Assembly (NCBI GenBank): GCA_051294905.1
Contig: CM119371.1
Span: 24,492,001-24,556,000, forward strand
Direction: 5' to 3'
DNA: 64,000 nt
Origin: Botryllus schlosseri
Taxonomy: Eukaryota
This document shows positions 1 through 64,000 of the stretch, piece after piece. The stretch's first letter is position 1; each line of letters begins with the position of its first letter. Position numbers and translations under genes: made by a program. Below the pieces are notes generated by a model. It saw only the letters and a list, made by a program, of their open reading frames with translations. It was not told the DNA's origin and did no database searches.

Positions 1-549
1 GATTAAATTCTTCCACACGGGAATTGCACAGGACTTTAGTTACTGTTTTGTAGCAGGATGAAATGCCAGGATTTCTACTTAAATCCAGCGAATGCAGCTA
101 AAACATGGTGTGATGTTCAGATAGTTTACGAGACTACAAACGGCTCGAAGGTCGTAATAGATTAGTCATAATATTATTTACCGACGGTTGAGCAATTTTT
201 TGCGATTTCTACTCCTAATAGCAAAAACTTATTCAACACCGAAGAAGATAATGAAGCTCGTGATCAGAAACACTTTATTGATGATGAAAATTCTATCGAA
301 CAATGAAATGTCATGCTCCAATATGACTAAAACTCACATAAGCATTACACTGTGATTGAATATTTCAGTTAGAAAACAAAACAGATCTAGTTCAAATGAT
401 CACCTCATAAATTCCGAGACCATTATTTAACGAGATTAGTGAGTCTTCATCTAATTCGCAAGCTGAAAATCGAACTGTTTTCGTGTAATGCTTTCTTACG
501 AAGCATCCAATTTCTTTCAAGCCCGCCGGTTCCATATCGGTATTGTAAC

Positions 550-1938
550 TCAGATCAAGGCTTTCAACCTATAAATCCACCAATTTATATCAAAATGATC
601 CACAAAACTATAGAAACGAGCGAGTACCCCGATATCACCAAAACTTTCAAAAGCGCGAATTTCCTCGGGTGTAAGGTCACATCCTTTCATGATAAGAGTA
701 ACCGCCTTGTCTTTACAAAGTAAGGCAGGCAGCGCGATCATACACTCTTCATCCGGCTGATTGTAACTAATGTCAAGATATTGGAGCTAAAAAATATGGG
801 AAACTGTAAATTTACGATCAGCAATGATCAGCCATAAAAAATTCAAACTTATAACAGAAAAAAAATGTTGTTTAGTCACTCACGTCATATTATAGGCTAA
901 ATGTGCTAAGATTAAACTAGAATTTTCCTCATTCATCTCTACACAGCTGCTCATACAGAATGTGATCATTAACAACTGTACCCAGCAATAATCGCGCAGA
1001 CCTTAATGTTTTTGAGCTGCATAGCAATGAAATCTGTTGACTGCAAGCGCGAGTTCACAACTGACAAATATGTTAGATCGCTCGAAATAATAGTCCCGAG
1101 TTGCGTGAAGTTAATGTTCTCCCTGTAGCTGAGATCGAGGTTTTTCAATTTCACCTACGGAAATGAGGTATTAGGAAATATCACTTCGAGAGGCTCTATA
1201 CTAGATTAGCGCCTAGCTTTTTCCATCACCAATACCTGATGGTGCTGGATAAGTTTACTCAAAATAATCAGAAAATCTTCGGATCCACCACTTTCTTGCA
1301 GATTGAGCTCTGTCGAAGCACACTGCTTCATCAGCTCGCAGATTAATGGGATGAGTTTTTCAATGTCGTTGTGTGCTGTAACGCTGAGTTTTCTTATTTC
1401 GACCTGAACGAGCGCAAAACTTAACGCATAAAACGCTAAATGATCTATGAACAGCCTAACACTGATCAACTCTGACTATAGTCTATCTAGTAAGGCCATC
1501 GAGACTAATGCCTATACCAGTAGCAAATGAGCATTATTCGCTGCGATACCACCAATTCGCGCCTTAACACATTAGTAATACAGAACAATGCGATAACGAT
1601 AAAGCTGTATCTCGATATTTTACGGATAACATATACTGAAATAGAACGTGAATTTATAATGATCAATGACTACGAGCGGAATGTGCGAAGGCGTATACCT
1701 CAGATTCAAATCCGCGAATTTTATCCAATAGAATCTTGACGAGGTTTTCATTGAGATGACATTGACGAAATTCTAACTCATACACGCGAGATTGGCGAAT
1801 AAGAGAATTCGCGATATTATTTATGTCCAATTCAGTCATAGTTTGGTGATAGAGCCCATAAGGAATTTTCACTTCATAATGATCCGTAAGTACTAATTCA
1901 TGGTACATCCTCTTTTCAGCTTGATGATGTAGATTATC
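550..1938 (-). CDS. 3' exons of a leucine-rich-repeat protein (NLR/STAND-LRR-like C-terminus); predicted exons 1699-1938, 1236-1403, 1002-1154, 550-786
   Basis: All predicted splice junctions are canonical AG/GT and phase 0, and the exons join in frame: DNLHHQAEKRMYHELVL...KIRGFESE / VEIRKLSVTAHND...LIQHHQ / VKLKNLDLSYREN...LKNIK / LQYLDISYNQPDEEC...RLKALI*. LxxLxLSxN-type motifs are present. 5' exons were not identified. Confidence 0.75.
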
Positions 1939-3034
1939 CTAAAATTATTTACTTTTATAACTCTATATTCTATGATGTAAAAGTAGTATCATAAACGATA
2001 TCGGATGATATTCAACGTCGAGCAATTCTTCTCGAATATAAGTACAAGTAGCGATTTAAAGGTGCGTAAGTAAATGTTTGTAGACTATCTCCCCCTCTAG
2101 CGTTCAGAGACGATGAGTAGAGAAGTACTGAGTACTCAAGTACACTGTAAATTTTTTACCGTTGGTGACGACACCAAAAAGAACGCGTTTTGTGTAAAAA
2201 AACTAAACACCTGAAAAGATGTTTCGCGTTTTGGTTTGGCGTTGTCAAATACTGTGTTGTGCCATATACCCGGTGTCAAAAGATGTGTTGTCTCATATAG
2301 GAGTTTCTACGTCGTGCATGAACCCCAATAATCAGGCCTAAATCACCCTCTGTAGCTGTTCAAATAGATTACTAAACAATCTGGCGTGCACGACCTCTCC
2401 CCGCAGTGATTAAAATGAATTACTAAATGTTCTGGCATACTAGGCACACACCCCGCCGCTTGTAACGCAGCATAAAAATCATTCCATAGTTTGCAATGAA
2501 ACCATCATATTAAAAATCAACGACAGTAATAAGCATTAAGCAATGCTAAATGGAAGTTATGCACAAAATCAACGACAGTAATAAGCATTAAGCAATGCTA
2601 AATGCAAGTTATGCACAATGAAACAGTACTGTTGCTAGTACAAATAAAGAATTGTGGCACAGCATGAAATAATTAGATTGAAGCCATTTTAGAGCATGTG
2701 GTAACTAAGCATAAAGAACTGCCGCATATGACTTCATAACCCCCGAACTTAACCCAACCCTTAAATTAACCATTACATATAATCACACTGACCCTTATCT
2801 ACCCCTAAATGTAACGATTACCCAGCATAGGGCAGAATTCAACCCAAATGCTAAAGTGTCAAAGGATATCACGGGACATGCTTATATCTCCACTGATCTA
2901 CTGGAATGATGTATTACATTAGCGAAATACTGCAAAATAAAACAAGACAGTGTGACAAGATAAAAGTTCAGTATGAACTACTGTAAAAATCTTGGACAGT
3001 ACTAACCAACCAAAGAAAGGGGCTTATTATGCCC

Positions 3035-4134
3035 TTACTGCATGTGTTCAAATTTCCTAAAGAAATTACTCAATTTTTCGGAGATAAATTGGGTGTTTTT
3101 GTCGCCAACAACAAGCCTCATAACAAATGCCAGGATTTGAAATTCCTTGGGGCACGACACATCCCAGGCATAATAACATGCCATCATATCAATTAAAACA
3201 TCTAAAACCGTTGCGTCTTTATCACCGCAAGGAATCAATTCCCCGACAGCTAGAATCCAGCCTTGGATCGAACCATCCTGATGTCTTGCGACGACTAAAT
3301 GTGAAGTATCATGCTTCTGACTCTTGGTCTCTATGTCGAGGGCCTGAAACACAGACAAATGTTCATGTTCAAGTGTACACCTACATGCGAATTTTGGAAA
3401 TCGCTTTGAAAAAAATCTGAAATCATCAGGTAAGGACATCCATGAAATAGACCCATTAATAGGTTTCTTTCTATTCCGTTATGCTTTCCCATCCTATACA
3501 GCAGGGGTTCTCAACCTGGGGGGCGCGAAGAAGCGGTCACCTGAGAAAATTTTTCGCGCTACGCACGATTGACCTACAATGCACGCGTGTTTCTCTACAT
3601 ATAGGCCCAATATCATATATATTTATTCTCTCATCAACCTTCATAATCGTCCATACCACCAAACAATCTGTTGGGGTTGCTAGCATCCCAGTTGGATTTT
3701 GTGATATGACGATAAGGGGGGGGGGCGAAATTTGTCACTATCAAATAGGGGGGCGTGTCTAAAAAAGGTTGAGAACCACTGCTATACAGTAATGTTTTCT
3801 CGTCATATATTAATTGAAGTAGCAATTCGGTATTCATTATGCACCTGTTGAACCACCAGCGCAGTTAACCCCCTCTTTTGTCTGCAGTTAATTTAGGCAT
3901 CCGAAAGTTACGAAGTCCTGTAATTCCAGCAGTTTGGTCAGCTCATCCCTGTCACCTCCACTGGACTGATAAAATTGAATGATATAACGGTTACTACTAA
4001 TGCTGAATCAAGATGAATTTTAGGTTCCAATTTACCTGAAAAATCTTATCCAATATATTCAATATTTGTTGATTATTGCTTCTCATGTCGTCAATGATTG
4101 TTGGCGCAATTATGCTCTTGAAATCTTCTCTGAC
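3035..4134 (-). pseudogene. Decayed spliced EnSpm accessory-type gene (SAMD3-C-terminus-like), copy 1
   Basis: Exons 4036-4134 (VREDFKSII...DKIFQ), ~3845-3965 (one in-frame stop) and 3035-3343 (ALDIETK...MMACYYAWDVSCPKEFQILAFVMRLVVG). The YYxWDxxxP / FxxxLxxG pattern resembles the second ORF of animal EnSpm elements (family assignment from memory). Confidence 0.55.
3502..3781. mobile_element. hAT-type MITE
   Basis: TIR CAGGGGTTCTCAACC / GGTTGAGAACCACTG; 8-bp TSD CTATACAG (3494-3501, 3782-3789). Confidence 0.9.
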
Positions 4135-5177
4135 CTGAGACAAAAAGTAATACCGACACGAAACACAGATAGAGGTGGCTGATAAAATAAGTGGGCCTTT
4201 TTGCTATTCACGTCAATGCTATTCACGTCAGCATTTTGATTATCTATGTATCCTACGGCCGCATTCCAGTGCATAGTTGCAAGGAACTAACTAGGCGCCA
4301 AATACCCCTGTTAAAATGTCCATGGTCTATTTTCAGTGGGCTATGGACTAATCTCTCTATTCATGTCATCTTACTCAACGCACCCGAATCGCCAGGGTTC
4401 TAATGACTCGATTCAGGATTTTCTGATGACTCGAGTCATTTTCTCAAAACACGGAAATGACTCGACTCAAATCAATCTATGTATATCGACTCGACTTGGA
4501 CTCGAGTCATTGCGCATGACTCGTACCAAGCCATATGACTCGAGACTCAGGCGGCCAAGACCAACATTTCATTGTAATTTCGAAGAATAGTAAAGTGACC
4601 ACACTATTGATATTTCGTCTATTGGTACTGGTACTTGAAAATGTGACCAGAAACTGCTAAAGTGAGGAAAATTGGTATAACATGAATGCGAATCATTCGA
4701 TGTCACCAACCAGAGTTTAAAAAAGTGGATTCAACAAGAATGCTGAAGAGTACCAAGCTATCCAGTCACACGCTCATGCCCACGGATCTACTGGACTGAA
4801 ATATATAAACGAAATATTGCAAAAGAAAGCAAGACAGTGTCCCAAGATAAAAGTAGAGTATGAACTACTGTTCAACAACTTGCACAGCAATAACCAAGTC
4901 AAATTAGTGGGCCTATCAGGACCTTACAGTATGTGCTCAAAATTGTTGTTGAAGAAATTATTCAATTTTTCACTGACAATAAATTAAACCCATATGTGTC
5001 ATGCACTATCAAGTCGCATGCTATGTCCAGTGTCAACGAAGCTAATGGGATGTGTATACTAACGAAATACTGCAAAATAAACAAGACCGTGAGCCGAGAT
5101 ACAAGCAAAGGATGAGGTACTGTTTAACAACTTGCACAATAATAACCACAAGTCAAAGAAAGAGGCCTATTATGCCC

Positions 5178-5960
5178 TTACAATACATGTTCAAATTTCC
5201 TAAAAAAATTATTAAATTTTTTTGAGATATATTGGGTATTTTTATCGCCGACAACAACCCTCTGAATAAATGCCATGAATTGAAATTCCTTCGGGTATGA
5301 CACATCCCAGGCATAATAACATGCCGTCATATCGAATAGAATATCGAACACCATTGCACCGCCGTTACCTCACGGGACGGATTTCCCAACAGCTATGATC
5401 CAGCCTTGAATTGACCCATCCTGATGTCTTGCGACAACTAGATGCGGGGATAATGCTTCTGACTCTTGGTCTCTATGTCGTGAGCCTGAAACACAAGACA
5501 TACTGGTGAAGCATGTGCTTACAAACGAATTTTAGTAACCGCTTCGAAAAAATTCAAAGTCATGTTAGGATATCCATGAAATACATCTATTTACAGGTTA
5601 GCCTTTCCTACCTAAACATATTCCAATTACATATTAATGGAAGAAGCAATTATGTATTTGTTATGTACCTGTTGGACTGGCAAAGCAGTCAAACCGATTT
5701 TTGTCGGCAGTTAATTCTGGCGTCTGCGAGTTCCGATTTGTAGTTACAGCAGCTTGGAGAGTTCATCCTTGTCACCTTTCAGTGGACTGATGAAATGAAA
5801 TGATAAAATACTTATTACTAATGCCAAAGCACACTCAATATGCACGTCCAAATTTACCTGGAATATTACATCCAATAACTATCATATTTTGATAACGGCT
5901 TTTCATGTCTTCAATGGTTGTTGGCGCGATTATGTTCTTGAACTGTTCTCTGATCTGAGG
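5178..5960 (-). pseudogene. Diverged tandem duplicate (copy 2) of the EnSpm accessory-type gene, frameshifted
   Basis: ~5060-6200 is colinear with ~2920-4380 (e.g. GACACATCCCAGGCATAATAACATGCC in both). It has a 1-nt deletion near 5450 relative to copy 1. Confidence 0.6.
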
Positions 5961-6392
5961 TGAACAGTAAAATCATCACAAAACACTCATAGAAATGGCG
6001 GATAACATTAGGCCAGGACCGGCCATCCTTTTTTGTTATTCACGACCTCGTTTCGATTTCCTATGTAGCCCACGGCTGCATTTTAGTGCATAGTTATAAT
6101 GAACTATCTTGACACCAAATACCCACGTTGAACTTTCCATGGTATATTTACAGTGAGTTATGGACTAACCATGTCGTCATGACGTCTTAACTCGACAGAC
6201 CGAAATCGCGAGTAGTCGTGAAGTTATAACTATAGTGGAATTAATGTTGTAGTTTCCCATATTACTATCAAATATGTAAGCAGATATGGTAGGCCGTATC
6301 TAAGGCTGCCACAATCTTTTACGCAACAAATGTTGAGGCATAGAAAAATGTGACGCTGAGAATGTTAGGGATATTTTGTGCTCACATAAAAG

Positions 6393-6937
6393 CAGGGTTG
6401 TAATGACTCGAGTCACGATTTTCTGATGACGCGACTTGACCCGAGTCATTTTCTCAAAATACGGAAATGACTCGACTCGAGTCAATCTGTATATTGACTC
6501 GACTTGGAGTCGGGTCATTGCGCACAACTCGAACCAAGTCAAATGACTCGAGACTCAGGTCTACACTTCATTGTACTTTCGAGGAATAATAAGTAACCAC
6601 ACTATTGGGATTACGTCTATTGGTATCAGTATTATAAATGTGACCAGAAACTGCTAAAAGTGAGGAAAATCAGTTTATTATAAATGCGAACCATTCGATA
6701 TCGCCAAGCAGAGCTATAAAAAGTGGATTAACAAGACTTTAACTGCAAACTGAGCAGTCAATACAATGACTTGGACTAGGACTCGAGTCATATTACCATG
6801 GCTCGGACTCTATCATCTGCTCGCTGACTTCGACTTGACTCGATGGTGAATTGAAAATGACTCGACTTGACTCAAGTCAATCTATAAAAGTGAGATTGAC
6901 TTGTGACTCGGAGCCTTGTGACTTGGTTACAACCCTG
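6393..6937. mobile_element. hAT-type MITE with GACTC/GACTT subterminal repeats (truncated copy at ~4393-4740)
   Basis: TIR CAGGGTTGTAA / TTACAACCCTG; 8-bp TSD CATAAAAG (6385-6392, 6938-6945). Confidence 0.9.
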
Positions 6938-8969
6938 CATAAAAGACTAAAATCCATGAATGAGTGTGCAATTGTTCTAGTTTCAATCTTATTCATGGTG
7001 TTCCGGAAAAAGCTACAGAAGAACTGTATAGTACGGACCAAGGCAATCTTGCTGAACAAACATTTTCTATTCCCATCCTTATGAGATTGAACTCTGATCT
7101 GATATGAACTCAACTTGATTGAATGTCCGGTTTTCAAAAATTCAGTAAATCTATTTATAATTTAATTTAAAAAATACCTTTAGCCACAATTGGAATATAA
7201 TTTGGGAAAATGTAGTACAACCGTATTTCTAATTTGTCTGATTCCGGAAAAATGTGCAGCTAGACTTGTAATCTAATTTGAAAAAGCTGAACATTTTCTT
7301 GTTGTCCAAGTCTGCCTTGCCTTACCGTCTACCACACGAGTACGATGAACTATAAAGTGATTATAAAATGGTTCCATGATGTAATACCCACACTCACCAG
7401 TTTGATATCAGTCAAGGAAGGAAACCGATCAAGTATTCCCGACAGAGGATTGTCTTTTTGCATTATCTTAGAACGTCGATGTCCGATTGTCCGTACAGGT
7501 GGCGATTCTTGTGGCACTTCTGCAAGTGTTTTCAAAGCTTATTCGGGCTATCAAAAAATTAGCACAGCCAACAGGATTGTAGACGGGACATTATTTGATG
7601 AACTTATTATCGACGAAGCATTATTTCTTCATTAATAGCATATATCTGTCAAATTAATATTCATGATTACATTTGGTAAAACCTTTCAACCCCACCCATG
7701 ATGCACTGAATAATAAAGCAGTGTGGAAAGGTTTCACGCGGCCAATCAGGAGAGATATCAAAGCACATGAATAAATCGAATCAACTACATTGTTGATTCA
7801 TTGAATCCAAGAAAGTACATGAATACATCATCACTGCCAACTATACATCATGATGTACACAGGTAAGGCGAAGCAACAATTATGAGGATTAAATAATTAA
7901 TATTTTGCGCAACAATTTGCACATAACATGTTCATAGGGAACACTGATTCGTGGTGATCAAGTGAGCTCGTATCAATGTTTACAATGGATCAAACCACGA
8001 ATAACATAGAATTTACAAGTGGATATAAACTCTTCTAGCAGAGAGAGTTATCAGAGCATAGGAATAAAATCATCACTGTCGACTGAATTATCGTGTAGAC
8101 TACACAGACTTTGCAGAAATAGATTCTCCATAGGATATGTTGTTTGCCAATCAACACTTCGTGTACACGGCATGTTCACGGGGAACACGAATAGGTGATG
8201 GTCATGTAAAAACCATTAAATGTCTATAAGTTGGCCAGGCCCTTAAAACGACATCAACCACCTATACCACATCTCCTTCGAGCCTTCAGTGCTTCATAAT
8301 TAAGCAAGCAAATGGTGCAATGCCTGACCAGGACCATGTTGTAAATTTCCTCAAACTTTCAAAATGTCACTACACCGGCCTAACTAAGCCCTGATGGCAC
8401 TAATATTGTAGCGTACCATGATGTATACTAAGGATACTAAGGAAGGCGAATACTTTAGCTTTTACCTTCCAATTTATCGATATGGTGAGATGCGATACCG
8501 GTAATGGCTAAGAAAGTCCTCAAATCGACGCACACCTCACAGCCGCATACTCCACCTGTCATGACGTCGTATCGCAAAAGAACCACATGGATGTGTGCGA
8601 CAGGTGATGACGTTGTCAGTATTGAGAAAAAGTGAACGCGAAAAAAGGGAAGACATCAAATTTCTCTCGATCGCGGCGTTGTTTACACCATTGGCCGTTG
8701 CCACCAACGGAAAATAGGGCGGTTGTGTTGTCTCGAATTTACAGTGTAGGTTTTCCCTACATACAGAAAATACTGGAATGTTGGTGATATAGGATCGTTT
8801 CTACTTCAAGACTGTTTCAGTATTAAACTAAAAATAGACCCCTGAATACTAACTTTTTACTTATGCAATAGCGATTACAAAGTAAGTAACTAACATAATA
8901 TGTTTGTAGACTATATCTCCACTTCTACCGTTCAGAGATGTTGAGCAGAGAAGTATATGTACTTCTTTA

Positions 8970-10407
8970 AAGTACTCAAGTAGGTTTTTGTCTACACGTA
9001 CCAACTGCTCAAGTGTTTATGGCGCAGGAATGATTCATTAAGTATAGCGCAAGCAGGCCAAACCTGAACTTGAGTACTCCAAAATGTACAAGTACTTCGC
9101 TATGTACTCCTTCCACGTAAAAAGTGGCTAGGTTTTAGGCTACTTTATCGTTACTTGACAGTTTCAGTTTTAGATAAAATTTGGTAAGACTTTAAATTTT
9201 AAAGTAGTTTGAGCTTACGTTTGTATCACCTTGACAAGTAACATTATCAGACATTCAAATTATATTATCACCTAATACAGAAGTTAACACGTCAATGTGC
9301 TTCGGAATTCACGAGAAATTGCATACTAAGAGAAGTATATTCTTGTATACACAATAGTGGAGAGAATCTTTAAAATGTAGTAAGCAGGCCGATGGGTATT
9401 CGTTGAGTTGTATAAGCATAAAAACATTCCCGCGCGTCTTAGTATTAGGTGTTAGGGTTAGGAAAAGTTTAGGTTTAGGAGCGCGCGGGAATAGCAAGTT
9501 TTGCGTAAAGTGTGTCTTGCATTTAGTGCCGGCTCTGAAAGCAAGCAAAGTTTGTGGTATTTGCGCAACATCGAAATTTGTACACTTCACGCTTATCTTA
9601 TGTCGAAAACATAAGTTAGTTAAAAGTATTTCGAATCATGAGTATGAATAATTTTTAAAAGCCCAAATATGCCGCATCCAAACTTCGTAAATATTTTCGA
9701 TTAGTTTTTTCGATTCTATCTACTTTAAAAGAGTCAGTGTAGAAGTTTCGAAACTTGCATGAATTACAAGCTACATAATGCAATTAGTTTACACGCGATG
9801 ATGTAACTTTCCTTATTTGTATGCATAGCCTATGCGAAATTGGTTACCGAATTTTTCGATTAGTTTATATTCCGAATTTTGTACTACTAAAAATGTTACA
9901 AAATATGAAATAGTATACAAGTAGAATTATTATTATGTCATGAATAAGTAGTTTACAAATTCATACGATTTTTCTTGTTGCGTTCCGGGATAAAATGTAA
10001 TTTTTCGCTCTTTTTTATTTTTTTATTTTTTCAATAAAATTAGTATTCATTTTACAAAAACGTCGTGTAAAGGTAAAGTACTTGTACATTTCGTAGTGCT
10101 CAAGTATAAGTTTTTATACTATTACCTGGATAAAATTTTCAGAATAGAGACTTTTGCGTAAATTCCGTGTTGCATTTAGTTGCCAGCTCTGAAAGCAAGC
10201 AAAGTTTATGGTATTTGCGCAACTTCAAAAATCAATAAAGTAGTCTAAAATCTAGTCACTTTTTACGTGGAGTACATAGCGAAGTACTTGTACATTTTGG
10301 AGTACTCAAGTATAGGTTTGGCCTGCTTGCGCTATACTTAATGAATCATTCCTGTGTCATAAACACTTGAGTAGTTGGTGCGTGTAGACAACAACCTACT
10401 TGAGTAC
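8970..10407. repeat. Inverted repeat pair (~160 bp arms) of an AGTAC/TACTT-rich repeat family, with internal direct repeats
   Basis: 8970-9131 is the reverse complement of ~10252-10407. Direct repeats lie at ~9503-9569/10156-10223 and ~10036-10092/10428-10486. Confidence 0.7.
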
Positions 10408-10736
10408 ATAATTTTTACTTTTTTCATTAAAATTAGTATTCATTTTACAAAAACGTCGTGTGAAGGTAAAGTACTTGTACATTTCGGAGTACTCAAGTAT
10501 AGGTTTTGTCAGCTTATTATATGCTCAGTATATTATATGTCAAGAATTGTGGAGCATTTTTGAACTCTCTGCATGATCATTAGGGCTTCTATTTTTTTGT
10601 TGCAGGGCAACTTTGTTGTAGCCGAAAGCGGTATTATCTAGCAACAAGGTTTAAATGACTCGCCTCCGGCGTTTATTGATGATTTAATTACCCGTGTTCT
10701 AGTCATGCAAAAATTATGCATGTATTAGTATGAAGC

Positions 10737-11125
10737 TCAGATGCAGCAAAGTGTGTGAGACTGCCTGTAAAAATTGCGCGAAGCAGCGACTCTAATTTCC
10801 CGGCTGATAGCAAACAACGACGCTGAAATTCTACTTCAGACGCAGCAAAGTGTGTGAGCCTGTAAAAATTGCGGGAATTTACATTTCTCGGCTTATAACA
10901 AATAACGACGCTGAAATTCTACTTCAGATGCAGCAAAGTTAATGCGTCTGTCTATATAAATTGCGCGAAGGTGCATTTCTCGGCTTATAGTGAATAACGA
11001 CGCTGAAATTCTACTTCAGATATAGCAAATGCGGCAAATCTGCGCGAATAGCTGCATAAATCGCGAAAAGGTGCAACTCTAATTTTTAGGCTTTATTGCA
11101 AATACCGATGCTGAAATTGTACTTA
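10737..11125 (+). repeat. Degenerate tandem repeat, ~4 units of ~90-110 bp
   Basis: Core CGACGCTGAAATTCTACTTCAGA recurs at 10818, 10906 and 10998, with a variant at 11106. Confidence 0.85.
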
Positions 11126-11506
11126 TGTCACATAGAACTCGGACACTATCGGTGAAATTCACATAAAATCATGCGTAGTTGATCGCGCGAAATGTACGTA
11201 TAATTTTAATATATAACAATAAAACCGCGAGTGTAAAATTGCTGTTTAATGGCTTTACCACGTTCTTACCAAGTACCTTAATAAGGATAGACAGCCCCAA
11301 GCAGTAATTGTTAGGTCATCATCACTAGCTTCCACCTCTTTACTCTTTTCAGCTGCAATCGTAACTTCGATCAATTCTGCAATGAAGTAAATAGTAGTTT
11401 AAGGTAATGTTTGTATAACCTTTACGAGTGCCATTGTCACACTCGAAAAAGATATTACCGTCTTTAAATCATCAGTTGCACTGCAAGTTGAACATAAGTC
11501 GTACGG

Positions 11507-11794
11507 ATGGCGCTAAAAATAACTGTGTATCGTTTTGTACGCACACATACTGCGGTGTTGCGATATAGTCCTGACACGATTGTCCAAGTTCTGAAAGCTG
11601 GAAAAGATACTCTCATATTATTTGATTGCGATTTCGATCCCACAGAATCTCAAGTTATTCGTGGTCAATGGAATGGTACCTCTATCATAGATGTAGAGGG
11701 AAAAGAGATCTTCCGATTTGTTGGTATCGTTAATATTCAACGCAAATCGGGCTTCATAATTGTGCGGGGGATCCCATTGTTGAATTTGAATTGA
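11507..11794 (+). CDS. Unassigned 95-aa intronless protein, paralog of 29359-29637
   Basis: Intact ATG-to-stop ORF. 44 of 92 aligned residues are identical to ORF 29359-29637, and 22 of those 44 use different synonymous codons (hand count). Confidence 0.75.
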   Translation: MALKITVYRFVRTHTAVLRYSPDTIVQVLKAGKDTLILFDCDFDPTESQVIRGQWNGTSIIDVEGKEIFRFVGIVNIQRKSGFIIVRGIPLLNLN

Positions 11795-14700
11795 TCGGCG
11801 TGTCGCTGTACATGATGCACTTTATCGAAAGCATTATTGCTGGTTGAATATTGTCGAATGGTTGTCTATAATGTTAGTTGCATACAAGAATCTCGTAGAT
11901 CTAAGCTTAAGATTTACGTACTCATGCTTGATTTGTTTCCATAGCCTCGACCTTGGGAATCGCTTGTATGCGTCCAAAGAAAATAAGTCGTAAAATGTGG
12001 AAACTGTAGAAACCGTTAGGAATCGCGTACCTGCCGCGAAAAGTTTGTTTAATTGTAACGCCGAGAATTGTGCGCCTACGGCTAGTCCGTTGGCGTTTAG
12101 CGCTGATTAAATTATCCTTATACTCGACATGCAAAGTAAATTTGCAGGTATTGGAATGAATTCAGTTGTAGTGTGCGTTCATATTAGGTCATGAAATGCG
12201 GAGACCTCGGCAATCGAAACCGCGATCTGTCTGCGCTCAAAATCGCATTTTATATGAATTAATAAATTAGTGACGATGTGTAGAATTTTGATATATCATC
12301 ATAGAACCCCGCGCCTAGTTCAACGTTGATGAGTGTTATCTGTGAATATCTGGCAAATATAGTATTCTATTGACATCATAGTTTTCGAAATTTATGTGTA
12401 ATCTGAATGTTATTTATATCCAAAAAAGTAAGTTATTATATTAATATTTTCAAGTCGCAGCGCTTAAAATCGCATTTTATATTAATTAATTAGTGATGAT
12501 ACATTTCAAGTTATTCAATACATATTGCTAAATATACATGGAAAACCGGTATTGAAATTCACAAAACAATGAAATTTGCTCATAAATACACACGATGTGG
12601 CAGTGGCAGGTGACGTGGCAATGGGCATCCTGTAGGCGTGACAATGGGCGGCATATAGGCGTGGCAATTAGGATGACGTGGCGTTCTCTGATTGGTGCGT
12701 ACCAAAAACGGATTATTACACTACTCAGGACAATCAAATTTTCGTTGGTCTTGCAAGCTCACAGTAAATTCCTGCCTAATTTATTTTTTGATGTTGCAAT
12801 TTATTTCGATAATTAACTCGCGGGCCATTGAAAACCTTCTCGCGAGCCACGGGTTGGCTACTCCTGACCGAGATCAAATCTACTCTATGAAACAAATTAC
12901 AAGATTTCTTTCTAACTCAATTTTCTGCTTGTACTGGAAGCAGCTTTTACATGCCTTATAGATCTCTACATACACTCGATTAGAAATTTGATGCTTTGCT
13001 TGGGTTCCAATGCTGATCATCTTCAACATAAAGATACGCGCTAGTCAACATGGATATACGTTGACTGCCTATATTCAGAAATAGTCACGATTTCGTGGCA
13101 AGATGATGGTAAAACCTTGACCAAATTTCCTTCTCAAAATTTCTTGATGACTTATCAACGCAATTTTTTATTTCCGCTTGTAGTTTTAACAGAAATTTGG
13201 GATATTACTATCACCTTGACTATACCTATATTCGGAAATGGCCACTTACGATTACACTCTAAAGAATTCCACAATTCAGGCTAATCCACTTCTTGATGCT
13301 CGTGCAATTTTCTTAATTTTCTATTTCCCCCTGAGCAATCGCTCACTACTGCTACTTGAACTTGATCAGAAATGTATGATATGATGCTACGACTGATTGA
13401 GTACCAACACTAAATTATTTAACCACCTTCGGTTTTTGCAAATTGTATCGAAGCTATTTATTTTACCATCGTTTGCTCTCCAACTTTCTTGCCTGGGCCT
13501 GGCGCCACACTTCGCATTGTTGATGAATGGATTTCGCATCCGGTGCCTGAGAATAGATTCTGATTTTGAACATTGATTTTCGCATATGATAGGTAGGCCT
13601 ACCATTCAACTTACGGAAAATGATATTATACAGGCACCACTTGTTCCGTGCTCTTTTTTGTCAAGTTGAAGCCCATGATGTATTTAAGTACTTCATTATG
13701 TTGACGGTACTCTACACACTTTATAATGCATTCTTCGTGCAGTCTGCTTGACGTGGTCATCACCAACGGCGGACATTGCTGATATCTAGGTAAAAAATCA
13801 GAATGGTTGTATTCAAGTCATCTGACAGTACGCGAAACAAACCGATGCGGGTGCAAGCATGCTGCCTATAGTACATTTACACACTAATCAGTTATCAGGT
13901 TACTGTTGGCGAGAATATTGGCTACTGTGAATCACCCAGAATACGATTACGTCATTAATGGTAATTCGATAATTCATTTTGATAGCCGAGATTCGCTGGG
14001 CGATAAAGGCCAAACTGCGGCTCTGAGTTGAGGGTTTGATTGCGGCACATGCATTTCCTCAACTTGAAGAGGGAGTCAGCATAATCTTAAATAATGCCTT
14101 CTATCACGTTTAGACAATATGCTTTTATATTAACATCAGTTGTCACGCGAGCATTATATATCTGATCACGCCGATTAATGGATTATGCTGACGTTACAAA
14201 GCGATATCATAGTCCAGATGCAGAATAAGGCGCTTGCGCTTTACAATGAACGCAAGCAACCGTGGCATTTGCGCAACAGCGAATATACGGTGTAACTTTA
14301 GTCCGGTGTATACCAGGTCTATTTCAGCACATATTGTCGTTCAAAAGTAATTCAGTATCGAATCAGAGCGAAAAATATTTCCGCCACGCGAATGAAATTT
14401 TTCAATCACGCGAGAAATGTGTCTGTCACGCACAACATGTTGTCGAAAACAACCACCGATTCCAGTCTGGGGTGCGGCTATATATACAGGGTGAATTTGG
14501 CCACGGCAAGAGCGTATCATGTACTACAAAGGGGCATAGTCATTAATAATTAACTACATAATAATCAATCATGGTATCCTATCAAAGTATAACTTGCACT
14601 TGTTCATAATCAATTACTCATATAGGTTGTATATGGGACATACTTTTCAGCAAATGTACTCATTTTATCAGGTTTTTGAAGGAAAAGTCAGCAGAATACT

Positions 14701-17107
14701 TTCAGCAAGAGTTGTTAATTGGGAATAATCCACAATGGCGGCAATCAGTCTCAGGCGCAACCAAACTAGTACAATCCATATAGAGTTAGCCAGTGATCAA
14801 GCAATATATAAATGCCTTATTACATAAATTACTATGGTATGACCGTGCAAATACATGAGATATTTTTATCACTATCTTGAGGAACATTCAGTCTACCGAC
14901 CAGCAAAACATTGCTATTGGAATGAATCAGCAAATAGGTGTTTATGGCGTTTCAATCATACTGCAGCGTGTTCACACTTCACAGTATGGCGTATCTGCAT
15001 TGCAAGAAATAACGAGGCGTAACAAACAATGAGTGTTCTACCGTATATCGATATTGAACACAAACTATCAACGAAAAAGGAGAAGCTAAATTACGCTCAC
15101 AAGAAGTGTATACGGTGGTTAAGTCTATTTACGCATCATTCTATATCATTCTATATATTTGAACTCTTACCATTTCAAACTGTTTCACTGTTGGAGCGGG
15201 GGTAACCCTAAAAGGAGGGAACGCGGAAACTGCGGAAAACGCGGAACTCGCGGAAATGGCCCCTAAAACGCGGAAACTGCGGAAAAAGCGGGAAACCTCG
15301 ATTCCTAAAGCGCTGAAAACAGAGGAAAACGCGGAACGCGGAACAGTCGGTCATTGACCTCTATAGAGCACAAAGTAGGCACTAAAACGAGGAAACAGCG
15401 GAAACGGCGGAACGCGGGACAGTCGGTCATCGACATTTGTAGATCTCATTGAAGGAACTCTAAAGTCTAAAACGAGGAAACTGCGGGACACCAATTTTAG
15501 AGTGAGGCGATTTAGGCCTCATAAATAGCAGAGAACTGTCGTAATAGTTGAAAATTGAAATTAATAGGTATCTGAGGGTCAGACAGTCGTTCACTAACAA
15601 TACACCTGGCCTCGCGGACAATACCTTGAAAACGCGGGAGCTGCGGGACACCCTAATTTTCGAGTATAAGGCAGATTTAACCTCACAAACGACCGCAAAC
15701 TGTCGTGATAGTTATAAATCGAACTTATGAAGTATTTGAGGGTTAAGCCTTCGGCCACTGACCCTAATAGACGCTGAACATAGCCTGGCGGAATATATAT
15801 AGAAAACGCGGAAACTGCGAACACCTTAATTTTCGAAAACAACGCAGATTTAACCTCACCACACCATCGGCCGCGAACTGTCGTGATAGTTAAAAATCGA
15901 ACTTATGAAGTATCTGAGGGTTACACATTTCGGTCACTAACGATTATACACGCGCAGCGTGGCCTCGTGGCAAACATCTAGAAACCGCGGGACACAAATG
16001 TTCGAGTATAAGGCAAATGATGCCTCAAATGGCAGAGGGCTGTCGTATAAAGTTAAAAATTGAACTTATCAAGTATCTGCGGGTCAAACATTCGTTCGCT
16101 AACGATTATACAATACACGCCCAGCATATGGCCTCGTGGCAAATATCTAGAAACCGCGGGACACCCTAAATTTCGAGTTTAAGACAAGTTTGACCTCACA
16201 ATAAGGGCCGAGAACTGTCGTAATAGGTGAAAATTGAAAATATACGAGGTATCTGATGGTTAAACATTGGGTCACTTAGCCTTGTAAGCGCTGAACATGA
16301 CCTGGTGGAAAGTATATAGAAAGCGCGGAAACTGCGGAGCACCCTAAATTTCGAGTATAAGACGAATCTGGCGTCACAAATGGCCGAGAGCTGTCGGAAA
16401 ATAGTTAAAAATTGAGCTTATTGAGTTATCTGATTGTTAAACATCGGGAACTTAGCCTTGTAAACGCTGAACATGGCCTGGTGGAAAATATCTAGAAACT
16501 GCGGAACACCCTAAATTTCGAGTATAAGGTGAATTAGGCCCCATAAACACCAGAGGACTGTCGTACAAAAGTTAAAAACTGAACGTATGAAGTGTCCGAT
16601 GATCAAACATTCGGTCACTGACCATTATTATACATTCACGAACAATCTGCCCTCGTGGAAAATATATGATCTAGTAAACGTGGAAACTGCGGGGACTCAA
16701 ATTTTACCGAATACATATATAATAACACCCACGGAAGTATTGTAATCGGAAGAAAACATGAACAAGTTGTTATTATCGAGCATCAATTCTCGATGATCGG
16801 GAGTCGAATATACGAGCAATATGAATTTCTATATTTGTGGTTGCCCTTGTCATTTCATAGTGCTAGATCTTGACATAGGCTACGTCGGTTTTTTTTTCTC
16901 GCTCAGTGTTAAACTGTTCTGAGCGTGGGTGAATGCATGCATGTTTTTTTATTACATGACCTTCAATTGTGTTTTGCGTTTATGATACTACCGGTTGATG
17001 ATTTGGTTACTTTAATAATTCGTTTCACCTCTTTGCGCATTAATATTTTTCGCCATTTTACCAGTCTTAGATACATCTAATTTAAGCGTTTAATAGGAAT
17101 AGCATGG

Positions 17108-17529
17108 AGGGAGTTGCATTTAAAACAAACACGTTTAAAACAAGGCCTTTGGTTGAAACATGTATTTTATTGTTTTTTTAAGCCATGACGTCGCGAATAT
17201 TCAATTGTGATGTCATAGTGGAATCACATTGGTAATTGAAAATATAGATTTAATATAGCTCCTTTGACGAAATATATGTACACTATTGCTGTTGAACCGA
17301 CTTTTCTGAGGGGTCCAACCGTTCCATATCGATATACGTCGGCTATTTCTGGTGGTTATTATCCGTAAGCTCGTACAACATGCTTTCTGGAAAGTATATT
17401 TACACAATTATGGCATAATTGTACAACTTGAAAAACACAAATTTTTTTAAAGACTTTTGTTTAAAACACTGTTGCAAACATGTATTAAACGAAGTGTTTT
17501 ATAACACCGTTTATTTTAAATCCATCCCT
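17108..17529. mobile_element. ~420-bp MITE-like repeat; second copy at ~37364-37768
   Basis: Imperfect TIR GTTGCATTTAAAA...TTTTAAATCCATCCC; colinear similarity to the 37.4-37.8 kb copy. TSD not clear. Confidence 0.65.
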
Positions 17530-18619
17530 AGTTGGAGAAGAGTCGCTGCCGAAGGGGTTGGTTGGTTCATTGGCTGGCTTCAGGGCTTGGCTGGCTTGTT
17601 GGTGGGAGTTGGCAGTTCATTCCTCGACAGAACGACGTTCTGGAGTGCCGAGACGTCGAGAGTTCATCTAGGCTCCAACTCCCTTAAAAGGTCGCTGCTG
17701 TGAAGGAAGAATAGCATAGCACTAATACATTACACCGAGCCAGTTGGGGAAGCCAGTGGCGCAGTTATCGCTGATTGCTGGTTGGATCACTGGCGTAGCC
17801 AGAGAGGTGCGATCGCTCTCCCCCTAAATTTCTGGAAAGTTTTCCTAAAATCAATAAATATATCAGTATTTGGGGGCAGATGAATACAACCTGAAAAATA
17901 TGTCCACGCTTCGCGCGATTTAGTGTCCAACATACACGTCTTGATTTTCTTATCGGTATCCCGAAAAAAATTCCTTCGTAAATACCCATAATTGAATTTA
18001 GCTGCATTTACATGAGAATACAACAGTACCAGTATGGATACACGCGATTATCCCAAGGTCGCTGGTTTGATTGAGTCTAGGGGTGTCAGTTCAGTATATG
18101 GGGGTTGGGGACTGTTAGTTACGGCAATTTCCGTACCGGGACACACGAAGACATTTAAAGTAGGCTACATGAGACTCCGCAGTGCACTGTCAAAATGATT
18201 GACAACTAAAAAACCGACGCATGCAGCATTCCGAAGCCTTCTATATAGATTTTCGGGTGCTTAAATGGCTGGCGCCTGATGATCCTGTCCCGGCAATCAG
18301 ACCCCTCCGGCATAAATGCGACTGGCACACCTCCCGTTAAAAAGTGCTAATTTGGAATCGCACGAGTCTGATCAAAGGAGTTTTTTTAATTTCGACTGGT
18401 ATATATCAGCAATTCCAATCTTTAAAGTAGGCCATAGCGTTAACTTTTATCAGGAGTTTGCTAAATAACCGCGTGCTTCAACGAAATAGGCATAATTACT
18501 GTAATCCACTGGCTCATATACACGCACCAATATTATTCATCAAAGTCTTTCTTTTATTTAAAAACATTCATCGAATTTTTCGCCCCCCCCCCCCTCCCCC
18601 AAATATTTCTTGTGGCTAC

Positions 18620-18892
18620 GTCCTTGGTTTCGAGTCTCGTCTCTGCCATGTTTTGATGTGTTGGAGGTTTATCTGGGTTCCTCATCGCCAATACCGCTGT
18701 AAATGTAGCGCCTTCACATGTCCAGAAGGGAAGAGAGAGCCGAACTCAAGAAAGATGGCGGCAGATACCAGAAAAAAGTACGCAAGAATGCGGCAAAGAT
18801 ATCAAAAGACACGAATTTATGAAATTACTCTCCGGGCGCAAATGACCTAGGAGTTAATATGCGTCAATTGTGTTAATAAAACAAACAAACAA
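18620..18892 (+). mobile_element. SINE of a related subfamily (shared core, (AAAC)n tail)
   Basis: Shares TGTTGGAGGTTTATCT-GG-TCCTC-TCGCC with the SINEs at 24.0 and 35.2 kb; ends in AAACAAACAAACAA. Confidence 0.55.
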
Positions 18893-19278
18893 CACCGGGC
18901 CAATAATGTCGTGATTTTCGAATGCGAGTAGTGGGGGATTCACGGTATACCGAAGAATCGTGCCTCACACCGTGAATCCTGGTTCGATTCCGCGTCGGAG
19001 TTTATTCTGTGCTTCATTGCCTCGCAGACCAGGTGAAAGAGCGCACTCACAAGGGATGGAAAAGCATCAAGAAAGAGGTGCGAGAAAACGAACTGTGACA
19101 TCGGGCACTAGGCTAGGATATATAACGGTTATTTTCAGGGATATGTTTCGGGTTGGGGTTAGTTTGGGGGTTATATAAAGTCACAGCATGCTGAAATGAT
19201 GCATGCTAAAGTGTCCTATGTTCAACTGTCGTTTTCGATTATGTTGCATGCTCAATGCTCATATGTCGGGCTATCATA

Positions 19279-19795
19279 TAGGGCTGGGCACAATGATTCG
19301 AGTACTCGAATCTGAATCGAGTATTAATTTCAATGATGCGAGTCGTGTAGCAAAATATGATTTTTTTGAGTACTAAAATTATACGCTTCTCGCCACTGAA
19401 AATTAATTTATCAACGAGAATTATAGTTTCGATACTGATTTTCACTGTTGAAGCCTTGAAACCTTGATCAGCGGTATCGTAACATACGAAATCGATGGTA
19501 CAAAGCTACGAAGGTTACTGGACGTAGCACATTTCCGAAGTCATGATTATCCCACAACATTGTAACCAAGTGGAATGAAACCGGTATGGTCGAAAAAATA
19601 CCAAAGTATCTTTTATGAGATGGATAACTGACATTTTATTCTTTGTGGTGGCATAAATGGTACATATTCGAGCTTTGACGTATTGTATTCTGTTATGACG
19701 TCATAATGAGTGATACTCGATTACTCGACTCGACTCGAAGCATATTACGTGATTCAGAATCGATTCACTCAGGTACTCGATTTTGCCCAGCCCTA
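19279..19795. mobile_element. MITE (TAGGGCTGGGCA termini)
   Basis: TIR TAGGGCTGGGCA / TGCCCAGCCCTA; 6-bp duplication ATCATA on both sides. Confidence 0.7.
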
Positions 19796-21285
19796 ATCAT
19801 ACATAGGGAAGATGTGGTACCAACGAGACACTGCATGGGACCGAAAATACTCGAAAATTTATCTGTGATAATCCCATGATTACAGTACGCGAATTTGTCC
19901 ACAATGGCATGCTGGCAGAATCGAGTCAAGTCAAGTCATACGAAAAAGTTCACTGGAGTCTGACTCGAGTCAAGTCATGACTCGAGTCATCCCGACACTG
20001 CCCTGTTTACCGTCTATTAGGGTCAGTGACCCAATGTTTACCCATCAGATTACTCATAAGCTCAATTTTTAACTATTACGGCAGTTCTCGGCCATTTGTG
20101 AGGCCAAATTCGTGTTATACTCGAAATTCGGGGTGTCCCGCAGTTTCCGCGTTTTTTTTAGATATTTTTCACCAGGCCATGTTCAGCGCTTACAAGGCTA
20201 AGTGACCAAATGTTTAGCCATCAGATACCTCGTATATTTTCAATTTTCACCTATTACGACAGTTTTCGGCCATTTGTGAGGCCAAACTCGTCTTATACTG
20301 GAAATGTAGGGTGTCCCGCGGTTTCTAGATATTTGCCACGAGGCCATATGCTGGGCGTGTATAATCGTCAGTGAACGAATGTTTGACCCGCAGATACTTA
20401 ATAAGTTCAATTTTTAACTTTATACGACAGTCCTCTGCCATTTGAGGCATAATTTGCCTCATACTCGAACATTTGTGTCCCGCGGTTTCCGCGGTTTCTA
20501 GATGTTTGCCACGAGGCAACGCTGCGCGTGTATAATCGTTAGTGACCGAAATGTGTAATCCTCAGATACTTCATAAGTTCGAATTTTAACTATCACGGCA
20601 GTTCGCGGCCGATGGTGTGGAGAGGTTAAATCTGCGTTGTATTCGAAAATTTAGGTGTTCGCAGTTTCCGCGTTTTCTTATATTCCGCCAGGCTATATTC
20701 AGCGTCTATTAGGGTCAGTGGCCGAAGGCTTAACCCTCAGATACTTCATAAGTTCGATTTATAACTATCACGACGGTTTGCGGTCGTTTGTGAGGTTAAA
20801 TCTGCCTTATACTCGAAAATTAGGGTGTCCCGCCGCTCCCGCGTTTTCAAGGTATTGTCCGCGAGGCCAGGTGTATTGTTAGTGAACGACTGTCTGACTC
20901 TCAGATACCAATTAATTTCAATTTTCAACTATTACGACAGTTCTCTGCTATTTATGAGGCCTAAATCGCCTCACTCTAAAATTGATGTCCCGCAGGTTCC
21001 TCGCTTTAGACTTTAGAGTTCCTTCAATGAGATCTACAAATGTCGATGACCGACTGTCCCGCGTTCCGCCATTTCCGCTGTTTCCTCGTTTTAGTGCCTA
21101 CTTTGTGCTCTATAGAGGTCAATGACCGACTGTTCCGCGTTCCGCGTTTTCCTCTGTTTTCAGCGCTTTAGGAATCGAGGTTTCCCGCTTTTTCCGCAGT
21201 TTCCGCGTTTTAGGGGCCATTTCCGCGAGTTCCGCGTTTTCCGCAGTTTCCGCGTTCCCTCCTTTTAGGGTTACCCTTGGAGCGG

Positions 21286-21690
21286 TTCGGGTAGAGTTTC
21301 TGAATCAACAACACTAACAACAGACAGCAAGTCTTCAGCTTTCGCTTCGTACAGCTTCTCAATCTAATCAATGACTATAATGACTGTTTTGTCTGCGTCC
21401 ATTATATCTAAGAAACTCGTCGCATCAGTCACACAGACATCAACTCAGATTCAAATGCCAGAAGCACGCGCCGTCGCGCTGCACTGAGCAGGTATCACGT
21501 GACGGAGAAGGAAGAAGGCTGTCTGGGCCGCGATTGTTGAGATACCAGACTTGACGTGTTGTGTGCTACGAATGGTCAATTGGTCATGGCGTATCATGCT
21601 TACTGAATCACGTTGTGATGCAACCACATGCATCACAATTTCACCTTGATGCTCACATTTGTTCTTGTATTTCACCATATTGGGATAGTA
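21286..21690 (-). pseudogene. Decayed coding frame with P-loop NTPase-like motifs, interrupted by the Foldback-like element
   Basis: One frame reads ...TQHVKSGISTIAAQTAFFLLRH...GI*I*VDVCVTDATSFLDIMDADKTVIIVID*IEKLYEAKAEDLL...ETLPEPLQ. It resumes left of the TSD (Q*NSLK, then a GTAAG donor near 15170). Confidence 0.35.
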
Positions 21691-23608
21691 TACATATTCA
21701 GAACACGTATTTCGCCATGATGTGCACTGTGCAGTTGTGCAGTTGCACGCCTGGGTCCTGCTATATGCCTCTTTAGGCCTATAGTTCAGCTTATTAACAA
21801 TTTCATTAAATCAATACAAAGCAGGATTGCGATATATTAAAAAAAAACAGTACACCAATAAATGGCTATATAGCCTATATGTCTTACGATTTTGTCCGCG
21901 AGATGTGCATGTGCATCCCACGTGGGGATGAATAATGATAATATGCCATTTTGAACAGAGAGAGAGAGAGAGTCTTTATTTTGAACAAGCCAGCAGGACT
22001 CCATGAAAACGATATCCAAGTAGGGGCATCCTGATGAACTCCCATGTACGTGGCATCCAGGTGACTGACTACCATGACATCCTCTGGAATATTCATTGGT
22101 GACGGGAATAGGAAGATTCTAAAAATTTCTTCCACTTGAAGTCACCTGGAGTTACATAACTGGACGTCCAATTTGTGACAAACTGAGCAAGTCCTCAGTA
22201 ACTAACCTTGGGAGGTGGGACGAGTTGGAACAATTGTGGACATACCAGTAAATCCATGGGATATCGGGTGTTTGCTGGGAATTTACCAACTCGAAATCTC
22301 ACTCGCGCTACAAGTGAAGCTGAATTGTATCCGAATATGATAATTTACCACCGCTCAGCGCCAAACTGACTCTGTATAACAATATTACGCATGCGCGGTA
22401 TTTCAGAATGGTATAATGTCATTATCAGCAAATATTTCACAAACTTAATCGTTTACACGAATCAAAGCTAAAGTTGAAACGACAATATCAAGGTTTGAAA
22501 CCTTACAACTCGATCAGTGATTTTTTATTCAACTGTAAAATAAGTTAATATTCTGTAAGACACAACAATTATTGCTCGGGTAATGTGACATTGAGATTAC
22601 CAAATTGTATATTGAGAATACGAGATTTGAATGTTTGACTAGTGATAGACTGAAAAATATCTCACAAGTGAATCCATGTGTTATAATGCAGGCTATCGTG
22701 ATACAAACAAATTCAATACGGAATACCTATTAACCAATTGGCCCCCAACCCGAGATTCGAGTGTTCGATCAGTGCTCGATAAAAATTATTTTCATGTATA
22801 CCAACTCTTGCGTTGTGGTGAAGGGTGTTACGATATGAGCAAAGTTTTAATAAACACCATTATCAGCACCCCGATTGAGAAAAAACTTGATTCGTATTTA
22901 TGAAAAGTGTTTGATTGGGAATTTATCTATTTCTCACAATCCCGCCACTGTTCTTGAGGAATGGTATTATATGATTATTAAATAATATTTCACAAACTCA
23001 ACCCTAATCGTAAGACTTGAGAGAAATCACGTACTCGCTTGATGATAACACGCATGCGACAAAAAACATCACCGCGATTTTGTAAACTGATCATACTAAT
23101 CAGGGTATTTACCATCATGCTTCTAGAATAGGATTGACTACTAAAGGTAAATTCAGATAATCCAAAATGAAATATCTCAACTTTGACATAGTCTGAATTG
23201 AAATAGATTGACAAGCATACCTACCAACTTTCACCCACTCACATTTCAAAATTATGCACACATTGATTTAAAACAACTAATGTAACATTACAACTATATT
23301 CCCGATCCAGCTTTCCGTTTATCAAAGAGACATTTTAACATCTTACCATACTCAAAAGAATTATTCACAACATTAACAAGTGTTTAAAATCTAGTTTTCA
23401 CTTACTTGGCTATATCACTACAACTCGCAAACTTGAATTAATTCATCCTTGTGGTATTCGTATGACCGATAATTTTTATTCAACTGTAAAAGTCGTTACT
23501 AATCTATGACACAAAGTAATCACTACTCGGAAAATCTAGTTTTCACTTACTTGACTATATCACTACAACTCGCAAACTTGAATTAATTCATCCTGATGGT
23601 ATTCGTAT

Positions 23609-25281
23609 CAGACATGGGGTGATTACTTCATGAATGTAATCGATTGCGATTACGATTACTTCTAAAGGACGCGATTACGATTACGATTACGATTACAGCA
23701 AAATCAGGAAGTAGTCGATTACGATTACGATTACATTGGAAAAGTAATCACGATTACTCACGATTACATTTATTTTGCATCTTACAGGAATGTTGGAAGA
23801 CAATACATGGATGACAATTTGTTTGTGCGTCTCACGAAAGTTTTTCTTTTAGTCTTCTACGTTTGAGCCACTACAATATATTTTGATTATATAACAAACC
23901 GGAGGTCACGAATTAAGAACATGCACTAAAGTAATTATAACAAGAAACCAGAGGTCATAATTATGAATTACGTTCCCCCAGCTCTACAGGTAGGTAATTG
24001 TGTGTCGAGATAGCGCAGTGTTATAGTCCATGGTTGCGGGTTCGAGTCTGACCGAGGTCGACTTCAGAATTCCTACCTAAGTGTTGGAGGTTTATCTAGG
24101 CTCCTCCTCGCCGCCTCATCCGCGTAAGCGGTGTCTTACAAAAAGCTTAGAAATGGCCTATGCTACAAGTCGGGAGATACCGAATCAAAAATGCAGAAAA
24201 TCGGCCTGGTGTAAATGACCGTTGTAGTCGACAAACACCATGATTACCTCAAACAAATAAACTCTACATGTATATCTGACCATTGGGGGGCTGAGAGAGG
24301 ATTGAAAATTATTGACGAAACTCTTCAACTTGAGATTACCACCCTATGGAGGCCAAAGACTAACGTTTGGGCTGGGCCGCGGGGGGACGAATTGGTCCTG
24401 ATTCCAGCTACAACCCACGCTAACATGGTATATAAGCCCATGGCGGCAGGTCCAAATGTCGAATAAAAAATTATGAAATAACGATTGGCGCCCGTCTCAA
24501 GTAGGAGTCATATGATAAGGCGAAGTGAACATAAAATTCTGCCTTCAACTTAATACAGATATTGTACTGCAAGCTGCCGTTACGAGAAACGGCAAAAACG
24601 GCTCGATTATGATATATATAGCACCAGCTGATGATTTTTACTGCTTTGTTGTGGAAACGGCAATGTTTTAATTGACGAGTTCAAATCTTTGACAGGTGTA
24701 CGACTGTACGTACGTACTGGATAGGCCTACTGCTCGCCAAGCAGCAACGGTCAAATTGCGTTTAAGCATAACCAAATATCAACTTCAACACACAAGTCAC
24801 TATTTTAAACTAGGCAGAGCGGGAATAAATTATACTGCTGTGAGGTAGTGGCGTGTGGAACGTGTTTATAACCTAATATACAGCACGACGCGTGTTCTTA
24901 CAATCACACTAATGTACGACGTACGTACATCGAATATCTATTTACTGTGGACACTTTTTACACAATGACGCGCAAAGTTAATGGGCTGCTTCTGACGTAA
25001 TAATGAGCAGGGGCATTTGAAAATCAGACGTTTGTGCTGTCACGAACCTGGTATAATATATTTTCCTTGTTCACGAATGTTCAGTTTATGTGATAGTCCT
25101 TGTACAAATAAAAAGTAATCGTTCTTTCACAGAAAAATCGATTAGATATGCGAAGTAGTCGATTACGATTACGATTACTTCGGAATTTTTTCGAATGTAA
25201 TCGATTGCGATTACGATTACTTGAAAATGCTGTAATCGTCGTAATCGATTACGATTACTAATCACGATTACCCCATGTCTG
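23609..25281. mobile_element. Non-autonomous hAT element with (GATTAC)n subterminal repeats; left arm only
   Basis: TIR CAGACATGGGGT / ACCCCATGTCTG; 8-bp TSD ATTCGTAT (23601-23608, 25282-25289). Confidence 0.9.
24003..24262 (+). mobile_element. tRNA-derived SINE nested in the hAT element
   Basis: A-box-like TAGCGCAGTG and B-box GGTTCGAGTC; body matches the 35229-35507 copy. Confidence 0.8.
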
Positions 25282-27424
25282 ATTCGTATGACCGATGATT
25301 TTTATTCAACTGTAAAAGTCGTTACTAATCTATAACACAAAGTAATCACTACTCTATGCATACGACGAGATTTGAATACTCGGTCTATGATAGCAATTCG
25401 TACAAGTGAATCCAAGACATCGGGCTGTGAGAAAATCTTCACCACATTGACCTACCGCCTTATCCAACGTACTCAAAGTAAGTAGACACGATTTCAGTAA
25501 TATACACAATCATTACAACTGTAAACTATACTAATCAATCTCGGTCGTATTCACATATCACATACATGTGTTGTTGTTTTTTATTCCTTCAGTAAAATGT
25601 AGTCGTATTAATCTGACGATAACGTGCACACACAAGAAACATCACCGCGATTTTATAATTGATCACCCGACTTAGGGTACCAATAAACATTACCGGGATT
25701 TTTATAAACTAGCCATATTACTCAATACATCTATCAATATCAGAACGCAAGGTCCAATACCGAAAGAAAAGTACTTTTTTAGTTTAATAAAAATCAAATC
25801 ATTCGTCTTCATCTTGTGAATTGTCACACACCCAACTAATATCATACCAAATAGTTATTTACAACAAACAAGACACAGAAAATTTGTTTTGGACGTTTCG
25901 ATTTTATTACTGGGTGTACTGATCCCTTCGCTTCATACAATCTAGATTTAAACACCATCGAACCTTTGGTATCTATCGTTTTGCTGGATTCGAATTATGT
26001 TAGTCTAACAATAAACAAATTTCACTATCTTGGGTTATGAACTCAGTGTGTTAGCGGTCATTCAATATTTTGTAGTATCAACTAGTTACTTTGTGGGATA
26101 CGAATGATCATCCTCACAACTCTTACAAAAGTACGAAGGATATTTACATCACGCAAAGTAGTCGACTTTACTCGATATCCTCACACTACGAAACTAAATG
26201 ATTGGTTAGACTCTACAAACTGTTTTTGATGTCGTTTTTGACACGAATGGTCACGCATCTAAATATTCAAATAATCCAACACACCTTACAGAAATATCAT
26301 AGTTCTTGTAACAAAGTTGTATGAGTATAATGTTTATCGTAAGTCCCACACAGTCATATCCATCCGAGTTTGACTTTTAGAAAATATTGTACCGACATCG
26401 CGACATCTTTCAAAATTAAAACCACGGTGACTGCTTGAGATACCTACCAACGATATCACAGTAATACAGTTACTTCCACAAAAGAGTATGTATTCGACTT
26501 ACTTTCCACAAATCTAACGCACAAAACAATTTACTTTGCTAACGAAAAGTGCTGAATCATCATATGATTGTCCTCGCAACAATACAACTAAAACACACTA
26601 TCATACAAAATGGTCGTTATAGTTTGCATACCAACGGTACATCGTACAAGTAACAAGTCTCGAGAATCCAGTTATTCAAAAAACGTGAAAGTGTTTCTAC
26701 GCCAAGTTGTTATGTTGACGAAAGCGTATATTGTAATATCATGATCGATTTGCATTCGTTGGTCACAAAATGTCACTACTCTAAATAATTATTTTTCACT
26801 CAAACACAAAAGCATACTTGTCACCAATCGTTTTCATCAAGCACGAGTTCAAGAAGCTTACTACGACATGAATTGTTATTTTTATGTTTCGTAAATAGGT
26901 AATAATCAATTTTAGTATCACTGTATCAACATCATCGAGTTGTGCCAATAGATTTACATGTGGTCTTGTGGTTTTAATCGAAGTACACAGCACGGTCTAA
27001 TGTAGAGCCATCTCTATTGTACAGCAACTCGGTAATCAAAATGCAGGCATTAACATTTAAACAGCGATCTTGTTTCGTCACGCGAAAAATATGTTCACTG
27101 TCGCGATACTCTGCACAAGACGTGCAAATCCTTTTCCCCCTCGTAATAGTATACCAACGGCTACCTACGACAACGTTTAACAATACCAACGACACTGGAA
27201 ACACTGAAACCACAACACTTAACCGAGTAAAAATACATTTTCCTTTAGCTACATTACACTTACCCGACTAAACAATATCATTATCACCTGGAGATCCACC
27301 GTTACCCGAGTAACAAAATCATTTTCCTTTGTAGATCTATCGTTTACTCAGAGTAACAATACATTTTCACTTGAGGGTCTATCGTTTTCTAGAGTAACAA
27401 ACCCCTCTTTCCTTTAGAAATTTA

Positions 27425-28000
27425 TTTTTTCCCTGGGTAACAAACTTTTTTCACTTGGAAATATATTTTTTCTTTGGGTAACAAACCTTTATTACTTGGA
27501 AATATATTTTTTCCTGGGTAACAAACCTTTTTCACTTGGAAATATATTTTTTCTTTGGGTAACAAACCTATATCACTTGGAAATATATTTTTTTCCCTGA
27601 GCAACAAACCTTTTTCACTTGGAAATATATTTTTTCTTTGTGTAACAAACCTTTATCACTTGGAAATATATTTTTTCCCTGGGTTACAAACCTTTATCAC
27701 TTGGAAATATATTTTTCCCCTGGGTAACAAACCTTTTTCACTTAAAAATATATTATTTCCCTGAGCAACAAACCTTTTTCACTTGGAAATATATTTTTTC
27801 TCTGGGTAACAAACCTTTTTCACTTGGAAATATATTTTTTCCCTGAGCAACAAACCTTTTTCACTTGGAAATATATTTTTATCCCACAGCAACAAACCAT
27901 TTTCACTTGGAAAAATACTTTTACATAGAGTAACTAATCATTTTCTTTTGGAAATATATTTTCTCCCTGAGTAACAAACCCTTTTCGTTTGGAAAACCAT
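27425..28000 (+). repeat. 41-bp minisatellite (~12 regular units plus degenerate flanks), left arm
   Basis: Unit GGGTAACAAACCTTTTTCACTTGGAAATATATTTTTTCCCT starting at 27435, 27476, 27516, 27557, 27599, 27640, 27681 and onward. Confidence 0.95.
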
Positions 28001-29358
28001 CATTTACCTGAGTACCAATACCATTTGCACTTGGAAATCTTTTCTCTGGGTAACAATACCATTTTCGTTTTGAAAACTGACAACCACACCCGACAATTTG
28101 ATATTTTTGTATATTGTTACAACGGGCAGTGACAAAATATACACCAACAACGACTCCGATACATTTGTGTAATCGCATATTCACTTGTTCTGGTGCATCC
28201 CATCAAAATCATCGGTTAACCACATACAATATGCTCTTGTATATCGAAATGTATGTTTGGGAAATTGGACAATAGGTTTCGACATGTCCGCGATGTCCGG
28301 GTTCGTGCTTTGGATTGTCCAGAGTCAAAATGTCTGAATAAAACACCTCCTCGACGATGGCTGGTACGTGGATAACGGTGTTCGGAAAACCGTTGGATTT
28401 ATGTCACCCATCGCTATAACAATTCCAGGTCGAGTTTTCCCCGCATGTTTACTATATTGTGTCTTTATTGGTCAATGTATGTCTCGACATTCAGTTTGAA
28501 ATCGGAAACCCTGATAAAGTATGTAACCGGATCCGGATATCAACTCTGAATCGATAAACCAATGAACAATATTCAAAGTAAACATGTTACACCCCGTGTT
28601 TCCACGAAAAAATACCATCCAGACACACGTCGCGCTTGTTTGCCCACACCAGTATACGCGTAAATGGAGGTGTGTGACATTGCATGCAATGTGTTGGTAT
28701 ACAAACATCGGGGAGTAATCCGTCGATCCGCAGACATTATCATAGCCGGTAATTTTGATGCAGATCGTATGTCATCACACCCGATAACAATACCAATAAG
28801 CCACATCGCAATGACTCTTAGTCCGCGCTATTACATAGATATTTCGACACCGTTCACTGATTTAATCGATGGTTTTATCGCGTTGTAACATTACAAAATA
28901 GTCATGACCCTATCTCCGGACAGATCACCCAGATCGCTAGTGACTGGATACATCGGTCAATATCCGTCGTGTTGTCGACACCGAAGTTCTCTGCTGAGAC
29001 TACAGCGTTTGACCACTGTGAACTATCCATGTACGGTGCTCGAAACGATTGTGAAAACGATCAGTCTTTCAGTCACGATGAATGGATGTCGCTTCTCCTA
29101 CATAACGACTCCAGATAAATATCGCGAAAAGTGATTCTGCAAATCTCGGACTGATACTGTGATCCAATAAGGTGTGCTTCTGTGGACTGAAGACTGCAAT
29201 CGTACACTACAATACAACACTACCTCTCGTGATTTCACACGCAAACATAAAACACACCATCGTAAGGGTTTGTCAAGTTCGTTCGGTAACATTTCGAAAC
29301 GGTCGTCACCACAAGGCTATTTGATCGGGGTTGGTTTCAGTTTGTCATATCGAATAAC

Positions 29359-29637
29359 ATGTCACTCGGTTTTAGAATCCACCGTTTTTCAAGTCCCCAC
29401 ACCATAGTGTTACGATACAGACAAGATGCGATGGTGGAAATAAAACACGGAAGGCACACTTTGGTGTTATTTGACATGGATTTTACACCCGACGAACCTC
29501 ACATTCGAGCGATGCATTGGAACGCCGCTTGTATTATTGACATCGAAGGGAAAGAAATGTATCGATTTATTGGTTTCGTACATATCCAACAAAAATCTGG
29601 GTATGTGATTGTGCATGGTTCGCATATTCGACTTTGA
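29359..29637 (+). CDS. Unassigned 92-aa intronless protein in the palindrome spacer, paralog of 11507-11794
   Basis: Intact ORF. Motifs shared with the paralog: HTxVLRY, TLxLFDxDFxP, WN, IIDxEGKExxRFxGxVxIQxKSGxxIVxG. Confidence 0.75.
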   Translation: MSLGFRIHRFSSPHTIVLRYRQDAMVEIKHGRHTLVLFDMDFTPDEPHIRAMHWNAACIIDIEGKEMYRFIGFVHIQQKSGYVIVHGSHIRL

Positions 29638-30347
29638 ACGCTCTATTGGTATATGTTGTACAGTTCACTTTCACCGTCGTGTGAATAACCCATGTTACGG
29701 TTCCATGTTTCTGTGTCTGTATGTCATACTTCAGATTGACTCAGAGTCATTGCGATGTGGCTTATTGGTATTGTTATCGGGTGTGATGACATTGGATCTG
29801 CATCAAAATTACCGGCTATGATAATGTCTGTGGATCGACGGATTACTCCCCGATGTTTGTATACCAACAAATTGCATGCAATGTCACACACCTCCATTTA
29901 CGCGTATACTGGTGTGGGCAAACAAGCGCGACGTGTGTCTGGATGGTATTTTTTCGTGGAAACACGGGGTGTAACATGTTTACTTTGAATATTGTTCATT
30001 GGTTTATCGATTCAGAGTTGATATCCGGATCCGGTTACATACTTTATCAGGGTTTCCGATTTCAAACTGAATGTCGAGACATACATTGACCAATAAAGAC
30101 ACAATATAGTAAACATGCGGGGAAAACTCGACCTGGAATTGTTATAGCGATGGGTGACATAAATCCAACCGTTTTCCGAACACCCTTATCCACGTACCAG
30201 CCATCGTCGAGGAGGTGTTTTATTCAGACATTTTGACTCTGGACAATCCAAAGCACGAACCCGGACATCGCGGATATGTCGAAACCTATTGTCCAATTTC
30301 CCAAACATACATTTCGATATACAAGAGCATATTGTATGTGGTTAACC

Positions 30348-31172
30348 CAGGGGTGGGCAAACTTTTGAGCTCGCGGGCCGCATTCAACATCTTAATCCAT
30401 TCGCGGGCCGCACCAAAACGCAATATTGGTATTTGATCATATAGGAAGGACATGGCTCTTATATATATGCTTATTTAAAACAAACCAAACATTGCTTTGA
30501 TGGATCGTACACGCGTCAGAAACAGTTGGCGAGATTGTATAATCTGGTCGACCTCAATAACCAATGTGTCAAAACTATAGTGATGAAAGTAGGTTGTCCC
30601 GATTCTTAGAACAGGATTGAAATTTAAATCTATGAGCAGCGAACTGTTCATAGATTTACTAATTCAACTTTTGGTTTAGTTCCAGGACACATAATGCTGA
30701 CAGCATCATAACCATGTTAGCATCAATCACGCTTCTACTATGGGTAGATAAAATATAAATACCCTAATTCCACGCATACAGAGAACGAATCGAATAGTTT
30801 GATGGCATCAAAGATTACGACTGTGGATGAGAGATTTTTGAATATGAAATTCATACTGAATACAAGGCAATAACTGTGGATTAGATGTAAATCGCGCGGA
30901 GCGCGGAAAAAATTTCATTTGAGCTCAGCTTCGCGGCCCCCTTCAGATGCTTTCACGCCCCCAAGGTTGGGGGGAGGAAGGCGAGCCCCCAGTTTGAGAA
31001 TCACTGCCTTAGAATCTTCATGTTGAAATATACTAATAAAAAGTTGCATTAATTCGATTTTTAGTAAGCATTTTATCAATATTTTTAATAAGTTTCTTTA
31101 GACTCTCGCGGGCCGCACAAAACGGTGTTGCGGGCCGCATGCGGCCCGCGGGCCGTAGTTTGCCCACCCCTG
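30348..31172. mobile_element. hAT (Charlie-like) MITE; right arm only
   Basis: TIR CAGGGGTGGGCAAACT / AGTTTGCCCACCCCTG; TSD GGTTAACC (30340-30347, 31173-31180). The left arm has a single GGTTAACC at ~28214-28221. Confidence 0.92.
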
Positions 31173-31419
31173 GGTTAACCGATGATTTTGATGGGATGCA
31201 CCAGAACAAGTGAATATGCGATTACACAAATGTATCGGAGTCGTTGTTGGTGTATATTTTGTCACTGCCCGTTGTAACAATATACAAAAATATCAAATTG
31301 TCGGGTGTGGTTGTCAGTTTTCAAAACGAAAATGGTATTGTTACCCAGAGAAAAGATTTCCAAGTTCAAATGGTATTGGTACTCAGGTAAATGATAGTTT
31401 TCTAAACGAAAAGGGTTTG

Positions 31420-31972
31420 TTACCCAGGGAGAAAATATATTTCCAAAAGAAAATGATTAGTTACTCTATGTATAAGTATTTTTCCAAGTGAAAATGGTTT
31501 GTTGCTTTGGGATAAAAATATATTTCCAAGTGAAAAAGGTTTGTTGCTCAGGGAAAAAATATATTTCCAAGTGAAAAAGGTTTGTTACCCAGAGAAAAAA
31601 TATATTTCCAAGTGAAAAAGGTTTGTTGCTCAGGGAAAAAATATATTTTTAAGTGAAAAAGGTTTGTTACCCAGGGAAAAAATATATTTCTAAGTGATAA
31701 AGGTTTGTAACCCAGGGAAAAAATATATTTCCAAGTGATAAAGGTTTGTTACCCAAAGAAAAAATATATTTCCAAGTGAAAAAAGTTTGTTGCTCAGGGA
31801 AAAAAATATATTTCCAAGTGATATAGGTTTGTTACCCAAAGAAAAAATATATTTCCAAGTAAAAAAGGTTTGTTACCCAGGGAAAAAATATATTTCCAAG
31901 TGATAAAGGTTTGTTACCCAAAGAAAAAATATATTTCCAAGGGAAAAAGGTTTGTTACCCAGGGAAAAAATG
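31420..31972 (-). repeat. 41-bp minisatellite, right-arm mirror copy
   Basis: Reverse complement of the 27.4-28.0 kb array. Confidence 0.95.
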
Positions 31973-34900
31973 AATTTCTAAAGGAAAGGGGGGTTTGTTA
32001 CTCTAGAAAACGATAGACCCTCAAATGAAAATGTATTGTTACTCTGAGTAAACGATAGATCTACAAAGGAAAATGATTTTGTTACTCGGGTAACGGTGGA
32101 TCTCCAGGTGATAATGATATTGTTTAGTCGGGTAAGTGTAATGTAGCCAAAGGAAAATGTATTTTTACTCGGTTAGGTGTTGTGGTTTCAGTGTTTCCAG
32201 TGTCGTTGGTATTGTTAAACGTTGTCGTAGGTAGCCGTTGGTATACTATTACGAGGGGGAAAAGGATTTGCACGTCTTGTGCAGAGTATCGCGACAGTGA
32301 ACATATTTTTCGCGTGACGAAACAAGATCGCTGTTTAAATGTTAATGCCTGCATTTTGATTACCGAGTTGCTGTACAATAGAGATGGCTCTACATTAGAC
32401 CGTGCTGTGTACTTCGATTAAAACCACAAGACCACATGTAAATCTATTGGCACAACTCGATGATGTTGATACAGTGATACTAAAATTGATTATTACCTAT
32501 TTACGAAACATAAAAATAACAATTCATGTCGTAGTAAGCTTCTTGAACTCGTGCTTGATGAAAACGATTGGTGACAAGTATGCTTTTGTGTTTGAGTGAA
32601 AAATAATTATTTAGAGTAGTGACATTTTGTGACCAACGAATGCAAATCGATCATGATATTACAATATACGCTTTCGTCAACATAACAACTTGGCGTAGAA
32701 ACACTTTCACGTTTTTTGAATAACTGGATTCTCGAGACTTGTTACTTGTACGATGTACCGTTGGTATGCAAACTATAACGACCATTTTGTATGATAGTGT
32801 GTTTTAGTTGTATTGTTGCGAGGACAATCATATGATGATTCAGCACTTTTCGTTAGCAAAGTAAATTGTTTTGTGCGTTAGATTTGTGGAAAGTAAGTCG
32901 AATACATACTCTTTTGTGGAAGTAACTGTATTACTGTGATATCGTTGGTAGGTATCTCAAGCAGTCACCGTGGTTTTAATTTTGAAAGATGTCGCGATGT
33001 CGGTACAATATTTTCTAAAAGTCAAACTCGGATGGATATGACTGTGTGGGACTTACGATAAACATTATACTCATACAACTTTGTTACAAGAACTATGATA
33101 TTTCTGTAAGGTGTGTTGGATTATTTGAATATTTAGATGCGTGACCATTCGTGTCAAAAACGACATCAAAAACAGTTTGTAGAGTCTAACCAATCATTTA
33201 GTTTCGTAGTGTGAGGATATCGAGTGAAGTCGACTACTTTGCGTGATGTAAATATCCTTCGTACTTTTGTAAGAGTTGTGAGGATGATCATTCGTATCCT
33301 ACAAAGTAACTAGTTGATACTACAAAATATTGAATGACCGCTAACACACTGAGTTCATAACCCAAGATAGTGAAATTTGTTTATTGTTAGACTAACATAA
33401 TTCGTATCCAGCAAAACGATAGATACCAAAGGTTCGATGGTGTTTAAATCTAGATTGTATGAAGCGAAGGGATCAGTACACCCAGTAATAAAATCGAAAC
33501 GTCCAAAACAAATTTTCTGTGTCTTGTTTGTTGTAAATAACTATTTGGTATGATATTAGTTGGGTGTGTGACAATTCACAAGATGAAGACGAATGATTTG
33601 ATTTTTATTAAACTAAAAAAGTACTTTTCTTTCGGTATTGGACCTTGCGTTCTGATATTGATAGATGTATTGAGTAATATGTCTAGTTTATAAAAATCCC
33701 GGTAATGTTTATTGGTACCCTAAGTCGGGTGATCAATTATAAAATCGCGGTGATGTTTCTTGTGTGTGCACGTTATCGTCAGATTAATACGACTACATTT
33801 TACTGAAGGAATAAAAAAAAAAACATGTCTGTGATATGTGAATACGACCGAGATTGATTAGTATAGTTTACAGTTGTAATGATTGTGTATATTACTGAAA
33901 TCGTGTCTACTTACTTTGAGTACGTTGGATAAGGCGGTAGGTCAATGTGGTGAAGATTTTCTCACAGCCCGATGTCTTGGATTCACTTGTACGAATTGCT
34001 ATCATAGACCGAGTATTCAAATCTCGTCGTATGCATAGAGTAGTAATTACTTTGTGTCATAGATTAGTAACGACTTTTACAGTTGAATAAAAATTATCGG
34101 TCATACGAATACCACAAGGATGAATTAATTCAAGTTTGCGAGTTGTAGTGATATAGCCAAGTAAGTGAAAACTAGATTTTAAACACTTGACAAACGGAAA
34201 GCTGCATCGGGAATATAGTTGTAATGTTACATTAGTTGTTTCAAATCAATGTGTGCATAATTTCGAAATGTGAGTGGGTGAAAGTTGGTAGGTATGCTTG
34301 TCAATCTATTTCAATTCAGACTATGTCAAAGTTGATATATTTCATTTTGGATTATCTGAATTTACCTTTAGTAGTCAATCCTATTCTAGAAGCATGATGG
34401 TAAATACCCTGATTAGTATGATCAGTTTACAAAATCGCGGTGATGTTTTTTGTCGCATGCGTGTTATCATCAAGCGAGTACGTGATTTCTCTCAAGTCTT
34501 ACGATTAGGGTTGAGTTTGTGAAATATTATTTAATAATCATATAATACCATTCCTCAAGAACAGTGGCGGGATTGTGAGAAATAGATAAATTCCCAATCA
34601 AACACTTTTCATACATACGAATCAAGTTTTTTCTCAATCGGGGTGCTGATAATGGTGTTTATTAAAACTTTGCTCATATCGTAACACCCTTCACCACAAC
34701 GCAAGAGTTGGTATACATGAAAATAATTTTTATCGAGCGCTGATCGAACACTCGAATCTCGGGTTGGGGGCCAATTGGTTAATAGGTATTCCGTATTGAA
34801 TTTGTTTGTATCACGATAGCCTGCATTATAACACATGGATTCACTTGTGAGATATTTTTCAGTCTATCACTAGTCAAACATTCAAATCTCGTATTCTAAA

Positions 34901-35228
34901 TATACAATTTGGTAATCTCAATGTCACATTACCCGAGCAATAATTGTTGTGTCTTACAGAATATTGACTTATTTTACAGTTGAATAAAAAATCACTGATC
35001 GAGTTATAAGGTTTCAAACCTTAAAATTGTCGTTTCAACTTTAGCTTTGATTCGTGTAAACGATTAAGTTTGTGAAATATTTGCTGATAATGACATTATA
35101 CCATTCTGAAATACCGCGCATGCGTAATATTGTTATACAGAGTCAGTTTGGCGCTGAGCGGTGGTAAATTATCATATTCGGATACAATTCAGCTTCACTT
35201 GTAGCGCGAGTGAGATTTCGAGTTGGTA

Positions 35229-35507
35229 TGTTTGTTTGTTTGTGGGGTATTCATGGTGCTTGTCGACTACTATGGTCATTTACACCAGGCCGATATTCTT
35301 CTTATTTTTCCGTAACTGCCGACTTATAGCACGGCCCACCTCTAGGCTTTTGTAAGACACCGCTGACGCGGATGAGGTGGCGAGGAGGAGCCTAGGTAAA
35401 CCTCCAACACTTAGGTATCGGAATTCGCAAGTCGACCTCGGTCGGACTCGAACCCGCACCCATTGGTGTTGCAGCCGCGGATTATACCACTGCGCTATCT
35501 CGCCACT
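35229..35507 (-). mobile_element. Full-length tRNA-derived SINE (tRNA-Cys-like head)
   Basis: Minus strand reads GGCGAGATAGCGCAGTGG...CTGCAAC...GGTTCGAGTCC with an (AAAC)n tail; 13-bp TSD TTTCGAGTTGGTA (35216-35228, 35508-35520). Confidence 0.9.
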
Positions 35508-35801
35508 TTTCGAGTTGGTAAATTGACACATTGATTGAATATTACCATGATTCTTATGACGTGTCTAAAGTCAATCCTATTCTAGAAGCGTTGAAACTTA
35601 TAGCGACTGTGTGGAAATCGAAAACAGAGCCGAAAGTTGGTCAAGTCAAGTAATATTCCTAAAAAGATTGTATGATTTTACAATTATTTCGCATCTATTT
35701 GAGTATGTGGTAATCTCACAAAGGATTAGGGTTAGGGCGGAAATAAGTGACTATTTGTTGCTATTCAAGTTACCCACACTGATGGTTCTGTTAGTCGGTA
35801 T

Positions 35802-38800
35802 CAGGGATATATAGAACTCCGGGATGGCTGACTTCATTTTGGCCGTTACCTAAGTAGGTCCAGAAAGTTACCTGCAATCTGCCTCGAAATATCCACTTTT
35901 CTGCAAGCTAGCGATACAGCTGTTTCTAGAATAATGATCCTCACCCTTTTGCAGAATAGTTGGCACTTCTTCGATAGTAGGTAGACATCGAAAAGTGTTT
36001 ACCATGATCACCAATGAATGTTTCCCATGAACACGAATACAAATTTATAAACGTCAAAATGAATTGTTGTTTTTTGTGTCTTTGGAGAGACGGATATTGG
36101 GGTCTGGTTGGGGGGGGGGGTATTAAGATTCGATAGGGTTGAGGAAATAGGGATATTAGGGCTTGGGAGGGGATGTTAGGCTTGCGGGAAATTAGGGTTA
36201 TGGGAAGGGCGATATTAGGGTTTGGGAAAGAGGGATATTAAGGTTTGAGGAAAGGGGGATTGGAGGTGGGTTAGGGTCAAAGTTGGGGTTAGGTATCCCA
36301 AGATTAGGAAGGGGGATATTAGGGTTGCGGGAGGGAGGATATTAGGGTTGCGGGAGGGGGATATTAGGGTTGTGGGAGGGGGGATATTAGGGTTGGGGTT
36401 AGGGGGATATTAGGGTTGCGGGAGGGGGATATTAGGGTTGGGGTTAGGGGTATATTAGGGTTGTGGGAGGGGGGATATTAGGGTTGCGGGAGGGGGATAT
36501 TAGGGTTGTGGGATGGGGGATATTATAGGGTTGGGGTTAGGGGGATATTAGTGTTGCGGGAGGGAGATATTAGGTTGGAGTTATGGGGATATTAGGGTTG
36601 GAGGTGGGTTAGGTTCAACGTTGGGGTTAGATTACCCCTAACCGGTGTTTAACCCACCTCCAATCTCCCTTTCACCCAACCCTAATATCCCCTCTCCCAC
36701 AGCCCTAATATACCCTAACCCCAACATCCCCCTCCCATAACCCTAATATACCCCTAACCCCAACCCTAATATCCCCCCTCCCACAACCCTAATATCCCCC
36801 TCCCGCAACCCTAATATCCCCCTCCCGCAACCCTAATATCCCCCCTCCCACAACCCTAATATCCCCCCTCCCACAACCCTAATATCCCCCTAACCCCAAC
36901 CCTAATCTTGGGATACCCTAAACCCAACTTTGACCCTAACCCACTCCAAACGCAAAAACAATACATTTTGACGTTTATAAATTTTTGTTCGTGTTCATGG
37001 AAAACATTCATTGGTGATCATGGTGAACACTTTTCGATGTCTACCTACTATCGAAGAAGTGCCGAATAGTTAGTGAGTAAGCCAGACATTCTTCCCATAT
37101 CACAACCTTACTGCTGTATAGCCAACCAAGTAAACTATGACAACTCTGAATTTCAGTAAATCATGAATGTGTTTAATTTCTACACATCATATAATCTGCA
37201 TCAGGCCATAAATAACAGAGTGAATAACGAATAATATCAGCGTCTTCTACCTATTTACAAGCCATTGTCTGAAACCTTGCAGCTGGGAAGGGGGGGGGGG
37301 CGGTAATAGGATTGATTAAATCAACCATTTCAATTAGCGTTAATCGACAATTACCATGAAGTATAGGGTTGCATTTGAAACAAACATGTTTAAAACCAGG
37401 CCCTTGTATAAAACATACTTTTTTTAAGCGATTACGTCAAGAATATTCAACAGTGACGTCATATTGGATTGACATTGACAATTGAAAATATAGTGTGAAT
37501 ATAGCTCCTTTGACGAAATATATGTGCTATTGCTGTTGAACCAACTATTTTGAGGGTTCCAGCCATTCCATATCGATATTAGTCGGCTATATCGGGTCGT
37601 AATCGTCCGTAGGCTCATACAACACATGTTTTGGAAAGTATTTACACAATTATGGCATAATTTTACAACTTAAAAAGAATTTTTTTCAAAAGGCCTTTGT
37701 TTAAAACACTGTTTAAAGCATGTTTTAAACATTGTGTTTCAAACACAGTTTATTTTAAATGCACCCCCACCATGGAGCATTTACAATAACAAAAAGATAG
37801 CACGGCCTGTATGGACTCGAAATTGTGATAGCAGCATTGTCATCTTCTGTGTCACTCAATGAGAGTTGATCAAGAAATCAACACACCATTGATACTTCTC
37901 TTCAGGTTCAAATGCAGCCTGGGGGGGTAGAAGTTTGGTACATATCATTATCAATTTGAGAAGCATTCGGTAGACCCAGTTGTTGAATTCAGCTGATATT
38001 TTGTTCACCGAGCAATAGATTCATGACCGCAGTGAAGAAATTACAACCATGGCTTAACGGTACATCACGAATGGGCCTCCTGAAGCATTTCATGCCATTT
38101 ATCAGTTAAGAAATATTCAGTATCATTGTCTTGCAGATTTTCCGATAGAGCGATAGATGATTCCATGTCAAAAAAACATCTCGGTGAGGAGGCACGAGAT
38201 CCAAATATTCAGATTGTGGCCATCTTTGCCAAGATTTCAATGGGATGTGCCCAGAATAATATATCAGGATATCCACTGTTGACGTGATGCAAATGCTGGA
38301 ACATCGCGTTTGTTTTTCCGGAATCTGCAACAAAAATGAACAAATGATGTATTTAGAGACACAAATTAACCTTAAGAATATATATATAGATGTATGCAGA
38401 GTTGTTCTATAGTGAAGAACTTCTACTTCATTGTAGTACTCAAGTAGGTGTTGCCTATTTTCGAAGATAAATCTTGTAAATTTGAAGCAGCCATCTCCAA
38501 ACTCAAGTACCTTGCAGGCATTTCACTTTCTACAGCTACTTGAGGAAGTTTAAATACCAGTACGCCCGGGAATACAACTATTACTTGAGTAGCAACGCAG
38601 ACTACTTTAACCACATCAGGATTAATGTAAATCGCTCATTTAATAACGTATTACTAGAATCAGCCTAACTTACCTTTGGCCGACCGAGGAGAGCTCCAAT
38701 GCATTATTGCGACGATTTGACGAAACCTTGCAAATTGAAAGCAATCCTCAGAGTTTTCTCTTCCTTCGTCGTACAGGCCTATAGCCTATAGGCTATAAGT

Positions 38801-39914
38801 GTTTATTTGGTAAAGACAGGCCGTATCTCAGGATCGTATCGTGTCCTGACGATTGTGTTGGCTTATCCATTCAAGGGAGTGGGCATCTTCATGGCTTCAG
38901 TAAGAGCAAATGGTCAACAAATGTTGTGGCCATATACTGTACTGGAAGTCAGCCATTGGCAGTTCACAACAGTGCATTTCTGTTGAAGTATAATTCCAGT
39001 ACTGTAGCATTAAGGTGCCATTCATTAACAAACATATGCCTGTCTTGATTTACTAGACATGTAACTGATGAATAGTATCTGTAACAAGAGATTGGATTCA
39101 AAAGTTGTTATGGACACTTACAACTGCAACGACCTTGACGTGTTGTGTTTGTATTAGATTCAAATGTTTGGTTATCCTTATTTGAAATGCCTCTTGAATC
39201 TTGCACATCGGTAGTGTACTCATGCAGTGGCTCCAATTCTTACTAAGAATAATCAAGCAATGATCTGGAATACTGGTAAGCCTGCAATAGGCTACCAGCA
39301 CTACCTGCATATTCACATATTAATCCATAGCACAAGATCTTAACTGACGAAGTCCCTCCTAACGGTCGCCTTCATAGCTCACACGGCACAGTGTAAATGT
39401 ACACTTGTACTTGTACAATGTACAGCCTTGGATGGTATGGTGACATACATTCGCATAACATACCGGTAAATGAAAAACATACCGCAAGGCGTAATCTAAA
39501 TCATACTGCGGATATCAATGTTAACGTTAATTATTCTACATTTTGTTATTTTCTCACGATTATCAGCGCAGCAAAACATGTTACATAAGATACTACAGAA
39601 GCAGAGATATTCCGAAGCCGAGTAAATGACCGTACCGGCATACCGCTCAATTGCTGCTGAAGGAATAGGGCTAATACCGCAAAGTTTCAGACTACCTGAA
39701 CATCTCATAACCTAGTTAACGTATAGCTTTATATAAGAACATAAACATGAATATTATATGCCCCTACCGCTCTCAAAAACTTGAAATTACACACAGACGA
39801 AGCGGCTGACTGGAACGTGCATCAAAACTGAATGCGTGAATCCGGACCTACTTAGGTAATGCCGCGATGACGCAATTGACGCAGTCAGCCATCCCGGAGT
39901 TCTATATATCCCTG
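35802..39914. mobile_element. DNA transposon with 32-bp TIRs and 8-bp TSD (P-element-like termini; hAT not excluded)
   Basis: Perfect TIR CAGGGATATATAGAACTCCGGGATGGCTGACT (35802-35833, 39883-39914); TSD GTCGGTAT (35794-35801, 39915-39922). Only decayed minus-strand frames inside. Confidence 0.85.
35962..37063. mobile_element. Fully palindromic Merlin-like non-autonomous element with a G-rich/C-rich telomere-like interior
   Basis: ~110-bp TIR starting GGCACTTCTTCGATAG; 8-bp TSD GAATAGTT (35954-35961, 37064-37071). Interior GGGGGATATTAGGGTT repeats are mirrored by AACCCTAATATCCCCC repeats. Confidence 0.85.
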
Positions 39915-40309
39915 GTCGGTATTTATTAAATCTTACCTGCGAAATCAAGTTCTGTGACAAACTGATTACTAAAATTTCACCGCGTGAGCGATCGGTATGT
40001 TTGTAACACCAAGTCACTAAAAATGGTTATGCCCGAGACATTATTTTGTCAGCGATCGCTGGATTTGCAATCTATTTTACACTTTTTGAAGTGTTAATTT
40101 ACGAGCGCGGTTATTTGTTGGTCGCTTTTCGTGTCGCTGCTGAATACTGAATACTGCTTAATGTAATAGCACCGACTGGATTAGTGGAATAATCGATACG
40201 ATAGTGCGCGCTCCGAATTTCCAAAACGGACGTATTTAGAGGGTCACACAGGTCAAAATACAACCGCCAACATCTGGTTTTCAAAATCGCACAATGCACT
40301 GCGGATTAG

Positions 40310-41165
40310 TGAATTGCCTGTTTAGTGATGTCTATACCCGAAAGTACGATATGCGAGAGATGTCTATACCTAAAAGTACGATTCACGACCGCACCCATAA
40401 GAACACATGGCGAGTCACCGCATATCCCGTAAGAATACATGACAGGCGAATCACCGCCACCGCCTATAGCAAAAAAGGCGAGTCACGACCTCGAGTTTTC
40501 ACGGCGAATCACGACCGCGGTCTATACCCGAAAGTACGATATGCCGACGCATCCATAAGAACACATGGCGAATCACCACCACAACCTCATCCGCGTAAGC
40601 GGTGTCTTACAAAAAGCCTAGAGGTGGGCCGTGCTATAAGTCGGCAGTTACGGAAAATATGAAGAATATCGGCCTGGTGTAAATGACCATAGTAGTCGAC
40701 AAACACCATGAATATCCCAAAACAAACAAACAAAACCACCACAACCTATACGCGAAAGTACGACATGCGAGAGATGCCTATACCTAAAAGTACGATGTGC
40801 CAACACGAGTTTCCAATACGACATGCGAGAGATGCCTATACTTGAAAGTACGATGTGCGAGCGCACCCATAAGAACACATGGCGAATCACCACCACAGAC
40901 TATACGCGAAAGTACGACATGCGAAAGTACGACGTGCGAGAGATGGCTATACCTAAAAGTACGATGTGCCAACACGAGTTTTCAATACGATATGCGAGAG
41001 ATGCCTATACCTGAAAGTACGACATGCGAGCGCACCCATAAGAACGCATTACGATGTGTGACCGAGAGGGGGGTCAAAAAGTACGATATGCCACCACGAG
41101 TTTTCCATACGATGTGCGACCGCGCCCATAAGAGCCCATGCAAAAAAGCGCACATCACGACCGAT
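40310..41165 (+). repeat. Modular degenerate tandem repeat (AAAGTACGA / GCGAGAGATGCCTATACC / CCCATAAGAACACATGGCGA)
   Basis: These motifs recur many times in shuffled order. Confidence 0.85.
40588..40734 (+). mobile_element. 5'-truncated SINE of the same family
   Basis: Matches the 3' half of 35229-35507; 13-bp TSD ACCACCACAACCT (40575-40587, 40735-40747). Confidence 0.85.
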
Positions 41166-41239
41166 CAACTACACTACTAAAGTAAGGTACAAAATCGTAA
41201 AATACCTGGCGGTTGAGAACCACTGCATTAGACAACGAT

Positions 41240-41653
41240 ATCAATTTCATTGATTGGTTGAATAAGCATCATTCGCTGACTACCTACATGTAGCGTATTT
41301 CGCTCTTAATGTTGTGTGATTGCGGGTCAAGCTCACTGCAGAGAGTCACTAAATATTCAGAAACAGTAAGGTGGATATTTCGAGCAAACTTTTGTAACTA
41401 AGCAGATACAATTTTTGAGATTATGAAGGAGCATGCTCGTTTAGTGTTGATTTTTGATGCTGCCAGCGCCATGCATAGAGTTTTGAATTGCAATTAATTT
41501 CAACCAAAGATGTCATAATGACGTGGAAATCGTAATATGCGAAAAAGGTTCACAGTGCAGAACCTACCAAGGTTCGTTTGTGAACGTGAACCTCTAAATT
41601 TCCGAGGTTCACACACAGAACGCGAACGTGAACCTCACGTTCACACCATCCCT
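41240..41653 (-). repeat. Dispersed MITE-like repeat; inverted copy at ~51683-52025
   Basis: GAACGTGAACCTCACG...CCCT here versus AGGG...GTGAGGTTCACGTTC at 51.7 kb, with a colinear body (GAGCATGC, CAGCGCC). Confidence 0.6.
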
Positions 41654-42846
41654 AACAATTATTGAATTGCTGGATACTGAATATTAGAGTTGGAATGGTC
41701 ATTTTAAATGACGGGGTTCCGCGTTTCAAATAGGGCGGGGTACAACCCCTGAAACACCCCTGGCTACGCGCCTGTCTCACACGCGCGTATCGAAATCGAA
41801 GACGTCTTTAACGAGGTCGCATCAATTCGCTTGATTACTAATTACTGGTCACGAATACTAGGGTCCTTGAGCATTTTCTACGAGGTGGCCACGCCTTCTC
41901 GCAAGTCGTCGCCTATGCCCACTACCATTGTTATCCAACGCCCCAAAATCATCTGAATCACCTTTTTTCTCAACAAAACAATCTGTAATACAAAGAACGG
42001 AACATTGGGTAATCGTGACTAATAGGGCGATTTTTTTTCACACGTCAAAAATAGTCGAAATTATGTCAAAATTGTTTGAAGAGTCAATTTTTTTTCAACC
42101 TGAATTTCGTTTGTATCGTAGATTTAGCACTGTCGATGAACTTATCATTTGACATTTTACAGATTTTGGCCTACTTTAGAGGCCTACCGTTGTAGACTGT
42201 CCATTTTTCAGGTCAAGATCTTCCATTTTTTAAGTAAAAAAATCGCCTCAGTGATTAGTTATCGTAACCGATTACAACGATTACTGTATTTCCAAGTAAC
42301 GTGACATCGACTAGTAACGTGACATCGACTATTTCACATATCTTATTGATTACTTTGTAATTATAATTATATACTTATAGTTTTTTTCAAGGACCATGAC
42401 ATAAGCGCGGCGACCTTTCATATTGTACCTCAATTTCTTCTATGTGGAAAACATATGATGCGACACTCTCTTTGCATCCACTCCACATGATATAACAGCA
42501 CGGACTGTCAATGCTATGTTCTAGATTACCGGTACGCTGCTGCGCCAATGCCGTCTGATCGAATGGGGAATTAATATAGATGTATATTAACGAATGTACA
42601 ATGCACATGAATGGTATATCGAAGGTGTGCCGGTTGTGCCTCATTAATATTGATGCAAAATGATGGTATTATTGTAGTGCATCCGTCATAGGCGCTGAAC
42701 TCTAATTTTCCCTAGGTATGCTGGATCGATGCCGTCATAAAGGGCTGACATCATGGTGCGTTAGAATTGACAAATGAGACTACTCATAAGCGTTCAATAT
42801 CACCTGTCACTAATGTATATATGATGACAAAATTATGATACTATTA

Positions 42847-43250
42847 TAGGCTTACCATATTTTGGAAATCTAAAAAGAGGACACTTTTTCAGAGATCTCA
42901 GACTTGCAAAACCGGAGGAGAATTCTCAAAAACCATTGAATTTTTCCCACCAATTGATCGGTTGACTAAAAAAAAGGTCATCTTTCCGCTCAGATCTCAA
43001 AATACCGTTTTTCTCTCCACATTGAAAAAAAAAGTCATCTTTTCGATCAGAGCTAAAATCACCGGGTTTCACTCCGAAATACCCACGGGAACGTCACTTC
43101 TGTGCTAATTTGCGGCATATCACTCCCAGTTTTCTCTATATCTGACCTAAATTTTCAAAAAAGAGGACAAAAGGGCGTCCTCCGAGGACACTTTCAAAAA
43201 AGTCAAAAAAGAGGACAAATCCTCTCAAAAGAGGACGTATGGTAAGCCTA
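42847..43250. mobile_element. hAT-type MITE
   Basis: TIR TAGGCTTACCATA / TATGGTAAGCCTA; TSD TACTATTA (42839-42846, 43251-43258). Confidence 0.9.
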
Positions 43251-44939
43251 TACTATTAGGCAGGCGCGTAGCCACCGGCCACTTGCTGAATTAATTGAAT
43301 TCATTTCAAATTTAGCAAGGTAGCATCAATTTACTATTTTAAACCAAAATTTTAAAAAATGAGCACATTTTTGCGTCCTCCGATGACACTTTCAAAAATT
43401 TCAAAAAACAGGAAAAATCCTCTTAAAGGAGGAAATATCGTAACCCTAGCGTGACCATATTTTTGCATCAAATTGCGGACACTCTTCAGTGCCTACTAGC
43501 GACTTTTTGAATGATATATGAACACGTTGTATGTCAATATGAGGTCACACTAGCAAAGCTTTGCCTATTGACTATAAACAGAAGTGGAATAGGGGTTATA
43601 GACAATTACCGTACGGATAGATACGCAACACCCGTCGTCACGCTTGCTTGCTCAGAGGTAGCCGAATAAACCTTCGAAATAGAAGTAGCGACGAGTAGAA
43701 GTACTTTTTCTATAACCCATCTAAAACTACTTGAAGTATAAGTAGATTTGACTAACTTTAAAACTACTCAAGTAAGTAAGTAATTTTGAAAACAGTCTTA
43801 GTGCGTTCGCATGGACTGTCAAAAGCTGCAAATTGAGCTATGCTGACGGTGCAGAGCGCTTGATACGTATTTCTGCATACCAGGAGGTATCAATATTCCA
43901 CTGAAAAGCTTTCTTTCGCATCATGGGATGTAAATTACAGTATTGATATGAAAATGCGATACCAACTCTTTGTTTACTAGAAGACCATGTTTTAGAGAAT
44001 ATCATGGCATGGCTCCCTACCCCATTCTATAAGGCCCCAAGTTTGGGCGAAGAGCAATACGGATAAGTTGTATCCGATACGGTTTCAACACTTTGTGCGA
44101 TTAGTATACGGTAATAACAAATAATATGGATCGTAAAATTTATATTTAGTATGGCTTTATTTTCGGAAAATTGAGGCATCTCTACAGTTGCTTTCATGCT
44201 TCAACATGTATTGTATACTCTGCAGACAAAAGAATTGAAAGTAATTAGAACTCAAAGTTTGTTACTCGGAATTGAAAGTTAAATACAAGAACCACTTCTA
44301 AAAAGCGGAAAACATATTTCATGTCTTTTGTCCATAAAGCTTCGAAGGTGATCTGGTAAAACAGGCGTAACGTTACAAAAGACGGATTTTCCAGATTAGA
44401 AGGACACGTCATGGGCTGCTAGATTACGATATGATAGGTAATTGCTAGATTGCGAAATGGTAGTTTCAAACGTTATGAAGGCCATATGTACTGTGATGAA
44501 ATATTTGATATGGACGATAATGCGGTGTGAGCGGAACCAAGCAATCCAGTACCTAAATTATATTCACTGATACTTTCATGAAAACATATTGGTCACTCCA
44601 TAACTACCGTGCGCGATGCGCATCAAAATTTCTGAGCTTTACTTGACTTTTATGAATATAAAACGTTGGTACGCCGTGAAAACAGCACCGAAATTCATCT
44701 AGCTATCTTACGTATTGGGGGGAATAAACTACTTCTACTTGACAAACTGAAAATAGCGAAAAGTAAGAAAGTCGATCACAGAATATTACAAAGTAGAAGT
44801 TATTATTATTAATATTCATTAATAAAAGCATGTTATGGTGCTTATAACAGCGTGGTCTTTTGCACCACGTGACAACAAATTCCATCACTAACACAAGCTA
44901 ACTCGCAAATTTAGTACATGATACTCTCAGTCGAAAGTC

Positions 44940-45410
44940 AAATGTCAATAATTATATACGGCGTCCCGATGACGCTACAAAGTCGATTACGTGTTGCAAT
45001 ATATTGGTATCTGTCAATAAGTTTTCCAAGTTGAATGGTATTCTCTTTCGATGTGCACTGTTTCTTAGTATCTGTCTGCGTTGTTCTAGTGTCGGACAAT
45101 CCATTAAAAAATGGCGCACGTCTTCGATGACTCCACAATGGGCGCAAAAGGTGTCGCAGACACCCCTATTCTGTGGAGATGTCCATTCAATCAGCCGTGT
45201 CCCGTTCGTAACCAAAATAACGTGGATTCACTTCTTCTCGATGCTTGTCTTGGAATTGTCGTGTCGCTGTTAGGCTGGTATTGTCGATACGTTGCTCCCT
45301 AGTCAGTACTTTGGTATTGTCCATTCCAGATCGACTTGCAATGGCGGAACATTAACGTTGTCGCGTCTGTTAGCGGTAAATCGTAGGTCGTGTCTTCATG
45401 TGCGATGAAG
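44940..45410 (-). mobile_element. 3' fragment of a non-LTR retrotransposon (I/Nimb-like ORF2 C-terminus)
   Basis: LFWLRTGH motif followed, after a frameshift, by the zinc knuckle CAHCGVIEDVRHFLMDCP; stops present. Confidence 0.8.
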
Positions 45411-46582
45411 AAGTAGAAGTAGATGTAGAGAAAATCAGATCTACTTGAGTAAGTACCAGAAGTAGAGGACAACTACTTGAGTACTTCCAAAATGTAGAAG
45501 TACTTCGTTACTGACCACCTCTGGAGACAATATACCCTGTATTATGATTGCCTTGCAAATTGGTAGATTTGTTAGATGTCTAAGGCTATGGATAATTACG
45601 CTGTATTAGTTATTATTGATCACAAAAAAACTATAGCGTCGTGACTTGGAAGTGGCTGCCGCGTCGTGTAATCGACAGTTCGACACACGGTGTGAATAAT
45701 GCTAAGCAAACCACAAAACGCACGCTCAATCCGCTCGTACTTCTGAATTCATTTTAGAAAACTACATAAGGTGAACACTAGGGCTTTTCAAAAATAACTT
45801 TTTTCGTCAAATCGTACTGGCTACTTGATAAAATTGTTAGGTTACCTAAGTTAAGCCTACACACCAAATTTGGTTCAATTCCAACCAGTAGGCGCATTGT
45901 TACAAGGGAAGAAAGTTTCCGTATAATATAAAAAATAAATAGCAAAAAATTTGAAAATTCCAACCAGTGGAAGCGGAGTTATTGCCGTCGAAAAATTTGG
46001 ATTACGAATAAAATAGTATTCACGGTGACCCATTCTTCAATTATTTATTATGGTGTGCCCACCGTAAATACTATTTTATTCAAATCCAGATTTTTCGACG
46101 GCAATAACTCCGCTTCCACTAGTTGGAATTGAACCAAATTTGTTGATCATCGTTTCTGTAGACAACCTAACACTTTCATGGGGTGAACAGAAAATTTTCA
46201 AATTTTTTGTTATTTATATTTATATAATATATAATTGAATAGTATATTCATATTGAAATGAACCCGAATATTTTCGGCTGACACACGTCAGGGGTAATCG
46301 TCAGCAACTAGTAGAGAATTGGAAAGAACATTGTACATCAACAATTGCATCACAAAATGAGTCACAAATTCAGTCATGCCCTGGGTGCCGCCTTTGTAGA
46401 GCAGTGGGCTCATTTGGCAAGACAGGAATATTTGTCGTTTAGACATAGAATATCGTAGGTTTGGGCGAACATGCTTCTATCATTTTCTGAAAATGTTTCA
46501 TCCCGACCATCTCGCTTCGAGCGCACAAGCAAAGTCACATGTTGGGCGACACGTTATCCTCTATATGCGAGTATAGCTAGAC

Positions 46583-47751
46583 CAGGGGTGGGCAAACTAC
46601 GGACGGCAAGCGGCCCTCCACACCGCTCTGTGCGGCCCGCGCGAGTCTAAAGAAACTTATTGAAATATTGATAAAAATACGTACTAAAAATCGAATTAAT
46701 GCAGGGAGTTGATCAAACTTTTTCTTAGTATATTTCACCATGATAATTCTAAGGCAGTGGTTCTCAAACTAGGGGCGTACCCCCTTGGGTACGTGAATGC
46801 ATCTAAATGGGGGAAGCGAAGCTGAGCCCAACTGAAAAAATTTTCGCGCTACGCGCGATTTAAATCCAATTCATAATTATTGCTCTGTATTCAATCTGAA
46901 TTTCATATTTAAAATCTCTCATCTGCAGTCGTAACCTTCCATGCCATAACACTATAAGTTAGGTTGGCTAGCATCCTGGTTGCGTCCTGTGATATGACGA
47001 CAAAGTGGGCGCGAAACCTTTCATAATCATAAGGTGGGGTGGGGGTGGGGTGGGTCGTGTCTTAAAGAGTTTGAGAACCACTGTTCCAAGGTAAATGCTT
47101 CCTATATCATTTTTTATGTTTAATTTCTGGCGCGACAGCCCGATCTCAAGGCCCACCCAGATTGAAAGGTTTCAACTGTTAAACATCACAGAAATCCTAA
47201 ACGATATTGACATAAATCCGACCACAAGTGTGATTTCAGATTAGCCACTTCAGTTTTAATTATTTCAGTGCGTGTTTTACGTAGATTCATTCTCTGTATG
47301 CGTAGAATTAGGGTATTTATATTTTATCTACACATAGTATAAGCGTCTTTGAAGCTAACATTGTTATGATGCTGTCCGCATTGTGTGTCCTGGAACTGAA
47401 CCAAAAGCGGAATTAGTAAATCTATGAACAGATCGCTGCTCACAGATTTAAATTTCAATCCTGTTCTAAAAATTGGGGCAACCGACTTTCATCACTATAG
47501 TTTTGACAAATTGGTTATTGAGGTCGACCGAGCCTATGAAATCTCGCCTCTGTTTAAGACGCGTGTACGATATCATCAAATCAGTGTTTGGATTGTTTTG
47601 AATAAACATATATATTTTCTCCATGTCCTCACTATATAATCAAATACCAATACTGCGTTTTGGTTTATAATCCCAATTTCATAAAGTGCGGCCCGCGAAT
47701 GGATTCAGATGTTGAATGCGGCCCACGAGCTCAAAAGTTTGCCCACCCCTG
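46583..47751. mobile_element. hAT MITE, same family as 30348-31172 (opposite orientation, longer)
   Basis: TIR CAGGGGTGGGCAAACT; TSD AGCTAGAC (46575-46582, 47752-47759). Confidence 0.9.
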
Positions 47752-48995
47752 AGCTAGACTCAATTCCGTGAACTACGCGTATTTATAACTTCCAGGAGCG
47801 GGCTCCAATACTAAATGCAAGAAATGTGACCTAAAATCATGCGAAGCGCTGAGAAAAATTTCAAGTCAAATAAATCTGCTGTGGAATATTCAAGTTTATG
47901 GTCATGGTTATATATACGAAGATCTGATATGAATGTGGCTGGACCCTGGTTTCGCCAATGCGTCGAAACTGATGTTTTAGTAATCATCAAATTTCGCGGT
48001 CAGGCTTATCAAATTTCGGTTAGCCAATTTTACCTGATGTTATATCTAATTTTGAGAATAACCCCGCAGGCCACACAAAACCTTTTCGCGGAGGCCACAT
48101 GGGGCATGCGTGCAGTCGTTTGGCCGCCCCTCATCTGTATCGTTACTAATAACGGTGATTGATGTTAAATAAAAATCCTATTATATTGATTATGATTAAT
48201 TTAAAAATACCTTTGAAAGCAATTGTTTCCATGATAAAGAAGTTGGAGTCGGAATCGGAGTCCAAGTCAAGATTATTTTCACAAACTCCGACTCCGGTCA
48301 GTATTTTTTCCACGACTCCGACTCTGACTCCGATAATCAGCCAAACTCTGACTCCGACTCCATCGACCACGACTCCGACTCCCCGGCCTGGTTAAATTAC
48401 GGTAGTTTTACGAATCAACATATATGATTATAAAAACACAATGTTTCCAATATCTTTCATCTTAGTGGTTCACCGTACAACCGTACAAATAATTCAGATT
48501 TATATATGTGAATTGGAAATATCGAATAACAGTTTCATAGGATGGCTAGTACACATTGTTTCAACTGAGATACCATTTTGTTCGGCGTCCCCATACCACC
48601 CTTGAGCCAAGCGTGCCTCATATCGTGTCATGACAGTATCCACCCCATGCAAAAGCTAAATCGACCCTTGGGGATGGGGGGGGGGGGGGTGCTTGAGGCC
48701 AGATTGGGGAACACTAATATGAAGTAACCAAAAGCATGGAGATGCACCATCTATAATAATACTATATAAATCTTGATTTGATAATAACGTACATGTGTAA
48801 TAAAAATCACCGAGGTCTAATAAGCTTGCCGTCGTCGATCAATTCATATCAATATTTCTATCACGTTTCTTGAGATCTTTACGGGCCGTGCAAAATGCGT
48901 CACTGTTCGTATCCCGCATGCGCCGAACAGGACGTAGTTTGCCCACCCCTGAACTAGGGTGTAAGATCACCCGGCTGAAAAGCGTCATTATAGAC

Positions 48996-50392
48996 CAGTG
49001 GTTCCCAACCTTTTTCGACTCATCGCCCCCTTTTGAAGCTCCACACTGATCATCGCCCCCAAAATATTGGGAACCGAAAATCAGCACTTCGTCACTCCCC
49101 TAAAACATTGGTCTTTGGCCCCATAGGGTGATAAACCACCTCAAACCCCTGTCAGCCAGTGGGCCTTTTTCGCTACATATCAGTTATACTCTATTTCATG
49201 TACTGTCTTGTGAGTCACCGTATTTCGCCTAAACGCGAAGTGCCACAAATTTATATAATTCATGTTTGAATCGGTCAATATGGTCGGGAATGGCATATAT
49301 ATTGCTATCAATTTTTTCATCCTCTTTCTGCTCACGTTATCATATTTACCGGTAGAGCTGAGTGTGGTGTGTTGGAAAACGTAGGTCACCCCTAAATATT
49401 AATTAAACATATTCAGGTGTATACCCGTTGGCAGGAACGAAACAGCACTTCGTCAGGCCCCTCAAAAAACTTTGGTCTTGGGCTCCCATAGGGTGATAAA
49501 CCGACCCCCATCACGTTGTTCGCTTTTGCCACGAAATTATGCGAAATCGTTGTTATATTGACTTCGTTACGTGATGCTATCTCGTGACCTCCTATATTTG
49601 CTATGTCAGAATATTTGGAAATAGTCAAAACGTACCAAACTAAAAGACGCACATGATTTGAAATTGGTATTTCTTAACATGCAAATAATTCATTCTTCGC
49701 TGGATGACATTTGTCCTGTAGGGTTAAGGTCGCAAGGACAGGAACATTCGACGCCAGCCATTGAGGCCCATATGGACAATTAAACATATATGTATATATA
49801 TCGAAGTTTTCGGTCAGCACAAGGGCATTCCTTTTCGGTCAAGGTCTTCTCGCTGCTGATCGTTCTGGCACACTTCTCGGAGTCGCATGTTACATGGCCT
49901 CTAACTTCATATGTCTTGGTGCGTGGTGGCACAGTAATGGCTGACGCCAAAGTCACCCATTTCAATAAATCATGCGTATTTTTGTTGGGGGACGGGTACC
50001 CCAAAGTCAAGATAAATGAAAACATAGTCTCGCGCGCAGCGCGAAAATTTTTTGAAAAAATTGCACGAAGTTCTAAAAAATTACTCTGCAATTTATGTTA
50101 ATTCACGAAATAATTTTTGACCCCTTTCGAGTTCGGGCCCCCACCCCCTATTGGGGGGTTTGGGGTGCGGTAGTTACGGTCCCGACTCTAATAATAGCCG
50201 TCTTAATCCGCCATCGCCCCCCTATCGCCCCCTTCGTTGTTTTTGCCCCCTATCGCCCCCTTCGTCCGTTTTCGCCCCCCTATCGCCTCCTTCGTCCGTT
50301 TTCGCCCCCCTATCGCCCCCTTTGATATTTTCACCCCCCTAGACCGCCAAATCGCCCCCTGGGGGCGATATCGCCCACGTTGGGAACCACTG
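48996..50392. mobile_element. Non-autonomous hAT element with a 30-bp subterminal tandem repeat
   Basis: TIR CAGTGGTTCCCAAC; TSD TTATAGAC (48988-48995, 50393-50400); TATCGCCCCC-containing repeats at ~50210-50340. Confidence 0.9.
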
Positions 50393-52142
50393 TTATAGAC
50401 GAAAGAGGAAAACAGTATATACCAATTTCTAGGAATGCACGTTCACTAATAAATAGGTTGGTGATTAACTTAAAAATATGTCGAAATCCCGAAATTCCCG
50501 CGTCGACCACTCAGAGCCTTGTCGTTGCGGGAATAAGTTGCGCCCTGCCTTGCGTATAGATTATGCAACACATGAAACGCGGAAATATGAAAATCTCTGG
50601 GACTGTTCATTGGATAAACCTGATGAAATCAACGAAAATTTTGATTGGTAACAGATGAATGTACACGATCATATTACATAACAAACTGGGTAATAATTGG
50701 GAATGGCTAATGACTCACAAATAGAGGTAGGTTACAATATGATATGTAATGGAGAAGAAGTCGAGTTGGAGTCCTATCAAACCGGTATTCGATTTTAAAA
50801 TGTCATGCTAAAATTATTATCTCAGTATACAGAACCCTAAAAACAACAATATTCAAAACATTGTGTCTTTGTAAGCATATGAAATATCCACTAATGCCAT
50901 AGCTACATTTTCCGGCTTCATTAGTCCTGCGCAGCTGTGGAGCGTTATGGAAACGTAGCCCACTGTGATGTCGGCAATGTTGTCGCTGATGAAGCATCTT
51001 TTCCTGCAAGCTGATCGGCTATGTCATTGTGTTGAATATCACCGAGTGCACGTGTTGTTCCAATTGCTGTACATCTTGTCGAATATCTCTTTGATTGGGA
51101 AGGAGCAGCACAATTGAAATTTGCAGTGCATAAGAGTGACGTCAAGCAATCGCATAGACATTTGAAATTATATTATTTCCAATATTTGCTTGTGCGTTGC
51201 ATTTACTTGCCGTAATTATATTTTGAGCTTGGTTAAATTTTGAAGATTTACCAGTCCCAAAATCTTGTTTTAACGTTCTCTTGGTTTGCAAGTTCGAAAA
51301 GGTTAGGAACCACTTATCTATATCGCCATCGCGACTAAGAGGTTAAATTATCATCCAGCTTTCCAAACTGTCGATATGGGATGGAACGATGGCGTCATAT
51401 GTTTACTGTGACGTTGCGAATATTACCAGTATCACGGGATGTCCAACACTATTTTTGGGAGACTGCGATTTGACGAAAGAGAAGTTGGGATGTTTCGCGA
51501 CAACCGGGAAAGAAAATCAGATTTCGGTTAGTTGTGAAATATGAATGAATAGCGGTAATATGAATATTTCTCTTTCCGATATCAAGACAGCAAAATAGGT
51601 CTAAGTAATAATGAGGTGATGGCGTCACGAATGTGTCAAATCAATATGGAAAATCGTGACCCCCGTCAGGTCGCTATATTATCAGGGAATGTATGCACGT
51701 GAGGTTCACGTTCACATACGAACTTGGTTCATTTCTGCACTACGAACCGTTTTATATGTATTACAATTATCACGTCATTAGAACGTGTCTTTTGTGAAAT
51801 TATTTGCTTTTCAACATCGGATCATTCTCTGCAAGGCGCTGACAGCATGAAAAAAACTCAGCCCTAAATGAGCATGCACCCTGCAAAGTTTGCTCAAAAT
51901 ATTCTGCTGTCCACTCTGGACAATCTTTTTCCGCTGCGAATTTTGCCCCGATTAAACAATAGGGAGAACGAAACACATTACATGGAGGAAGTTAACGAAT
52001 TGTATTTTGTCAACCAATGCATCGATGATTAATGTGAAAAATTCGATCAGGCGTATGGGATCTATATTGATTTGATATCCATATTAGAACCCGATTGGAG
52101 CGTTGCCTACTGCATAGCTTGTTTTTAATATATTACCTAGCG

Positions 52143-53393
52143 CAGTGGTTCTCAACCTTTTTCATCGCGCGGACCGGCAAAATTTCAAAAAATATTTGGC
52201 GGACCGGTGGACTTTCAAAAATTGGAATCGACTCAAAACGTGAAGTATGCAGCTGATTTTTTGCGATTATGTGGTGCTAGAGAGGGAAAATTGAGGTTTT
52301 TGATCGTAATTAATTATTTTCATGATGGCGTCCATGTGAGTTTACCGTAGTGAGTCTGGTAAGTCGAGGTAAAATATTGTTCTTTTCGACAAATCAAGAG
52401 AACAAGCGTTTCAGAGTCGATAACCAAGCACCTCGTCGTTCTACCTTGCTCATTGCCCACTGCCACCAGACGTAGGCTACTCTGGCTACTATGAATACAA
52501 TGCGCCGTACGAAAACACCCGACAACAGCTATACCTGGCCAGTGGCCATCCACAAAATAAGGGCCGGTCGTCAGCCGACGGAACTTCTGGGGGCTTCGCA
52601 CCAGCCCCCAGACTCCAGGTTGGCTGTTTTCACCAGTACTTGTGAACACATTAATTATACTCAGTGTAGGCCAGTTCTTCTTAAATTGGGGGACGTGGCC
52701 CCTTGGGGGCGTGAAAGCATCTGAAGGGGGCGCGAAGATGCGTTCCACTTAAAAGAATTTCGCGTTATATCGCTGGCGGGTTATTAACACACTTTTCGGA
52801 GTCCTATGTAAGTCTAAACTTGATTTGGTGTCGGAGCGTCGTGGCTCGGTGATGACTGACGCCGAAATGCCTATTTCTATAAATCACGAGTATTTCTTGG
52901 GGGAAGTACGCCTAATAATCAAGACATATAGTGACACTAAATCGCGCAAGGCGCGAAAATGTTTTGAAAAAAGTTGGATGAAGTTTAAAAAAATGCTATA
53001 TAATTTACCTTCATTCGCGAAATAATTTTGGGATCGACTCCAATTGGGGGTTTGGGGGCGGGAGTTACGGTCCTTCGAAAAATTAATGCATCGAAAACGA
53101 ATGATCGCGCATACTGCTCGGTTTAGCGAGTCAGGTCGTACTCGTCGCTCACATGTCGTCAAATGACACGGCTTGGAGTACAAGTCAAATCGAATATGTT
53201 TCCGGTCGCAATGTTACTTCACGAAGTTCTGAATGAGTGTAAAATTTTATGTTTAATTTATTTTATCAATAAACGAGCCTTCAAAATATTGCATCTTCGA
53301 ATTATGCTATAAAATTGTAATTTAACTCGCGGACCGGCTGGAAAGACGTCGCGGACCGGCACCGGTCCGCGGACCGGCGGTTGAGAACCACTG
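52143..53393. mobile_element. Non-autonomous hAT element
   Basis: TIR CAGTGGTTCTCAACC / GGTTGAGAACCACTG; TSD ACCTAGCG/ATCTAGCG (1 mismatch); CGCGGACCGG subterminal repeats. Confidence 0.85.
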
Positions 53394-54607
53394 ATCTAGC
53401 GCAAGTATGCACACAGGATTTTCACTCCTACGAATACACCTCTCCGGCCGAGGGGTTTCCTCGTTGAAATTGTGGGCGATGGAAGCGATGGAAGATATTG
53501 ATTTTGTTGGATTACTATCACGTTTGATTGTTCCAGTGGATACATTAGGCGACGTTTAAAATGTCAGCATTTACTTTATAATTGTGGCATAAGGTGACCC
53601 GAATCGTCGCTAGTTATCGTGTAATTTATGGAAACGTAGGGTTGGAATTAAAGATGTGATGTCACACGATGTGATAGGTTCTCGTTCGGCGTCCGAGTTC
53701 TCAAAAAAACCTTTTCAAAATGGTTTCCGTTCACACGAACGAAAACATCTTAAGAATTCGCCAGATCATTAATATCAATGATAATTCATCTTTCACTACT
53801 TTTCTTGCGCACGAAAGTAAATCATCCCGAAACTAATGTGAATGCCATTTGTAAAGCAATAGGCTATGGCCAAGAATTGTTGTTTTACAGCTCTCTTATC
53901 TGCAAATACATGATGTCGAAATGCCAGCCGAAAGTTACCGCGAAATCGCAATTGCACTTAAGTCTTTCGATTGCAAAAAGATATGTTTCAATAGCTGCGA
54001 ATTGACCAGAAGGAAGCTCTCTGAATTCGACACTGGATGCAAAGACAACCATCTATCGGTAAGTTCAATTAATGTACCCGGAACAGGCACTGTTTGGATT
54101 GGGAGTTGTTGTTTGTGGTATTCATGGTTTTTATCGTCATTTGAACTAAGCCGAGTTTTATGAAAAAAATGGAACAATAAGTAGTCATTTACCGAAAAAA
54201 AACGCCAATGGTGAACCGTTATATGCAGTTTACATGGAGAATATATTAGTTACACAAAAATATCACTCAAATATCTGTGGTCGCACAGCTCTGCCACTCC
54301 CAACTAACAGGGTCCCTGGAATCCAGAGAAACCCGAATCGCGATTTCATAATAATGAACCAAATCCAACATCCGCGTTTACAGTTGCATATCTTGCATTC
54401 CTCACAACGCACACACACGGCTAACGCCAGATTACGAGTAAAGCAAAGGCGACTTACCGACATATACCGTCGCTATCGGCACTGTTCTATCCGTTCTTAA
54501 TTACATTCAACCAACCATTTATGACATCATAAATGAAAGGAACTCTTGTCACGTATACACACCACAGGATTTGGTGAGATAGCTACATTAGCTAGGGCAG
54601 TGTGTGG

Positions 54608-55604
54608 CAGTGTTGGGATGACTCGCGTCATGACTTGACTCGAGTCAGACTCGAGTCACCTTTTTCGTATGACTTGACTTGACACGAGTCACTTTGCAAA
54701 AATGACTTGACTTGACTTGACTCGACGCCTCAGAAATGCGGATTGACTCGTGACTCGGAGCAAAATTCACGAGTCAATTTCCAGTCATTAAGTAAACGGT
54801 GTCGATTAAAGCACCCTACACTATGTATGTTTTGAATGTTAGCGATACGCCGGTGTCACTTGCGAGAGCAACCAGTCATCAATAATTGTAAGTTTCACTG
54901 ATCATCCAATGTTACATCACAAATAAATTGACCGCTTACGAAACCATCACACCTATGTTGTCGTAGTAGCAGACTAGCAGTAGATTTATCTAATCGCATC
55001 GTATCCCTGTTTCTTAGGCAGCTTAGTTCTTACATTGCGCAGTGCTCACCTTTACAAACATTGTTGTATGATTTACATCGAACGAATAATTTATGCCTTT
55101 ATATTCTCACAGAGGTGTAGGTGGGTAGTGCCTATTGTACCACATCAATTTGTTCAACTCTTCGAGGCTTCGTATTCGATCCTTTATATTGGCTGATAAA
55201 ATCAGACTGTAGCATGTAGCTATACATAGTTACTCAGGTATTTTATTATCAGTTCTACGTGTGCGTGAGCGATACAACACCTTTTTGCATGAATATTTAA
55301 CTTTATAATCGTCATTTGATTCAAGATAAACGGCCAATTAATCTATCCTTCACACAGTTAGCAAAATGTAATAACTTTGGATCATCACACATACTTCGAA
55401 AATTCAATTTGACTCGAATCGTGACTTGACTCGTGAATTGACTTGACTTGACTCGACTTGACTCGAGTCACCTCCAAAAAACGAGTGACTTGACTTGACT
55501 CGAGTCACCTTTGAAAATCGATTGACTTGACTTGACTCGAGTCAAAATGTGCAATGACTCGAGATGACTCGTGACTCGAAGGTAGTGACTTGATCCCAAC
55601 ACTG
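54608..55604. mobile_element. hAT MITE with (GACTT/GACTC)n subterminal repeats
   Basis: TIR CAGTGTTGGGAT / ATCCCAACACTG; TSD GTGTGTGG (54600-54607, 55605-55612). Confidence 0.9.
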
Positions 55605-55842
55605 GTGTGTGGTGGTATAGCAGTTTCGACTGTACCAAGCTATCGCAGCGAACGTCATTTTAGCAGTAAACAGGAGTACCATGTTCCTGCTGTTTAGTCT
55701 ACAGCAGAATAATCTGTGGGGAAGGCGGCATTTATTGCGTGGTGAAAAAGGCACAGTGCAGTCGACACTTGGGTTAAAAAGTAGTAAAGCTTATAAATCA
55801 TTAATAACTTTATCTGAATTATATTGATCTTGCACATATAGT

Positions 55843-56248
55843 ATGTATAGTGTGCGAGTAGGGAACTTGAACATATGCGACGTTTACATACCCCCGGACT
55901 GTGATACTACAGTTAGTGATTTTAGGATATTCGACTCTTTGTCATCACGCTCCATTATATGCAGCGACTTCAATGCGCACCATTCTTCATGGAGTCACTC
56001 GACAAATGCACGTGGCAACCAACTCTGCGAAATAATGGATAGAAACGACCTTGTTCTGTTGAATTTGTCGTCACCCACTCGTATGAATATTGCGTGTGAT
56101 GCCGTCCATCGCTGGTCACTTCTTGACGTGTCGATGTCGTCTCGGGTAATTGCAGCGAGTTGTGCCACAACAGTAACCGACCAGCTCATAAGTAGTGATT
56201 ACCTACAATAATAGGGCGTCGTGCAATTCATCAAAACGAAGATGGGAT
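55843..56248 (+). mobile_element. LINE (I/Nimb/Jockey-like) APE endonuclease region, 5' part
   Basis: Motifs VYIPP, SDFNAHHSSW, NARG, LLN, LLDVSM, SDY. Split by the BEL insertion. Confidence 0.85.
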
Positions 56249-59200
56249 TGTAACCGCAGAAATTTCAGGCCTAATCTGGGTACACGACGTAGCACTGTCA
56301 GCTGTCTTCGCTCTGGTTGAAACTTCAACACGCGTCTTCTTGGGTGAAGTACGGTTTTTAATGATCCAAATTCCCAGCGATTATACAACTGACCAAATAA
56401 TTTATAACAATCCAAATTCTTAATACAAACAAATAATACGAATTAAATAACATCAAAGCCAAATAGAGCCCTAACTACAACAATACGTCCCTAAACTAAA
56501 CGATTCAAGCCAAAGCATAATATGCGACCGATATCATGCAGTGCACCACGTGAAGTGATAGATTCATTGCGCCAATACCATCATTCATGCGTCATAAAGA
56601 ATCATTGGTCCATAGCGAAGGTGGTATTCTGCGACAACACCCTCACCCCCAAAAATGGGAAATTTATTACAATAAATTTATACACATTTTTTCACAGGTG
56701 AACCAGCAACTTCCCAAAACCATGCGAAAAAACAAATGCAACAAAGCAACGAATCAATTAAATTGTATTGAGCCAAAGTGTCACTCTAGGCATTGTGACG
56801 CAATCAATAACGAAAACACATACTGTAGTAAACAACGAGTGCCGTAGTAAACAATGGGTACCACAGTAGTGAATAACAAAACACCGAGTATTGAACAAGC
56901 GATGTTCTAGTGAATGAATTGAGATCATGTTGACGAGCTCTGAATAAGCACCAACTTAGTAATGGGCCTCTCAAGCTCAGAATTTTTTGTTTTGATACGA
57001 ACCGACCTTACCAGGTCGTCTTTGCCAGGAAATACTTGTGTGACACGGCCCAGAAGCCATGTATTTCGGGGCAGGTTATCGTCCATGAATTCAATACCAG
57101 GTGTAGGAACATCACTCACTACAGTTGCAAGACATGTTTTTTTAGTTTTTACTGAATCAATTACGTCCGAACACATTTCACAGACACTGTCTGTGCTGAC
57201 CTTTGTAAAGTTGCAACTGACGGGCAATTTTCCATTGCCCTTTATTTCACTTCTCTCACATGCCACGGCCCAACCAATCAATGTGCGAACGGCATAGAAA
57301 TCGGCCGGCCCATCAACCACTTCTCTTGGTCGATGAATAATTCTATTATCAAAGCCGATTAACAATTCAACATCACAGTCCACATCAGGAATTTCAATTC
57401 CATTGAACTCAGGAAAATCTTGGATATCTTCCTGGAGTGGCATTTCATATTTACCCAAAGGTATCTCTTCGGTAGATACCAGCGTTGAAAGGGACAACCA
57501 ATCATTACCATTATATGCCGATACTTCTACATTGTCAATTAAAGTTTCTGTTTTGTGGCAACCAACGCCATTGAGAGTTTTTACAGCCACGCTGATATCC
57601 CTACCTTTAACACCCATTCTTTTCAGCAATGAATGAGTAATGAATGAATTTCTACTTGCTCCATCAAGCAACGCTTTGGTGGTAAAAACGTTTCCACCAT
57701 TGCCGACACGCACTTTTACCGGCAACCCAGGCAATAATGCACCTGCTTCCTTTTGAATACTACTAGCAAAACTACTCGTCGTTTTGTCAGATTCCGAATT
57801 TTGTTCCGATTTAATCAATTCAATTGGCTTATGACTTTGGGAAGGATTGTTATCAGGTGGATGAAGTAATGTAGTGTGCTTACCGAAGCATTTTGCCTGA
57901 GAGCACGGCTTTTTACGATAACATTCTTTACTGAAATGCCCTGCTTGAAGACACGAAAAACACAGCTTGTTTTGCTGAACAAAATTATGCCTTTGTTCAA
58001 AATTCATTGCTCGAAAGATATTGCATTGGTTGAGAAAATGAGTTTGCTTACATTGCGGACAACATGATGCAGTGTAACTCTCCATCTGTGTAACAAAACT
58101 GGTTTTGCTTCCTTTAGGATTAACAAACCTTTCGTTACTCAAGGACCAATTTATTTTAGGCTTTGTTTCCAACTCTCGAGATTTCTTTCGAATGTAATTT
58201 GACAAGTCAAGCATGGTCAATTTTTCCCTTTTTACATTCACAATATTATCCACAATGGATCTCCATCCACTTCTCCATCCTTCCGGCAATCTATCCTCAA
58301 CCTTGTCAATTACCATAATGTTGTCAATTTCATGCAAACTATTTGTGCCCATTAAAGTTTCTCTGCATGAAACCAGTTTCGCCCAAAACATTGCTAAACC
58401 ATCCCTATCGTTTTCAGAAAAACGAGGACCTCCAAGTATGGATTCCAGGCAACAGCGACTGATTTGATGTTCTTGCCCATAATTTTCATTCAATATTTTC
58501 CATGCCTTATCAAAGCATGAGTGTGAATCAGCATGCAAACAACCTTTGATCAATACATGCGGGACACCCTTTGTATACTTCATTAGATATTGAAGCCTAT
58601 GTTGTTGCGTTAACGCATATGGCTCTACTAAAGAATTGAAAGCCATTTTAAAATCATAAAAATCACTGGCGTTTCCTGTAAAGATGGGAGGTTCCGTGAG
58701 GGGTAATAAAGAAGGTTGGGGAACTTGGGCATACATAACCTTGGGTTCCGAATTACTGATATTGTTTTTTGGAGCAAGGAAACAAGCTTCAGCATTGGCT
58801 GGTGTCGAAATAAGAGCAGCGGGTTTAGGTCCCCGTTCATATTTTGGTAACTTAGTAGGTTCACTACGGCCCTGCAAACAAGGGCTATCAAAATCAATCA
58901 GATCTAGCACCGAGTTAACAGTATTTGAACCCAAAGGTTGCGAACTACCTGGAATGGATGGACAATTAACCTGAGGAACGAATTCGATGGCAGTTTCCTG
59001 CTTGACTACAGGACTCAGTCTAGTGCTAAAAATTGATTGTCGGGTTTCTAGGGACTGAGGAACAAAAGGAATTTGAACGTCGGTGCGATTTATACCTGAA
59101 GCATTAACAGTAGGAAGCTCAAAACCAAGCACCTTTCTCTCTGCGCGAGTTTCCTCAAGCGCAGATGCGATTTCGAATTGGTCCCTCTGATGCCTCATAC

Positions 59201-60299
59201 TGAGTTCATCGATCTCTCGTTGTCTAATGCGTCTCAAGGTTTCAACCTCGGACTTGTTTTCCCGTTCGAGTTCTTCTGCTTCGAGCTTTTGCTGTCGAGC
59301 AATTTCTTCCCGTCTTGATTTAATCTTTTCAAGCATTTCTTCTTCTTCACGATGATGCCGCAACATGAGTTGCTGTTTTTCCAGAATATGACGTTGTGAG
59401 GATGAAGCAGATCTGGCCTCCAGAACCGCTTCTTGTTGCATCAATGTCATACCCACATCTGAGGTAGACCTTGTTGAGCCTGAGCCATGTGATTGAGTAA
59501 CATGACTTTTTGATTTAATACTCGATCGACTGCCAACCTTTGCCTTTGATCTGGTAGTCATCATATGTAGATTGTCTTTGGTTAGCAATGCACTTTTGGT
59601 GCTTCTTTTCACATGACGCGAAACCATGCCAGCAGACACACAACTCGAACTTGTTCTAGTCTTTGTTTTGTTCAAGTTGTTTTTTGGCTGTGCTGCAGCT
59701 CCTATCGCGCCATAAGCTTTGGCGTGCGTTGCTAATTGTTGAATCGGGCCTTCCATATTATCTTCGGATAACACCAGGGCGTCAATTCCACGTTGATTAG
59801 ATGCTAGTTGATTGGAGACCGCAACATCTTTCAACAGCTCCATTATGAAATATCCTTTGTCGTTTAGTGCAACGTTTCGTTTGATGCGATGTGAACATTA
59901 AAAACTTGTGTAACCGCAGAAATTTCAGGCCTAATCTGGGTACACGACGTAGCACTGTCAGCTGTCTTCGCTCTGGTTGAAACTTCAACACGCGTCTTCT
60001 TGGGTGAAGTACGGTTTTTAATGATCCAAATTCCCAGCGATTATACAACTGACCAAATAATTTATAACAATCCAAATTCTTAATACAAACAAATAATACG
60101 AATTAAATAACATCAAAGCCAAATAGAGCCCTAACTACAACAATACGTCCCTAAACTAAACGATTCAAGCCAAAGCATAATATGCGACCGATATCATGCA
60201 GTGCACCACGTGAAGTGATAGATTCATGGCGCCAATACCATCATTCATGCGTCATAAAGAATCATTGGTCCATAGCGAAGGTGGTATTCTGCGACAACA
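56249..60299 (-). mobile_element. BEL/Pao LTR retrotransposon, internally deleted (non-autonomous), recent
   Basis: 391-bp LTRs at 56249-56639 and 59909-60299 (TG...CA; one difference seen, 56568 vs 60228). 5-bp TSD GGGAT; PPT GGGGGTGAGGG next to the 3' LTR. Confidence 0.95.
56925..59843 (-). CDS. BEL/Pao Gag + aspartic protease fused directly to the post-integrase C-terminal domain (972 aa)
   Basis: Coiled-coil N-terminus, Gag core (PIFTGNASDFYDF), three Cys/His knuckles, ALLDGAS protease motif, then DDNLPRNTWLLGRVTQVFPGKDDLVRSVRIKT...RPITKLVLI. No YVDD RT, RNase H or DDE integrase motifs. Confidence 0.9.
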   Translation of the reverse strand: MELLKDVAVSNQLASNQRGIDALVLSEDNMEGPIQQLATHAKAYGAIGAAAQPKNNLNKTKTRTSSSCVSAGMVSRHVKRSTKSALLTKDNLHMMTTRSKAKVGSRSSIKSKSHVTQSHGSGSTRSTSDVGMTLMQQEAVLEARSASSSQRHILEKQQLMLRHHREEEEMLEKIKSRREEIARQQKLEAEELERENKSEVETLRRIRQREIDELSMRHQRDQFEIASALEETRAERKVLGFELPTVNASGINRTDVQIPFVPQSLETRQSIFSTRLSPVVKQETAIEFVPQVNCPSIPGSSQPLGSNTVNSVLDLIDFDSPCLQGRSEPTKLPKYERGPKPAALISTPANAEACFLAPKNNISNSEPKVMYAQVPQPSLLPLTEPPIFTGNASDFYDFKMAFNSLVEPYALTQQHRLQYLMKYTKGVPHVLIKGCLHADSHSCFDKAWKILNENYGQEHQISRCCLESILGGPRFSENDRDGLAMFWAKLVSCRETLMGTNSLHEIDNIMVIDKVEDRLPEGWRSGWRSIVDNIVNVKREKLTMLDLSNYIRKKSRELETKPKINWSLSNERFVNPKGSKTSFVTQMESYTASCCPQCKQTHFLNQCNIFRAMNFEQRHNFVQQNKLCFSCLQAGHFSKECYRKKPCSQAKCFGKHTTLLHPPDNNPSQSHKPIELIKSEQNSESDKTTSSFASSIQKEAGALLPGLPVKVRVGNGGNVFTTKALLDGASRNSFITHSLLKRMGVKGRDISVAVKTLNGVGCHKTETLIDNVEVSAYNGNDWLSLSTLVSTEEIPLGKYEMPLQEDIQDFPEFNGIEIPDVDCDVELLIGFDNRIIHRPREVVDGPADFYAVRTLIGWAVACERSEIKGNGKLPVSCNFTKVSTDSVCEMCSDVIDSVKTKKTCLATVVSDVPTPGIEFMDDNLPRNTWLLGRVTQVFPGKDDLVRSVRIKTKNSELERPITKLVLIQSSST

Positions 60300-60304
60300 G
60301 GGAT

Positions 60305-60863
60305 TACAGTAAGGCGAACTAGTCAGCCTTCTCGGCTGCTGTGGATTTCCACCTCCAATCCAATTTCGTTCCTATGGGGGAAACTGAAGGCCTCCACCGC
60401 CATTTCACTAACAGCCTACTCTTAGCGGCGGGAGAGTCGATCCCACGACGGGATATATTAACGAAAATAGCCGCACCTTGGTGGGACGTGGAATGTACCC
60501 GTGCTGTGCGCACGAAAATGGCTGCTTACTTGAAAATGAAACGCACTTTCCACATTCGAGACGTGATCGCCTTCAAGCGTATGAGAGCCGAATGTCGAAA
60601 AACCATCCTTTCTGCTAAACGCAAATGTTGGGAGGATTTTTGTGGTAAATTGGGTTCCCGTACGCAGATGTCGAAAGTCTGGCAAGTTATGAGATCTATG
60701 TCGGGAGTGCATGCGTTCAATTCCATACCAACGCTGAAGTCGAACGGATCTATTTCACAAAATAACAAAACCAAAGCTAAACACTGGCTTTACACTTCGC
60801 TAAAACGAGCAGCTCCGACAACTACCCAGCAGGATTTCGTATAACGAAGGCTAACTTTGAAAA
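60305..60863 (+). mobile_element. Continuation of the LINE ORF2 after the BEL insertion
   Basis: Removing the BEL restores RWDYSKAN*SAF, followed by SIPR...APWWDVEC...AKRKCWEDFC...KVWQVMR. It ends at the Gypsy LTR. Confidence 0.85.
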
Positions 60864-63327
60864 TGTAATGTTCTAGATCTTGTTTGAACAATAACTCAAT
60901 GCGACGAGGTTGCAATACGAAATCAGTATATTATCAGCAGTATGACTTCCCCAGGACAAGCGACACGATCCAGAGTGCAGTTAAACGAAAGACCATGAGA
61001 CAACAGAACACAGGGTATAAATACAAGCACGACACACGAGGAAATAATGATTGGCTGTAATTACTAATCCTATAGAAAGAAAGAGTTGTACGACACCGAA
61101 CGTAAATGCACGAACATAACAGTCCTCCCCTGTAAGTTAGAGGGTTGCCCACATTTACGTAGGTCTAGAGAAATCGGTGGTTTTCCTATTTCTAAGAGGA
61201 TAACGTCTACCCGTCGTCGTACGGGCAGGACTAGCTGCAGGACCTGGTGCCCTGTTCCTAACCAATGGTTGCTCAGCTTGTGACTGTTGCGGCTGAGCAA
61301 CTTCCTGTGTGACTTTATCATGACCAGTGGAAATCAAGCGTGGTTGGAGTTGGTTCTTGTGCCTTCTCCAACCCATGATCTGTTTTTATAATGTACACAA
61401 CACGCCCCAGTATTTCCGTCACCACGCCAGCAGCCCACTTTGGTCCGCTTCGGTAACTGCGAGCGTAGACCGAGGAACCAATCTCGAAATGAGTGACTGA
61501 TTGTCCAGGCGTAACGGATTTCGATTTGTCGAAAGGCGAGCACAAACTCAACAAATTGCGCGGCTGTCGACCATGTAAAATCTCGGCAGGCGTTTTCCAG
61601 TCTATGCCCGGGTGCGGTGCACATCGGTACGTAGCGAGAAGGGTTTGGAGTGCGAAGTTGAGATCTTTTCCACCGTCGCAATTTTTTAATAATCCATCTT
61701 TTAAAGTCTGGACGAATCGCTCCGCTTCCCCGTTCGAGGCAGGGTGAAAAGACGGCGATACGATATGGCTGATTGCCAAATTAGAGCAAAACGTATCGAA
61801 TTCATTCGATGTGAATTGCGGCCCGCCATCCGTGACAATCGTTATGGGCAAGCCTTCGATAGAGAAGACTTCCCTCAAAGCGTTGACCACACACAAGGTT
61901 GTGGTAGATCCGACATTCAGTTCTTTAACGAAAGGATATTTCGAATGCGCATCGAAGATGACAAGAAACATTTTATTGTTTATTGGACCTGCGAAATCCA
62001 AGTGAATTCGTTCAAAGCTTTCAGAAGTTTTGGGCCATTCGCGATACTGACGATCAGGCGCTTTCATTACCTTACGGCAAGCGTCGCAACTCTTAACGAG
62101 ATTCTCAATGTCGCGATTAATGGAAGGCCATGCGATGTAACGTCGAGCCATCTGCTTCATTTTCGCGATACCCCAATGTCCTTCGTGCAACAATGAGAAG
62201 ACTCGCGAGCGAAGTGACTGCGGAATTACTACGCGCTGAAAACCATCAATATCGAGCATGACTATGTCTTCGTGCAAAGAAAGCGAATGTTTGCGAGTCG
62301 AAAACCAAGAAAAATCATCAATGTGTACCTTTGGGTTCCAATTACCATGAGTGACAGATAGTTTTACTAGTTTCATGGTTTTGTCCTTCAGCGTCGCGTC
62401 GCGAATTTCATTGCGAGTTAACGGCAAACCATCGAATGCCATATTAATAGCGTGAACGATCTCCGCGTTTTCACGAATTTCCAGTTCGTCAAACTCAGGG
62501 TCTGGACCCTTTGGTAGGCGAGATAAACCGTCGGCGTTTCCGTGCTGATTGGTCGGTTTATAGCGAATATCGTATTGGTAAGCCATGAGCGTTAGTGCCC
62601 ATCGCTGTACCGTTGCGCTGTAACCACGGGAATTTTCTTGTCCGGCGAGAAAATAGCTAAAAGCGGTTTGTGGTCCGTCACGAGCGTAAATTTTCTACCA
62701 TACAAGAACTGACGAAATTTAGTGACTCCGTAAATGATTGACAGAGCTTCCTTCTCTATTTGAGAGTAGGATTTTTGCGAATCAGAAAGTGTTTTCGACG
62801 CGTGCGCGATCGGTCTCTCTTCGCCATTGTGCTCGATTGAGAGGACAGCGCCGATTCCGAATTGAGAAGCATCAGTTGACAAAATGGGCTGCTTGTTTAC
62901 ATCATAACGAGCTAACTGCGTAGCGTCGATTACGTCGTTTTTGAGAACGCAAAAAGCTGCGTCACAGTCCGTATTCCAAATGAATTTCGCGTCTTTTTGA
63001 AGAAGACGGTACAAGGCAGCGGCTTTATTCGTGAAATTAGGAATAAACGCACGATAATAATTGACTTTGCCCAGGAATGCCTGTAGCTGGCGAACATCCT
63101 GAGATTTAGGCAACTGTTTGATTGCTTCAACGGATTTGTGAGACGGGCGTTTGCCGTCCTTGTCGATTATGTGACCAAGGTACTCGATACTACTTTTGAA
63201 AAATTCACATTTAGCGAAGTTGACGGTGAAACCGTATTCGGTGAGGCGCTCAAAGAGTAGCGATAAGTTGCGAAAATGGTCGCGTTCATCAATGCCAGTA
63301 ACGATTATGTCATCGATAAAACTAGCA
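60864..63327 (-). mobile_element. Ty3/Gypsy LTR retrotransposon 3' portion (RT, RNase H, integrase, 3' LTR 60864-61121), frameshifted
   Basis: Motifs FIDDIIV, YLGH, TDASQFGIGAVL, YSQIEKEAL, TDHKPL, HEGHWG...CDAC, IHLDFAGP, TDGGPQF, SNGEAER. Frameshifts near 62610 and 61365. LTR TG...CA with PPT AGGGGAGGAC. Confidence 0.92.
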
Positions 63328-63358
<31 letters not shown>

Positions 63359-64000
63359 TTTTATTGCTTCGTCAAACAAAAAAGTTGACTGGAGGTGACG
63401 ATATGGCCTATAAAGGCCTTGTTACTCGTCACCTCCATGGCAGTGAAATAATCAAGTGTACTCATCCCAATAAATATAACAGTGGACAGTCTGCAACATG
63501 AAAAAAAATAATAATCACAAATAGAAGACAATAATACACACAAATATATAACAAAGACAGTAGCCATGGCAACATACTAGGTAAAGCAATATGAAGTCAA
63601 TAAATAGATGTATAATTTATAAATCAACGGGTACTAGATAGTAGATACTCTCATTTCTGATTATAATTTGAAAAAAGGTAATCCTGGTATTGGGTTTTAA
63701 ATTCATGCTGAGGTAGCTCTTTGATACTGTCGGGCACGTCATTCCAAATATTTGGGCCCATATATTCAATGGACTGTTGGGTCAGTCTGGAGTTCATACG
63801 GTGAACATAAAGATGACCAGATTCCGATGATCTAGTAGAATACCCATGCACAGTGGAAGATTGCTCAAACAAGCTATTAAAGTAAGGGGAGATATTACCG
63901 TTTGTGAATTTATGCATCAGGTTGGCTATTTCATAATTATACAAATCGGGTAGCTTAAGTATCCTGAGAGCTAAATAACCAGGAGTAGCAGATGACCTAG
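63328..64000 (-). mobile_element. 3' end of a CR1/L2-group (Crack/Daphne-like) LINE inserted in the Gypsy RT
   Basis: ORF2 C-terminus ILKLPDLYNYEI...HGYSTRS...GPNIWNDVP...FK; 3' UTR with AATAAA, then a (TGTC)n tail at 63328-63357. Confidence 0.85.

What the first reader, a model, noticed from the sequence alone, without database searches (positions are those of the whole stretch)
22280..35524. 13-kb near-perfect inverted duplication with a single conserved gene in its 914-bp loop
Seen: arms of ~5 kb (excluding insertions) that are near-identical, inner edges at 28823/29738, outer ends AATT-TACCAACTCG...CGAGTTGGTA-AATT, and the conserved 92-aa ORF in the unique spacer. No transposase, integrase, polymerase or RT is visible. 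Possible explanations (inference): a giant foldback element with a 4-bp AATT target, a head-to-head replication junction of an integrated linear DNA virus or plasmid, or a fold-back chromosomal duplication.
Basis: partly seen in the sequence, partly recalled or inferred. Interest (0 to 1): 0.8.

Follow-up and report, generated by a model that had tools for sequence, protein, structure and literature searches.

The report
Old hairpin-shaped Maverick satellite transposon copy

Summary
The inverted duplication is real (arms ~98.8% alike, 914-bp loop, 92-codon open frame). It is not a one-off. The same loop, flanked at the same two bases by inverted arms, recurs on many chromosomes. Position 22280 is where an unrelated transposon (35.4 kb with its own nested inserts; 2-bp duplication AA) split the left arm, and AATT is ordinary arm sequence. 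The right arm runs on to 41178. The left arm resumes 35.4 kb upstream, outside the window. Both true termini read AGTAGTGTAGTTGATCGG and are flanked by the same 6-bp duplication, AAAGTA. These are the Maverick/Polinton hallmarks, and a 15.8-kb Maverick in the same genome with polymerase and integrase has homologous ends. The element has no such genes, so it is a palindromic non-autonomous Maverick derivative, likely moved in trans. The two arms are sister sequences in 10 of 11 copies. Five or six nested insertions each sit in one arm only, so the arms are likely equalised during copying, not in the chromosome. The loop frame shows only weak signs of coding. The scan had already found this family on other DNA of this genome. 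My four searches listed no paper whose title or abstract start describes palindromic Mavericks.

The parts
1..22279 (.). Window part of a 35,436-bp composite insertion that splits the left arm. It is an unrelated TIR transposon (family unit about 6.2-7.4 kb) carrying further nested elements, and it begins upstream of the window at coordinate -13156.
   Evidence: Its ends are CCCAGCAAACAC... and ...GTGTTTGCTGGG, with AA duplicated at the arm junctions. Each end recurs 40 or more times in the genome and always stops at the same base. A 2-bp duplication is seen in 4 of 5 clean copies. Nested content is shown.
22280..28823 (+). Inner part of the left arm. The outer 1.22 kb of this arm lies outside the window at -14377 to -13157.
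   Evidence: collinear with the right arm at 98.7-99.3% identity. locate the upstream piece and show the arm sequence restored across the nested element.
23529..25281 (.). 1,753-bp insertion or rearrangement found only in the left arm. It contains a SINE-like piece at about 24114-24262. A 51-bp extra stretch at 23326-23376 is also left-arm only.
27392..28038 (.). 41-bp tandem repeat array (about 15.7 units) inside the arm, mirrored at 31356-31978.
28824..29737 (+). Unique 914-bp loop, the axis of the palindrome.
   Evidence: The same loop, matched from its first to about its last base, recurs on many contigs (31 full-length rows among 49 matches).
29359..29637 (+). 92-codon open frame in the loop (93 codons in other copies). 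It may be a small gene; the coding signal is weak.
   Evidence: One 93-aa relative was found in the protein collection. No Pfam family.
29738..41178 (-). Right arm, gross 11.4 kb and net about 5.96 kb, ending at the true terminus.
30348..31172 (.). 825-bp hAT-like MITE found only in the right arm. TIR CAGGGGTGGGCAAACT, 8-bp duplication GGTTAACC.
   Evidence: The hAT-like label is recalled from the TIR and the 8-bp duplication; it was not tested.
35229..35517 (-). tRNA-derived SINE found only in the right arm, with about 11 bp duplicated (TCGAGTTGGTA).
35802..39914 (.). 4,113-bp TIR element found only in the right arm. It has a 25-bp perfect TIR CAGGGATATATAGAACTCCGGGATG and an 8-bp duplication GTCGGTAT, and contains the 23-bp satellite at 36186-36906.
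40584..40732 (.). 149-bp SINE fragment found only in the right arm.
41161..41178 (-). True right terminus (reverse complement AGTAGTGTAGTTGATCGG), with the Maverick-type (AGT)2 end motif.
41179..41184 (.). 6-bp target-site duplication AAAGTA. Its twin lies at -14383 to -14378, upstream of the window.

Best explanation
This is an old copy of an abundant family of about 13-16-kb palindromic (arm-loop-arm) elements that bear Maverick/Polinton termini and 6-bp target duplications but no Maverick genes, and that are likely inserted in trans by the integrase of the Mavericks living in the same genome. SHOWN: the family, its fixed axis, the termini, the duplications, the homology of the outer 1-1.4 kb of the arms to the left end of a gene-bearing Maverick, the absence of recognisable genes, and the nested insertions in this copy. 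INFERRED: (1) The palindrome arose once, by a copy-back or snap-back event that duplicated one Maverick end in inverted orientation. (2) Integration uses the helper's rve-type integrase acting on the shared ends. (3) The two arms are made alike again whenever the element is copied. For example, a displaced single strand folds into a hairpin during protein-primed replication, so that one arm templates or corrects the other. They are not equalised while the copy sits in the chromosome. After insertion the arms drift apart and collect private insertions, as in this copy (about 1.2% divergence, five or six one-arm insertions). (4) The loop frame may encode a small protein of unknown role.
For: Family and axis: the loop gives 49 scored matches on many contigs at 79-90% identity. 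In all 10 fetched copies the inverted arms start exactly at the loop edges and are 94.8-100% alike within a copy. Ends: this copy has AGTAGTGTAGTTGATCGG at both termini and AAAGTA on both sides. Perfect 6-bp duplications were read off the flanks in 7 of the 7 other copies whose termini were captured, out of 10 fetched. Helper: C1:30838413-30854242 is 15.8 kb. It has an 887-bp TIR, the duplication CACGGG, the same (AGT)2 start, a protein-primed polymerase (PF03175, 31.2 bits against a cut-off of 25.8) and an rve+chromo integrase. A second clade has the duplication CATTGG. The integrase gives 117 scored matches, many at 96-99% identity with open 359-aa frames. The terminal 80 nt of the Maverick and of the foldbacks align with 21 invariant columns. 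The outer arm matches the Maverick left end beyond its TIR (copy C9, 95.5% over Maverick positions 755-1356; window 40212-40328 against 2297-2414 at 81%). Literature: (AGT)2//(ACT)2 end motifs and 6-bp duplications define vertebrate Mavericks, whose TIRs are 46-1,447 bp (PMC8097293, passages). Arms: the two arms are sister sequences in 10 of 11 copies over the inner 600 nt (within-copy median 99.3%, between-copy 95.8%), and in 3 of 4 close relatives. Every nested insertion here sits in one arm only.
Against: No experiment shows mobilisation by the Maverick integrase. Apart from the outer 1-1.4 kb, the arms (about 4.5 kb) and the loop match none of the three Maverick regions tested, so most of the element is of unknown origin. 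Tblastn with 13 Maverick frames hit only 1 of 11 foldback sequences. Hairpin-templated equalisation is an inference. No copy was found with a nested transposon mirrored in both arms (with only three query elements). One of 11 copies (C10) and one of 4 close relatives (C7) do not have sister arms. In the close subfamily, within-copy and between-copy arm identities overlap (98.8% against 96.2-98.7%). Loop frame: third codon positions are no more variable than the others. It is less conserved than the neighbouring inner arms (92% against 94-99%). The excess of synonymous shared changes is only nominal (P=0.037). The structure prediction failed (pLDDT 36).
Confidence: 0.72

Rival explanations
1. 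A classical Foldback-type or other cut-and-paste DNA transposon family (FB/MULE-like, P-like as Galileo, or hAT-like) is mobilised by a DDE transposase unrelated to Mavericks, and merely resembles Maverick ends.
For: It has long inverted arms with internal tandem repeats (41-bp array; repeats of about 60-170 bp near the termini) and a short loop, as in Drosophila FB, Galileo and Tetris (listings; features recalled). Most of the arm has no match to the tested Mavericks.
Against: The duplication is 6 bp in 8 of 8 foldback copies read. The (AGT)2 end motif and 80 or more nt of terminal homology match gene-bearing Mavericks of the same genome. The homology extends past the Maverick TIR into its unique left end and includes a fragment of a Maverick frame in copy C9. 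No transposase domain was found in the element.
Confidence: 0.07
2. The element is as described, but the arms are kept alike by gene conversion or recombination between the two arms in the chromosome, not by the way the element is copied.
For: Arms are sister sequences in 10 of 11 copies although lineages differ by up to 10% in the inner arm and by more further out. Intrachromosomal conversion between long inverted repeats is a known process (established knowledge; for example the palindromes of sex chromosomes).
Against: In this copy five or six nested insertions and about 74 mismatches persist in one arm only, with no sign of conversion. Other copies also keep one-arm insertions (C7, C10, C16). 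Conversion would be expected to remove or duplicate such insertions.
Confidence: 0.15
3. It is a local fold-back segmental duplication or an assembly artefact (haplotype misjoin, chimeric read) at this locus only.
For: About 1% arm divergence with private indels is also what two haplotypes would show. I could not obtain long reads spanning arm-loop-arm (one search gave only short contigs).
Against: The same architecture with the same axis occurs at 10 of 10 other fetched loci on different contigs. Both ends of the whole composite carry the same terminus and the same 6-bp duplication. Each break in arm symmetry is explained by a bounded transposon with its own duplication.
Confidence: 0.01
4. 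The element is autonomous: the small loop protein, perhaps with unrecognised arm products, is itself the recombinase or replication initiator.
For: The frame is open in about 25 of 31 copies read by eye. Shared substitutions show a nominal synonymous excess and no stop codons. A few RNA reads run in sense orientation.
Against: At 92-93 aa it has no Pfam match, no informative atlas neighbour and no confident fold. It has a single near-identical relative among 5.8 billion proteins. The ends are those of elements that bring their own integrase.
Confidence: 0.03

Closest known systems
Autonomous Maverick/Polinton elements (Kapitonov and Jurka 2006, recalled; Barreat and Katzourakis 2021, PMC8097293, passages read; Anolis example with 6-bp TSD and 584-bp TIR, PMC3014272, passages read)
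   Same: 6-bp target duplication. (AGT)2//(ACT)2 end motif. Terminal inverted repeats. Overall size: 12.8-15.6 kb net here, against 15.4-15.8 kb for this genome's Mavericks and 12.7-24.6 kb in vertebrates. Direct terminal homology to Mavericks of the same genome.
   Different: No polymerase, integrase, capsid, protease or ATPase genes. The inverted repeat is about 6 kb per arm (about 93% of the element), against 46-1,447 bp in vertebrate Mavericks. The family is far more numerous than is usual for Mavericks.
Foldback-structured transposons (Drosophila FB, Galileo of the P superfamily, PMC3573991 abstract seen in listing; Tetris; features otherwise recalled)
   Same: The element is almost entirely two long inverted arms with internal tandem repeats around a short middle. 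It is non-coding in most copies and forms many-copy families.
   Different: Those belong to DDE cut-and-paste superfamilies with other duplication lengths (recalled: FB 9 bp, Galileo 7 bp) and other termini. Here the ends and duplication are Maverick-type, and the arms are longer and mostly non-repetitive.
Snap-back or copy-back defective genomes of linear DNA and RNA viruses (for example adenovirus incomplete genomes, recalled; copy-back defective viral genomes, listings)
   Same: One genome end is duplicated in inverted orientation around a short unique turn. They depend on a helper for replication and packaging, and are similar in size to the helper or smaller.
   Different: Those are transient by-products inside infections. 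This is a heritable, chromosomally integrated lineage that has diversified into subfamilies while keeping its axis.
Non-autonomous Polintons, as listed in repeat libraries and mentioned in surveys (PMC3014272, passage: 'Polinton elements (autonomous and nonautonomous)')
   Same: They carry Maverick ends without the core genes and presumably use a helper.
   Different: I saw no description of a palindromic form. The terms were searched (listings and abstract starts only).

Membership tests
Maverick/Polinton (as a non-autonomous derivative) | Perfect 6-bp target-site duplication | tested here: met
   AAAGTA lies on both sides of this copy. It was also met in 7 of 7 other copies whose termini were captured (flanks read) and in 2 of 2 gene-bearing Mavericks.
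Maverick/Polinton (as a non-autonomous derivative) | 5'-(AGT)2 ... (ACT)2-3' (or (AG)3) end motif | tested here: met
   Both termini read AGTAGT.... The motif definition comes from PMC8097293.
Maverick/Polinton (as a non-autonomous derivative) | Terminal inverted repeats | tested here: met
   Arms of about 5.96 kb net are about 98.8% alike. This is far longer than the 46-1,447 bp reported for vertebrates.
Maverick/Polinton (as a non-autonomous derivative) | [quoted passage not shown] | tested here: not met
   No Pfam hit in 13 frames of the element. Tblastn with 13 Maverick frames found nothing in this copy. It is therefore not a Maverick proper, only a derivative that shares the ends.
Maverick/Polinton (as a non-autonomous derivative) | Capsid, protease and packaging ATPase module | tested here: not met
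   as above.
Maverick/Polinton (as a non-autonomous derivative) | Sequence homology of the ends to a gene-bearing Maverick in the same genome (needed for trans-mobilisation) | tested here: met
   Alignment A1 has 21 invariant and 14 near-invariant columns in 80 nt. Patches of 71-97% identity cover the outer 1-1.4 kb.
Maverick/Polinton (as a non-autonomous derivative) | Actual mobilisation by the Maverick integrase | not testable with these tools
   This needs biochemistry or genetics.
Foldback (FB-like) DNA transposons | Long inverted arms with internal tandem subrepeats and a short or variable middle | tested here: met
Foldback (FB-like) DNA transposons | Duplication length and termini of the FB/MULE-related group (9 bp, recalled) | tested here: not met
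   The duplication is 6 bp in all 8 foldback copies read.
Foldback (FB-like) DNA transposons | Autonomous partner with a DDE transposase sharing the termini | not tested
   No genome-wide scan for other transposases with these ends was made. The only partners found with these ends are Mavericks.

The most novel reading that the evidence does not exclude
These palindromes are true satellites of an endogenous virus. They are replicated by the Maverick protein-primed polymerase through a full-length hairpin intermediate in which one arm rewrites the other at every round. They are held to near helper-genome size because they are packaged in Maverick capsids, and they carry their own small loop gene. 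This would make them a heritable DNA analogue of copy-back defective interfering genomes that has outnumbered its helper.
Probability: 0.25. Interest if true: 0.85.

Novelty: new variant of a known kind. Interest (0 to 1): 0.6.

Why it matters
How Mavericks/Polintons replicate and move is still inferred mainly from their genes. A large family that keeps only the ends, and whose two halves stay in step through many rounds of copying, gives a natural read-out of that mechanism, including which ends are recognised and whether single-stranded hairpins are intermediates. It also shows that a virus-like element can spawn a parasite far more numerous than itself. Practically, elements that are about 93% inverted repeat are hot spots for misassembly, deletion and hairpin RNA, and they are easily mis-annotated, as the wrong boundaries in this finding show.

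Tried and rejected
- A genome scan with Pfam PF03175 found nothing and rang in none of the control genomes, so it is uninformative. The polymerase was then found directly in the fetched Maverick.
- Pfam found nothing in 13 element frames and 9 frames of the nested insertions.
- The ESM atlas gave a best score of 0.85 with low recognition, which is no lead.
- AlphaFold2 on a 12-row alignment gave pLDDT 36, so no fold search was run.
- A protein search with the best-conserved 99-aa arm frame found no candidate.
- A search for a nested SINE, MITE or hAT-like element mirrored in both arms of 13 other copies or regions found none.
- Laying DNA contigs of two runs gave only short pieces of very high summed depth. 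It could not test arm-loop-arm spanning or copy-specific depth.
- No RNA holder was listed by the run index.
- Raw RNA reads of four runs gave 12-22 reads each on the loop stretch. Most came from diverged copies, and those over the frame were mostly in the orientation expected for sense transcripts. This is too few to claim expression.
- I first read the left arm as truncated at 22280. I rejected this when the missing piece turned up upstream of the window.
- I rejected AATT as a target duplication. Only AA is duplicated, and it belongs to the nested element.
- Literature searches for a palindromic or foldback Maverick/Polinton listed nothing relevant (listings and abstract starts, plus passages of PMC6431247).


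Full report
OBSERVATION. The inverted repeat is real. The repeat finder and a BLAST of one arm against the other give collinear blocks 22284-23325/35228-34187, 23377-23528/34189-34038, 25282-28221/34110-31173 and 28214-28823/30347-29738. These are 98.7-99.3% identical and surround a unique 914-bp loop at 28824-29737. An ATG-to-stop frame of 92 codons lies at 29359-29637 on the + strand.

IT IS A FAMILY, NOT A LOCAL DUPLICATION. The window lies at G000:C1:24492001-24556000 in a 495-Mb assembly. The loop alone gives 49 scored matches on many contigs at 79-90% identity. Thirty-one rows cover it from about its first to its last base, and there were 1,003 first-look candidates, which is not a copy number. 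In all 10 loci fetched, inverted arms start exactly at the two loop edges. Over 18 kb each copy has arms of about 5.5-7.2 kb that are 94.8-100% alike. This excludes a haplotype misjoin or a one-off fold-back duplication as the explanation of the architecture.

Close relatives of the outer arm (97-99% identical) match from exactly window 22280 inward. Outside the 'AATT' they read the same sequence as the window's right flank. This holds in 9 of the 10 other-copy arm loci printed; the tenth (L034) lacks the exact search motif and reads through likewise. So the arm continues there.

On the right, the arm goes on at 35518-35801, 39915-40583 and 40733-41178, interrupted by nested elements. It ends in ...GATCAACTACACTACT at 41178.

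On the left, the 500 bases before 22280 are the end of another repeat family. It has 40 or more copies, and 8 of 8 inspected stop at the same base next to unrelated flanks. Fetching 40 kb upstream showed the missing outer 1.22 kb of the left arm at window coordinates -14377 to -13157, in the expected inverted orientation and 97.4-99% identical to the right arm.

The junctions read ...GTGTCAA | CCCAGCAAACAC ... GTGTTTGCTGGG | AATTTACC... The intact arm reads ...GTGTCAATTTACC.... A 35,436-bp insertion therefore split the arm and duplicated AA. The AATT is arm sequence, not a target. The inserted family has units of about 6.2-7.4 kb (ends paired) and a 2-bp duplication in 4 of 5 clean copies. Here it is swollen by its own nested elements.

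TRUE ENDS. Both termini read AGTAGTGTAGTTGATCGGTCGTGAT..., and both are flanked by AAAGTA. The element thus runs from -14377 to 41178. That is 55.6 kb gross, and about 12.8 kb net: two arms of about 5.96 kb plus the 914-bp loop. The arms have about 74 mismatches in about 6.1 kb of aligned blocks, roughly 98.8% identity.

Insertions found in one arm only are these:
- the 35.4-kb composite and a 1.75-kb insertion in the left arm;
- an 825-bp MITE with duplication GGTTAACC in the right arm;
- a 4,113-bp TIR element with duplication GTCGGTAT in the right arm;
- a 149-bp SINE fragment in the right arm.

WHAT KIND OF ELEMENT. In the 7 of 10 other copies whose termini lay within the fetched DNA, the ends start AGTAGT and the flanks show perfect 6-bp duplications: CTTGTA, CGCATC, GATGTG, GTCGTC, AACGTG, TACGTG and TAGGGC (read off).

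Earlier notes of this scan suggested Polinton ends before I had defined the termini. C1:30838413-30854242 is 15,830 bp with an 887-bp TIR (99.2%), the duplication CACGGG and the start AGTAGTATAGTAGATCG. It has a frame with the protein-primed polymerase domain PF03175 (31.2 bits, cut-off 25.8) and a frame with rve plus chromo domains. A second lineage, at C13, is 15,417 bp with the duplication CATTGG.

The integrase gives 117 scored genomic matches, many at 96-99% identity with open frames. The terminal 80 nt of two Maverick ends and eight foldback ends align with 21 invariant and 14 near-invariant columns. PMC8097293 (passages) gives (AGT)2//(ACT)2 end motifs, perfect 6-bp duplications and TIRs of 46-1,447 bp as the marks of vertebrate Mavericks.

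Beyond the ends, foldback arms match the Maverick's left end over about 1-1.4 kb. The match is patchy, at 71-97% identity, and includes sequence inside the TIR boundary's unique side. Copy C9 matches at 95.5% over Maverick positions 755-1356, with a 114-aa fragment of the neighbouring frame in both arms. The window copy matches at 40212-40328 to Maverick 2297-2414 (81%) and at 40353-40445 to 482-568 (88%). The remaining about 4.5 kb of each arm and the loop match none of the three Maverick regions tested.

MECHANISM: WHAT IS SHOWN AND WHAT IS INFERRED. Shown: a gene-less palindrome with Maverick ends and Maverick-type duplications, many copies, and a fixed axis. Inferred: integration in trans by the Maverick integrase, and an origin by inverted duplication of one Maverick end.

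The arms evolve together. In a tree of the inner 600 nt, the two arms of a copy are sisters in 10 of 11 copies. The exception is C10, which groups with C12. Within-copy identity has a median of 99.3%, against 95.8% between copies. Further out, whole arm segments differ between subfamilies yet are mirrored within each copy. Among close relatives of this copy, arms are sisters in 3 of 4 elements.

In this chromosomal copy, however, every nested insertion and about 1.2% of bases differ between the arms. Other copies also keep one-arm insertions. I therefore favour equalisation at the time of copying over conversion in place. For example, a displaced strand might fold into a hairpin during protein-primed replication. 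This is inference, and I give it about even odds. My search for a nested element mirrored in both arms, which would be direct evidence, found none with three query elements.

Net sizes of 12.8-15.6 kb, close to the 15.4-15.8 kb of the Mavericks, fit a replication or packaging constraint but do not show one.

THE LOOP FRAME. It is open in 11 of the first 11 copies, at 93 codons. The window copy has lost one codon in frame. Three copies end two codons early. Of 20 further copies, five or six are broken by stop codons or frameshifts (read by eye).

Pairwise dN/dS has a median of 0.56. Against that, the three codon positions vary alike (8.6, 7.2 and 7.4%), and the frame is less conserved than the adjacent inner arms (92% against 94-99%).

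I split substitutions in 26 unbroken copies into shared and private ones. Shared changes were 21 synonymous, 37 non-synonymous and 0 stops, against an expectation of 14.5, 40.5 and 3.0 (P=0.037 and 0.047). Private changes fit neutrality, and the two control frames show no signal.

There is one relative among 5.8 billion proteins: 93 aa, 83% identical, from a 671-nt contig. There is no Pfam family, no useful atlas neighbour and no confident fold (pLDDT 36). A handful of RNA reads from diverged copies lie over it, mostly in the orientation expected for sense transcripts. My verdict is that it may be a weakly constrained small gene, at roughly even odds. 'Conserved gene' overstates the evidence.

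COMPARISON AND NOVELTY. The element meets the Maverick tests for duplication, end motif, TIR and end homology. It fails the defining gene content, so it is a non-autonomous derivative, not a Maverick. In shape it is a foldback element, but it fails the foldback groups' duplication length (recalled values).

Full-text searches for Polinton or Maverick together with foldback, palindromic, non-autonomous, snap-back or copy-back terms listed nothing that describes such a form (listings and abstract starts only). Passages of PMC6431247 and PMC3014272 mention only ordinary Polintons. Repeat libraries could not be consulted.

This scan has already reported the family many times on other DNA of the same genome, and once in another genome.
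- the corrected anatomy of this heavily invaded copy;
- evidence from one-arm insertions that the arms are not equalised in place;
- a more cautious reading of the loop frame.

VERDICT. The element is a new variant of a known kind. Interest is 0.6.

Noticed in passing
window 1-22279 and upstream to -13156 (G000:C1:24478844-24514279): A family of about 6.2-7.4-kb elements has ends CCCAGCAAACAC...GTGTTTGCTGGG, 40 or more copies, and a 2-bp target duplication in 4 of 5 clean copies. No Pfam domain was found in 7 frames of this copy. Its superfamily is unassigned.
   Followed up: partly
window 15200-21276: A 6.1-kb insertion nested in that element is itself an inverted-repeat element, with arms 15200-16477 and 20000-21276 at 93% identity and internal repeats. 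Relatives of the host element lack it.
   Followed up: no
window 9489-12725 and upstream -4533 to -1297: A further pair of 3.2-kb inverted arms, 99.4% alike, lies 10.8 kb apart and straddles the window start. It may be another large foldback-type element nested in the same insertion.
   Followed up: no
window 36186-36906: A 23-bp satellite (units containing TTAGGG-like GGGTTAGGG motifs) is arranged as two inverted arrays inside the 4.1-kb hAT-like insertion.
   Followed up: no
window 28304-28663 and mirror 29864-30163: The inner 300-500 bp of each arm is the best-conserved part of the whole family (94-99% per-site agreement in 11 copies), more conserved than the loop frame. It may be a cis-acting site or promoter. 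Its 99-aa frame has no protein relative.
   Followed up: partly
L029/L030 (G000:C9:6647170-6665169), copy C9: This foldback copy carries in both arms a 114-aa fragment (92-93% identical) of the Maverick frame next to the left TIR. This is a trace of the family's origin from one Maverick end.
   Followed up: partly
L047-L050 (G000:C7:11447001-11487000): In this close relative the two arms are not each other's nearest kin (96.8% alike; one arm is nearer to the window copy at 98.7%). It may be a recombinant, or two elements read as one.
   Followed up: no
G000, many contigs: The Maverick rve+chromo integrase gives 117 scored matches in three identity tiers (96-99%, 67-69%, 53-54%). Most have uninterrupted frames, so several Maverick lineages appear to be recent.
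   Followed up: partly

Follow-up and report, generated by a model that had tools for sequence, protein, structure and literature searches.

Within a 64,000-nucleotide window of the Botryllus schlosseri genome (contig CM119371.1; the window is the whole stretch that was analysed), the tract that holds three related short frames, here copies A, B and C, is probably the right arm of an aged, palindromic, non-autonomous derivative of a Maverick/Polinton, about 13 kb long and organized as arm, 0.9-kb spacer and arm. The three copies would be relics of an accessory family from the terminal region of the parent element that had expanded in tandem. The element and its borders comprise:

21957-22279, minus strand: foreign piece adjoining the left arm, which we take to be retroposon-like from its 3' end, where the minus strand has AATAAA followed by a CT-repeat tail; no Pfam match
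22280-28823, minus strand: left arm of the palindrome, outer end apparently cut, with mirror copies of A (22990-23220), of C and of a 41-bp minisatellite
23609-25281, unstranded: insert confined to the left arm, bounded by terminal inverted repeats and flanked by an 8-bp target duplication
28824-29737, unstranded: unique central spacer of 914 bp
29738-35524, plus strand: part of the right arm with a mirror partner (palindrome edge 22280/35524)
30348-31172, unstranded: MITE present only in the right arm and flanked by an 8-bp target duplication
31335-32033, unstranded: 41-bp minisatellite, ~15 copies (mirror ~27340-28060)
35229-35507, minus strand: SINE-like insert flanked by a 12-13-bp target duplication and missing from other copies (35215 joined to 35508 in 3 contigs)
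35802-39914, unstranded: nested non-coding DNA transposon, presumably hAT-type, which has terminal inverted repeats and is flanked by an 8-bp target duplication
40321-41135, unstranded: subterminal repeat array; of the 12 occurrences of one 8-mer in the window, 11 lie here, as does a second SINE fragment (40584-40732)
41168-41178, minus strand: candidate right terminus with the (ACT)2-3' Maverick end motif (41173-41178)

The arms are about 99% complementary (30 mismatches in 3,726 aligned bases, in four segments with 0-1.3% each) and carry nested inserts, four on the right and one on the left, which arrived later. Without these inserts the right arm comes to 6,048 bp and the element to 13,010 bp, by coordinate arithmetic that assumes symmetric arms. 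On the same assumption, 13.0 kb falls within the 12.7-24.6 kb reported for intact Mavericks by Barreat and Katzourakis (2021; PMC8097293), who also give (ACT)2, the motif matched at 41173-41178, as the commonest vertebrate Maverick end. The motif lies directly behind the repeat array, where AT skew drops from 0.32 to -0.01, and unrelated dispersed repeats start 33 bp past 41178; the 6-mer itself is common in the 64-kb window (23 ACTACT, 19 AGTAGT). No left terminus with a 6-bp target duplication was found, as none of the 19 AGTAGT sites has the flank hexamer in front of it; a missing left junction is expected if the left end has been deleted.

The original prediction saw here, at 29-41 kb, one virus-like, gene-dense tract, of which only part had been inversely duplicated. 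The element does run beyond the palindrome edge; the B paralog lies past 35524 and the tract continues to 41178. Continuity across 35524 is predicted equally by the model of a palindromic satellite element and by that of the original prediction. The terminal 1.5 kb of the right arm have no partner in the window, and the edge at 22280/35524 is most likely a cut of the left arm rather than the limit of a partial duplication: the outer ~1.5 kb of that arm would have been deleted or replaced at 22280, and B and a further piece, D, would appear outside the palindrome as a result of this loss. The proposed alternative, an endogenous DNA-virus tract of greater length, made up of small genes in one orientation and with 29738-35524 inversely duplicated on the spot, seems unlikely. 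It would account for paralogs that extend past the paired part, for an absent left terminus and for an excess of long plus-strand frames in 28824-30347, but repeats and an end motif close the tract at 41178, its size is that of a symmetric 13-kb element, the left edge adjoins a foreign piece, as expected of a truncation, and neither viral core genes nor any match in viral contigs was found. The region is probably not open-ended, stopping at a Maverick-type end, and the sizes probably reflect a wholly palindromic 13-kb element with its left arm cut rather than a partial inverted duplication. Gene density is borne out in only one section: plus-strand runs of at least 75 codons number 6 against 1.6 expected in 28824-30347 (reached in 0 of 200 simulations), but 2 against 0.9 in 32034-35228 (47 of 200).

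Core genes of Mavericks are missing from the Pfam results for 33 ORFs of the window, and none of the families for pPolB, integrase, packaging ATPase, protease or capsid was found in 18 read-through frames (28824-30347, 32034-35228 and 39923-40332); these frames gave no match to any other Pfam family either. The same Pfam searches of window ORFs and read-through frames gave no herpesvirus-like or NCLDV hallmark replication or virion genes, and the terminal 21-mer has no match in viral or metagenome contigs.

The gene relics lie in the outer part of the arm:

33583-33811, plus strand: copy C, a DNA duplicate of the A region, frameshifted and neutrally diverged
33941-34093, plus strand: second duplicated block (partner 34832-34990), whose terminal stop codon overlaps AATAAA; similarity mainly at the DNA level
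34232-34368, plus strand: segment upstream of A with very deep coverage, the one bin outside the inserts where plus-strand RNA is clearly seen
34292-34522, plus strand: copy A, a stop-free frame with protein-level conservation evident only from 34394 onward
34373-34393, plus strand: 21-mer identical in A and B, conserved at the DNA level, unlike the remaining gene
35569-35801, plus strand: copy B, a diverged A paralog that lacks a start codon near its beginning and is interrupted by the 4.1-kb insert at 35802-39914
39923-40150, plus strand: piece D, a putatively coding frame with an internal stop at 40004 and no ATG

The paralogy of A and B, claimed earlier from shared peptide and DNA strings, holds. 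Their protein alignment scores 69, a value reached by none of 5,000 shuffles, and even without the first seven residues, which derive from the 21-mer, the score of 48 was reached by only 2 of 20,000 shuffles and by none of 1,777 stop-free pieces of the window; the other two frames score 19 and 18. Identity at codon positions 1, 2 and 3 is 13/38, 21/38 and 8/38 (0.34, 0.55 and 0.21; position 2 versus 3, p=0.004), and 8 of the 9 residues identical between A and B are encoded by different codons. These patterns indicate that A and B are true paralogs at the protein level that diverged under selection for the protein. The supposed decayed third copy is likewise real: C matches the A region at 78% over 68 nt (E 3e-8; local score 82 versus 37±5), with two 1-base gaps and stops, and shows no codon bias relative to A (17/22, 18/21 and 18/23). 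C arose by DNA duplication and then diverged neutrally. Two further candidates were rejected, a shared N-terminus of A and C read from an upstream ATG frame (1,285 of 5,000 shuffles) and 33885-33926 as a match to B (368 of 5,000).

Had the protein similarities been insignificant and without codon-position bias, a non-coding, satellite-like repeat with chance protein similarity would have been the natural reading, as the original prediction acknowledged. The lack of database homologs and the absence of codon bias in C and in the second duplicated block speak for such a repeat; the shuffles, the excess of position 2 over position 3 and the codon changes largely refute it for A and B and leave it a barely credible explanation. 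The relics are co-oriented and intronless-looking and probably represent virus-like DNA.

The exact 21-mer shared by A (34373-34393) and B (35569-35589) behaves differently from the frames that follow it. Its only other occurrence in the window at up to 3 mismatches is the mirror copy of A (23119-23139), and three matches were seen in 0 of 100 shuffles. Most likely the 21-mer is a cis element or conversion tract that heads the gene module, rather than a conserved peptide.

The coding parts of A, B and C are now disrupted and show almost no expression. The A and B frames are stop-free for 76-77 codons, with 97 codons the longest such run in 32050-35801, but the reading of these ORFs as intact fails: the first in-frame ATG of A, at 34394, leaves only 42 codons, B lacks any ATG upstream of 35782, and D lacks a start and is interrupted. 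In runs sampled at 3-6%, the bins of A and B have an RNA depth of 0-1.9, and other copies carry one-base deletions inside the open frames (A in 10 contigs, B in 4). A, B and C do not show the features of a functional small gene (a start codon, an intact frame, expression and intact homologs). That A and B are still functional, host-domesticated or satellite-active, with short or non-ATG starts, is very unlikely; the length of the stop-free frames, the frame of A being open in both palindrome arms, and plus-strand RNA just upstream of A (28.4 versus 3.1 and 5.6 versus 0.35) would favor it, whereas the low depth, the frameshifting deletions, the interruption of B and the lack of any matching predicted protein of 41-2,000 aa weigh against it. 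Among predicted proteins, none of 3 candidates of 41-135 aa proved homologous to A or B, nor did any of 182 of 136-2,000 aa, the latter being weak evidence; A and B had no match in Pfam or PHROGs, B none in the ESM Atlas, their 21-mer none in viral contigs, and Rfam gave none. A mitochondrial insert was rejected because mitochondrial codes yield no long frames.

Reads identify the stretch as a dispersed multi-copy repeat. In DNA run X1, 82,031 contigs match the mapped span of 32040-36130 (the boundary at 41178 lies outside it) and cover all 30 bins, the SINE supplying part of this count, with many variant contigs per site. Summed depth is 3,000-638,000 per bin versus 18-45 for the listed joints, a figure that is not a copy number. 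Other copies continue into the B region, with the joint lacking the SINE in 3 contigs and a 273-nt contig spanning 35508-35767.

The 4.1-kb insert has no Pfam match over 37062-39841. Its excision had been predicted to join another plus-strand frame. The inverted repeats and 8-bp duplication of the insert agree with this, and the flanking frames are in register, but the joined frame of 44 codons is unremarkable (chance alone gives it in 14% of cases for a single frame and in 36% when all three are considered) and D, as noted, contains a stop and no ATG. D has no significant relatives in the arm (767 and 1,683 of 5,000 shuffles; 846-912 of 1,000), the first of these values belonging to the rejected idea of an A/B gene with D as its C-terminal half. 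A similarity of D to cytomegalovirus gL was sub-threshold (E 0.031; 14 bits versus a cut-off of 25) and is taken as chance.

One intact conserved gene, the only one found, lies at the centre of the element:

29359-29637, plus strand: intact 92-codon centre gene of an unnamed family
11507-11794, plus strand: intact paralog outside the element, ~50% identical

The centre gene is intronless, its start and stop are conserved in all six aligned sequences, and the predicted-protein database contains four clusters of it. None of 375 pattern matches in viral contigs or 419 in metagenomes was confirmed, and the PDB gave no match. Nine long matches were discarded as sums of weak stretches (WD40 proteins in 5 of 6 checked). 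The AlphaFold model is poor (pLDDT 43), so the fold search, with 0 matches at E<=0.001, is uninformative; an ESM Atlas candidate, PmrD/IraM (score 0.75), is a lead only.

These data also bear on a foldback-type or other non-Maverick DNA transposon that had captured host gene fragments, with A, B and C as exon relics. Foldback elements typically have minisatellite-bearing inverted arms, and the present element resembles them in its long inverted arms, which contain tandem repeats and enclose a short loop. In both A and B the shared stretch comes after an AG, as it would at a splice acceptor, and the window holds other arm-repeat elements. However, none of the 15 listed joints (122 more are unlisted) has support from the two raw RNA runs, no host homolog was found among the candidates examined, the element's end carries a Maverick-type motif, and the centre gene lacks introns and has a conserved start and stop. 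Foldback elements are not known to have an (AGT)2 end or codon-conserved gene relics in their arms, and we regard such an origin as improbable.

As comparison systems we used animal Mavericks/Polintons (PMC8097293) and adintoviruses (Starrett et al. 2021; PMC8502044). The element resembles Mavericks in its candidate (ACT)2 end, in a length near the low end of their range, in decay into genomic fossils, and in intronless small ORFs near the terminus, which would correspond to the accessory regions that flank the Maverick core. It differs in the absence of genes for pPolB, integrase, ATPase, protease and capsid, in inverted arms of ~6 kb versus 46-1,447 bp, and in the missing left end and target duplication of this copy. 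According to a preprint (bioRxiv 10.1101/2025.02.07.637071), butterflies have polB-less polintons and polintons with gene-bearing 2-kb TIRs, which share with our element the long gene-duplicating inverted repeats, polymerase loss and nested transposon cargo; those polintons keep capsid and protease genes in the TIRs, whereas the arms here hold only decayed orphan ORFs and make up ~93% of the element. Search listings of the openly available literature gave no description of a wholly palindromic Maverick derivative.

In the Maverick-derivative reading, one Maverick end may have been copied back onto itself, which would have produced both arms and a functional end on each. The protein-primed polymerase of a helper would copy such elements and its integrase would insert them; since helper proteins would need only the ends, the arm genes could decay and the centre gene stay intact. 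Pfam, protein and contig searches found no Maverick core gene, nor any homolog that would link Mavericks with A, B, C or the centre gene.

The value of these results is modest: they add an orphan, mostly dead gene family and correct the anatomy of one copy. They support the view of giant palindromes in the B. schlosseri genome as descendants of a coding, virus-like element, because the arms keep protein-selected relics that point toward the terminus. A, B and the centre gene can serve as probes for locating the helper Maverick. More tentatively, A and B might belong to an undescribed accessory family of this animal's Mavericks, expanded in tandem by the terminus and reshuffled at the 21-nt module, with intact, expressed members in helpers or younger satellites, to which the plus-strand RNA next to A might point. 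If this doubtful but possible reading were true, palindromic satellites would be both a fossil record and a shuffling ground for viral accessory genes.

The related short frames A, B and C, with frame D beyond a 4.1-kb insert, are a real feature of this eukaryotic, repeat-rich DNA. They lie in and beyond the right arm of a palindrome, with the following features around them.

Features of the element and its nested inserts
11507-11794 (+), intact gene outside the element, paralogous to the centre gene and about 50% identical to it
22280-28823, left arm of the palindrome
23609-25281, insert, left arm only, with target duplication
29359-29637 (+), centre gene, a 92-codon ORF in the spacer
29738-35524, right arm, paired part
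30348-31172, MITE, right arm only, with target duplication
33583-33811 (+), frame C
34292-34522 (+), frame A, with a mirror copy in the left arm
35229-35507, SINE-like piece, right arm only, with target duplication
35569-35801 (+), frame B
35802-39914, 4.1-kb element, with target duplication
39923-40150 (+), frame D
40321-41135, repeat array beyond D
41173-41178, (ACT)2 end behind the array, candidate right terminus

The original prediction took A and B for diverged paralogs, and their protein alignment score of 69 exceeds all 5,000 shuffles. Without the seven residues of an exact 21-mer common to both (34373-34393 and 35569-35589; elsewhere in the window only in A's mirror copy), the score of 48 was reached by 2 of 20,000 shuffles and by none of 1,777 stop-free window pieces, against scores of 19 and 18 in the remaining two frames. 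Over 38 aligned codons, identities at positions 1, 2 and 3 number 13, 21 and 8, and eight of nine identical residues have changed codons. The codon diagonal was picked from the protein alignment, giving some bias toward position 2; despite this choice, the pattern points to past selection on the protein. Thus the two properties named as the test against a non-coding satellite, protein significance and codon-position bias, are both present for this pair. At the background rate, the run of seven identical third positions in the 21-mer would arise with a probability between roughly 2e-5 and 2e-4, indicating that this segment was conserved as DNA. Among contigs of the DNA sequencing run X1, one joint (35561 to 34462) links the stretch just before B back to mid-A, hinting at an A/B module with mosaic copies.

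C, predicted as a decayed third copy near 33700-33810, is indeed a significant DNA duplicate of A; its two 1-base gaps, stops and flat codon-position identity (17/22, 18/21 and 18/23) indicate that it diverged after function was lost. A has only 42 codons from its first ATG, in B an ATG comes only among the final codons, and D contains an internal stop but no ATG; no copy looks like a working gene. Searches including Pfam and PHROG found no homologs of A or B. The frame obtained by excising 35802-39914 is in register, as proposed, but spans only 44 codons, expected by chance in one of three frames at 36%; no relative of D was found in the arm. The claim of a gene-dense tract stands for 28824-30347, where no simulation of 200 reaches the observed count of long frames, but not for 32034-35228 (reached in 47 of 200). 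Within 28824-30347, plus-strand stop-free runs of at least 75 codons number six against 1.6 expected, with the excess at 29609-30347 (+), which has no Pfam match and may be a further decayed gene. In a second duplicated block, the stop codon overlaps AATAAA in both copies (34088-34093 and 34985-34990), a compact gene-end arrangement.

Contigs and RNA were mapped on 32040-36130 in 30 bins. Run X1 gave 82,031 contigs covering all 30. Summed depth is about 3,000 for C, 9,300 for A and 29,900 for B; other parts, the SINE excepted, reach as much as 509,000, compared with 18-45 at the joints listed. These depths are not copy numbers. The deepest non-SINE arm part, 32128-32860 (170,000-509,000), contains a 97-codon frame (32128-32418, +) and is possibly a core module common to many subfamilies. 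Three contigs skip the SINE and one of 273 nt spans 35508-35767; other copies therefore cross the right-hand outer limit of palindrome pairing (35524) into B, in agreement with the predicted extension past this edge. Other copies also carry one-base deletions within these open frames, seen for A in 10 contigs (depth 1,210/4,382) and for B in 4 (393/2,537). In two RNA runs, sampled at about 6% and 3%, the bins holding A, B and C had a depth of 0-1.9, and none of the 15 joints listed had raw-RNA support. Just upstream of A, at 34232-34368, plus-strand RNA was favoured (5.6 vs 0.35 and 28.4 vs 3.1); DNA depth there is about 25 times that of A.

The palindrome arms, separated by a 914-bp spacer, differ at 30 of 3,726 aligned bases. 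The MITE, the SINE-like piece and 23609-25281 differ between arms and are younger than the palindrome. At 23329-23385 and 23531-23608 the left arm contains 54 bp that the right arm lacks and 78 bp that are duplicated locally, indicating that the arms are starting to diverge by indels. Nested in the 4.1-kb insert at 35962-37063 is a small palindromic element. Its inverted arrays repeat a 22-23-bp unit that includes TTAGGG, and RNA reads from its ends are abundant.

The centre gene is the one intact gene of the element. Its identity to the paralog by codon position is 0.66, 0.78 and 0.36, and homologs of 91-95 aa form four clusters in public assemblies; searches of Pfam, PHROG, the PDB and viral contigs gave no match, and no usable fold prediction was obtained. 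The paralog has no flanking inverted arms, is almost identical to P0001 on a 4-kb metagenome contig, and lies near an 88-92-bp tandem repeat (10763-11029). Elsewhere in the window, 15200-21276 is a foldback-like element whose 1.3-1.5-kb inverted arms (93-98% complementary) consist of 170-bp tandem repeats, and 55828-63371 holds nested retrotransposon remains, with retrotransposon ORFs at 55-63 kb. A 990-codon ORF there (56925-59897, -), flanked by 300-bp direct repeats, is presumably gag/protease-like, and we take other pieces to be Gypsy-like RT and integrase and LINE-like, all by motif.

At the (ACT)2 end, AT skew shifts from 0.32 to -0.01, and unrelated dispersed repeats run from 41211 onward; the 6-mer itself is frequent (23 in the window). 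According to PMC8097293, (ACT)2 is the commonest vertebrate Maverick end motif. By subtraction, the arm without nested inserts measures 6,048 bp, and the element 13,010 bp if symmetric. At 22280 the left arm gives way to a foreign, retroposon-like piece; neither a left terminus nor a 6-bp duplication is present in the window. The original prediction saw a 29-41 kb tract only partly inversely duplicated; the tract does pass the edge, but the simplest reading of the sequence is that the whole element was palindromic and the outer part of its left arm has been lost. The Polinton-type core genes that the prediction proposed to find (pPolB, integrase, packaging ATPase, capsids), together with the protease, were sought with a negative outcome, so this is not an autonomous Maverick, and no gene provided a homology tie to Mavericks. 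The element probably works like a non-autonomous Maverick derivative.

We propose that the palindrome arose when copying of a parent Maverick turned back along one of its ends, which would place the terminus and adjacent outward-pointing accessory genes in both arms. According to PMC8097293, Maverick end repeats probably assist protein-primed replication at its jumping-back step, and accessory ORFs flank the core modules in most Mavericks; 10.1101/2025.02.07.637071 describes butterfly polintons without polB and others with long TIRs duplicating genes. Maverick derivatives that are palindromic throughout are not described in the titles, abstract openings and paper passages covered. The polymerase and integrase would come in trans from a helper, leaving the arm genes dispensable and decaying, while the centre gene would be retained for some role. 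A and B would already have been separate working paralogs in the parent lineage, and C a later, dead duplicate. This mechanism is inferred; directly observed are the codon bias, the decay, the presence of many copies, the end motif and the nested inserts. The analysis contributes an orphan gene family, now decayed, from a single damaged copy of the element.
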